DNA of 64,000 nucleotides, taken from positions 77,866 through 141,865 of the forward strand of contig MU271190.1 of assembly GCA_021432655.1 (NCBI GenBank), read 5' to 3'. This DNA is from Atractiella rhizophila (taxonomy: Eukaryota). Under the pieces are notes generated by a model. That model was not told where the DNA came from. It was given only the letters and a program-made list of their open reading frames with translations, and did not search any database. Made by a program: the position numbers and the translations under genes. Positions 1 to 64,000 of the stretch are shown in pieces; position 1 is the first letter of the stretch; every line of letters begins with the position of its first letter.

Positions 1-2262
1 GTTCGCTGCGACAAGTTTGATTCTTTTGCCAGGCTTGCAGACCACATATGCCACGATGTCTTTGCACTGCCCCAATCTAGCGAACCACTTAAAGTCTTGG
101 CTGACTACTTCAAACGTCGAAAATGTCTTCTCGTTTTGGACAATTTTGAAACTCCTCTTCGTGCTAACAAGGGCAAGATCCAAAACTTCTTTCGAACTCT
201 TCTATCGGATAACTCAAAGAAGTCGGACAACTCAAAAGCGTCGGTACTCGTCGTGGCCCATCGGGGAAATCAAGTGGAACGTTTGGATGTGAAGGGGGAC
301 AAAGCTGTAAAGTTTGTCAAGGTCTCAGTTGGTGCTTTGCCAGAAAATGGTGCACTCACACTCTTCGAAAATTCATATCAGAGGGAAGACGAGTTCTCAC
401 TACCACTGGTCCAGCGCCTAGTGAAACAGCTAGATTTCCATGCTCTGTCAATCAAGCTATTTGTTCTACGAGCCAACAGGGATTCAACCATGACACTTGA
501 ACAATTGGCAGACAAGTGGGAGGAAAAAAAGACTGGCATTCTTTGGAACAAACACAGCGAAGACACAATCACGCTTGAAACGTCCATATCATTCTCCCTC
601 GACTCTCCGGCTCTCAAAGAAGAGGGAGAACGTGGACTCTTTGTGCTTGCTCTGCTGTCATGGGCTCCCGACGGTCTAACCCATGACGATTTGTCAGCCC
701 TCATTTCCGACTCTTATGAGTCTGAGAACATCTTCCAAGTTATTGATGTAATTTCAACGATTGGGCTTGCTGATGACTTCAAAGACACTCTCCGTATGCT
801 CGCTCCTATTCGCGAATACCTCAACCACCTTGTGTCTCGTTCCGAATCACCATTTTCGATGACTGTACCTACGTCACTCCTGCCGCTTGTGCACCATCTC
901 ATGGGAAAAGCTGAGGCAAACATCAAACAGTTCGAGGTCGGCAAGAATCGTGATGCACTGCGTCTCTTCCGTGAACAGTACCCAAATCTTGAACATGTCC
1001 TTCTCACAGGCATGTTGAACCTACCTGATCCTTTATCAATCCTACAGCACTTGGAGAACACATCTGAGTTCCTACGCCTGAAACATCGGCTCTCGACTGC
1101 ACTCTTCCAACAGGCAATGCACATTGTGAACACGTGGCTAGGAACAACATGTTCACCGGATCACAGACAGACCAAATGGTTAGAACTAAAGCGTTCACTG
1201 ACGCAATCTCTTGGTTATTGCTATTTCAGGTTAGGTGAGAACCAGAATGCGCGGATAAAATTCAAGGAGGCGAAGGAGCTCTACATAGTTGTGGCAGATC
1301 GACAGGGTCAAGCCAACTGTGTCTTCAACATCGGAGAGATCGATTTTCGATGTGGGCGGAATGAGGATGCTCTGAAGGCATACAAGGAGGCGAAGGAGCT
1401 CTACATAATCGTGGGAGATCGACTGGGACAAGCCCACTGCGCCTTTAACTTTGGGGAGATCAATTTTGGACGTGGGCAGAACGAGGATGCTCTGAAGGCA
1501 TACAAGGAGGCTAGGAAACTCTATGAGGAAGTGGGATATCGACAGGGTGAAGCCAACTGCATCTTCAGCATTGGGAAGATCAATTTTCGATATGGGCGGA
1601 ATGAGGATGCTCTGAAGGCATACAATCAGGCGAAGGAGATCTACATAGTCGTAGGAGATCGACTGGGTCAAGCTAACTGCGCCTTCAATGTGGGGGAGAT
1701 CAATTTTCAATATGAGCAGAACGAGGATGCTCTGAAGGCATACAAGGAGGCGAAGGAGCTCTACATAATTGTGGGAGATCGACTGGGACAAGCCAACTGC
1801 GCCTTTAACTTTGGGGAGATCAATTTTGGACGTGGGCAGAACGAGGATGCTCTGAAGGTGTACAAGGAGGCGAAGGAGCTCTATGTGGAAGTGGGATATC
1901 GACAAGGTGAAGCCAACTGCATCTTCAATATCGGTAGTATCAATTTTCGATGTGGACGGAATGAGAATGCTGTGAAGGCATATAAGGAGGCGAAGGAGCT
2001 CTACATAATCATGGGGGATCGACTGGGTCAAGCTAACTGCATTTTCAACCTTGGGAGGATCGATTTTCAATGTGGGCGGGACAAGGACGCTCTGATGGCG
2101 TTCGAAGAGGCAAAGGAACTTTATAAGGGAGTGGGCTACCCAGGAGGTGAAGAAATCTGCCAGAGATTAATAGGTGATGGAATTTGTGTCATTAGGGGTG
2201 AGTGTGGCACTGCAGGTGAGCAGAGCAGGTATACGAGATGTCCATGGCTGATTGCACTATAG
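1..2262 (+). CDS. NLR-like STAND NTPase with C-terminal TPR array, 5'-truncated by the window edge (NLR-A)
   Basis: Frame is open from base 1 (VRCDKFDSFARLADHICHDVF...). It has Walker B LLVLDNFE, DFHALSIKLF and LRMLAPIREY, then seven 40-aa repeats (GDRLGQANCxFNxGxIxFxxGxNEDALKAYKEAKELY). Colinear with the 25582-29181 ORF. Walker A and the N-terminal domain lie outside the window. Confidence 0.9.
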   Translation, partial: VRCDKFDSFARLADHICHDVFALPQSSEPLKVLADYFKRRKCLLVLDNFETPLRANKGKIQNFFRTLLSDNSKKSDNSKASVLVVAHRGNQVERLDVKGDKAVKFVKVSVGALPENGALTLFENSYQREDEFSLPLVQRLVKQLDFHALSIKLFVLRANRDSTMTLEQLADKWEEKKTGILWNKHSEDTITLETSISFSLDSPALKEEGERGLFVLALLSWAPDGLTHDDLSALISDSYESENIFQVIDVISTIGLADDFKDTLRMLAPIREYLNHLVSRSESPFSMTVPTSLLPLVHHLMGKAEANIKQFEVGKNRDALRLFREQYPNLEHVLLTGMLNLPDPLSILQHLENTSEFLRLKHRLSTALFQQAMHIVNTWLGTTCSPDHRQTKWLELKRSLTQSLGYCYFRLGENQNARIKFKEAKELYIVVADRQGQANCVFNIGEIDFRCGRNEDALKAYKEAKELYIIVGDRLGQAHCAFNFGEINFGRGQNEDALKAYKEARKLYEEVGYRQGEANCIFSIGKINFRYGRNEDALKAYNQAKEIYIVVGDRLGQANCAFNVGEINFQYEQNEDALKAYKEAKELYIIVGDRLGQANCAFNFGEINFGRGQNEDALKVYKEAKELYVEVGYRQGEANCIFNIGSINFRCGRNENAVKAYKEAKELYIIMGDRLGQANCIFNLGRIDFQCGRDKDALMAFEEAKELYKGVGYPGGEEICQRLIGDGICVIRGECGTAGEQSRYTRCPWLIAL
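1294..2133 (+). repeat. 120-bp tandem coding repeat (7 TPR units) in NLR-A
   Basis: Sequence recurs every 120 bp, e.g. tacaaggaggcgaaggagctcta at 1381, 1741 and 1861. Confidence 0.95.
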
Positions 2263-2799
2263 TGTGACTGCGCTAAATCATTGATAGAGTGCATTTGATC
2301 CTTAGTTAGCAAACTTCTGGAACACACTAATTGATTGCACCAGTAGTAACTTCCGTGCTATATGTATAGGACCACGAACACAACATAAATCATGATATGA
2401 ATTCATCATTTTGCTACTTCGACACCACTCTTATTCTTACTACTATTGCTTCACAATGGAACTACTAATAGTACTTTAGGGTTCAAACCCTGCCTCTGTC
2501 AGGAACAGGATCCTGGCTGAATCCTTGCCTCCTGGCTACCCAGGGTACAACCCTGCCTACTACTATTTCTTTGCAATGGAACTCCATCTGTCAGTCGAAT
2601 TTGCTGGGGAAAAGAGTTAGGGTGAGTCCTGCCAGCCCAGTTGCGAGGCTCTGACTGACAGAACTAACCTGACGGGACGGAACACACCATCCAGTCCCGT
2701 CAGCTGAGACACGATGGCAAAATTGTTTCGTGAGGTTGGGATCAGCCCCGACACGAACTCGCTCAAACATGCAAGGTTCATCGTGAAGGGGCTAAGTTC

Positions 2800-3195
2800 G
2801 CTACCAGTCGCGAAGTGGGCACTTCGGGTCGTTGGCCAGCTGCCGGGTGCAAAGTGCACCTCCAGTCATGAAATAACAATTTCAGATCAGCAACAGGCTG
2901 CAACCTGCGAAGTTCAAGTGCAGTTGCGAAATGACCATTTCCGAAGTGCCCTCCAGTCAGAAAATATCACTTCGGGTGAGTGGCTGGCTTTGACATATGA
3001 AGTGCACTGCCTGTCACGAAATAACCATTTCAGATCAGCAACCGGCCACAATCTGCAAAGTGTGCCTCTAGTTGCAAGATAACCTGTTGGCACTAGTGGT
3101 GGGCTGCAACTGACCTCCAGTCGCGAAATGGCCACTTCGGGTGGCTCGCTGGCTGCAACCTGTAAAATGCACCTCCAGTCACGAAATGATCATTG
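2800..3195. repeat. Degenerate minisatellite-like array (~57-bp unit)
   Basis: Recurrent motifs aagtgcacctccagtca(c/t)gaaat, cacttcgggt and ggctgcaacctg. Confidence 0.6.
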
Positions 3196-3323
3196 TGGGA
3201 CTGGAACATCCTTTCTAGGTGATGGATGGTTCCTCGCTCGTCGGCGATTCGCGCGTTTCCATATCTCCCTAAACCTCCGACATTTTCTAAGTTTGGTTTT
3301 GAAAAGGAGAGAGAGTATTCTTC

Positions 3324-3817
3324 TGTTAGGACTGACACTATGTGCGGTCGCCAACAGGCGATGCGTCTGTAGTGGAGATAAACCTAAGAGCATGATATGA
3401 CATGAAGACTAACCTGTAGTGGAGATAAACCTAAGAGAATACTCTAAGGTTACCTCCACTACTCTCCGATCTATATATACAAGTGGAATAACACTGCCAC
3501 AGAGCGTAGAGGAGAGCAGATGAAACATGTAAGAGAACTAAAAGGAGAAGTGACAGTGGGATTACACGGAGTTAATAAGAGGAGGATAGGCACAATTGGG
3601 CTAAGTGGTGATGTAGGCGCAAATGGGCAAATGGGCGACCAGGCGCCAATTTGCACTGCATGTAAATAGGCAACAGGAGACACAGAGTGGTGACGGGACG
3701 CAGATTTGTATAGAGTGCAAAAGGCGAACAGGTGCCGATTCACGGGTAACGCAAATGGGCGATAGGAGACGCAATCCGGCGAACCAGTGCCAATTTGCGT
3801 AAGATGCAAACCTGACA
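3324..3817. mobile_element. LTR family A copy (~494 bp)
   Basis: Termini TGTTAGG...CCTGACA; homologous to 32691-33178 (inverted) and 33817-34030. No clear TSD. Confidence 0.8.
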
Positions 3818-3829
3818 GACCCTCTGCTG

Positions 3830-5250
3830 CCTGTGCTGGGGGGGGGCTGCCTGAGGGACAGAGATATGGTCCTGCTGCTCACCAACGTGCCCGAGGGCGA
3901 AGGACTGAGGAACATCTTCTGGGCAAAGGACACCATTGCCTTCGTGATGTTCTGCAACAAGTCACAGGCGCAGACTGGCAGGATCTACAGGGTGGCGAGG
4001 TTCTTGGATCCCAAACTGGCTGGCCTCTTGCTGGAATACCTGATGTGGGTCAGGCCGATGGAGATGTGAGCGAAGGGACGAACCAGACACCAGGATTGCG
4101 ACAGTCACAAACCAGCAGCTGCAAAAGACTTCGGACCTCGCCGGTCCCAGATACGTCCCCTGACTTTCTAACAACTGAGGCAGATCCTGATCAGGTGGGA
4201 GGAAGCGTACCTCAGACACCTGATGCCAGCTCCGGCCCAAGAAACATCGACGATGGAGTTACAGGTGGTACACTCGGGCACGATGGCACACTCATCAGTG
4301 ACTGCACATAGTTCAGCCCTAACACTAACCCCACCCCAGGACACGCTGACCGGAGGCAAGGCACACCTTCCTACGTGCGGACATCTTCGACTTGTTCCAC
4401 GCCTCCAGCAAGCTGCACTGGCAGCTCATGCACGACATGAGCCTCCTCCTGCAAGAAACCCCCCGACAGGCATCAGTCTCAGTGAGGGGGGCAAACCTCC
4501 AACTGGAGGACCCCTTGTGAAGGCATTTGTGCGAAGAGCTGGCTCAGCACATCAGAAACATCCTTACGGCCCTCTTGCCGAAGCTCGACACCATCCTCCT
4601 AGCCCTCAGACGGCAACAGCTCCCCCTACCGGCATCCACACCGCCTACTGACACCCCCGAACAGACCCAGACCAGTCCAGAGACATCCCAAGAAAGGCCG
4701 AGTGAAGGTTCCCGCAACCCGGAGCACACACCGCCTCACCATCCACCTCCAAGCGAGATTGAACAGGCGATGGAGAGGCTCACCGGGAGGGAGTGATTGC
4801 TTGTGGAAGAGCCTTGAGCAGCAGGGTGCCGTTGAGGCCCAGTTCGGCTCACAGGACATCATCATAGCCCTGCCGAACGGGACGGGGAAAGAGCATGACC
4901 TGGATGATCCCAGCGCTGGCAGGCAAGGATGGGAAGGCACTAGTGGTGGTGGTCCCCTTCCGGGCATTGCTGGAGGACCCCCAGAGGGAGATGGGCACTT
5001 TGGGCATCCGTGCCACGGAGTGGGAAGGTTCACACACCTCCATAGAACCTGGACACCATATCATCTTCGTGTTCTCAGAAATTGTCAATCGGGCGGCGTT
5101 CCTCCAAGCGAGCCAGCTGAGGGTGGCTCAGGCATCGACCACCCTCACATTTGCCTGACGCTGTGCATAGGAGAATGGTCGACCATGCTGGGGTTCGTGC
5201 AGACAGCAGGCAGAGGGGGACAGACGGAGTGCCATCTGTGGCACTCACCA
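3830..5250 (+). pseudogene. Degenerate telomere-linked-helicase (TLH)-like RecQ helicase element
   Basis: Frameshifted fragments: LRNIFW...NKSQAQTG...ARFLDPKLAGLLLEYLMWVRP (TLH N-terminal region), IIIALPNGTGK (motif I), VVVVPFRALL (motif Ia), QTAGRGG (motif VI). Confidence 0.7.
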
Positions 5251-5736
5251 TCACCAGCGACCGCTCCATCGCGGTCTAGTTGACCACAACGATTCTACAT
5301 GTTGCGTTCTCCACAATCCATCCACGGCGCTCAACCAGGAGTTTTTGGCTTTATTCCACAGAAAGAGAGGAGGTGGATTGACGTTATGTCTTTGTTGCAC
5401 TCTTTTCTGAGACCTTTCTGCCTGCATATACTCTGCTTTGGATCTGAGAGCTTCAACGGCACCTTCCTTCATGCTCAACCCTAATTATTATGCCACAAGC
5501 TGCTGGGATTCGAGGAATGATGCGGCGGTTAGGACTGGACACCCGTGTAGTTGGTCGCGTCGGAGCCTGCCTGTCAAACTAACTTTCACGATTGCAAAGC
5601 CGTCCAGGCCGCTAACAATTTCGACAGCGAGACAGACCGCCATACGGATCGGGAGACTCCTAGAAGGACGGAACGAAATGCGAAAATGCCCATTCCAACG
5701 TCTCATATACATACTGCACCGCTCCAGCGAGCGCAA

Positions 5737-6935
5737 TCAAATGACCCTTCGTTCCCACCTCTCAGCAAACACGCTCGGTCAAAGTGAGAAGAATGGGCTC
5801 ACCTCTTTACCTCGAAGAATCTCTTGAGATAAAACACCTGCCATGCGCACACTGCTATCAAAAGACCCGTTTGGAGGATGGACCAGTATTTTACTCGGTC
5901 GTTCGTGCTCTCGGCCGCTGTACTCATCACACCAGCGTTAAGCACAACGAGAAATCCATGGAAGCCATATAGAACCACGCACTATTTCGATGCAGTCTCT
6001 CCCTTGTGACAATGTACTCCTGCTCGTCTTTCACCACCTCCAGTGCTTGCGATAGTAACCGTATCTCCTTCTCGATTGGTGCGACGTGACCTTCATCTTC
6101 GATATACATGATGCCGTGGACGTTGAAGCTGTCCATGCCATTAATCAAAGTTAGTAGGTGATATGGCGCTAAAGGGAGCTAGAAGGCGTCGTAAAACAAC
6201 TTCTTTCCAGAATTCAACTTCAATACTTGGAAGTATGTCAAACTCTTCAATGCGCTCTTTGGCGGCTCAGCATCTTAGTGGTTTTTCAGATGCAACATCA
6301 TTTGGAGAAGCCTGCTTCAGTGAGAGTTGAGCCATGAGTAGTGCCACGATGCAACGAACACGAATTCGTCGTTATACGAAGTGGCAACACGAGAGTAAAC
6401 TCCGGCACAAAGGTGGAGCAATGGGCAAGGACTGCCATGATGTACCCTGCTTCCACAGCAGGCAGCAGCAAAGCGAGCCCACGAAATGCTACGCACAAAC
6501 CCATAGTCCATAAAAGCGAAAAGGCTCACCTGACGGTCTTCCCACTGACGGTGCTATACTCATTGCTAAAGCAATACTCATACCTCCCATCCTTGTCCGC
6601 TGTAAAGCTATAAGTGCCTGTATCCTTCTTCTCCTGTCCCAGCAAGTAAACCGTCACCATCCAGCTCCCCTAGCTCACTTCTCCCAACACAACAGGCATC
6701 CACACTAATGAAAATCACGAACCTGCTGAAACAAGACTTTCGGTCTAGGTCCAGGATCCTTCACCCAAAAATTTATATCCAGATGACCACCGCCTGCAAC
6801 CTGGTAGGTAACTGTCATCTTGTCCTCCGCATGAAGCTCTTCAAAGAAGCATTCTTTCCCGCCAGCCGCAATGTCGATGGTATGGCTGAGGGCGAGTAAT
6901 GGCCAAAGCAGGAAGAGGATAATGGGAACCATCAT
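5737..6935 (-). CDS. EMP24: p24/emp24/gp25L family ER-Golgi cargo receptor (EMP24-like), multi-exon
   Basis: Signal peptide, then GOLD domain (ECFFEELHAEDKMTVTYQVAGGGHLDINFWV; DGRYEYCFSNEYS), EQEYIVTRERLHRNTAESTNDRVKYWS, a TM segment and the tail KRFFEVKRVI* after splicing GT-AG introns. Confidence 0.92.
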
Positions 6936-7078
6936 TGTCGTTTTGTGTGGCAGGCAACAGCGTGGCGCATTTCAGAAAAGGGTTGGGAACAACTTGCGAC
7001 AACCCCTGTGCCAAAGAAAACTGAGCCTAGTAAACACCAACTTGAGAGCCCTGCTTGAAAGCGGGCAGGGTGGGCATT

Positions 7079-9246
7079 ATGAAAGCATCAGAGTTTCTAT
7101 TGGTGGTGATAGATGGCTCCACAGTCACAGTGAGTGATCAGCTTTCTGTCTTTGTTGGCACTGGAATGCTTGCTTGTACGATTTTCAATCCTGAACGGAC
7201 CTTTATCCATTCACCAAGGCCACTTAAATCGCCAGCATTTGGTGTGCCAAACTGGCAGTATCGCATGATATCAATCAAGCATTACATTGGTCTCACGATT
7301 GTGCATTCTGTTCACGATTACTCATTTCAGTTGTCACAGTTCAACGACGAGTACAATCTTCCTAATTGCTCTTCTTCAGAAGGCATCAATTCTGCTCTCG
7401 CAGTGCTTCAAGATACAATTTACTCTGCAACTCGAAAGAACTGCGCTCAAATTCGCATCTACCTTTTTTACGACACGGAAACCAAGAAACTCCCTAAAGA
7501 GAATAGATTCTATCGCCTTTTTAACGAGGCAGATCATTGTTATGCAGTAGATATCTCATTTCGTCGCATATTGGCTAAAATCACCGGTCTGTTTGCCTCA
7601 TCTTTCTTATCGGGATTTGCTAAAAGTGAACAATGCTGTTTGAAGAAACCATCCGTTCCTACGCTTCCTCTCCAACTTGCCTTGCTGTACTCTGCGTTGG
7701 ATGTACGACGCCTAGTCATGTCCCACTCCTCAAAACGGCGAAGGAAGTATCCAAGCGAACGATGATTGGATTGCATCAGCGAGAAGAAGATCTACCCGCT
7801 GAGCTGGAGGAAGTGAATATTGAGACAGTCGATTTGAGGAGTATCTTCCGTTCTTTCCACAGCGACGGAGACGAGGCAGCTGGTGTTGTGGAGCTAGGGA
7901 CATCAGAAAAGAGGAAGAATGAAGGAGGTGGAGCTGCAGAGCCGCAGGCAAAGGTGTGGCCATTCTAGTCCCCTCGATTTCTTCCGGTGCTCAATGTGAT
8001 TGCAAAGAGAGCAAAGACATCTCCGGTTGCCGAGTTGACTTCTTATGCCGCGACTGACAAGGACCCCATTGCAGCCTTAACCCAGTCTTCAGCCGAACCT
8101 GCCTGCAGGATCGAAAGTACACCCTCAAATACCCAAGGAACCACGCCACCTACTGAAAAAGGACGTGACAAAATTTTTTCGACCTCAGACTTTGTAGCAA
8201 CGAGGAGATTCGACAGAGTTCGTCGGACCCTTACGGATTGCCCCACACCTCCGATAAGAATGAGAAACTATGAAGAGGGAAAGCGGCGCTCTGACTCCTG
8301 GAATCGTTCCTCTGCCACAAACCCCAGTCCTCAACCAGCCGCTATTCGTAGACCAGGTGAAGCGACAACAGGACGAGAGGTGAATGAGTTATACGTTTGT
8401 GCTCCCCCAATTCTGTGTCACCGTTTGCTGATCATCGATAGTACAGCCGCTAGTCTTTCAAATGCCTCCGCTCTGCAAACGATACTACAAGCTCACTCTA
8501 GATGCTCATGGTGAGTGGAAGCGCAGGATGAGGATGTGCGATTCCGATTGCAAACAGAGCCATGCCTATACCTTGACAGATGCTCAACTGAGGCAATTCA
8601 AGGATGAGTTGAGGCATGTCGAGCTGTGCAGTGCACGCAAGGAGTGTGTCCTTGCTAATTCTCAGTTTTCCACGCCCTGCCCATACAACAAACACTGGAC
8701 ACCCCCTGACGTGAAGAACTGTTCTTCGTTTCCATTCCAGCTTAACTAAAAGGTATTGTAGAAACGAGAGGATGTTCATCGACGCGACAGGCTGCGAACA
8801 TCAGACGGGAGCAACGTAATCGATGATTCTCCTACATTAATCTGCCACTCGTCCCGCTCGGTAACTTTCTTGCCTATGTCGTAAGCAAGTGTTGAAGAAT
8901 CTGCAGGAACCACGATACGCAGGTCCATGTATCGTCAATCCTAACCGCAAGCTAGATTTGGACAAGGTGCTCTCTCTTGTTCGGATTCCGGACAGATTAC
9001 TCACAATTAATCCAGTCTTTACTCCTACAGAATCCCCGAATATGCATAGGCGACGCCGTCGGTCACTGTGACGAAGAATGTGGCCGAGAACATGTCCTCT
9101 TCTCAGCTGAAGAATACGCCAAGTTGAAAGAGACGATCCGGCAGCACCTCAACTGCGAATCCCAGTTGAGATGTCATTTCTTCATCGAGGATGACGACTG
9201 TCCATTCCACAATAGGCATTGGTCAGAAATGAATAGTTGTCTTTAG
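7079..9246 (+). CDS. Putative NYN/PIN-like domain protein with C-terminal Cys/His-rich (CCCH-like) fingers, multi-exon; boundaries approximate
   Basis: Spliced N-terminus FLLVVIDGS...IRIYLFYD...CYAVDIS...YASSPTCLAVLCVGC...LRSIFRS resembles the fungal 'CCCH zinc finger' family N-domain. Downstream exons contain CDSDCKQSH, CPYNKH, CDEECGREH and CPFHNRH. Confidence 0.45.
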
Positions 9247-10906
9247 AAATAGTGGAACTTAATGTGAGTATACTGCCTTGTCACTCCAGTTCCAATCCCT
9301 GGCTTCCTACTTGAACGTTGAACGCTGAACATCGAAGACGCAAGATCGTAGTTCAACAACTCTCGATGGCGTCTGCGTTCTGACTTCAATGTCGCAAGCT
9401 TGAAGCATTGGATTCTATCAGGTCCAATGAGGGGAGATGAGTTTATTCGGCTTGGCGATCATAAAGGCGTCCAAGCGAACAATTCAGCTCGCCTGATTTT
9501 GGCTATCACGAGGACACCAGTCGCAATCGTATTCCAGCTGTTTGCAGTGGGCTGGTTGCTGAGGTCACTGATTATCCATTTTTGAAGGGTTTCATCAAGC
9601 TGAGACCGATGCCAACGACACCTTCGCTCGCAAATATGACTATTCAGGTGCCTTTTCTCCTTCCATAGGCAGAATTGACCCTGAAGACTCCCCTCTCGTT
9701 TAATAGTCGGACTTAGGAAAAGCGAATCAGACCAATTACTGTGGATCCTGACAGATTGGAGACGGAACACGCGATTCGACCTTTTCTTATTTTTACGACT
9801 TGAAACGCTTTCGAGTTACTGTCGCTGCTCCCAGTCATCTCTTTTACACGCTGTCCTGGAGCCGCTCCATGGAACTGTGCCCTCGAATTAAGCGCTCTGT
9901 CGACTGAGCACTCTCAAACCGTCGTTGATTCTTCCACTCCATTCCGTTCTAAATTTCAGGCATAGTGCACTCTCCGATCCATGTCCTACTATCTACGAGA
10001 GATGCCATCTGGGAGGCACAATTGTTTGGACTTATCCTACCTCACCCTGATGACCTTCCTGTGCGCATTTCATCAAACATCTCAAGGCCATTCTCCGGGG
10101 GTACAGCTAGTTTTACGCTGAGACAAGCGAACAGCTGCAAGATTCCGGTCTATCTGCTGAAGTGCTCCAGGCAACGTGGGATTGGGATCGTTTGCAGTCG
10201 AAAAACCGGTTCCAACGACCACAAAAAAAGTGCTTTATGAACATGGAAAAGCACCCGACAAAGCAGGGCAAGACTGTCGAACCCATTCCCAACTCTCGCC
10301 GATGACGACTACAGGAGCATCGAATTAAGTTCTAACGGATAGATAGACCAGAGGATCCCAGAAGAAGTGCAAGTGGAGACCTCAAGTTCTGGGCACACTG
10401 AGCCGGACAGTGCCATAAAATATGGAGAGGTGGATATGGTTGTTTTGGCCTTTCAGTAGTTCACGAACAAGTCAATGTTGATAATGTTTACGATAACATG
10501 ACATTCTATTTTGAGTCCAAGCATGGAGGCGTGAAGCGCAGGAAGCTGAAGCTAACGATTGTCACAATTGGTTCGCCGGCTGACACCCCAAAGCATCCTC
10601 TCAGAGTATAGTAGTCGAATAGTCAGGACAGCTACCTCCCACAAAGATCAACATTCGATGTTTATTACTTTCCGATCCTATCAATGAGAGTAATGACGGA
10701 CGCTTCAGCTCATTCCCAAATTTATCTTTCAGCACAATCAGTTTCATTTCACAAAAGTAATGCGATGTATAGAGATATCATCGCCCGACAAATCAAAATC
10801 ATTAGCTTGAACACAAATCAGGAGCCTGGAGAACCGTTCACAATCCGGAGGATAAGGGAGAAAGAAGCCTGTCGATCGAAACACTCTGAAAAGGCGCAGC
10901 TTAGTC

Positions 10907-12331
10907 TCACTTCTTCCTTTTCTTTGCAGACTCGACCTCCTCCGGTGCCGTCTTCCTCTTCGTCCCATTCGGCGTCACAGTCGCCTTCACTGCAGAGGCA
11001 GGTTTCTTCGGCGGCTCCTTATCGTCTTCCTCCGACTCGGACTCGCTCGAGCTTGAAGCTTTCGAGTCGTCCTCCTCTCCGGAAGAGGACTCGCTCTCGG
11101 ATTCAGAAGAAGACGAAGCTGGAGTTCGTGCCTGTCGTTCTCATTTATTAGAACCTGTTACCGTGCGGGGGATAATGGGTGACGTGCCTTTGATGCGGCT
11201 GCAACTTCTTTAGTCACTGCCACTGCCTTGGGTGTGGCAGTCTTCTTCTCCGCTGCGACCTGTCCACAACGAATCATTAATTCGGGTTGTCGCGATAGAC
11301 TGGGAGAAATGGACCACGCACGACTTTGGAGACTGGTTTTTCCTTCTTCTCCTTCTCTTTACCCTTATCCTTCGCGACTGGCTTCTCTTTCTCAGCTTCC
11401 GAAGTCTTCTCCTTCGTCTTTCTCTCCTTCTTCTCCTTTACTAGTTCGGGATGAGCTTTCTGGTACTCTTCCATGTCCTCCTTGTACGTCTCGAGCAGTC
11501 GGGCGTGCTTGTCTTGATACTCCTGCTCTCACAACGGTTCATGGTTAACCTCTGTCTCAGATGATCTAGAAAGCATAAGGGGAACAGTTCCCATCATAGC
11601 TTCAAGGAAGTGGAAACTATCGAGGAAGAGAACATAAAAAGAAGGCAAACTCCAGTCTCCCGGTCTAAAATGAAGAAAGAACACACCTTCTTCTGTTCAT
11701 CGTTCAAGTCCTTCCAATCACTCCCAATCTGTTTCTGCAACTCCGTCCAAGTCATTCCCGGATTCTCAGTCTTCATCTTCTCAATCATGCCATTCTGATA
11801 CATCAAATAAGCGCCAGGCGGCTTCTTCGGCGCATTCGGATCCCTTTCCTTCTTCTCCTTCTTCTCCCTAACAGCTCCCTCCTTCCTCGCCCTCTTCACA
11901 GGCGCAGCGTCAGCTTCCATCGTCGCAAAAGTAGGCAGACTCTTGGGACCGCCTCCACTCGTTCCTCCAGAACTCTTCGTCTTTCCATTAGCCTTTGCTT
12001 CCTTCGAACTCGCATTCGGGACGGCAACGGCATAAGGGGTAGGGTTAGCGAAAGCGGGACTGGACGCGAGACTCGAGTCGGTGAAGAGCATTCCGGCGTC
12101 GAGGAGCGCTCTCATCTTCTGGAGGTCTTCGCCCTTCGCGAACTGGGCGCAGTGGGCGAGCTGGTCGAGGTAGCGGTGGAGGTTCTGTTGGGCGGACTGG
12201 AGCTGGTGGGTCGAGTTGGCGACTTGTTGGTGGCCGTTTATTATCTGGGATTGGAGGATGGAGATGTGCTGGAAGATGTTGGCCACGCTCGTCATCAGCG
12301 TCGACGTCTGTGCTGCGTCAGGGGGAGCCAT
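10907..12331 (-). CDS. HMG-box protein with Lys-rich and acidic/Ser-rich tail, multi-exon
   Basis: DPNAPKKPPGAYLMYQN...NPGMTWTELQKQIGSDWKDLNDEQKK / EYQDKHARLLETYKEDMEEYQK; last exon SSSESESESSSGEED...SAKKRKK*. Confidence 0.9.
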
Positions 12332-13005
12332 GCTGGGTTGTCGTGAAAGAGCTGACTGCCAAAATAAATTTTTGTGCAGGGGAGGCGGGCGGAATTTACA
12401 GAACAAAAGATAATGATGATGATGATGTCGATTATCGGGCTTTACGCGACTGGCCAGCTCTTCGCCTTCGCCAGAATGAAGTAACGACACATGACTAGAC
12501 TTCCTCTCCTCTCCAAGAACGAAAGAAGTCTTAGACCTGAAAGCAGTTTTTTCTTTGCCCACTTTGCAGGATTGATTATTCTTAAGCAGAACAGGGATAG
12601 GCGGAGGGTCCCAATTCCTCCAACTTTGGACAAGGCAACACTCTTCATTGCATTCTGGGGCTTCAAAACAGTTTCGGCGGTTTGGAGAATCCCCAGTCCA
12701 CCTTGGGCATTTAAACGGTCTAGTTTTGAACCCTTCTTCTCAAAGTCTAAGTCTTGTGCAGTTCAGTGATTCAGCCAAATCGGCATCCGTCGCCTATGCC
12801 TTTTTCGTTTTCAGCGGCTGCGTTCAGCGGTTTAGCTGGATCGAGTAGTGATCCTTCACCGAGGCGCACTTCTACCATCCTTTCGTGTCCGCAACAATTA
12901 GTTCCCTCAGTTTTGTACCACATATGAATCGTGATGATGAGATACGAAGCTTCATCTCGTACCTTTGTTCCCAGTAGAAACTGAATTCGCGGCCCGTGTA
13001 CCACA

Positions 13006-14724
13006 TTAAGCGTCCCCCGACTCTCGAAGCCATGTAAATTTCTCATTCTTGCGCACCCCAAAATCTTTCATTGTTCTCCACGCCATCCTAATCTCCTCGT
13101 CATGCCACTCCCCAAAGAATAAAAGAACACTTAAACTCCCTCCGCTCCATTTTCTCTCCTCTTGGTGTTCATCTCTCTGGCCGCCTGTTGCTTCCTTACG
13201 ATCCGCAAAGAACCAGCGGACGAAATCTGGGAAGTAGAGCGAGTCCACTCCACAGTACTCGATGCCTACATCTTCTAACGCAGGAAGATATGTGAGAATA
13301 CGGAAAAACTGGCGGGAAACAAGGTTGGTAGTATCCTCGCCACCGTCGAGGGTTAGGGATTTCAGCCGTTTAAGGTGTGATAAGTCGAGGGGAGTGGGTA
13401 ATATGGAGGTATTTTCCGCAGCTGAGAATGGTGCGAGCTGAAGCTTGAGATCCTCTAGAGAAGGAGGCAATGAAGATCCTGAGATGGCCTGCGGGAGCGG
13501 ACACATGTTTTCGAGATGTAGGCGAGAGAGTCCGTCTGGGAAGGAGAGGGATGACAGAGGCGGATAACTGTCAAGTACCAAGTCTATGAAGCTAGGGGAT
13601 AAGTGCAGACCCGCCGAAGCAGAAGAGGGAGAGGAGTCTTCCACTTGAGAAGCGCTGAGACGTTTGATCCTCGGGTTCATTCTTCGCATAAAGTTCTCCA
13701 CCTCATCCTTCCTCCATTTTCTCAAACCGTTACAACCAAACGACACCGATTCCAGTCGCTTCAAGCCTTCAATTATATTTAACATAGCCTCTAGCTCTTC
13801 TCCATTCCAAAATGCATCCAAGGACAAGATGGTAACATTCGGCGAGCCAACAATGAGCGCCTGTAAGGTCCTAACACTCATATGTTGTCTAAATCGGAGG
13901 CTGCTCCACAAACGTCCAGCGTAAGGATAGAGTTTCAAGCAAGCATGTTTAACGTCCGAATACAAAGGTTCGCTTCGATAGGGGATTGAAACACGCCACC
14001 AGAGCTTGCAGATGGGAGATATAGATGTTCCGATGTCGTCATCTTCGAGGAAACTGAATATGCAAGAGAGGAGCTCGAAAGATAGTTGTGAGATGGAGCA
14101 TGAAGCAACTCCAGTTGTTGAGGAGACCGAAAATTGGACAGTGGTCCCATTACTCAGGTAGGAGGTTGAGCAGGTCGATGCTTCGTCATCGCTGATCGGA
14201 GTGAGCTGCCATTCGTCATTCTGGCATTTGGCAACCGGAGCGAAGATGGCCTCAGAGGGATTTTCTAAGGGGAGGTGAAACGTGCGCGTGAAGCGCTCCG
14301 TATAAACCCAGGCATCCTCGCGCGAATCATCAGAAAAGTCGACGGTATCGGTATCCGAGTTAGATGAATCGGATGAATCAACAGACGAATCGGATAAATC
14401 AACAGATGAATCGAGGGATTCGACGTCTGCACCAAAGGTTATCGCGAGAAGTTTCCGGTCCAAGGTGATGCAAATGTCTGCTACCCCTTCATATCCGATT
14501 GCATCTGCGAGACATTCAGCTGGGAATTCGACGAGCTGCGACGGCATCGCAGGTAAGAACTCCTTAATCACGAATCGAAGGACAAAAGTAATGCGGAGGG
14601 TGTGAATCGATGGAGGTAAGCATGATAAGAAAGATGGGAGAATGGATACCTGGAGCAAGGAGAGGAGCACTTTCGGGGAGATGAGGTTGGCGTGAGCGAT
14701 TAAGGGTTCACATTCCTGAGTCAC
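13006..14724 (-). CDS. F-box / LRR-like protein (intact, intronless family member)
   Basis: F-box-like ISQLSFELLSCIFSFL...ISPICKLWWRVS followed by LxxLxL repeats; colinear with the three copies at 47-60 kb. Confidence 0.8.
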   Translation of the reverse strand: MTQECEPLIAHANLISPKVLLSLLQVSILPSFLSCLPPSIHTLRITFVLRFVIKEFLPAMPSQLVEFPAECLADAIGYEGVADICITLDRKLLAITFGADVESLDSSVDLSDSSVDSSDSSNSDTDTVDFSDDSREDAWVYTERFTRTFHLPLENPSEAIFAPVAKCQNDEWQLTPISDDEASTCSTSYLSNGTTVQFSVSSTTGVASCSISQLSFELLSCIFSFLEDDDIGTSISPICKLWWRVSIPYRSEPLYSDVKHACLKLYPYAGRLWSSLRFRQHMSVRTLQALIVGSPNVTILSLDAFWNGEELEAMLNIIEGLKRLESVSFGCNGLRKWRKDEVENFMRRMNPRIKRLSASQVEDSSPSSASAGLHLSPSFIDLVLDSYPPLSSLSFPDGLSRLHLENMCPLPQAISGSSLPPSLEDLKLQLAPFSAAENTSILPTPLDLSHLKRLKSLTLDGGEDTTNLVSRQFFRILTYLPALEDVGIEYCGVDSLYFPDFVRWFFADRKEATGGQRDEHQEERKWSGGSLSVLLFFGEWHDEEIRMAWRTMKDFGVRKNEKFTWLRESGDA

Positions 14725-15378
14725 GGTGCCTTGAAAGATGATTGGTGTTTCCTGCTCAAGCCCTTCCTGAGAAAAGATTCCTGACTGTAACCCATAAATT
14801 TAAGTTAGACGAGAAGATGATGGAGCCAAGTCAAAGACAGAGATCAGATCAGATCTTGCCTGGGTTGCATCACCACAGGATGCTTGCGCTGGAGCCATCT
14901 CCACTGTCGCCAATATTTGTAGCAAGACCGATCTCGCCTAGGAACAGCGGATCAGCTGTTTGCAATGGCATTTGTCATACACAGCGACGTGTACACAATT
15001 TCAAGCTGCTCTTCAAGAACACCAAAAAATGGCAGTTGGCATGAGCATGACTCAACCGGCGGCAAGCCTGCGGTTCGATTAAGAAGCCGAAGGGCGACGA
15101 CGCGTTTTGGTTTTGACGACGGCTCTCTCTCCTGGTTCAAGTTGGTTTTCATCCAAAATATCCGCTGACGCCAACATCAGCTATTTAAATCAACACTGGA
15201 CACCTACAATTGCATTTACGTGCAACGAGGGTATCAAGCGAAACAAGTACGTTTTCCTGCTTCTTCGAACCACAAGCCCGAAAATTGATAAATTCTCGTT
15301 GGAACAGCCATCCGAATCGAGTTACGACGTGGACACGTTGAACTCAGCTCAGCTATAAGCAGGAAAGGCACGGGGTCG

Positions 15379-18300
15379 ATGGAGCCTAACAAACGGCCTC
15401 GTTCGGAAGAACAAGAACGCGATCCGCTTGCCTCCCGTCAGGTTCCAAAGAGAGCGCGGAGCTCGAAAGCCTGTCAACAATGTGCGTTGACTGCTGTCAT
15501 CTCTGCGTCTTACGACATGGAATGGAGACTCTGATATTATTGCGATGGTACACAGGCCGAAAACAGAAAGCTCGGTGCGAGAATGAAGGTGATTACAGCG
15601 AAGCGTGTCATAGATGTAATGTCCTCCAGTGAGTTTTCCTTCGCTCGCAACAACTGTTTCATTCCATCTTTGGCTCCTCAAGCTTCATCGTTTCTTCCTC
15701 CAATAGGGAGTCGAAGCTGAGAAGGAATGATTACTGCACCGAATCGGCTTAAAATTAATTCTTTTTCTGAGGCCGAGAGGGGCTGCCACAAAGGACCAAA
15801 GGAATCCTTTCTAGCCCAACCGATACTGTGGCAAGATTAAGTGCTTGGAACCTCGCTATGAGTGAGCTGGATCTAATTTAAGCCTTTGTTGCCGAACATG
15901 GCTTCAAGATCCTTGCTGTTGTTTGAGCACTGCGTGGGTGGGTTGTTTGAGCTTGCCAAAGCCTTTTAGTGATGTGACGGCAGAGGGATTTTAAAAGGCA
16001 CAAAGCCATTCTTAAAGACGACGGTGGCCGCTGAAGGTAGGTTGTGGAGGAGCCACAAGATTTATTGAGCGGTCCTGCCAGATTTCATTTATCGCCCGGT
16101 GTTGAGCGTCCTTGTTCATGTTTACTTGGTGGCATCCTCAAGCTCTTTCCACAGTTGTGTTGACATCTGACGTGGGAAAGTCTTCGGTGCTCGTTTCTGG
16201 ACGATCCACCACCTCCAAACCACCGTCCGCGCCTACATCGACCTTCCCCCATTCCCTCAGTTCCCGCATCGTCATCTTCGCAACCACAAGCACTCTCAAC
16301 AACGGCGCATACCGGTCTAACACCTTTCAATGCCTCCGTCCCCTCCTACTCTCGTCACACCACCTACCCAGATTATCCTCATACCCTCCATCCATATGAT
16401 CGTCTCCCCTTCCCTTCAGAAGACAGCTTCCCTAAACCTCACGAACAGTCCTTTCTCACATCTCAGTCCCCATCTTCATCCTCCCTCCACTCTCTTGCCC
16501 AAAACAACGCCCTACCAAGAGCCCACCAAGACTCATTCTTGACCACTCAGGCAGCCCGGACCCCTTTCGTCCACTCCGTTGCCCCTCCTTCTGCAGTGGG
16601 GTCTCCATATCCTGCTCCTCTGTCTGCGACGAGGTCGACAAACGAATCTTTCCTTAGAAGAGCGTTCGAGGCTACAAAAGAGCCTTTTGAGGCGTTGGCG
16701 AAACCGGAGTGCGAAGATAATGACGCAGAGAGGGAGGAGGAGGAGGAGCGAGGGAGCGAGGAGGAGGAAGGCCGGACGGAGGAACGCGAGAAAGGACCGC
16801 ATCCAGTTCCCCTTGATTTATGGTGCATACCGTCTGCTCTGGTTAACACCCTGCTCTCCAAGAGCGAAGGAAAGTGCAATGAAGATGACGGAGGAGAAGA
16901 AGATCCCACGGATGGAGATGAAGAACTCAGTGCGACTTTGAAGATGTTCAAAGGCTCAACGGTCGGCCCTGAAGAGATTTTCTACATGAATACACTCTTC
17001 GACGAGATCTATTCTTCCTGGCTTCCTTTCAAGTTCCCACGCAATCCTTCGCCACTCCTCTCTTCCCTTCGCTATCTCCTCGCCAGTCGACACGCCGGAA
17101 TGCTCATGCGCACTCCAAGAACGGAATTCATTCACAACTTCGTATTTCGCGAGATTGTCAAGTTGATGTATCTGCCCAAAGAAGAGAGAGAGACGTTGGA
17201 AAACATTCGTTCTGCGTACATTCTAAGTTGGTGGATGCCCAGTGTCTTGAACGAGGAAGGAAGTGGATTAGGGAATGAGAATCTGTTCAGAGAGTTGGTG
17301 AAGGGATATCTGACGAATCATTCTCTTTCCACTGTGGAAAATGAAGGTGGAGAGCGGATGAGGCTACAGTATGCCATGCACATAAATGAAGGATTGTGCG
17401 CTTCTTGTCCTCTCTTCGTATTCGCTCTGACAATGGGAGATTGTAGCCACGCCATCCTCGGTGGCAAGTTACCGGACACTTCACCCCTTGCGAACCTTGA
17501 AACCGACCTACCACCGATCACTTCTACAGATTGCAGACCATCTGATTCGCGATTGATTTTTCAATCCCGGCTACTATTCATCGTCGAACGGGGCATCGCA
17601 TCCATCGCGAATGAGCCTTTTGATCTCAGTGTTGGAGGGTTTGATGGCTTGTGCCAGAAGGTGGACAAGAGCATGGCGGAGTTCGATCTGTGGAATCGAG
17701 TCTTTTCAAGGAATACAGGTATGCTTTTCATCACGTCAATCTTGAATTTGGCGTAACTAATGCCTTATGTAGCGGTGGACGATCCACGTCAAGCCCCATA
17801 CCACGCAACCGTATTAATTCAACAACTCTTCTGCCGTCTTTCAGTCATGACCAGCGCCTTTATCGTTCTTCGCGAGGTTTCGCGTCGCTTTTCAGTGGGT
17901 ACCAGCGACGGATCTGTGCCGCCCAGCGACACGGAATTGATCGTCTTTTACAAGAAGAGCGTTCATCACATCGCAATGGGGATGCTCAACAATCTTGAAG
18001 GGATTGTCATCAGCGCGGCTGGTAGCAGTATCCCTGCTCGCATTCTGGGCAGTGCACCTGACGAGCTCTTGATTATGATCATGTTTGCAACGTTCGTCTT
18101 GACCTCATTTATTACCACCTCTTAGCTCAACCATTGGACAGGGCCTTGCTCATCAAGTATTACCACATGTGCTTGGAGTGGAAGCTGTATAAAGGCGAAC
18201 ACTTCCGAGACACGTCCCGCCTTCTCGAGCTCCTCATTCGTAAACTAGCTGACACTTCGCTTGCGGAAGGGGACCTCGCATCTCGCTTTTGCAACCTGTG

Positions 18301-18673
18301 CAAAGGCTTCTTCAAAGTCTGGCAGGAAAAAGCTCACGCTAAGCTTGGCATAGCCAATTCCGATCCATCCGGTTCCCCATCGACATCAACAGGCCAGGCG
18401 CAGGCTCAGGCAACAACCGCGAATTCTGAATCGAGTTCCACCCCCTCAGCCAACTTCCTCCCAACACCCACCAGTAGCGCTCTCGTCGAGCCTCCAAATG
18501 GCAACTTTCCCTCTCTCGACCATTCTTTCCTCTCCAACGATAAATACTCCACCTTGCTTTCCGCGAATTGGACGGCCAACAACGCAGAACTAAGCTGGAA
18601 TGAAGCGTTGGGAGAGGTCCTGGGAGCAGGGTTTTTTGACCTTAATAATTTTGACGTTCCAGGGACATTTTAG
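15379..18673 (+). CDS. Zn(II)2Cys6 fungal transcription factor, multi-exon
   Basis: Splicing the first intron gives KRARSSKACQQCRKQKARCENEGDYSEACHRC (5 of 6 Cys located). Long helical middle region at 16539-18400 and a low-complexity acidic C-terminus. Confidence 0.8.
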
Positions 18674-18768
18674 AGAGATGCGTCGTAATCTTGTGGTAGA
18701 TCAGGGTCCATCCTAGCATTGTAGCATCCAAAATAATTGTACAATATTTCGATCTCATACCTCCTTTT

Positions 18769-20178
18769 TCAATATTCGTCGAGACCTACCAGCCTTCTGA
18801 GGACTGGATTATCCAAATCCGGCTTCTTGATGGGCTCCGTTCTCATCACAGGATCTGGTTGCCCGTTCCTCAGAGGAGCTGTTCGCTTGTGAAGGAAGAT
18901 TCTGGTGGGATGGTGTCCAGAAATCTGCCATCCGTTGAACATTTCCTTTCTCAGCTCGAGATTCTCCGGAGTGATCGATTGTCTCGGAGCATAACATGCG
19001 TCTGATGCAGGAGCAAGAACGAGAAATTAGTTCGTCAGAATGTCCAAAGCACGGGGGACACCTACAAAATACCACCCGGGTCCTGTCTCCTTCTGCTGGC
19101 GCACCGTACTGTGGCAAGGTATTGGTATTGTACTAGGGGAGCAGGCGGAAATGCTTACATGGATTGTCCGTGAATCCCATATTATCAAATCGCCCGGATT
19201 AGCAGCGACTTTCACCCATTCACAACCTCGTTCATAGAACCACTTCAAGTGTTCTTCAGTGAACTTTCTGTCTTTGTCATGAAAGTTCGGTCCTTCCGTC
19301 GACCAGTACTCTTCAAATAATGCAGAGCTCCCTGATAATACGACTAGGCCACCATCTTGCGGTTCCACTTTAGTCTAGGACCCAAACTTCAGCATGGTTG
19401 CTTGTTATGGAGGACCTGAATAGTACCAAGTTTACAATGCCTTGCGGGCAGTCGAATCCAGCGATATCAATCTTCTGATCGATGTGTGGCCAAAACTTCA
19501 AGCCTTCCGCACCGTCTTTTCGTTTAGGAAGAGAGACACTAATGCCTCATAAGGACCCCATGCTGAAAGAATTGAGATCGTACTTGATGGCATCGAACGA
19601 GACCAAAAGCTCGGCAGTTCCCCACAGCTTTTTGTAAGCGTCGATGACTCCAGGTTCACAACGAGCTTCCCATACAAAGTCTTCACTGTATGTGATGACG
19701 AATCAATATGTCTGTCGCTGGCCAACCAGAAGAAGACGTACTGCCCAACAGCGTACGAGGAGAATATGCCACTTGGTCCATGTAATGGGAGATTATCAGC
19801 CGTCCACGTCTCTCTATTATCGGGATCAAACCCGAGTTTAAAGTCCTACGATGCTATGTTTGAAGAACAAGGAAAGTGGGGAGGGCAAATACCTTCAACC
19901 ACTGCATCGTTCTATTAACGTAATACTGGGCTTTCTCTACATGCCGCGATAAAGGTTCCCGCTCAATTTCTCTGTGACTGTGCGTATCGTGAGGGTAGAC
20001 TGACCTGGCGAGATAACACCGGGCACAATGCAGTATCCATCTTTCCTGAGCTGTCATAGGCTCTATCATTCCTTATCAGGTTCCAACCCACTGCGAGACC
20101 TACCTGGTCTCTGAAATCGCCGAAAGTTCCCTCTCTGACAAGAGGATCGTCATGATTACTCCTAATGGTGCCTGGCAT
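18769..20178 (-). CDS. Phytanoyl-CoA dioxygenase (PhyH)-like Fe/2OG dioxygenase, multi-exon
   Basis: WPHIDQ (HxD), QGIVNL, DGGLVVLSGS and GDLIIWDSRTIH (distal His); ends RRLVGLDEY*. Confidence 0.85.
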
Positions 20179-20855
20179 GATGAGGTTGACAGTTCGTCAA
20201 CCCTCCCTGCTATTTATGCATACTTGAAGGTCACGTAGGTGGGCTTGTGGGGCAAGCCGTGGAGTGCTTGCCACTGTCGAATCATAACGCGCACGGCCGA
20301 AGCTCAGGGAGTCAAGTGCTGAAGACGGCTGCGTTATCGAAATTGCAATTTGGGCGGCTGGAACGCGGCTTGAAGATAATCGTGACGTAGGGTCAGGGTC
20401 GGTGTTCCCTTTGTCTGTATCTCTGTCGGGTGACGTGGGGGTTCACGCGACAGGACCCTCTTTTATTGCGCTGTCCGATCTGCACTCCGCTCTGGACGCA
20501 CTAGCCCCAGTACTGATCAGTGGGAGTCAACGCGTGATACAGGCGCCATTGACAAGTAAATTCATGAGTAATTCAGGAACAATTCAGGAGCAAAGGCGAC
20601 ATGGAGGAAGCATGGAGGTTGTCTTTATTGCGACACAAGCCGTGCGCGTTCTTGCACCCAGCCTTGTGTACATCTCGTCTTATCACCTGTACTTATCCCC
20701 CACTAGTTCCCAGTGTTCATCAGATCCCATGCGTCTGGGATCGACTAGCTATTTAAGGCACACCAGTCTCTTCGACTTCCCCAGCTCCTTCGACTCCTAC
20801 CAGTTCCTTCAAGAGTCAGGTTCTCGCGACTAGGAGCTTCCCATCGAACATCACC

Positions 20856-23203
20856 ATGTCGAACGTCAACGACAAGAAGAATTTGGAGGATGGGTATCCC
20901 TCCTCCCCAGTCGATTCCGACTTCGACGATGTCAAGTCCGACCTCAAGTCGCCTTCCGAGATGACCTCAAAGTTGGCTGACGACGATTTTGGGGATGCCA
21001 AAATCGAAGCGGTCGCAAACGCCACCTTCAAAGCTGCTCTAGCTGCCTCGGAGCCTTTGAAGCCTTTCAGCAGGACTAGTATTCAGGTATGTGGGTCGTC
21101 ATTAACTTGGGTCAGCATTTGATCGATTTGAATAGCTCTACTTCATCATCTGCATCGGTTTCTTGAACGCTGTGAGCTCAGGATTCGATGGATCCTTGAT
21201 GGGTGGTATCAATGCCATGGTCCGTTTCCCCTCCTGAGGCGAAATGAGCTAAGTTGTTCTGCAGCATCAATACCTCGATTTCTTCCACTATGAATCAACT
21301 GGCAAATCCACTGGAATCAGTGAGTGCCCTCCAAAGTCATCTATAGTAGATTAGACTTACTCACGTCGTGCTTCTCCAGTTTGTGCGTTGCTCCCCTTAT
21401 ACTCTGCGCTCCATCCTTATTTTCCTACAGTCATGATGTACACCGTCGGCTCCTGCACTGGCTCTTTCTTCGCTGGTCCAGCTTCCGAGTGGTTCGGACG
21501 ACGTGGAGGGATGTTTATTGGGGGTGGGATCATCCTCATGGCGGCTGCCATCATTGCCTCTGCTCAGAACGTTGCCTCCTTCCTTGCTGGACGATTCTTC
21601 CTCGGATTCGGTATCGCCATCTCCACGACTGCTGCCCCAACCTGGGTCACTGAACTTGTTCCTCCTCAGTACGTCCTGCTTTCACCTTTTCGCGCAAGCC
21701 ATGATATTCATTCGGGAAAATAGATGGAGAGGTCGTTTGGCTGGCGCTTACAACGCCTGTTTCTTTCTTGGATCCATTCCAGCTACTGGAGCCATGGGTG
21801 TGTCTACTTTGTTTCGTGTTATAGAAGGCTCCCCAACTAAAGCGGAATGCAGTCGGCACCAACAAGATGAACAGCACTTGGGCTTGGCGTCTGCCTTTAG
21901 TTCTTCAAATCATTCCCCCAATCATCGTCATGAGCGGTGTTTGGGTAAGTCACTTCGGGATCTTTGCACCTCAACTGACCACGGCGAGTAGTTCTGCCCC
22001 GAGAGCCCTCGATGGCTCGTATCAAGGGGGAGGCTGGACGAGGCTCGTGCTATCCTCATCAAATATCACGGCAACCACGGTGAAACCAATGCTGTCATCG
22101 AGGTCCGCTTCTCTCGTTCCTCTCAAAACAGAGTCTAACACTATCGTCCTGTAGATGCAACTTCGCGAATTCCAGGAGCAGATTGAGGTTAAGAAACTCG
22201 AGCCTTTCTGGGACTACTCGATGCTCGTGAACACGAGGAATGCGAGGTGGAGATTGCTCTGTGTCGCTCTCATGTGCTGGAACGGACAACTCGCAGGAAA
22301 CGGGGTGAGCCTAACCCTGTTTGACCGAAGATTTGCTGATCCGGAGACTATAGTTGATCACCTACTTCCTTCCTGTCATGTTCAAGAACGCTGGTGTCAG
22401 GTCTAGCCAACGTCAGCTTGTCTTGTTCGTTCTTTTTATTCACAAAAAAGTAATGTTGACGTGCATGGATAGCAACTTCGCCAATTCGATCCTTTCAGCT
22501 GCAGGAGCTTACTCAGGAGCTTTCGCGACAGATTTCATCGGCCGTCGTCCTCGTCTCTATATTGGTGCCTTTGTCCTCGCTTGCATGCTTACCATCGTCG
22601 CCGTACTCTCGAAAGAATGTTCGTCCATCACTCCCGATAACGAGAAGTCGTACTAAAGCTTGGTGATTGCAGATGGATATGAGGGTGCGCCGACGACTGC
22701 TGCCAATGCCACCATCGCCTTCATCTTCCTCTTCGGAATTGTCTACTCCTTCGTCTACACACCTCTTCAGGCTCTGTATTGCGCTGAGGTGCTCAATCAG
22801 AGGCAGAGGGCGAAGGGAATGGCTGTCCACATCTTGATTTCCAACTGTGCAGGGTTCATCAACACCTTCGCAAACTCTGTTGGTCTAGGACGGTTGGTCG
22901 TTTTCCCCTTCTATTAATCACATTCACTGACTACTGTATGCGATTTTCAGGCTTGGATGGAAGTACTACTTTGTCTTCGTCGCCTGGAACTGCTGTGCTT
23001 CAGTGCTATGGTGTATGTCTCCATTTGCTCATTGAGGTGTTCTCATGGCTGATTAAATGATCACAGACCTCTTCTGCGTCGAGACTCGTGGTCGCACACT
23101 TGAGCAGCTTGATGAGATCTTCGATCAGCCGTGGCCTGCACGAGCTTCCATGAAGAAGACAAAAGTTGCGTTTACAAATGGACAAGTGAAGGTTGTGGGA
23201 TGA
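20856..23203 (+). CDS. MFS sugar porter (hexose/lactose/cellodextrin permease-like), many introns
   Basis: GFDGSLMGGINAM, SEWFGRRGG, GRFFLGFG, ELVPPQWRGR, WAWRLP, PESPRWL, DFIGRRP, VETRGRTLEQLDEIF. Confidence 0.93.
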
Positions 23204-24481
23204 GGATTCTTTAGTTATAACTGCGTGATGCATGCTTTTGGATTATGATGTAACGTTTATGAGTTGGAATGCTGCATAGGACGCCTTCAAAACATTATTT
23301 ACCAGGCCAACGTCACAGCCGCCAGAACTTCTGGTTGTTGTGATCAGTGTATTAAAGTCAACGGAGCGCTGCATTTGGGGACGAGATCAAGGAATTATGA
23401 CTAAAGGGGTGACCGTGACGCAAGGAATAAAGAGTAAGAAGTCTGACAAGTCGTGTGTATAGATCGAAAAGTCATGTGTGGAAAGATCTAAGCAAGAATC
23501 GTTCAAGTCCTCGGTGTCCCCTTGGAAAGAGGCAAAACGATGAAAGTATGAAATGCTAGACTAAGTCGCGATTAATGTTCGGAGTGTTGTTACCTAATGG
23601 TGGTTCAATCCTCCTCCTTTTCCGTAGTTCTCCCTCCCTCTCCGCCTTCCTCCTGTGCAGTACCCTCTGCGCTCTTCTGATTCTGATTCATAGAGTGAAT
23701 TTCCCACTCTTTCTTATAAACTCGCACACTGTGTACCGCTTCTGGATTGCTCAGTAGGTCACTAAGCGTTCTGTACTCGAATTTGAATCACGTGGCCTTT
23801 CTTGCCATTTCGCTAGTTAGCCCCTCGCCTGTCGCTGCCTCGTGTCCTCTCATGCACTTTGTGGCCTCGCATTAACCCCCGCCCCCCCAAAGAACGCAAC
23901 GAGCCGATAACTGATCAAGTTTCAAGTAATCGGAAAAATTGGAGCCAGAGAGTTGAAGGATAATAGCGTCGAGCGAGTGTTATCCCACGGCTGGAGAGGC
24001 TGAAAGGCAAGATTCAGTATTGTCTCTTTAAGAGGTGAGTATTTGCTTGGTTTGTGCAGAGCGATAAGGTGGATCAGGCTTGATCGCTGTCGTTAAACTG
24101 CTTATCAAGAAGCAGCATTTGCAGTTTGATGCTTTTGACAGTCATTACTGGCAGAGGATGGACGTATGTTGAAGTCTTCAAAAAGATCTTGTTCCACTGC
24201 CCTTTCCCTGATCTTCCATGGTTTCCATAGTTTGCACATGGTTTCAGAGAGAGCTGCAGTTTACCATACCAATGAACTGACCGGCAGCTTGCCATCATAT
24301 CCAAAGTATAAGGTCCCACTGCTGATGCATTTGTTATTACATGGAATCTGGGCAGGGACACAGCTGATAAAGTGAAATTAGATCCAGGCGCTTTCTTCTC
24401 TGTTCAAGTTTATAACACGATACAACTCCACGTCCCTGTTATTCAACATTGTTTCCGCAATCTAGCTCCGGTTTCGCCAAC

Positions 24482-27400
24482 ATGTCTACGACGAATCCCG
24501 TGAAGGTGTTCAAAGTCCCTGAAAACGTCAAGAAAGCGAATCCACTGGGCCTACGGATCCTCTGCATTGACAATGGAGGCGTGGGCACTTTCTCAGCTCC
24601 GTACATGCTCGAATCCATCATGCATCAAGCCGCACATCTTCTCAACGTACCAGATGATCAAGAGCTTCGGCCTTGCGACGTCTTTGATCTCATTTGTGGA
24701 ACATCTACTGGCGGATGGATCGCACTTCTTCTCGGGAGACTGGGGCTGACTGTTCGCCAGTGCATTACCGCATATGAAGAAATTGCGCGCAATGTCTTTC
24801 GAGACGAGGATTCAGACCCCAGCGGCGCGTTCACGTACTCGGCGAAGAAGCTCGAAGAGACTTTGATTGCCATCATCCAGCGACACACGTATTCTTCCGA
24901 AGATTCTGCCAAGTCACTTCCAATGAAGGATCCTTCTCTGGCAGACAGATGCAGAACGTTTGTCATGTCCGCCTATGAGGCAACTGTTGTCGTGTCCACA
25001 GAGATGCGTACTTACGATATTCTCGTATCTGCCCCTCGCTTTGCTTGTCCGTATTCCGTCTGGCAAGCCGCAAGAGCCACCTCAGCTCGTGCTCCCTTCT
25101 TTCCTCCTATGAGGGAGGATTCTATCGCCTACGTCCAGCTAGGAGACAACAACCCTGCCGCAGTAGCTTTCGACGAGGCTATGCGAATTTGGGGACGCAA
25201 CAATGAGATTGCCTGTCTTGTGTCTCTTGGTCCCGGGGTCGCTCGAGCTGTCAAGTTGGGCCACACTCGGGATGATGTCGAACATGCGTTGAAGGCTATA
25301 ATCGCGGATTGCTCACGGGTTTCGAACGAAGTGAAGGGGAAGATGCAAGATGGTGGAACGGGTCATTGCTATCATCGGTTCTCGGTTGATACATTTGGAG
25401 ACTTCAAATGGGAGGACTGGGAGCGAAAGGAGGACGCTGTAGGCCACACGAAGGCTTACATGGAAGCGATGAATCATGAAGTAGCTTCCGCGGCTAGGTC
25501 ACTTGTGCAAGGTATTCTCCATGATTGCATCATTGATACCCGCTGACTTCCACTTGTTCAGACTGTAAGGAACGCATTGCAGTGCGCAGGAAGCTTCCAC
25601 TACCTCGTCTGGGGGCTTGTTACGGAAGAGTTGAAGAAGTTAAGGAGGCGCTCGACTGCATCCTCACTGACCGGAAGCATCTTGCAATCATCGGTGGCGC
25701 TGGCAACGGGAAGTCTACTGTAGCTCGACAAATCCTGCATGCCAAGAAAGTCAAAGATGCATTCTCGACAATTGTGGAGGGTACGAGGGAAGACTTTCGG
25801 TTCTGGGCACGATGCGACTCTTTCTTTACGTTCTCATCTCTCTCTACAAACCTTTGCAAGGAGGTATTCGGAATACCTCCTTTGGCTGGCGAAGACTACC
25901 TCGCTGCTGTCGCAAGATATTTTGGCAGTCACAAATGTCTCCTGATCTTGGACAATTTCGAAACCACCGCGGAATCAGACATGGAGAATCGACAGTCATT
26001 CTTTCAAGCACTTCTTTCCGTCAACCATATCTCGGGGTCCATTGTCATTGTGGTACATCGAGGACATCAAGTCTATCAAGTGGACGTCACAGCTGTGAAA
26101 TTTGAAGAGCTGACGATTGGGGGCCTAACCGATGCTGCCGGGCTGGACTTGTTCAAGTTCACATACACCGGAAAAGAAGATTGTGCGCAAGAGCTGCTCA
26201 AGATCATTTTCAACAAGTTGGATCATCACACCTTGTCTATCAAGCTTTTTTTTCTTCGTGCGAACGGATCAACGAAGCGGATCTCGGCCCTCTTGAAGGA
26301 GTGGGAGGATGTGAAGACGCAGGTGCTGTGGGACAGGGGCAGTAAAGAGACTCCAACCCTCGCCGGTTCCATATCCTTTTCACTTAGGTCACCTCTTCTC
26401 ACAATGCATGAGGACCTGAGCATGTTTATTCTCGCTGTCCTATCCTGGACTCCGGACGGGCTGCTGGAAGATGACATTAGAGCTATTATGGAGACATCCT
26501 GTCTGCCTGATTTGAAGGAGTCTGACATGGTCATCGCCTCTGTTTTGTCCGTTGGACTCGCAGAAAACACAGATGATGCTATGGGAAACTCGACGCGGTT
26601 GCGCATGCTTTCACCGATTCGTGAATACATCAACCACTTAGTCCTGCGTTCCGATATTCCGTCGATAACCATCACATCGTCCCTGCAGCCCATAACTGAG
26701 TACTTCATTGACAAAGCACGGAGAAATGTTCGTCGATTTGAAGTTGAGGGTGAGCGGATAGGGCTGTCAACTTTTCGCAACGATTATCCAAACTTTGAAT
26801 ATATTCTTCTAGCTGCTTTCGAACATCTGCAAGACCCAACAACTATGGTCCAATTTCTAGTTGGAATTTGTGATTTTCTCAATCGGCAGCACTTCCTCCT
26901 CTCAATCAAATTATTCCAGCAGGCACGGTCCATCGCGAAATCTATATGGTCTCCACTGAAATATACTGCCAAATTGACGATGTTTCTGGGGTTGGCATTC
27001 AAATATCAGGGGATTCTACAGCAGGCCCTGACACATTTTGAGGAGGCGAAGGAGCTATATGTGCTAGTGGAAGATCAGCAGGGACAAGCCAACTGTATTC
27101 ACGGCACTGGGGAGATTGAGCAGTATCGTGGGCATATTGGGGAGGCATTGAAAAGATTCGAGGAGGCAAAGGAGCTGTATCTGCTGGTGGAAGATCGGCA
27201 GGGACAAGCGAACTGTATCCACAGCTTGGGGAACATCGCACAGCATTGCGGGCGCATGGAGGAAGCAAGGAAATGTTTCGAAGAGGCGAAGGAGCTGTAC
27301 CTTATTGTTGAAGATCGGCATGGGCAAGCCCACTGCATTCGGAGTGTGGGGAAGATCGAGTTGCATAGGGGGCAGATAGATGCAGCATTGAAATGTTTCA

Positions 27401-29181
27401 AGGAGGCAAAAGAGCTATACTTGGTGGCAGAAGATCAGCAGGGGCAAGGACACTGCATTCGGAACATGGGGATGATCGAGCAACGTCGTGGACACATGGA
27501 GGAAGCGATGAAATGTTTCGAAGAGGCGAAGGCCATGTACCTTGTGGTGGGAGATCGGCAGGGTCAAGCCCACTGCATTGTGAGCATGGGGGAGATGGAG
27601 CACCATCGAGGCCGGATGCAGGAAGCGCTGAAGCGATTCGAGGAGGCAAAGGAGCTGTACCTGATGGTGGAAGATCGGCAGGGACAAGCCCACTGTATTC
27701 ATGGCATGGGGAAGATTGAGCAGCGTCGTGGGCAGATGGAGGAGGCGCTGAAACGATTTGAGAAGGCAAAGGAGCTATGTCTGATGGTGGAAGATCGAAA
27801 GGGACAAGCCAACTGTATCCATAACATGGGGGAGATCAAGTACCATTGGGGGCAGATGGAAGAAGCGCTGAAACTATTTGAGGAGGCGAAGGAGCTTTAC
27901 ATTATGGTGGAAGATCGACTTGGGCAAGCCCATTGCATTCGGAATGTGGGTAAGATCGAGCATCATCGCAGGCGGATGGAGGAAGCGCTCAAGCGATTTG
28001 AGGAGGCGAAGGAGCTGTACCTGGTGGTGGAAGATCGGCAGGGGCAAGCCCACTGCATTCGGAGTGTGGGGAAGATCGAGCAGTATAGGGGGCAGATAGA
28101 TGCAGCGTTGAAACATTTTGAAGAGGCGAAAGAGCTGTATGTGCTGGTGAAAGATTGGCAGGGACAAGGTAACTGCATTCATGGCATTGGGCGGATCGAG
28201 CAGCATCGCGGACAGATGGAGGAAGCGCTGAAACGATTTGAGGAGGCGAAAGGGCTGTACCTGATGGTGGAAGATCGACAGGGGCAAGCCAACTGTATCT
28301 ACTGCCTGGGGAAGATCGAGCAGGGTCAGGCACAGATGGAGGAAGCACTGAATCGATTTGAGGAGGCAAAGGAGCTGTACCTGATGGTGGAAGATCGGCA
28401 GGGACAAGCCCACTGTATTCATGGCATGGGGGAGATTGAGCACTGTCGTGGGCATACAGAGGAAGCGCTGAAACGATTTGAGGAAGCGAAGGAGCTGTAC
28501 CTGATGGTGGAAGATTGGCAGGGGCAAGCGCACTCCACTCAGTGCATGGGGGAGATTGAGCAGCATCGTGGGCAGATGGAGGAAGCACTGAAGCAATTTG
28601 AGGAGGCGAAGGAGCTGTACCTGATGGTGGAAGATTGGTGGGGACAAGCTTACTGCATCTGGAACCTAGGGGATATCGAGCAGGATCAGGGACAGATGGA
28701 GGAAGCAGTGAAACACTTTGAGCATGCGACGAAGCTATACCAGGTGATGGAAGAGCAACTGGAACAAGCCCGCTGTCTTCATAGGATTGGGATGATTGAG
28801 CAGCAATGCGGACGGACGGAGGAAGCCCTGAGATGTTTCCAGGAGGCAAAGCACCTGTATATGAAAGAGGAAGACATTAGTGGTCAACTTAGCTGTCTTA
28901 CTAGCATCAGTTCCGTTTATGCTCAAAACCGCCAGAACACATCCAAGGTGATTCAGCCTCTCGAGGAAGCGGTCAATTTGTGTAAGACTGATGGTGGCTA
29001 CTTTGAAGCTCTCAGCAGGCTGAATCTGGGGAAACTCCTGTTCTGGTCGTCCCAGTTCCGCTCCGCAGAGGAGGAAATCACTCGTGCCCGTCAGCTTTAT
29101 GCAGATTGTTTTGCCAGCTCTGATGTCGACATATGTGATAATCTACTGCAGAATATTTGGCAGGTGGAAGGATCGACTTAA
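24482..29181 (+). CDS. Patatin-STAND NTPase-TPR NLR-like protein (NLR-B), ~1549 aa, one intron 25512-25561
   Basis: Patatin fold (LRILCIDNGG, FDLICGTSTGG, WQAARATSA, NNP, CLVSLGPG) is joined in frame by a 50-bp GT..gctgac..AG intron (LVQ-D-CKERIAVRRK) to Walker A GGAGNGKST, Walker B LLILDNFE, LRMLSPIREY and 14 conserved plus ~2 degenerate 40-aa TPRs. Confidence 0.92.
27070..28870 (+). repeat. 120-bp tandem coding repeat (~15 TPR units) in NLR-B
   Basis: gaagatcggcagggacaagc...gaggaggcgaaggagctgtac recurs every 120 bp. Confidence 0.95.
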
Positions 29182-29889
29182 AACTTAAGATGTGTCTGTG
29201 GTCGAAATTTTACTTTTCCCCTCCCATACCTGTTGCAAGCTGACCTCCTATTGTAGGATATAAAATTTTGCCTATCACAAAATCATGAAAAAAAAATTGT
29301 TTTGATTTACGGCTCGAAATATAACCAGGATCCTCCAGATTTCTGTAAGGCCTCAATGTCCGTACATATTAACATTATCAGAATATGTTACAGCTCGTCT
29401 ACTCACCACACAGAATGATAGCTTAAGCTCTACAAACAACCTGTCCAACTTGTCTGCCTTCCTCTCTTCAGCCCCAACTGCTTCTCCACCTGCGCAAACA
29501 TATCATGGAGGCCCTTCCTTTTCTTTTTCCCCTCTCTCCATCCAACTATCACTTACATCCTGATCGAGTAAAAGCACACAAAACAGGATGTCAGACAACT
29601 TCTTTTCCTCTTCCCTCTCTTCCTACGCTCCACCTTTCATTTCTTCCAATTTCAACATGTCCCTTTTAGCAACTGAGAGCATTTCAGCTCCAAGAGCTTC
29701 TCCAATAGAGCCATATTCATCATCAACATCCACCTCCTTCCAGAACACTCCCCCATTGGATCAAAGTACCATCCTGTAGCATGGCCAGGTTCATCCCTAT
29801 CCCATCCATACTACAATGTTGAAGTTCATATTAAGCACCACAGCCATTGGATGTCCCTCTCATGCTGCCTGTTGATCCCTTGAGAATAA

Positions 29890-29936
29890 TGTTAGGGCTG
29901 ACACTATGTGCGGTCGCCGACGGGCGATGCGTCTGT
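29890..29936. mobile_element. 47-bp terminal fragment of LTR family A
   Basis: Exact reverse complement of 33132-33178. Confidence 0.8.
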
Positions 29937-31599
29937 CTGTTGCAATTGGTGCTGTTGTTGTTGCTGTTTGTGTTTGATAAATATGCTGACAATGGATGGA
30001 TGGACCATGTTGAGCAGATTATGGCCTATCTGAGCCTGAGCTTGTTGTTGTGATTGCAACCACTAAACTGTCATCGTATGCTTGCCCCTCACAGCAGATG
30101 GTAGGCTGAATGTGTGGTCAGAGACTCGATCTCTAGTGTGTACTCCCCACTGAATTCACGTTGATAAATTCAATGTTGGGGCTGTGTGGGTAGTGAACGC
30201 TGGAAGGAGGGAGGGGAAAGAGGAAGCATATGTTATCAAGGCAAGCTTCTGGCTGAACATGGAGAAGTCTCAGTCATCGAAATTATTATCAACATCCACA
30301 CTGCTGGTGTGGAACCTCCACAGTGGGTTAATGAAGGAGACCACATATGTATTGGGTGTCAACTCCAATTGAACATCTATTAGCAAGTTTGAAGCTGAAT
30401 CGCTTGGGAAGAGGTATGTTACAAGTGTATATGAGACAGAGGGTGGTAGTGGTTCTCCTTCTGACATAATACCAACAGAGAGGAGAAAAAAGGGCAGATA
30501 GCAGGAAGGCCAGTTTAAGCTCTAACTAAAACCAGATGTAGCGCAAACAAGAAGTCGCCTAACATATGTTGTGCATCCCCCTATGAGAAAAAGTGATGTC
30601 CTCGGCATAAAAAATGAAATAACAAGAGGCCACTGAGTGCACATTGAGAAAAGTAGGGTACTAGAAACAGAGAAACAGAGAAACCCCTCAAAAAGTGCTT
30701 GCCTGTTCGAAGGCCTGAGTGCTCATCGTCATTGTCATCCCTGCTCAGTCTGGTTGAAGTCCATGTCCTCTAGCCTCGAGGTGAGAGAAAGAGAGATGAA
30801 AATGGAATGGAAGTGTAGCCGCGGTAGCAGGGCAGAAGGCAGATGAGAGTATGCTGTGAAGCATGATAAGAACGACTCATGCCAAAATAGTGCCCCCTCT
30901 CGCTCGCCTAGCCAGGTGCACAATTATTCAGCTAAAAGACGTGTACCTCCTGATGGACACCCTTGGCAAGGGAGTAGGACCAATCAGGATTAATTTCATG
31001 CTCTATTCTCCACCCCCGCTTCTTCCTTCTTAACATCCACTCCTCTAGGAATGGTCGTACAGCCCCAGGATTCCAATCAAACATAGGGTGAGACAGTGGG
31101 TGAGAGAGATAGAAGGGGAGCAGGAGCTGTGGGTCGAAGTGGGGGAACTGCAAAAGGGGGAGTGTTGAGGTTGGAGTTGATCCCCTCGTTGAGCGCAAGA
31201 TCCCTTCTTGTCGATAATGTAGAGACTGTAGTGCATGATACGGACAATGGTATGCCCTCCTGCAATGTTATTGAACCCATACTCTGTAGCCTTTGTGCTG
31301 TTTCCCTCCCTTACATCCACTTTATCCCCTATCTGAAGACAAATTCATCCACATTCCTCTGGATACCTTTGTCCTTTCTTGCCTTAGCCTTTTGCTATGA
31401 TTCCTGGTTTCGTACCACTGCCAGTTGTTGCGTCCTTGTGAGGTGATGTTGCCAGTGTTGTAATTCTGAGAGCTTGCTAGAGTGAGGGGCAGAAGAAGTT
31501 AAAGAAAGGCGAGGGGGATGGGAAGTTGAGGAATGAAGAGGTCGCATCCACATCGAACTTGATAGGGTGACATGCCAGTGGAGGAGTGATGAGAGTAAG

Positions 31600-32400
31600 A
31601 GTATTGGAAGCAGACTGAACAAATGTTGAGATCCTAGTCACTCATCATCATGGTAGATCACGAGATCGGATAAGCTTGTTCATAAGTATCTGGTTGAACT
31701 GTTCCGCGTAACCATTTGCCTGAGGATGATTGGGGAGCTGTCCTTACCTGCCGAACTCCTTCCAACACACTCTCCATCACCGAATTCATCAACTCTTTCT
31801 GTTATCCATGTTCACTACTTCCCATGCTCTTTCATTCATAAACAGGTTCCCTAACAACTCCGCTATGGTCTCCACCCTCTTATCTGGGATCACCTCGGCC
31901 CATACGAACTTCGTACAGTGGTCCATTGCCATAATGATGTATGAGTTCCCACATACAGTTTCACTGAACAGACCGACCAAGTCTATTCCCAGTCTCTCAT
32001 ACAGTCATAAAACGTAAATGGGGTGAAAGGGTCGTTTATGAAGAAGGGATTCATGCTGTCATCAGCAAGCAGCACAATCATACAACTCTAGCGGTAAGAG
32101 CGAAGTCAGCATAGTAGATGTTCGAGGCAGAAACTTGAGTACCTACTCCCTACCATGTGCCATGACCTCTTTGTGGATGTAAAAGACCTTTTCTTCTAAC
32201 TCCTCCACCTTTAATACTGACTTCAGTAACCTGTCTTCATCTCCATTCTTTGCCACAAACCATATCACTTGTTTGTGAATGATGAAGTCCCTCGACTTTC
32301 TTCATGATGCGATATTATTCTTCCTTGACATGGGACTGGGAACTGGGCTGGTGGAGAGATAGTTGTAAATTTGTTCGTAGAGCACCGTGTCCATCTTCGA
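31600..32400 (-). mobile_element. Ty3/Gypsy integrase relic
   Basis: GIDLVGLFSET..GNSYIIMAMDHCTKFVWAEVIPDK and HPQANGYAEQFNQ fragments with stops and frameshifts. Confidence 0.8.
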
Positions 32401-32690
32401 GGGTGAGCCTACTCCATAGAAATAGAAATGTAAGTTCAGTACGTGCGGATCATCTTACAAAAATGCAAGAGTGAGAAGAAGAAACAAAACTGAAACACAG
32501 CTATCATCATCACCACGTCCCCAAACAACATTCTGGGCACCGTTCACAGTCAGTCAAGTACTCATGGCACGACTCTGTCAACCCTCAGTCCTAGTCAATG
32601 AGTGGCCTACTGAATTCAGATTAAGCCCTCGCCAGCTCCCATTCATCATCATAAACACACCATCCCCATTACACCGTCCAGAAGGAAGAG

Positions 32691-33178
32691 TGTCAGGCTT
32701 GCCCCTACGCATTACCGAAATGCACCATTTGACGTCACTTGACCTACTTTACCGTGTCATGAGATCACGTGCCTACCTATCGCCGCTCTGCACATGTCTG
32801 TGCTGCTCGCCGCTTTCCCATTTCTCACACAGTCGCCACTCAGCAAACCTTATACATTTAGCCAGTCTGCCCTGTCTCCATTTTCGCTTTATTGTCCTTT
32901 CTCACTAGTACTACCCAGTATATCTTATTTCCGAGTATTCCCTTTATCACTTTCCTGATCTAGCTATTTTACGTGTTTCAAGAAACGTATATTATAGTTT
33001 ATGGCAGTGCCTCTACATATGTATATATACATCGAGATGTAGTGGTGGTGACCTCAGAGTATTCTCTTAGGTTTACCTCCACTACAGGTTAGTCTTCTCA
33101 TGCCAAACTATTCCTTAGGTTTACCTCCACTACAGACGCATCGCCCGTCGGCGACCGCACATAGTGTCAGCCCTAACA
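32691..33178. mobile_element. LTR family A copy (~488 bp), inverted relative to 3324-3817
   Basis: TGTCAGG...GTGTCAGCCCTAACA, preceded by the purine tract gaaggaagag (PPT-like). Confidence 0.8.
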
Positions 33179-33816
33179 AAAAGGCAGTCGAATGACAAGA
33201 AGAGAGGTTGCAGCAATGTTAATGAAGGGTTAATGATGCCGAAGGAGGAGAGGAAATGATTATGAGGAGTTTGTTGTAAGGCTACGAATACAGATGTGAG
33301 GTTGAAGTTGGGAGGAAACAAGAATATCGTTATTACTTCTTTCTCCCAGACTTCAGCACGGTTTATATATCTGAGAAAAGTGTGGCAAACAAATTCTAAA
33401 AAGTACACCAACGCATAAGAAATCAGTAAGCAAGAAGAAGCGAGAAGGAAATAGAGTCCCTCGAATATGTGGCATCACATCGTTCTTAGTAAGCTGTGAA
33501 AGGTGGTGGCGGGCTGAACTTCAACAGCGTTGGGGTTTTGTATTTTCGAAAAGGAGAAACTAATGGATAATATCTGAATACGAAACTAAACATCAATATG
33601 GTAAGTTGGTGCTTTGTTTTGAGTGGAAGAAAAGAGGCTGAGAGAAGAGCTCATAGGGAAGAGACTAGGTGATGCTAGGGAGGTAAGGATTGGTTGTTGT
33701 TGAGGGAGAGATTGAAGTGGATTGTGAGATCGGTGAGGTCAATCGAAATGTGATGCTCTGATGGGCTCCCACCGGAGGACTGGGCCCCCTTGGATGAGTT
33801 ACTTCCACCACCAGGG

Positions 33817-34030
33817 TGTTAGGGCTGACACTATGCGTGGCCGCCGATGGGTGATGCGTCTGTAGTGGAGATAAACCTAAGAGCAGGATATGACATGAAG
33901 ACTAACCTGTAGTGGAGATAAACCTAAGAGAATACTCTAAGGTCACCTCCACTACCCTCTGATCTATATATACAAGCGGAATAACACTGCCTCAAAGCGT
34001 AGAGGAGAGCAGAAGAAACATGTAAGAGAA
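33817..34030. mobile_element. Truncated LTR family A copy
   Basis: Closely similar to 3324-3540. Confidence 0.8.
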
Positions 34031-35050
34031 CGAATATAGTGGTGATGTAGGAGATGAGTCCTAAGAACTGTTAGAGTTCGCTTATGGACCATGACTCACA
34101 TGCTAAGATATGTGGCAAATGGTCTAGAAGGTTCTATCAGGCATGTGGTAAATAGAGTTAATGGTGGAACATGCCGGAACATTCCGGAACATATAGCTAT
34201 CTGTATACAAATACCCCTGCCAATGGAGTGAGATATCCAGACTGGTTCTCTTAGGATATCCACTCTACTTGGCAGCCTCCTTACTCGATAGCCATATAGA
34301 GTGTCAGCCCTAACAAGAATGTCTTCAGCTCCGTCTTACTTGTTGGTCTCTTGATCAATCAGATCTTTGAAACCTTCACTGGATCAGCCTTCAGGTCCTC
34401 TGTAGAAATAATGTGTCCCAAGAACCTGAGTTGTCTCCTCCTCCATCTACACTTTCACTAGTTTGACCTTGATGCCTGCTTTGGTAAGCACATCTATCAC
34501 CAACCCAATATGCTTCAAATGTTCCTCCCAACTCTTGCTGAAGATGATAATATCATTAAAATAGACCAAACAAAAGTCCTTTAGACTTCACATGATAGAG
34601 GTCAGGTACCGTTGGAAAGCAGCAGGGCATTGGTAAGGCAAAAAGGCCTATAAATGGGTCTCTCCCTATCTTCCATTTTAAGACCACATGTCAATATCCA
34701 GAAGCAAGGTCAAGGGAGCTGAAGTATTTCGAACCAGAGAGAGAGAGTAGAAAATATCATCGATAAGAGGGAGACGGTAGGCATCTTTTTTATGACAGAA
34801 TTAAGGGCACTGTAGTTGATGCAGAACCACCAAGAGCCATTGCTTTTGGTAATGAGGATGACAGGAGAGGAGTATGGTGACTGGGAGTGTTTGATGATGC
34901 CTTGGTCAAGCATGTTGTACACTTGCTTGTTGATCTCCCATTGTTTCATAAAATTGGCACAATGGGCTCTGGCTGAGGGTGGTAGCTTCCTGTCTCCAAT
35001 TCCGATTCTAAACTCCACCTCTCTCGTCGTTCCCAGCTCCTCTAATCATT
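34031..35050 (-). mobile_element. Ty3/Gypsy reverse transcriptase relic
   Basis: MLDQGIIKHSQSPYSSPVILITKSNGSWWFCINYSALN, FCLVYFNDIIIFSKSWEEHLKH (YxDD degraded), KADPVKV, FLGLISY. Confidence 0.88.
34069..34315. mobile_element. Solo LTR family B (247 bp) inserted in the RT relic
   Basis: TGTTAGAG...CCCTAACA flanked by agaac/agaat (TSD with one transition); interrupts the RT segment PTSKTELKTF|LGLISY. Confidence 0.75.
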
Positions 35051-38000
35051 TCACAAATTGACCACATCTTTCTGACAAGAATTGCTGACAAATGAATTGC
35101 CTGTATGTGAACTCTAATAACTCAATAGTGTTATTTGGCACACTTCTGAAATGCCCAGAACATCTTTGACCTGGGTGAGGTTTGAGCTCCATGAAAGAGT
35201 ATAGGGGGGAATGGAAAAGACTTCCTGGTCTCCTTCTTGTAAGAGTATATACCTGTGTTCTGGCCCTTTGTCACTTTCATCTACAGCCCTCTGGCTGTGC
35301 TTCAGTATGCCTCCTCCAATTCTAACATTGTAGTTTGAGGAACCCGACTAGAAGTTAGCGCAAAATCTACTCGTAGTCCCCCTCCTGTCCCCTCGTGCAG
35401 TTAAGGCTTGCTTTCTACCCTCTCGTGTCTGGGGACATGGGTAAGGTAAGATAGGTGTTGGAGAGTCGGCTTAATCAAGATTGTAAGGGGACTTGAAAAA
35501 GGTGTGGTTAATACGGTGCTACACCAGAACTTGTACTGTACTGATTTGAAGTCAGCTGAACCGCTGTCTCTCCTCTCATGCACGGTGAGATGATGATTCA
35601 TACACGTGAGATGATGACTGTTAATGATTGACAACGGGCACGCGGCCAAACAACCCACGTATTCTCTTAAGTTAGGAAATTTACCGCCTGAAAAGCAGTC
35701 ACCATGGTAGAGAGCAAGTCATTGAGCTTGAAGAACATCCTGCAAAATGGCGATGGTGATGACTTGATCAATTTGCAAGACTTCAATGGCCATTTGGACG
35801 AAACTGAAGGAGAAGCATCCACCTCTCACATGACAGAGGGATATTGCGTCGAATGTGAAGGTATGTCTATCTAAGCCTCCAAAAGGAGAGGATGCTCAAG
35901 CTTTGGACCAAGACCAGCCAGCTGAGATACACTGCGAGACATGCGAGGATAGTTACTGCTCTGTCGTGCGTCCTTCCTCCTTTCCAATACTTCGGTTTAG
36001 CAAGCTGAATGGCGTATGGCCCTAAGTGTTTTCAAAGCCAACATCGCAAAGGGAAGCGAGCAAAGCATGCCACCCGATTGCTCGTCCCAACTACAGTCAC
36101 CAAAAATATCTCCTCGCAGGTATCTCAGACAAATGGCCATTCATCCTCGAAGAAAGAAGAAGATGCGGAAGAGATGGACACGGACTCCTCTGACGACGAA
36201 TTAGAAGCTTCGTACCAACACGCCTCTGTACCTACTCTACCATCGGTCTCCAACACAGCGACAACAAAACATGCGCAGTCGCCGGCCTCCTTTGTCGAGC
36301 GAGCGAAATACATACCAATCCGTCTCACTCTCACGGAGCGCAAAATGCTTCGTCTCCTCGAGGCGGCTCTTTCGGTTTCGGAATATACTGATAAAGTGGA
36401 TATTATGCTGTGGGGTAAGAGCAGGACGAAGAGGATCGTGGCGCAGGTGAAGGAGATTTGTAGCATAATTTCTGGACTTTTAGTAGCAGCCGACTATTCC
36501 CAAGGACAGGAGCTTTTTCGTGCCTTTTCCTCGCTCATCTCACCTCACATTGACGTTTACAAGCAATGCAGAGTCTCGAGATTTCGCAAAGAACGCCTCT
36601 TTCTACCAGCGTATATTCGAGATTGGTCGTCGACACAAGATCATGAATCCGGAGAAGATGCGGACCACCTACTTGAAGCTGATGTATATGTTGCAAGACT
36701 CCCTCGATCCCGAGATCGCAGAGATGCTCGAGTTCTCCACCTTCACTCCAATAAAGACCGTATACACAACTTTAGACGAGCTCAACTGCTTGCCGTTGCT
36801 TGAGGAAGAAACCCTCGCAACCGCGACGCAGGAGATCCTGTCTGCTGGACGGTCCAGGAGAGAGGTCCAATCTTCGATTCGGGCGAAGGAGCGAGCAATA
36901 GAACGGCTGTCTACAAAGTACGCTAGATTGAGTGAGGCGGATGAAGAACTGGTGAAGACCTGCATCTACTCGATAGGGGACAACAACGCCTTTCTGCGAG
37001 TGAACCGGGATCCGTGCCTCAAGCTCATTGAGTGGCTGAAGAAGTTCTTCCATCCCACCACGGCAGTAGAAGGGAGGAATCTCAGCATCAGGGCAGGAAA
37101 GAATGGCGCGCGATTGACCCATGGCCATGAGAGACAGTACGCTTATTGTCTCCAAAGTCTCACGCTGTGGTCTCAGATCCTCGAGAGTTCGTCCGTTCTC
37201 ACAAAGTCGTTCTACCATTGATGCTATGATGCGCGTGATAGACATGTTCGAGCTATGGTCGCTCGCTGAATCCGACCTCCTCTCTGACAAAATATTCTAT
37301 CGCTTGAAGGACACTGGACAGGGATTGAACAGAGTGCAAGCGGCACCAAAGACGAGCAGGAAGATGCATGAGATCTTGCACAAGGCTCAGAGCAGTGTGA
37401 AAGTATTTCGAACCAGAGAGAGAGAGTAGAAAATATCATCGATAAGAGGGAGACGGTAGGCATCTTTTTTATGACAGAATTAAGGGCACTGTAGTTGATG
37501 CAGAACCACCAAGAGCCATTGCTTTTGGTGATGAGGATGACAGGAGAGGAGTATGGTGACTGGGAGTGTTTGATGATGCCTTGGTCAAGCATGTTGTACA
37601 CTTGCTTGTTGATCTCCCATTGTTTCATAAAATTGGCACAATGGGCTCTGGCTGAGGGTGGTAGCTTCCTGTCTCCAATTCCGATTCTAAACTCCACCTC
37701 TCTCGTCGTTCCCAGCTCCTCTAATCATTTCACAAATTGACCACATCTTTCTGACAAGAATTGCTGACAAATGAATTGCCTGTATGTGAACTCTAATAAC
37801 TCAATAGTGTTATTTGGCACACTTCTGAAATGCCCAGAACATCTTTGACCTGGGTGAGGTTTGAGCTCCATGAAAGAGTATAGGGGGGAATGGAAAAGAC
37901 TTCCTGGTCTCCTTCTTGTAAGAGTATATACCTGTGTTCTGGCCCTTTGTCACTTTCATCTACAGCCCTCTGGCTGTGCTTCAGTATGCCTCCTCCAATT

Positions 38001-40081
38001 CTAACATTGTAGTTTGAGGAACCCGACTAGAAGTTAGCGCAAAATCTACTCGTAGTCCCCCTCCTGTCCCCTCGTGCAGTTAAGGCTTGCTTTCTACCCT
38101 CTCGTGTCTGGGGACATGGGTAAGGTAAGATAGGTGTTGGAGAGTCGGCTTAATCAAGATTGTAAGGGGACTTGAAAAAGGTGTGGTTAATACGGTGCTA
38201 CACCAGAACTTGTACTGTACTGATTTGAAGTCAGCTGAGCCGCTGTCTCTCCTCTCATGCACGGTGAGATGATGATTCATACACGTGAGATGATGACTGT
38301 TAATGATTGACAACGGGCACGCGGCCAAACAACCCACGTATTCTCTTAAGTTAGGAAATTTACCGCCTGAAAAGCAGTCACCATGGTAGAGAGCAAGTCA
38401 TTGAGCTTGAAGAACATCCTGCAAAATGGCGATGGTGATGACTTGATCAATTTGCAAGACTTCAATGGCCATTTGGACGAAACTGAAGAAGGAGAAGCGT
38501 CCACCTCTCACATTACAGAGGGATATTGCGTCGAATGTGAAGGTATGTCTATCTAAGCCTCCAAAAGGAGAGGATGCTCAAGCTTTGGACCAAGACCAGC
38601 CAGCTGAGATACACTGCGAGACATGCGAGGATAGTTACTGCTCTGTCGTGCGTCCTTCCTCCTTTCCAATACTTCGGTTTAGCAAGCTGAATGGCGTATG
38701 GCCCTAAGTGTTTTCAAAGCCAACATCGCAAAGGGAAGCGAGCAAAGCATGCCACCCGATTGCTCGTCCCAACTACAGTCACCAAAAATATCTCCTCGCA
38801 GGTATCTCAGACAAATGGCCATTCATCCTCGAAGAAAGAAGAAGATGCGGAAGAGATGGACACGGACTCCTCTGACGACGAATTAGAAGCTTCGTACCAA
38901 CACGCCTCTGTACCTACTCTACCATCGGTCTCCAACACAGCGACAACAAAACATGCGCAGTCGCCGGCCTCCTTTGTCGAGCGAGCGAAATACATACCAA
39001 TCCGTCTCACTCTCACGGAGCGCAAAATGCTTCGTCTCCTCGAGGCGGCTCTTTCGGTTTCGGAATATACTGATAAAGTGGATATTATGCTGTGGGGTAA
39101 GAGCAGGACGAAGAGGATCGTGGCGCAGGTGAAGGAGATTTGTAGCATAATTTCTGGACTTTTAGTAGCAGCCGACTATTCCCAAGGACAGGAGCTTTTT
39201 CGTGCCTTTTCCTCGCTCATCTCACCTCACATTGACGTTTACAAGCAATGCAGAGTCTCGAGATTTCGCAAAGAACGCCTCTTTCTACCAGCGTATATTC
39301 GAGATTGGTCGTCGACACAAGATCATGAATCCGGAGAAGATGCGGACCACCTACTTGAAGCTGATGTATATGTTGCAAGACTCCCTCGATCCCGAGATCG
39401 CAGAGATGCTCGAGTTCTCCACCTTCACTCCAATAAAGACCGTATACACAACTTTAGACGAGCTCAACTGCTTGCCGTTGCTTGAGGAAGAAACCCTCGC
39501 AACCGCGACGCAGGAGATCCTGTCTGCTGGACGGTCCAGGAGAGAGGTCCAATTTTCGATTCGGGCGAAGGAGCGAGCAATAGAACGGCTGTCTACAAAG
39601 TACGCGAGATTGAGTGGGGCGGATGAAGAACTGGTGAAGACCTGCATCTACTCATTAGGGGACAACAACGCCTTTCTGCGAGTGAACCGGGATCCGTGCC
39701 TCAAGCTCATTGAGTGGCTGAAGAAGTTCTTCCATCCCACTACGGCCGTAGAAGGGAGGAATCTCAGCATCAGGGCAGGAAAGAATGGCGCGCGATTGAC
39801 CCATGGCCATGAGAGACAGTATGCTTATTGTCTCCAAAGTCTCACGCTGTGGTCTCAGATCCTCGAGAGTTCGTCCGTTCTCACAAAGTCATTCTACCAT
39901 TGATGCTATGATGCGCGTGATAGACATGTTCGAGCTATGGTCGCTCGCTGAATCCGACCTCCTCTCTGACAAAATATTCTATCGCATGAAGGACACTGGA
40001 CAGGGATTGAACAGAGTGCAAGCGGCACCAAAGACGAGCAGGAAGATGCATGAGATCTTGCACAAGGCTCAGAGCAGTGTG
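34722..40081 (+). repeat. Near-identical tandem duplication, ~2.68-kb unit (34722-37399 / 37401-40081)
   Basis: Both units start aagtatttcgaaccagagag and end caaggctcagagcagtgtg; roughly 15 substitutions and one 3-bp indel by eye. Confidence 0.95.
35704..37399 (+). pseudogene. 3'-truncated duplicate of the B-box/DUF2009 gene
   Basis: Same exons as 38383-40081, but runs into RT-relic sequence after ...HKAQSSV. Confidence 0.8.
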
Positions 40082-40705
40082 GGATACTGGGTTGGGAGCA
40101 GCGTCATTCATATGGGAGATCACAACGTTCCTAATTCGCACGTAGGTCTCCGTCACCGCCTTCGTAATACGTTTCGAACTTGGTGTTAGTTCTTCCTCGA
40201 CAAATATTCCCAAATCTACCGAATCTGTCTGCCCGTTTGTAACGTTCTCGACCAAATTCCAAAGATGATGGAGAACCCATCCATTCGACGGTACATTGAG
40301 GTACGCTTTTCCACCTCCCCCTTCTCTCACGCTAACCTGTTGATGGTTCGTGAATAGTCCGAGTTCGGATCGGACGGTCAACTGTACGTCGACATCTTAG
40401 GAGACTTCTTCCGACACGCTTTCGACGGTGTGCCTCTCATCCTTTACATGCTCCTTTCCTCCGCTAACCCAGAGATCAGGGAGCGGAGCGGACAATTTCT
40501 TCGATGCCGGATCATGCATTGACGGTAGGTCATCCTTCCTCTCTCATTTCTCATGTTTCGATGTAATGTCTGACTGACATGATTCGTGGATGGGGCGGTA
40601 GGACGGCTGACGTCGGCTTGGGATTGGTGCTCCAAGCTAGAGAAGAAGAAATACTTTCCCATCTTCCAGCTCGCAAGCTTCAACTCCTTCGATGGAGACT
40701 GGTAG
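38383..40705 (+). CDS. UPF0652/DUF2009 family protein with N-terminal B-box zinc finger, multi-exon
   Basis: CVECEDQPAEIHCETCEDSYCSVCFQSQH (B-box); ERAKYIPIRLT, FEIGRRHKIMNPEKMR, KDTGQGLNRVQ, WVGSSVIHMGDHNVPN, GSGADNFFDAGSCIDGRLTSAWDWCS. Confidence 0.88.
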
Positions 40706-41012
40706 ATAGACCTTTACACTGTAGAACTTTTCTTCAGAAGTCTAATGATTCCCGAAATCAGATTACAGTATATACCTTGGCATAGGTGATAGAAATGACC
40801 ATTTGGAATACACACAATCTTTTTCAAGTACTAAAGATCAGTAAAAATGACAAGCAATGCAACAAACAAACCGGGTATGATATACAGCGAAAGTAAAGTG
40901 AAACGGTACCCAAATGAAACGCTGAACAAAATCCCATCAACGACTGCTTCGGTGCAGCTGAACGCGGACCCATAACCAATAACGCGGCTCTCTCCAATAG
41001 CACCCCCTCCGC

Positions 41013-42817
41013 CTACTGCCACGCTGCAGAATATGACGCTCCCCTCCTCGCAATCGCCCGTCGCGGGATAGTTCCACCACTGCTCTGTCTCCTGACGTGA
41101 GACTGGCGCTGCAAGAGCGGCGCGTCCGACCTTAGGTCCTGACTATTCTCCCTCCTCGTCCTCGGACGCTCCCAATTGGCCGTCCGAGATGGAGAGGAGG
41201 GGAGAAGCGGCGCGTTCGAGTCTGCGGCCTGGGAATGGTACGTAGTAGCAGAAGGGGATCCATCTTCTCGGCCTTGGTGCTGACGTTCGAAGTGAGAGGA
41301 GGGCGGAGGTAGATAGTAGTAGGAAGAGGAGGAGCGACGCACGTTCGGTGACTCTCGTGTAGGATGCGAGGGGGGATGAGAGCCGATGATCGCATCAAGA
41401 GAACGGGGGTGCTGATCCGCTTCCTCCTCTCCGGACGAGGCGGCGCCAGCTTCTGCCGCATCATCTTCATGGGTAGCGGGATCGAAATGGGCCCAAGCAT
41501 CCCTCCCTCCGCCTAATGCAGGCGAAGGTGCCGCGCCAACCTTCCCCATCGTTGCAGGGACCGTGGCAGGCGGTACGAAAGGCGGCAAGACGGGATCAGC
41601 CCAACCTCTCCCCTTAAATGAAGTCTTTTCACTCTCATCCATCCCACGCTTCATCTCCGCGTACCCCCTTCCCCTTCTCATTCCACCTCCTCCGCCGACA
41701 CCGGCACCAGCGCCACGTTGGATTAGGAAACCCTCCCATTCCGCCCGGCGAGAGTCCCAGCCACGACGGTTCCTGTAGAGGTAGAGGAGAGAGAAGAGGA
41801 GGAGGATCCCGCTTACGCCTCCAAGGATGGAGCCGACGAGGACAGCTGTGTGGGGAGATGATGTGGAAGAGGTGGAAGTTTGTGGTGGGGCCGACGGAGT
41901 GCTGGTGGTGGTGGAGAGGACGTGAGCCGTTTGGGAAGGGGATATGAGGAGCGATGTTGCGGAAGAATGCGACGCGCCAGAGAGATGACTACTTGTGCTC
42001 GACAGCGCCGTGGTAGACGCAACGGAGGATGCGTGCGGGGAGGACGAAGGCTGTTGGATTGAGGATTGGGATGATAGACTTGAAGGAACCACCTTGGTCG
42101 ACCGTGATGAAGCTGAAGTCAATCCTGATGTTGCCTTTGAGATGACAGCTTCTGAAGAGGTCTGGGAAAGCATCTCATGCCACCGCTGGAGGATATAGCT
42201 CGAGTTGGCACCATCATTGCAACCGATGCAGTCTTGTTCGTCTCCGTCATCCCAAAGTTCTTCCCTCTCCTCTCCTGCGTCGACCTCTTCCGTCGATCGT
42301 TCAACCCCATCGCCTTCACCATCTGGTGAGGAAGAATTGGATGGTATCACGTCGAAATCGTCTGGACACTCCCCCGTCAGATCGGAGCAGAAGCTAGTCC
42401 ACCATCAGCCACTCTGGGTCCTTTCATGGCGAGGAGACGAAGAAGGAAAAGAGAAAGACAAACCCAATGGTAGAGTTGGCGGGATAGTCGATTCGCCATT
42501 CGCACTCCTCTCCATGGCAAGGCACGAGTTCTGACCACCTACCCCGTCCATCCACATCAACTCTCAACATTCCCATATTTCCATGCAGGAGAGTGGAAGA
42601 GAATAACGCACCAAACGTCGCCCTCGAAATACACCTGGAGATTCCACTTTGGATGCTCCCTGGCTGCTTCGCTGTGGTCTCGGATTGTGGTGTTCTCACA
42701 CTGTATGAGTGGCTGGGGGACGTCCAGCGCTGACAGGGAAGGTTGTGAGAGAAGCAAAAGTAAGAGTATGAAGGGTATTAAAGCGTGAGTACTGCTGTGG
42801 TATCGTAAGGTCATCAT
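41013..42817 (-). CDS. Single-pass membrane protein with signal peptide and Ser/Thr-rich stalk (Mid2/Wsc-like architecture); 5' exons approximate
   Basis: Hydrophobic leader (LIPFILLLLLLSQPSLSA), S/T-rich tract, TM AVLVGSILGGVSGILLLFSLLYLY followed by RNRR, disordered tail. Confidence 0.65.
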
Positions 42818-43313
42818 CGTCGTTACATGCTCTCCAAGTCCAAGTTACGTCATCGCCGCTCACAACAACATAGTTTCGGATTGGGCATTTGACATTGCAG
42901 TATTGGGATACGAAGATCCAAAGAGAGAGGGGAAGATAGACAATGAGATTTTGACTTGAGGCCAAGATATCCCCAATCACACAGAAATGAGCACGATGAA
43001 ATTTAGTTGAAATTTAGTATGATGTGATTGGGGGAAGAAAATTGGGATTCCCAGGTGCTCCTTCAAAGACCGGAAGTGCGGAAAGAGCCAGATTGTTTGC
43101 CCCTGCATTCGGAACGCGCGGCAAACAAGTCAACACACTTAATTTCTCACATCTCTTCAATCCGTCAACATGAGCGATGGTACGCTATGACCATCCACCT
43201 TCCACAACACGAAGCACACAGAGAACGCTCAACAGGCTTTGTCATATTGTGGAGAAGAGTCTGAAAGAGAGTGTGGAAAATGCAAGGGCGGCGAAGCGAC
43301 CGTGTTGATAAAG

Positions 43314-44400
43314 ATGCTCATCAACATCCCGATCCTTGGTGGCCTCTTGCAATGCTGTCCGGCTACAAACAAAGCAAGAACTTCGTCGGACATCAATTTT
43401 ATCTGCTTAGGATGGACTCGCGGATTCTCCGTCCTGCTACGAGAAGTTTTGCGAGTTGGGGGAATTTTATTACCAATGTTCATTCGCGCATGTGAGTGTT
43501 TCCGTGATATTGGCCTGTCCCTGTACACATTATATTGAGGTTCATCGTCTGGGTTGCACATTTCGCAAAGGCAAGCGTCGTACGCGGCGAGTATCAAAAC
43601 AACCGTCGCCATCATCCTTCGCAGGCAAGCGCTGATAAAGAATGGCTCGATCCTTATCCAAAAGATCACTTTCGAGCGAAGCAAAGCGTAAGCAACTAAT
43701 GGAAACCTTGCACAATTGAATGTTGTGATAGGCGCTGGTTCGCGACCGCATTCGCTGCACTATAGGTAAGATGTTGCTGACCTGTCAGGATAGGGATGCA
43801 GCTATTGGACGCACTGAGTGCGCTCACATCTGCTTGGAATTAATGAACGATGAGGCGAAGGTACGCTATGACGTTCCACCTTCCGTTCACGTCTTGAGTC
43901 TGACGTAGGTTAAACACGCCTCCAACTTTTGGATGGTTCTAAAATCCTTTGGATATTCTGAAATACAGGAGGAGCTAGAGGGAAGAAATGTCCACCGTCT
44001 CAGCAACGTTATCGCTCTAGATTCATCACTACGGATTGGGTTGACAACCTCAAAGTGTGGCTTCAACCAACGGTCAGTATCCAAGGTCAAAACATGGTTA
44101 TCCATAGCTCATAAATGATTGAACCAGGGCGAACCCGGTGTATACGACGTTGGTGCACGTAACGAACGACTCGTATTCCGCAACCACAGGTTTCCTCGTC
44201 AAGTCCGCATCACTAGCCAGGTTCCCCAACTGGAACTGCCGAATCCAAAGTACCTGACGTTCCATGCTGCTTGCTGTCAAACCGCGAATCTTTCAGGCCT
44301 TACAGACTATCTCGGTTGGATGGAGAGTGATCATCTGCCTTCCAGTCTCGTTTCTATGAATGGAGAGCTTACAAATTCTGGTGGCTCGTCTTTATGACAT
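43314..44400 (+). pseudogene. HNH_2-type endonuclease relic
   Basis: ALVRDRIRC, TECAHI, VHRLSNVIALDSSL, frameshift near 44035 to DNLKVWLQPT, then LELPNPKYLTFHAACCQTANLSG. Confidence 0.7.
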
Positions 44401-44949
44401 GCAAAGGTCACGCCAGGGGAAATCTTGATGACTTCAGGTGTGTGAATTCTTCTGTAGCCCCAGCTCTCATTTTGAGACGCTGAAAATGTGCTCAACCTGC
44501 TTGAAACAGGTAATATGTTTACCTTAAGCGGACAAGTGACGGCCAAGGTTGAAAATACAGCGTATTAATGATAATAGTTGTAATATTATTATTTGCGCTT
44601 TAATCTTCTTGCAAACCACGACTGTCATGATGATGACAAGAAATACGGTCCGCTTCCTTCCATTTGCAAACAACCAACAAGAGGTATCGACAGCTCTTCC
44701 TGGCTAGACCTGATGCGCCAAGCCCTGAGTGGATCTTTTGTTATACATCTCGCTTTCATGTGAAAATACCGAGAAATATGCTCGCTCTCCATAAAATGGA
44801 GGTCACCTCCACTGCCACTCCTTTCGCCTTTTCATCGCTTTATCCATCAATCTATCCGTACATCTTCCTCAACAGGTGCTATTCTATTATTGTAATGACA
44901 GTACAAAAAAGATGCACTTTGGCGCTGAACTTGCCTGGGCAACCTCACA

Positions 44950-45840
44950 ATCCCAACCAAGAACCTTGCCTTCGTACTCCATGCATCGAGGATGTGAGTC
45001 TTCCCTCCGCCAACATTCCATCCACTCACACCCTTACAGGTCAAAATCGAGACGCGCAAGGTTCTCAATGCCCAAGAACTTGCCGGAGACCAGCCTGCTT
45101 TCCCTTCCTTCCCCTTTCCAACTAACCAACTACTAGTCGAAGCCGATTGAAATGGATGGACGTAGACGGATGCAAGATCACCGTCTCCCCTAGAAAGAAA
45201 AAAGGGGATCTCTGGTTCCGATGTTCACTATCTCAAACAAGGAAAGATCGAAATTTCATTGTCAAAGATCAATGGTCTTGGGGTATGAAACTGCTGGCTT
45301 AGTCGTCACTGGTACTTCTCCTTCTCCTCTTCCACCTCTCATTCGCTTGGCCAAACAAAGTCACGCACTCGGACCCAAAATCTCGCTTCATAAGAAGGGA
45401 TATTGCGTCGCCCTTGAGCCTGGAGAGATCTATAGGACGTTTTACGACTGCAAGGTGGGAAAGTCCGAGCTGTGGCCGTCCGTCGAGTTCGCCGCTATCC
45501 TCATTTCATGAGTTCTCCTCTCCCTCCTCTCTCCTCTTTGTGGTACCCACTGACTACCCTGGATGGAGCCCTGTGTAAGTCCTCCGCCTCTCCCTCTCCT
45601 CCCTCCTATTGCTGACTTATCCTTTCTGTTATCAAAGTGCCAACAAACTTCCTGACGTGAAAACTCTACCTTCATGGAAAATCTGGTATGACGATATCGA
45701 CTGCTGCCGTAATAACAGAATGTCCATCTCCTCAGAAGACAAGTGTTGATCAAGCCGCTCTCTGTGGCCATTCAAAGTGTGGCAGGCATGGGGGGGGGGA
45801 AGCTCGGTTGAGCGTCACCATCTTCGGTTCGTCTACCTCC
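44950..45840 (+). pseudogene. Sorbitol/xylitol dehydrogenase (Zn-dependent MDR) relic
   Basis: NLAFVL, GISGSDVHY, MVLGYETAG, VALEPG, EPLSVA-like fragments with frameshifts. Confidence 0.75.
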
Positions 45841-47179
45841 CCTCCTACCCTGCTTCTTTATCCTTAAAATATTGGCCGTGAGCTTCAGCATTAAAAATTG
45901 GAGAAGACAATATCAGAATTCCTGAGAAGACCAGTACCAAGTACAAGATGGAACACATACCTCTGACAAGGAATGGGAAGTTTGTTGGGATATCTTTGCC
46001 ATCTCCATTTTCTCCCATTTGATATGTCACTTTGATGTCGGTGCAGCTTGTCGCACTTTGTAGCGAGGATGAGGAGAGGAATGGCATGGGAGAGGAATGG
46101 TATACAAGATCCTACACCCGAGCTCGTTTGACAACTCTCCATTAGGTTCAAAGGAAATAATAAGAATCGGGAGGAGCGAGAGAATTTTCAGCCGTGCACA
46201 TGCTCTATTCAGGGTGAGGCGTCAAGCTAACAAGGAGGGGAAGTTCTCGCATCGTATGCCTTAGAGGTGAAGGAAAGCAAACCAAATGGAGGAAGTTAGA
46301 TTCACAGAGTGAAGAGATGATGGAGGATAAAGGGCTTTCACCAGTTGTCGCGTTTACAGCATCCGACATATTGTGCCTGTTCAGATAGTGCGATGGGAAG
46401 GATACCGAAGTATCAGGACACCATAAATTCCATTTTCCGTTCCTCATAATTTCAGATATTGACGGTCATGTAATCTTTAAGGCATTTGATGAAAAGAATC
46501 CATTCGTGGGCTAAGTATACGTTACGTTCATACAAAACTCCTTGCATGTGTAGAGTTCTCAGACTCTTCTTTCCATATACGCCACAGCATGCCAGCGACA
46601 GAACGTGATTCAAGAGACGTACCTTCATATTCTATCTTTTTTTGAGTCGACCACCCACTAATCCTACGAGCCGCTGAGCTCCAGAACACACAGTGATTTC
46701 TGCCGGCCTTCACACTGCACACTCTCTCTTGTCTCGCAAACCCAGCTCCACAGGCATTCGTTAAGGGCAAAACTTGAACATCCATTTTCAACTCCTCATC
46801 CTCGTGAGTCCATCCCACGATCCCGCAGAGCCAACGGACGGATGTTGCGGAACTGAACCACTCCAGGCAGTAGGGTAGGTACGATTTTCAGCTTAATGGT
46901 ATTCTAACGTTGTGTGTGGAAAGACCGCGTGTGAATGGGCTTGAAGATTCCACGCAACCGCTGAGTGGGAGGTGTCGAGCACAAGGGAGGCGAGCTTTGG
47001 AAGGTACGGTACATTGAATAGCGGGGAGGGATGGACGGATGGCATTGTCCCGAATGAATTCCAGCCCTGATCCTAGTCACCCATTTTCAATGTTGCATTA
47101 GATGTAGAGGGAACTGAACTGAGCACCTTTCTCACGTGTCTTCTCTAGAACACGAGTGGCAATCTGAGTATCTCCAGCA

Positions 47180-48885
47180 TCACTCCTCCCCACCCTCCCG
47201 AACGATTCTATATGCACCCTTCTTGCTCACCCCAACCTCTTTCAAGGTACTCCTTGCCTTGCATATCTCGTCCTCAAGCCACCCCCCAAAGAATAACTGA
47301 ACCATAAAGACGGGTGCTCTCGTCGTCTTCACCTTTTCAGCACCATCCACCGTATCCCCCTCCTCCTTCACCCCCCTGTACCCAAAGAACCAGCAGATGA
47401 ACTCTGAGAATACGAACCCTGTGAATCCCCAGTCCACCACACAATACCGAACTTCTATCATTTCTATCGCTTTTGCATTTCTGAGGGTGTGGAAGAACTG
47501 GGGGGAAACGAGGTTGGAAGTTTCCTCACCACCGTCGAGTTTAAGGTATCTGAGATGTTTGAGGTGTGATAGGTCGAGCGGAGTTGGTAGGATGGAGGTC
47601 TTTCCATCCGGCAAGTAGGGGGCGAGGGTGATCTGGAGCCTATCTAGAAGAGGCGGTAGACAGGAGCCTGAGACGGAGGGGGGGGAGGGGACACAGTTTG
47701 GAGAGATACAAATCCGTGAGGGTGAGTGGGAGAGAGAGCAATGGGAGAGGCGGGTATGTGTGAAGCAATAGACTTTTGAGGCCAGATGATAATTGAAGGC
47801 CTCGTGATGTCGACGAGGTAGAGTCATCCACGTCCCAAGCTCGCAACAATCTGATCGTGTCACCGATCCTCCACATAAAATTCTCGACCTCATCCTTCTT
47901 CCACTTTCTCCAACCTCGCCTTGCAAATCTTACGTCATGCAGCCTCGTCAAGCCTTCAATCGCATGCAACACAATCTTTGCCTCCTCTTCATTCCAAATT
48001 GCGCTCATCTCTATCTCCGTTACATTCGGTGCGCCCGCGATGACGTCTTTCGCCATCTCAACGCTGATGTCATCGTCAAACGAGAGAAATGTCCACAAAA
48101 CGCCCAGCATTAGGATAAGCTGTCAAACCAGCATGCTTCTCCTTCACAGGAACATGTATACTCGAATATGGGGCTGAAACAGCCTTCCAAAGCTGACACA
48201 CCGCAGAAAGTTGCTGGAAGGAAAAAAGACTTTTGCTTTGGCTAAGTGAAAGGAAATCGAAGATGAGAGAGAGAATCTCGGTAGGCAGCTGTGTGATACT
48301 GCATAAACGAATACCTGTAGGTCGAGTTGTGGAGAGGGAGAGTTGGATGGTTGTCCCCAGACCGGTGGATGGGATGGTTGATTCCTCCCATTCGCTGAGA
48401 GGAATGAAACGCCATTTCTCGTTGGAGTATAGGGCAACGGGTTCAAAGAGGACCTGAGAGCGATTATCGGGAAGATGAATAGTGCATGTGAAGGGTTTCC
48501 GAGACAGGCGCTCCAATTCCACGGATGCATGATATTTGGCATCCCCAAAAGTCACCGCAATACTTTCCTCCTCCAACGCGATGCATAAACTCCCTGTACC
48601 GTCGGGTTCGACTTCATTTTCGAGACCTGCCAGAGAGAAGTAGGATGATTTCGACGGCCCATAACCCTTGCTCCAGAAGTCAATAGGCAAGACAAATGTG
48701 ATCCGGAGCATGTAAATTGATGGAGGTAGGCGAGAAAGGAAAGAGGAGAGAATGGAGAGGTGGATCGGAGTGCCATGTTCTAACAGTACTGGGGTAATGA
48801 GATGGACCAGTGCGATGGACTCTGTCCCCTGATCATCCTTGCATGAAATCGATGTTTTTCTTCTTTTCATTCTTGGAGATAACAC
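47180..48885 (-). pseudogene. F-box/LRR-like paralog, frameshifted near 48100 and 47680
   Basis: ITQLPTEILSLIFDFL...LSAVCQLWKAVS; protein split across three overlapping ORFs. Confidence 0.8.
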
Positions 48886-51800
48886 GCTTGACTAGAGCCC
48901 GCAAACGCACATTAAACGAGACAACAAGGGGAGAGATCGGATCATGCCTGCAGGGCATCAGTGCATTGTCCAACTTGAACCATCTCGACATTCTCCGCGA
49001 AATGATCAGACTGATCAAATATCACCAATCGTGAAGATAGAGATCGCATAACCGTTTGTGGGAGTCGATGGATTAGGCGACCGTTTGCGATTAGGATGGT
49101 GGTTGGGTGGAAGGTAGCGTCCGGACGTTGAAAGCTTTGGTTCTAGAGCACTAGACTACCAGATAGTGTCATAGGGCGTCCTAGCATATGTAAAGGAACT
49201 GAAATCCTTTGCAATACTAGCACCTAAATTACACTGCAATTCAAACGAGAGCCAGAGCAGAACACTTTGATATTGATGCTTCGTCCCCTAATGATCTGAC
49301 TGTGAGAAGGAAGGCTGGATCGATAGGGCTGGGACAGCCATGGACGGCAGTTACCTATCTGGACGACAGAGGAGGCAGAAGAAACTATTGGCGAGAACAT
49401 AGATGACACTTGAGTCACGAGCGAGAGAAAAGAGGGATGGAGGACGGAGCCTCAGGAGCACAAGACGACCAACCTAGATGTCCACTTGTGGTCCCTGATG
49501 CAACACTGCACACTTTGTCCCCTCTTTCTCCATCAGCCATTTCATTGTTGCCCTCAATATCATGAAGCAAGCGTCGGTGGAAAAGAGCCATGAAGTGCAA
49601 GCCGGAGTGCGATTGAGGGTGGGGTGCGAGAGAGAATAGGAAGGCGGCATGGGGACACGGGGAGGCATAGGATGACGAGGGATGGCGAGGGAGTGCGAAC
49701 GGACCGGCGAGACAAAGTGTGACGCAAACCTGCGACATCTCATCTTGACTATGGACCCAGTGTCACTTCTTCCTTCCGCTTTCGCTATCGAACGTTTAAC
49801 CTCCAGTCCCCGCTCAACTTCCGGGCTAGGGGCCTGTGGAGTGCGATAGGAGGGAGAGTGAGACTGCCAGGAAAGGGGAGCGGCGGAGCAAGGGACCTAG
49901 TGTGCATGGCAGTTAAGACACTTGGAGCGGGGAGAGAGGAAGGGAGAAACGAAATACACTGCCAGCAGAAACAAAACCCCAACAGGCCAGAATGCGAAAG
50001 AGGCGGGGGCGTTGGTGGAAGGCGAAATGAAGCGTGAACGTTAGCGGAGAGGGATGAGAGGTGGTGCGAGAGGGTATCTGAGGCGAAAGGACATGACGGA
50101 GAGTGGGACAGACGCCAGGACAATCCTTCTCACGTCTTTCTTCCATCACCCACCACGTTCCCTTTATTCCCCTCTGTCCACCGTTCAGCCATTTAATGTG
50201 TCCCCTGTGCTCTGTATTGATATTAAATGACCAGTATGCGAGGTAAAGGCTTCAGTGGAGAGGAGGTGACTTGTCTAAGCAAACAAGCCGCGATGGCGAA
50301 AGTTGGCGGCGTGAGTTGGGGCTTGGCGGTGTCGCAGTCTTCCATCAAATGCCCTACGCTTCGCGGTTGGTTTCTAATGTCTAGTGCGAAGCAAGGCGAA
50401 GGACGTGGGCGTGAGGGATGATGTTGGAGAGCGAGGTGAAACGGGAGGGCAATGGTGGGTGAGAGAAAGCATACCATGCTCATCCGACGTCAATCCTCAA
50501 TCTGCACCGTTCTGTCACCTCCGCCTCTGCTTTCGCGATCCGACGTCCAGCTTTCACGCGCCGTTCGTTGCGGAGTGCACAGAAGTTGCTGGAGGAGCAG
50601 AGGAGGACGGATGGCGAGAGTAGCACGGAAGCGAGGCAAGAGGGATGTTGGAGCGAGAGGGGCAGGTGTACGGGAAGCGTGAAAGGGGGACAGATCGGAG
50701 CAGGTAGTGAAACTGGTGCTGGACGGCGCTGTCCTGTCTCCTTTTTGCATCCCACGCTTCCCTCGCACTGCTCTCTCGTTTCGAAGCCCCATCACCGAAG
50801 GTGACTCGGAACAGTGGGAGGGTAGACGGGTTTTGTGCTGGGTCGGCGAAGCAGGAGTCAGAGCAGTGATGAGCGTACAGGGTGAGGGGACGAGGAATCT
50901 GATCCTTATGTCATCAAGCACAAATGCAAAAGAGGGAGAGGGGGAGGGAAGGCACCTCTTCTCTCGCACCTGGCTTTGCTATAAAAGTGTTAGCCCTCCG
51001 TTGACTATAATTGGATCCATACCTGGCCTCTCTTTCGCCCTTACTCGCTCGTTCTTGCCCTCCACTGCACATCGCGTGCATCCTTTGTCGTGCTATGCCG
51101 TCCTCAGGCGCACTTTCACTGGGCAGCAGATCAGCAATGCTCGCATCTTCCTTTTCAGTCAGTGTTGTCTGTCGTGGTCTCGTGCTTCGCTCTCCCCTTT
51201 CCATCTCTGTCACACTTCAACTAACTTTTATGTACGATCTGTTCACAATGCATCTCAGTTCCCCTTCCTTCTTCGCACTGGTTGTACTCGTCCATTCATT
51301 ACTCGCTTACGCCAGCGCTACCAATTACATAAGCCTTCGCGTGTGGGAACAGTACGTGAGCAAAAAGGATGACGGTGGAGGATAGCTGAGGTGAAAGAGG
51401 AACGTGGAAGAGAGCGGAGCTGGAGATGACGAAGTAGACTGAAACAGGAGAGGGACACCAAACCAGCCAAAATGAAGGAGACCGGGGACGGTGAGAGGAT
51501 GCGAGATCGAGAGAGGCGAAGAGCCTGTGAGAAAGGAGCGAACTGAAAGGGTGAAGGGCGGGAACCAGGAACGACGGCCGAGATATAATGGATGAGGAAT
51601 GAAGGATAGAAGGCGTGAAGAGCAGTGGGTGTGTTGGAGACTGCACGCAGAGGGCGGTGGAGTAGACACGAAGACACAACAAGGTGGCGATCGTAGAAAA
51701 TCTTTCAACTACGTGACACTTTTCGTGCAACGATCTACCCAAACAAAGACTGTCGCGATTTACACCTCACCGCCGTGTTTCCCATTCCCGTATGGCCTTT

Positions 51801-52887
51801 GACAAATTCTTAGCTAGACTAGACTGAGGGACGGAGTCGACAGGAATGAGACTGAGAGGAGGCTAATCAACGGTGCCAATTTGTGTGTTCTTCAGTTCTT
51901 GAAGCAAACTGCCAAGGGAAGCATTGAGTATACTGTGATATGTCGAATGCTGCTGAGAACCTCTGAAAGAAGAATTGCCGCCAGAGACTTATGTACAGAC
52001 TTGCAGAGCTGATTGATGCTCTCCTGTGCTGTAAACAATGCTTCGCATCCATCTCTCCCATCGTGTGAGAGAGAAGGCAACACATCGCTCTCTGGACTTC
52101 GTGCACAGTCTACAATGTGATGCCTTCGAGCCGTCCTTGCCTTTTTACATGCATGGAATGTTGGCTGCGGGAGATTCCAAGCAGATAAAGAATGTTAAGA
52201 AGCAGTGAAGATTTTCTGCAAGCTCATGGTCACGTTGATGGGCAGGCATCAAATCGTCATTCCCAGTGAGCAATGGCCTATGCCAGTCACTCCTTTCGTC
52301 CAGATGCCAGGCAAAAGCGCCAGTGAAAGATATCAGTCCAGCAGAGGCTCCTTTGACTGCTCTTCTCATTTCCACATTCGACACGTTCCTCACCCATATC
52401 GTGCGTTCACGGATATCATGATGAGTGATTACCGCCTCTCAAAAGATCTCGCTTTCACGACAGTTAAATGAGGGGTAGATGATTGGTATGTTGGAATTGT
52501 GCATACAAACCTGGAGCCGGAGGACGTGGTGGGAATATGTGCCAACATGTTGGAGCACAGGACGTGGGAGGGAAGAAGGTAGGCGAGGGAGTATCATTCT
52601 TGATCTTGTCTATGACGGGGAGCGAGAGTCTGCTCGCGTGAATGGATATCTTGAGTGCGTTTCTTTCTGTTTGTCCCTAGTGAACACTGATGGAGGCAAA
52701 ACTACATGAGATTTGGGCCTTGAGAACTCCACAAGTACGAGGGAGGATCACCGGGAACTGAACGTATTCTAGTCGTGTTCCTAGCCACCCATTTTCAATA
52801 CCGTGTTATTATGGTGAGGGAAACAGACTGTGCAACTTCCTCTCTTGTCCCCCCTAGAATGTGAGTCAAATACGAGTATCTCCAGCA

Positions 52888-54607
52888 TCATTCCTCCCCA
52901 CCCTCCCGAACCCATGTATTTATATCCTCCTTGCTCACCCCACACTCAATCAACATGCTCCTAGCCTTGCATATCTCTTCCTCAAGCCATCCTCCAAAGA
53001 ATAGCCGAACCCTCAACTGGCGTCCTCTCATCGTCTTTATCTTTTCAGCTCCATCCTCCATATCTTCATCCTCCTTCACCCCCCTGTCCCCAAAGAACCA
53101 ACAGATGAAGTCTGAGAATACAAACCCTGTCACTTCCCAGTCAACCACACAGTACCGAACATCTATGATGCTCATCGATTTTGCATTTCTGAGGCAGTGG
53201 AAGAACTGGGGAGAAATGAGGTTTGAAGTCTCCTCACGACCGTCGAGCTCGACGGTTGTGAGAGCTCGACGGTTGTGAGATGTATGAGGTGTGATAAGTT
53301 GAGTGAACTGGATAGGATGGAGGTTTTTCCAGCAGGCAAGTAGGGGGCAAGCATGATCTCGAGATATTCGAGGAGACGCGGCAGACAGGAGCCTGAGACG
53401 GAGGGAGGGAGGGGACAAAGGTGGGAGAGAATCAGCCGTGTGAGGGAGAGTGGGAGGGACAGTGATGGGAGAGGCGGGTATGTGTGAAGCGTTAGGCCTT
53501 CGAGGTCAGATGATAATTGAAGGCCTAGTGATGGCGACGAGGCAGAGTCCTTGACATCGAAAGCACGAAAGGTTCTGATCCTGTCACCCATCCTCTGCAT
53601 AAAATTCTCGACCTCATCCTTCTTCCACTTTCTCAAACCTCGCTCTCCAAAGGTTACCTTATTCAACTTCCTCAAGCCTTCAATTGCATGCAACACACTC
53701 TTCGCCTCCTCTTGATTCCAAAATGCATCCATATAGACGCCCGTAACATTCGGCAAGCCAGCGATGACGTCTTTCGCCATCTCAACGCTGATGTCATCGT
53801 CAAGCTGTTTCATAAACCAGAGGGATGTCCACAAATATCCAGCATTAGGATAAGCTGTCAAACGAGCATGCTTCTCCTTTACAGAAACATCTTCATTCAG
53901 ATAAGGGACTGAAACAGCCCTCCAAAGCTGACAGACGGCAGAAAGTCGCTTGAAGGAAACGAGATATCCAGTACCATCTATGAGCCCTTCAGATTCATCG
54001 AATGAAAGAAGCTCGAAGATGAGTGAGAGGATCTCAGGAGGAAGGTGTGTGATACTGCATAAACTAATGCCTGTAGGTTGAGTTGTGGAGAGGGACAGTT
54101 GGATGGTTGTCCCCAGACAGGTGGATGGGATGATTGCTTCCTCCCATTCACTGAGAGGAATGAAATGCTGTTGCTCCTTGGAGTATAGGGCAACAGGTTC
54201 AAAGAGGACCTGAGAGCATTATCTGGAAGATGAAAAGTGCATGTGAAGGGCTTCCGAGACAGGCAGTCCAATTCCACGGATGCACGACGTTTGGTATCCC
54301 CAAAAGTTACCATAATACTTTTCTCCTCCAACGCAATGCAAAAAATCACTGCACCGTCGGGTTCTGCTTTATTTTCATGACCTTCCAGAGAGAAGTAGGA
54401 CGATTTCGAGGGTCCATACTTGAGCTTCCAGAATCGAATAGGTAAGACGAACTTGATCCGGAGCGTGTGAATTGATGGAGGTAGGCGAGAAATGAAAGAG
54501 GGAAGAATGGAGAGGTGGATCGGAGTGCCATGTTGTAATTCTGCTGCGGTGATGAGATGGATCACGGCGATTGACTCTGTCCCCTGATCATCCTTTGGTG
54601 AAATCAA
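52888..54607 (-). pseudogene. F-box/LRR-like paralog, frameshifted near 54215 and 53260
   Basis: Colinear with the other copies; a 17-bp-period tandem duplication (ctcgacggttgtgaga x2) at ~53248-53280 breaks the frame. Confidence 0.8.
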
Positions 54608-56239
54608 TCGTTCCTTCTCAACGTTTCCCGGAGATGCACTCGACTGAAGCTCACGAATTCATGTCAAATGAGACAAGAGAAGGGGAAAGATCATATCATG
54701 CCTGCAGCGCATCAGCACGTTGTCCAGCCATCCCGACGTTCTCCGTGCAATGATCAGGCCGATCAAGCATCATCGTGAGGAGATCGTAAAGCCGTTCGTG
54801 GGAGTGAATGGGTTGGGTTAGGTGACCGTTTGAAATTAGGACAGATATCGATGGTGTTGGTGGAAGTCGGTGTCCGGACGTTCCAGACTACTTGACAGGA
54901 TTGCGAGGTGGTGCCACAGGTCGTGCTAAAACATGTCAATGAAACGAACTCCTTAGCAATACTAGAATTAAATTACACTGTGATTCAAACGAAAGCTGTA
55001 GCAGAACAGTCTGATCTCGATGCTTCGTCCCACAATGACCTGATTGTGAGAGGAAGGATAGATAGGCAGTTAGGGATCAGAGTGACAGAGGAGGCAGAGG
55101 AGGTTACTTGCCAGAACTTAGATGACACTTGAGTGAGTAGCGGTATGGAGGGCAGAGGCTTAGGAGCATGAGAGGTGCAGGCCTAGAGGTCCACTTGTGG
55201 TCCCTGATCCAACACTGCCCACATTGTCCTCCTCTTTCTCCATCAGCCATTTCATTGTTGACCTCGATATCAGGAAGCAAGTGGGTGGACATCAGAATGA
55301 AGGGTGAACCGCGGCGGAGGTGGAGCGAGAAGGTAAGTGAAACAGAAGGAGTGGGACAGACACCGTGACAGTCCATGTCCTTCTGCGATCACCGATCGAA
55401 TTCGTCCCTCTGCCCACCTTTTTTGTCATTTGCAGTGCCTCCCGTAGATGACCGTACGTGAGAGAAAGGGGGAAGGCTTGGTGAAGGGGAAGGGGTTGCC
55501 TAGGCAATGGTAGGGAAGGGGACGGTACTTCTTCTCTCGTACCTCTCTGCCCCTCCATCTCTGTCACACTTCGCCTTCCATTATGCACCATTCTGTTGGC
55601 AATGCATCTTATTCCCTCCCTTGTTCGCACTGATTGTACATGTCCATTCATCACTTGCCCACACCCCCATCTACCCTCCCTGCGCCACCCAACCCTGTCG
55701 AGCCTGCTCTGTCACCAGCTGTCCAAGTACTTTGGTTCGTACCGACTCCATCACCCGTCGTCTAGGAAGAGTCCATCAGCAAAAGAGGACGATGGGGGAT
55801 AGCCGTGGTGAAGGGTACTGTGGAGGAGAGAGGAGCTGGAGGCGATGACGAAGTAGACTGAACCAGGAGAGGGACACCAGAACCAGCCAGACTGAAGGAG
55901 ACCAGCGAGACGGAAGAGAGGTGAGGCGTGTGACTGCATGAACGAAACAGATGGCTCAGAGTGAGGGTGGAGGGAAGGGCGGCGGACTCGGAGATCGAGA
56001 GACGATGGAGATGAAGGACGGTCGGAGACGGTGTACTACTGAGTGCTTGCGGAGGCGGAGGAGATGAAAGGATGAGTGGTGCTGATGCTCAGTTTCGGAG
56101 GACTAACAGAAAACTCATTCGCTTCGCTTTCACACGTCAAATTCGGCGTTCCCAACGCGCAAGATCTTACGAGACACCAGTCTGTCTTCCTTTCTTTCCT
56201 ATGTTCAACTTGCAACTAATCAAAAAATGGATGCAGGAT

Positions 56240-57150
56240 CCATGCAAGAACATCTGTGGTTCCGACGACCGCTATTGGCAACCATTATGCAGCAATGCAT
56301 CTTATTCCCTCCCTTGTATTCCTTTCCTTCCTGCGTCCACCTTGCGGCTAATGAAAGGATGGATGCAGCATCCACGCAAAGGCGTCTGTGATCACGACGC
56401 GTGGATTTCAGCATCAAAGTAGCTATGGTCTAGGGTCACAAAACTGCCAACGTAGTCATTGCTAGTATCACCTCTCCCCTCTCGTCTCTCATCCACTTGC
56501 GAAATGAACATGGTTTTGCCCCAAAGTTACATACCTCAAGAAGGGAGATCGCGTCGCACTTGAGCCCATAGAGAGACTTTTAGGGGTTATGCGAATGCAA
56601 GAGGGGAACGTATGAACTATGCGCTGCCATCGCGTCTGCAGCCACTCCTCCTTTCGTCCATCATTCCTCTTCCTTCTGTCCCCTCTGTGGTACATGTTGG
56701 GGTGCTAACTGCATTGAACAGCAGGACGGAACCCTCCAAGGGTTCTACTAGCTCCGAGGGTATTGTACGGACTCTCCCTCTCGTCTACTCCTCTGCCCAA
56801 TCGCGACTTATCACGTCTGTACTGGAAGTGCCTGCAAACTGCAGATGTGCGTTCGATTCCCCGCGCTCCATGGATTATGTTTTGTACGAAACCCACCAGA
56901 AAGAAGTTTTTCTGGAAGAGTCGATGGTCGCATGGCTCTCTGTGGCAGTTCAAAGCTTGGCACGTATCAGTGGATAAAAGCTGGCTTGAATGTCGCCGCC
57001 TGAGGGTTCGTCTCCCTCCCTCGACTCCTCCTCTACCTGTCAAAAAAACAATAATAACGTTGTTGTGAAGAGCCGGTCCCGTAGGACTCCTTGCACAGGC
57101 AGTCGGGAAGGCGTTGGCGCGCTAGAAGGATAATCGCCGTCGACATTCAT
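56240..57150 (+). pseudogene. Sorbitol/xylitol dehydrogenase relic, copy 2
   Basis: NICGSDDRYW, LKKGDRVALEP, LSVAVQSLA, GPVGLLAQAV. Confidence 0.7.
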
Positions 57151-57950
57151 GAGCGGCAGGCTGGCTTCGCAAACATGTATGTGGGATCGGAGATTTGTTA
57201 AGAAGACTAAGGGACATTTTCACGGCTTCTGTTGTTCAAGGCGGGTTTTTTAACGGAACACTTCTTTGACTAAGTGTCAAACTCAGTCCGAACGCAACAA
57301 AGAATGTAAACTGCTGCTGAGCACGTAAGTTTCTACTCGATGAATCCTCTTGTCTTCCTCGACAGCAGCTTCTAGCTTCCACACCATATTGGTACCATGG
57401 TAAGGTACTTGGGAAAGACCATCATATATAAGGTAGAAAAACAAGGAATAAAGGAAGTATCAGACTCTCAACGTACGTGCCTCGACGTTCCAAGTAAGCA
57501 ATTGCATAGGCAGCTACTGCTAAAGTTAGAGCAGGAGGGGTAGGGCAGGATGTCGCTTCGTAGTACCGGTCCAAAGTTGAAACACTGTACTTCCGCTTCC
57601 CTTCTCTCCTCCGCTCGGACATAACAGAATTTCCACGCTTAACGTAGGGACTTGAACTTCGCTACACACTACTCGCCGAGTCGTCACATGCACCGGGGAA
57701 TCGCTTGGTTAGTTAACAAACGGGTACCGTAGGACAAGCATAGGTAGCTCGTTTAGTTATAGATTCTTTACAGTCTTGTTGCAATACCACGTTCGCCATC
57801 CTCCCTCCTACCTGACCTTTCTGGACAACTACCAGTGGAGGAAGCACCTCTACCGTCACTGCCCGTGCTTCGCGTCTGTCTTTCTCTACGTACTCTGTTC
57901 AGTACATCTTCTCTGTAGTCTCCACCTGCGTACAAACCCTCCGCACTTTA

Positions 57951-58468
57951 NNNNNNNNNNNNNNNNNNNNNNNNNNNNNNNNNNNNNNNNNNNNNNNNNN
58001 NNNNNNNNNNNNNNNNNNNNNNNNNNNNNNNNNNNNNNNNNNNNNNNNNNNNNNNNNNNNNNNNNNNNNNNNNNNNNNNNNNNNNNNNNNNNNNNNNNNN
58101 NNNNNNNNNNNNNNNNNNNNNNNNNNNNNNNNNNNNNNNNNNNNNNNNNNNNNNNNNNNNNNNNNNNNNNNNNNNNNNNNNNNNNNNNNNNNNNNNNNNN
58201 NNNNNNNNNNNNNNNNNNNNNNNNNNNNNNNNNNNNNNNNNNNNNNNNNNNNNNNNNNNNNNNNNNNNNNNNNNNNNNNNNNNNNNNNNNNNNNNNNNNN
58301 NNNNNNNNNNNNNNNNNNNNNNNNNNNNNNNNNNNNNNNNNNNNNNNNNNNNNNNNNNNNNNNNNNNNNNNNNNNNNNNNNNNNNNNNNNNNNNNNNNNN
58401 NNNNNNNNNNNNNNNNNNNNNNNNNNNNNNNNNNNNNNNNNNNNNNNNNNNNNNNNNNNNNNNNNNNN
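57951..58468. other. Assembly gap (N run)
   Basis: 518 consecutive N. Confidence 1.
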
Positions 58469-58557
58469 GTTAGTGTTAGATGTAGAGGGGTACAAACTGT
58501 GCAGCTTCCTATCGTGTCTTCTCTAGAACGCGAGTCAAAAGCCTGAGAATCTCAGTG

Positions 58558-60270
58558 TCACTCTCCACCTTCCCGAACCCATCTAAAGTCGTCATCCTCG
58601 CTCACCCCACACTCACTCAACATGCTCCTAGCCTTGCATATCTCTTCCTCAAGCCACCCTCCAAAGAATAGCTGAACCCTCAACCCGCGTACTCTCGTCG
58701 TCTTCACCTTTTCAGCTCCATGCTCCGTATCCCCCTCCTCCTTCACCCCCCTGTCCCCAAAGAACCAGCAGATGAAGTCTGAGAATAGGAACCCTGTGAA
58801 TTCCCAGTCCACCACACAGTACCGAATAACTATGGTTGTTATCGCTAGGGCATTTCTGAGGGAGTGGAACAACTGGGGGGATTTGAAGTTTCCTCACCAC
58901 CGTCGAGGTAGAGTCCGGTGAGATGTTTGAGGTGTGATAGGTCCAGCGGAGTGGGTAGGATGGAGATCTTTCCATCAGCCGAGTAGGGGCCGAGCGTGAT
59001 CGCGAGATCTTCTAGGAGAGGCGGCAGACAGGAACCTGAGACGGCGGGAGGGAGGGGACACAGATTGGAGAGAAGCAGCTGAGTGAGGGTGGGTGGGAGA
59101 GAGAGCGATGGGAGAGGCGGGTATGTGCTAAGCAGTAGGCTTTTGAGGTCAGACGATAATTGAAGGCCTGGTGATGTCGACGAGGCAGAGTCCGTGACGT
59201 CTTCAGCACGGAAGCTTCTGATCCTGCCACCCATCCTCCGTGTAAAATTTTCAATCTCATCCTTCTTCCACTTTCTCGAACCCCACCGTCCAAACATTAC
59301 GTCATCCAACCTCGTCAAGCTTTCAATCGCATGTAACACAATCTTCGCCTCCTCTTCTTTCCACAATGCATCCATGTACACGTTCCTAACGTTCGGTGCG
59401 CCGGCGATGACGTCTTTCGCCATCTCACCACTGATGTCATGTTCCCTAAACCAGAGGGATGTGCACAAACGGCTGGCATTAGGATAAGCTGTCAAACGAG
59501 CATGAAACTCCTTCATCTTCATAGAAACATATACACTTAAATACGGGACTGAAACAGCCTTCCAAAGCTGACAGACGGCAGAAAGTCGCTTGAAGTCAAC
59601 AAGATATCCAGTACCTTCTATGAGCCTTTCAGATTTGTCGAATGAAAGAAACTCGAAGATGAGTGAGAGGATCTCAGGAGGAAGGTGCGTGATACTGCAT
59701 GGACTAATACCTGTAGGTTGAGTTGTGGAGAGGGAGAGTTGGATGATTGTCCGCAGACCGTTGGATGGGATGGTTGATTGCTCCCATTCACTGAGAGGAA
59801 CGAAACACTCTTCTTCCTTGTAGTATAGGGTAATAGGTTCAAAGAGGGCTTCAGAGCGATTACGCGGAAGATGAAACGCGCATGTGAAGGGCTGCATGTG
59901 AAGGTCGTCCATATCCACGGATGCAAGATATTTGGGATCCCCAAAAGCTACCGTAATACTTTGCTTCTCCAACACGATGCAAAGAATCACTGCACCATCG
60001 GGTTCGATTCCATTTTCGAGACCTGCCAGAGAGAAGTAGGATGATTTCGACGGCCCATAATCCTCCCTCCAGAAGTCAAGAGGCAAGACAAATGTGATCC
60101 GGAGCATGTGAATTGATGAAGGTAGGCGAGAAAGGAAAGAGGAGAGAATGGAGAGGTGGATCGGAGTGCCATGTTCAAACATTACTGGGGTAATGAGATG
60201 TACCCGTGCGATGGACTCTGTCCCCTGATCATTCTTCGGTGAAATCCATGTTTCCTTCTCAATCCTTCGC
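58558..60270 (-). pseudogene. F-box/LRR-like paralog, frameshifted near 58875
   Basis: ITHLPPEILSLIFEFL...LSAVCQLWKAVS; a small deletion turns ETSNLVSPQFFH into ETSNPPSC. Confidence 0.8.
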
Positions 60271-63189
60271 AGAGAAGATACGCTGGACTGAAGCCCACGA
60301 ATTCATGTTAAACGAGGCAAGGGCAGGGGAAAGATCATATCATGCCTGCAGCACATCAGCGCGTTGTCCAGCCATCTCGACGTTCTCGGGGCAATGATCA
60401 GACAGCACAATCGTGAGGATGGAGATCCGGGAACTGTTCGTGGGAGTCGATGGATTAGGCGATCGTTGCAATTAGGACGGATTAGGATGGTGTTGGTGGA
60501 GTGGGCGTCCGGACGTTGAAGGCTTTCGTTCTCTAGCACTTGACTACCAGATAGTGCTACAGGAAGTCCTAAAATATGTAAAAGTCCTTTGCAATACTAG
60601 TACCTAAATTACACTGCACTTCAAACGAGAGCTAGAGCAGAATGCTCTCATAGTGATGCTTCGTCCGTCATGATCTGATTGTGAGAGGGATCCGGAGGGA
60701 CAAAGGAGGCAAAGGAGGTATAGGAGGCCACTTGTGAGAAGATATATGACACTTGAGTCAGGGCAGGAAACAAGAGGGATGGAGGGCAGATGCTTAGGAG
60801 CACGAGAGCGGCCGACCTAGACGGCCTCTTGTGGTCCCTGATCCGACACTGTCACCATTGCCCTCCTCTTTCTCCATCAGTCATTTTATTGTTGTCCTCA
60901 ATGTCACAGAGCAAGCCCCAGTGGAAAGCAACCCATGGAGTGCCAGCCGTGGTGCGACAGAAGGTGGAGGATGACGGAGAGAGAGAATAGGATATCGGCA
61001 TGGAACACTGGAGAGGCATCGGATGGGCAGGGGGTGGCGAGGGAGTGTGAACAGAGGTGCGAAAGAAAGTGCGAGACGTCCCTCTAACATCCCATGTTCG
61101 TTATCGATTCCTTGTCACTTATGTCCTCTCTTTTCGCTATCCAAGGTCCAAACCTCCAGCCCAAGTTCAACTTCCGGAAGGCATGAGGGACGGTGGAGCG
61201 CGAGAGGAGGTGGAGTGGGACTAGCAGAAAAGGGAGCAGCAGAGCAAGGGGCTCTGTGCGCATGTCAGTTCGGATACTTGTAGTAGGGAGAGACGAGCGG
61301 AGAATGGGAATACACTGCCAGGATCAAGGAAAGCCCCCAGGAGTCCAGAGTGCAGATAAAGGCGGAGGTTTGGTGGACGACGAAATGAGGAACGTCGACG
61401 AGGGATGAGAGTTCGAATGTGAGGGCGAGCGGGAGTGGAGACGCCGGGACTTCTTCTATCTCGGACCGAATTCGTACCCTCTTTCCACCTTTCGCCATTC
61501 GATGTGCCTCTCCTGCTCTGGGGATGATTTCAGATGGGCATTCTGCGAGAGGAGGTGGAAACTCTCGGTGGAGGGCGAACGGTTCCTAAGGAATGGTGGA
61601 GAGCGAGAGAATGGGTGAGTGGGCGAAGACCGCGGCACGACTGGAGTGGGCGAATGACCTCCTTTCTGGCACCATCTATGCGTCACACCTCCCTACTACG
61701 CTGCGCAGTTGACTTGTGATATCTAGGATGAAGCAAGTTCGTTGGAGGCGAGGAACGGCTGAAGCGGCCTTGGGATGTTAGAGAGCGACGTGAAACGAGA
61801 GGGCAACTGTAGGTGAGAGAAAGCATGTCATGCCTACCAGATGTCCAGGCTCAATCCCCGACCCGCTGTCTCACTCCGTCCTCTGCTTTGGCGATCCGAC
61901 CTCCAACTCGGCCTGGCGTTCATTTCGGAGGACAGAAAGGTTGGTGGAGGAGCGAAGAATGATGGATGTCGGCGGGGGTGTAGGGAGAGAGCGATGATGG
62001 AGCGAGAGAGGCAAGAGGTGTGGCGAGGATTACGGGAAAGTGGGATAGGTCGGATGGATCTATTGAGACTGGTGCAGGACGGCGCTTACTGCTTCCTCTA
62101 ACTGCCCTCTCGCTTCGTAGCCTTAGCCTCGGCAGTGAAGGTAAGTCAGGACGCTGAGAGAGTGGAGCAGTGCTGAGGCGGGAGCGGGACGGGGTTGCAG
62201 GGGGAGAGGGGCGATGGCTACCAGGGTGACGGGGGAGAAACCTAATACCTATGTCAGTAAACGCAAATGCAAAAGAGGAAGAGGGAATGGGACGGTACCT
62301 CTTCGCTCGTACACTCTGCCCCTTCAATCCCTATGCACCATTCTGTTGGCAATGCATCTTATTCCCTCCGTTCTTCCCGTTATTGTACTCGTCCATTCAT
62401 CACTTGCGCACACCCTCGCTACCGTCTACCCTCCCTGCGCCTCCCCACCCGGTCGAGCCTGCCTGCTCTGTCACCAGCTGTCGAAGTATTTCGGTTCGTA
62501 CCGACTCCATCACCCGTAGCCTAGGAAGAGTCCATCAGCAAAAGAGGGCGGTGGGGGATAGCTGCGGTGACGAGTGCTGTGGAGGAGAGAGAGGATCCGG
62601 AGGAGATGACGAAGGAGGCTGGGACAGGAGAGGGACACCAGCACTATCCACAGTGAAGGAGACCAGCGAGACGCAAGCGAGGTGAAGCATGGGGCTGATG
62701 AAAGAAACGGCTAGCTCAGAGCGAGAAAGCGGGAAGGGCGGCGGACTCGGAGATCGAGAGACGATGGAGGACGTTCGGAGACGGTGGAGTAGTGACTGCT
62801 GGCGGAGGCGGAGGAGAAAGGACTGCCAGTGATGCCGGTCCCAACTCATCACACGTCGGGATCGGGACGCGTCGCGTTCACACTGACTCACATATTCCCA
62901 AGTGGAGTACCCCCATGGCATCAGCTCAGAAACAAGAAAACAAATAAAGGTCAGAGAAATGAAGAACTCACTTCCCCAAGCCTCTCGCGCACCCACCGAA
63001 GGCTCTCAATCATCGTCCAGATCATCGTCAGCGTCTGTTGAAGACTTCCACTGGTCATCAAGGAAAGTGGTGGACGCAGGTTGCGAATTGCGCGCGCCCT
63101 GCGACCATGGCATCATCTGGGGGGGGTCGTACTAGGTAAGTGCTGACTCACGAGACGCCAGTCTGTCTTCCTTTTCAAATGATGGATGC

Positions 63190-64000
63190 AGGATCCTCGC
63201 AAAGGCGTCTGTGATTCCGACGTCCACAAATGGGAAGATCGCGGATTTCAGCGTCAAAGTAGCTATGGTCACAAAACTGCCGGCGTAGTCGTTGCTGGGA
63301 CGTTCCACCTCTCCCCTCTCGTCTCTCATCCACTTGCGACATGAACACGGTTTGGCCCCAAAGTCACACCACTCAAGAAGGGAGATCGCGTCGAGCTTGA
63401 GCCAGGAGAGAGAGAGACTCTTAGGACTGTTACGACTGCAAAGCGGGAAAGTATCACCTATGCCCTTCGATCAAGTTCGCCACTACCCCTCCTTTTGTGA
63501 GTTTTCCTCTTCCTTCTATCCGCTCTATGGTACATGTTTGGGGTGCTAACTGCATTGGATGGCAGAACAGAACTCTCCAAGGTTCTACAAGCTCCCAGGC
63601 GACCTGTACGACCGCTTTGTCTCGTCTACTCCTCTCTCCGATCGCTCACTTGTCATGTCTATGCTGGAGTGCCTGCAAACTTCAGAGTGTGTGTTTCATT
63701 CCCTCTGCTCCCATGGAGTATCTTGTGTAACGAAACGGACTGAGAAGAACGTTCCCTAGAAGAAGACGTGATGGTCAAACCGCCCATGGCCGTCCAAAGC
63801 GTGGCAAGCATCACTGGATGAAAGCTGTGTTGAACGTCGCCATCTGATCTGCGGGTTCGTCTCCCTGCCCCTACTCCTCCTCTATCTGTTGAATAACGAA
63901 CAATAACGTTGTTGTGAAGCGCTGATCCCGTTGGACTCCTCGCACGGTCAGTCGCGAGATGCTCGAAAGATGATCGCCATCGACATCCAAGAGTGTAAGC
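63190..64000 (+). pseudogene. Sorbitol/xylitol dehydrogenase relic, copy 3 (runs to window end)
   Basis: GVCDSDVH, KKGDRV, colinear with 56370-57150. Confidence 0.7.

Follow-up and report, generated by a model that had tools for sequence, protein, structure and literature searches.

The patatin–STAND–TPR gene of Atractiella rhizophila described here raises the question of what an NLR does with an N-terminal patatin head in which the nucleophilic Ser is kept and the catalytic Asp is lost. In patatins the Ser is activated by the Asp of DG(A/G), and the oxyanion hole is supplied by the glycine loop (PMC12871566). The patatins of fungal NLRs are classed in PMC4986451 as effectors that act directly as enzymes, and cell death by PLP-1 needs both patatin activity and the P-loop, as described in two reviews (PMC12881547 and bioRxiv 2022.04.03.486892). 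All coordinates below are positions in the window, the whole 64,000-nt stretch of contig MU271190.1 that was analyzed.

Gene anatomy and transcripts

The gene and its parts are laid out as follows.

24482..29181, + strand: patatin–STAND–TPR NLR gene, intact and spliced, 1,549 aa
24482..25511, + strand: exon 1, Asp-less patatin-like domain, residues 1-343 (PF01734, E 2.9e-13; fold match)
24569..24589, + strand: altered glycine/oxyanion loop DNGGVGT, residue 30 on, canonically DGGGxRG (translation)
24698..24718, + strand: nucleophile elbow GTSTG, residue 73 on, followed by the clade-specific Trp79 (GTSTG itself at 24698-24712)
24704-24706, + strand: Ser75 codon, within GTSTG
25076..25096, + strand: ATSARAP, residue 199 on, canonically ATSAAP (translation)
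25130..25156, + strand: former catalytic-Asp loop YVQLGDNNP, residue 217 on; the Asp column is Q219 and two residues are missing
25512..25561, + strand: intron, GT..AG, 50 nt, separating the patatin exon from the NB exon (absent from a contig of run X7)
25562..29181, + strand: exon 2, STAND nucleotide-binding domain, helical region, TPR array and stop (profile matches)
25693..25716, + strand: Walker A GGAGNGKS, residue 388 on, intact (translation)
25939..25962, + strand: Walker B LLILDNFE, residue 470 on, intact (translation)
27037..28859, + strand: TPR array, 15.2 units of 120 bp (40 aa), with few variable positions per repeat (repeat finding)

The first-pass annotation had placed four motifs in the head, DNGGVG from 24569, GTSTG at 24698-24712, ATSARAP, and YVQLGDNNP at 25130-25156, in an ORF that it took to be otherwise intact, including Walker A and B; translation of the spliced CDS, with a single stop at its terminus, bears this out. 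Of the features of active PNPLA proteins, the head has GxSxG (as GTSTG) and lacks both the DG(A/G) Asp and GGGxRG, which here reads NGGVGT. Pfam profiles match exon 2 with E-values of 1e-5 (NACHT), 7e-4 (NB-ARC) and 3e-89 (TPR_12); the NACHT and NB-ARC matches are weak and below the curated cut-off, so the domain is assigned at the level of STAND. Within the TPR repeat, positions 22, 26 and 30 each carry six residues among 14 repeats, and eight positions are invariant. In NLRs generally, sensing falls to a variable TPR array and oligomerization to the STAND domain, and the array of this protein is likely the sensor.

The transcript evidence comes from run X7, a run of unrecorded kind that possibly derives from the same isolate. 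One X7 contig skips exactly 25512-25561, with flanks showing zero and one differences. Another spans 24901-25411 with a single difference and includes the short Asp loop, so the short loop is no assembly slip; a hidden intron inside the loop, also considered, is ruled out by this contig running across it. Together the two contigs show that the short loop occurs in a spliced message. Of 119 X7 contigs on the window, 79 are less than 90% alike to it, which points to transcription of paralogues as well. Runs X1, X2 and X4 gave only pieces of 151-271 nt, with zero or one difference and none over the Asp loop, and do not count as evidence of transcription.

An AlphaFold2 model of the head (pLDDT 75, pTM 0.83) matches potato patatin 1oxw with a Z of 25.3 and an rmsd of 3.6 over 284 aligned positions, and also matches iPLA2-beta, CapE and CapV (Z 23-25 across matches). 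The pLDDT is below 50 at residues 213-221, and in a model of an intact paralogue the loop is ordered (pLDDT 92-96), although this carries little weight, as the alignments differed between the two models and many active patatins have a flexible Asp segment (PMC12871566).

The window holds several other repeated elements. A second NLR of the same clade, linked to the patatin locus L086, occupies 1-2262 (+ strand) with its NB-TPR part, in which 1263-2117 consists of seven repeats of 120 bp; the Asp-less patatin of this NLR falls immediately outside the window, before position 1, and is split over two frames. A piece of a DUF2009-family gene occurs twice, at 35576-37221 and 38255-39903, a duplication with a spacing of about 2.7 kb. 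Related ORFs on the - strand at 13006-14799, 47180-48891, 52888-54658 and 58845-60302 represent another expanded, partly broken family, one member of which has a weak F-box-like match (E 4e-4).

Loss of the Asp loop across the family

A search of the same genome returned at least 120 matches (118 of 237 candidates scored), 18 of those 120 with stops. From 90 loci examined, 71 domains spanning the Ser elbow as well as the Asp loop were retained after removal of one duplicate, and 60 of these form one clade in a quick tree (SH-aLRT 95), with the Asp in none of the 60. Selection was analyzed on 48 full-length, stop-free, non-identical clade members, leaving out stop-containing copies, two identical ones and a single outlier. 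Throughout this set the stretch from Y to P of the Asp loop is nine residues long, against 11 in three of three intact paralogues, a shortening by six bases, and D is absent from column 219 (0/48). The loss that had seemed peculiar to one gene therefore affects 48 of 48 paralogues. Nor does the Asp of GDNNP, once suggested as a substitute, hold that place in the family, since D222 occurs in only 5/48 and the column holds 12 different residues. The equivalent catalytic Asp is present in 124 of the 136 patatin representatives from outside the lineage, so its loss is no chance divergence.

The oxyanion loop has changed as well. Position 31 is N in 42/48 clade members vs G in 121 of 128 dyad-intact references; the loop Arg is found in 13/48 vs 117/128, and Gly36 in 3/48 vs 123/128. 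Position 203, A in 118/128 references, is free to vary in the clade, where it holds ten different residues. Trp79, in contrast to the L or I of the references, is present in 48/48. Ser75 is kept in 47/48 using all four TCN codons, with one amino-acid change per 14 codon changes, and other acid or His columns are also conserved: D213 (47/48), H295 (44/48), H298 (43/48) and E174 (39/48). With the Asp lost and the oxyanion loop altered in the alignment with same-genome patatins, the earlier reading of a pseudo-lipase holds at the level of sequence, and the head probably has no ordinary lipase activity.

Across the patatin domain, a codon model gives an omega of 0.26 for the 48 stop-free copies, a choice of copies that itself lowers omega. 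By segment, omega is 0.044 at residues 62-91, 0.11 at residues 24-45 and 0.52 in the former Asp loop (residues 210-223). Pairwise dN/dS is 0.14-0.26 by divergence class (dS being defined in 877 of 1,128 pairs), and 0.15-0.32 for the NLR gene against its eight nearest paralogues; synonymous divergence exceeds 2 in 356 of the 1,128 clade pairs. The loop is among the fastest-changing parts of the domain, with 19 amino-acid changes among 22 codon changes at position 222. Thus the former Asp loop is relaxed (omega 0.52, below 1), and the fold and the Ser are maintained. Because the loss is found in 48/48, Ser75 is kept in 47/48 and omega is 0.26, absence of the Asp is an inherited family trait, ancestral in the clade, and not decay.

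The genome carries at least 56 patatin-NB copies, an unusual expansion given that patatin NLRs average 1.7 per species (PMC4986451). Every one of the closest named homologues, at 40-60% identity, carries the label Atractiella rhizophila, and those from other species are at most 35% identical. Three identical Asp-less patatin domains (L040, L041 and L042) lie on two contigs, representing either a recent duplication or an assembly repeat.

Stand-alone patatins and Asp-less patatins of other fungi

Eight of the 71 domains keep the Asp, as labelled from the alignment. An NB match lies downstream of 56 of the 60 Asp-less clade copies vs 0 of the 8 Asp-keeping ones (Fisher p 7e-8, with related and so non-independent rows), the query being the NB domain of the NLR under study, which a very different NB type could escape. 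No P-loop ORF is listed behind any of the eight. Among these copies there is accordingly no candidate for an intact-patatin helper NLR on which the head might depend. Three of the eight are fully canonical (DGGGVRG, GTSTG, YVDGG) and are stand-alone genes, on contigs C70, C68 and C414 of the genome (G000). Two of the three, read over their whole length, are single-exon ORFs of about 377 aa with a terminal stop, and one of these two is matched by the third at 99% of non-synonymous sites. They are about 43% identical to the NLR head and are its closest dyad-intact relatives found. The remaining Asp-keeping copies comprise one that is frameshifted and four with an altered glycine loop. In the 71-domain tree the intact and Asp-less groups are sisters (support 94), a relation not recovered in a wider tree. 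The flanks examined, up to 10 kb on each side of the intact patatins, contain no NB or TPR match; the shortest distance seen to a clade gene, itself a broken copy, is about 22 kb, on C70. The new observation is that Asp-less heads belong to NLRs and fully canonical patatins stand alone.

The genome also holds a cluster of divergent stand-alone patatins (L073, L075, L077, L078, L059 and L060, on C124 and C548) with glycine loops DGGGTWA or DGSGTWA and the elbow GSSTG, two of them without the Asp. In the large proteins represented by a further locus, L071 (on C218), and by P0012 and P0015-P0018, the patatin sits at the C-terminus and is without the Asp; those from rust fungi have Gly for Ser as well. 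These rust-type proteins and L071 were considered as relatives of the NLR clade and rejected, as they form a separate Asp-less lineage in trees.

A profile search yielded 150 representatives, of which 14 were set aside as the own lineage by name or motif. Of the 136 left, 12 lack the Asp, eight of these with a P-loop and ten with Gly in place of Ser; 11 of the 12 carry names, from genera that we take to be all Agaricomycetes. Ten of them, the two tandem proteins being left out on length, fall in four places of a FastTree tree, none with the A. rhizophila clade, which suggests on the tree that Asp-less patatin NLRs arose independently in Agaricomycetes. The Agaricomycete P0034, P0050, P0119, P0123, P0150, P0154 and P0164 are likewise patatin-NB(-TPR) proteins without the catalytic Asp. 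They differ from the A. rhizophila family in that the Asp is replaced by Gly without a deletion, the Ser is mostly Gly, and they lie on other branches. Searches of the available literature, including surveys and reviews of fungal NLRs, found no paper on the Agaricomycete Asp-less patatin NLRs and, in the passages covered, no Asp-less or pseudo-lipase patatin NLR at all.

Hypsizygus marmoreus has an intact patatin (P0176, RDB16828.1) whose accession almost directly precedes that of an Asp-less patatin NLR (P0050, RDB16830.1), and another gene model, P0177, places both in a single chain, followed by NB-ARC and TPR. The two patatins are 47-50% identical internally; this is a single case and may be a plain tandem duplication. 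Neither domain of the tandem proteins P0034 and P0065 has an intact dyad. These two and P0038 (Rhizoctonia, Flagelloscypha) are tandem or double patatins without an intact dyad, P0038 also having a dsRNA-binding motif.

In metagenome relatives (80 kept of 119 confirmed), a motif scan found none with the DN-G glycine loop of the clade. At metagenome loci L166, L169 and L177 patatin genes are clustered in twos or threes, whether tandem, head-to-head or convergent, and L169 includes a copy without the Asp. Locus L166 was tried as an intact and Asp-less pair and rejected, as the match was in the wrong frame and the second copy keeps the Asp.

Possible functions of the head and known systems

Our tentative reading, held at somewhat below even confidence and drawn from sequence comparison, is that the head serves as a non-catalytic adaptor for a protein partner. 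The variable TPR array would sense and the STAND domain would oligomerize the NLR, clustering pseudo-patatin heads presumably incapable of normal Ser-Asp chemistry; the clustered heads would then recruit and switch on a separate executioner. Prime candidates for the executioner would be the canonical stand-alone patatins of C70, C68 and C414, reached through patatin–patatin contact, so that one lipase could be shared by many sensor NLRs. That an intact patatin is the partner bound is possible but doubtful. Stand-alone patatins would be the likeliest executioners because self-association activates patatin domains: CapV is switched on by self-association into filaments (PMC12480259). In iPLA2-beta the Asp segment lies at the dimer interface and needs stabilizing by partners, according to a review (PMC12871566).

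In favor of the adaptor reading are the loss of Asp and loop in 48/48, the oxyanion change, purifying selection, the spliced X7 contig, the single-exon canonical copies as closest dyad-intact relatives, the Hypsizygus arrangement, the self-association of patatins, and the split of labor between Asp-less NLRs and intact stand-alone genes. Against it, the intact patatins have no NLR linkage in the flanks examined, the sister relation of the intact and Asp-less groups is not recovered in the wider tree, the Hypsizygus pair is single, the tandem P0034 and P0065 have no intact dyad, and dyad-less plant pPLAIII enzymes are reported as active. Ser75, moreover, is strongly conserved although the residue is Gly in 10 of the 12 Asp-less representatives of other fungi, and it may retain a chemical or ligand-binding role.

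A rather doubtful alternative is a non-catalytic head without a protein partner, which would bind a lipid or small molecule, target the oligomer to membranes or hold the NLR off, with Ser75, Asn31 and Trp79 lining a re-purposed pocket. The new conserved residues by the old active site (N31 in 42/48, W79 in 48/48), the omega of 0.04-0.11 around the elbow and glycine loop, and the intact patatins unlinked to NLRs are all consistent with this. The elbow, however, belongs to the buried core, and its conservation may reflect folding alone; furthermore, a partner-free head names no executioner and leaves unexplained both the Hypsizygus arrangement and the persistence of canonical copies only as stand-alone genes.

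Retained, non-canonical catalysis is unlikely; in it a different residue, the substrate or an Asp contributed by an intact patatin in a heterodimer would activate Ser75. Conservation of Ser75 in 47/48 despite synonymous divergence above 2 in 356 of 1,128 pairs speaks for it, as do the conserved D213, H295, H298 and E174 columns. However, D213 and H298 are no replacement residues, since intact paralogues carry them too, E174 changes nine times, the oxyanion loop has decayed along with the Asp, and no acidic residue has become fixed in the loop. Plant pPLAIII proteins without the dyad are reported as acyl hydrolases in PMC4623698 and PMC7031755 and lack both Ser and Asp; by analogy with them, the head may have residual catalysis.

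The decoy or sensor role that had been proposed for the head, in which it would mimic a host patatin attacked by microbes and a helper NLR would execute, is very improbable. Intact stand-alone patatins exist as possible models for mimicry and few parts of the domain change faster than the former Asp loop (19/22 at position 222), but the loop omega of 0.52 is not above 1, the variable positions typical of a sensor sit in the TPR array, the patatin is in the N-terminal effector position in 56/60 copies, and the 71 domains include no intact patatin that is part of a helper NLR. Birth-and-death NLR families commonly contain broken copies. A dead or decaying family spreading neutrally, to which the 18 of at least 120 matches with stops and the many fragmented or frameshifted copies would fit, is the least probable reading and is largely refuted for the NLR under study by its 1,549-aa open frame, its spliced X7 contig, the family-wide trait and the omega of 0.26 (lowered in part by choosing stop-free copies), as the view that this gene is not decaying had anticipated.

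If the adaptor reading is right, patatin heads may act as adaptors as well as direct enzymatic effectors. The family of at least 56 Asp-less NLRs, together with the separate losses in other basidiomycetes, means that domain-level annotation probably overcounts enzymatic NLRs. The head and its stand-alone paralogue P0027 make a natural protein pair for asking how enzyme-type NLR heads reach an executioner.

Of the systems already described, PLP-1 (Neurospora crassa), HET-Z1 (Podospora anserina) and VIC2 (Cryphonectria parasitica) have the same patatin-NB-TPR order with an intact P-loop, and the A. rhizophila NLR shares the N-terminal patatin, the central STAND domain with Walker A/B and the C-terminal TPR array of the PLP-1 type. 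In contrast to PLP-1, where catalytic patatin is reported to be required for death, the Asp is lost throughout the A. rhizophila family. The Ser-Asp dyad motifs of a competent patatin are absent at sequence level (no Asp in 48/48), and for this reason the NLR is not filed as a PLP-1-type enzymatic NLR; the definition of that type also takes in SEC-9 SNARE recognition and cell death, a feature of PLP-1. The CBASS effectors CapV and CapE have the same fold (Z 23-24) and are immune death effectors activated by self-association, but they are single-domain, catalytically intact proteins with a cyclic-nucleotide trigger, and involve neither an NLR nor a pseudo-enzyme partner. Plant pPLAIII proteins share the patatin fold and, like the NLR head, often carry another residue in place of the DGG Asp; they differ in having lost the Ser too (GxGxG, vs Ser kept in 47/48 clade members), in not being NLR heads and in being reported as active acyl hydrolases.

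FLIP(L) with caspase-8 is a case in which a pseudo-enzyme paralogue controls a separate executioner, and A. rhizophila has the corresponding feature of an intact paralogue encoded separately. In NWD2 with HET-S, control over a separate executioner lies with an adaptor motif in the NLR. The folds of both pairs differ from patatin NLRs and the likeness is in logic only. It is conceivable, though we think the odds are against it, that a two-part NLR pathway has arisen more than once in fungi, with the pseudo-patatin heads of many sensor NLRs nucleating a patatin–patatin assembly that activates a shared stand-alone phospholipase. If true, the kept Ser could even be completed by the Asp of the partner, and the pathway would be a lipase counterpart of adaptor–caspase signaling and a eukaryotic echo of CapV/CapE filament activation.
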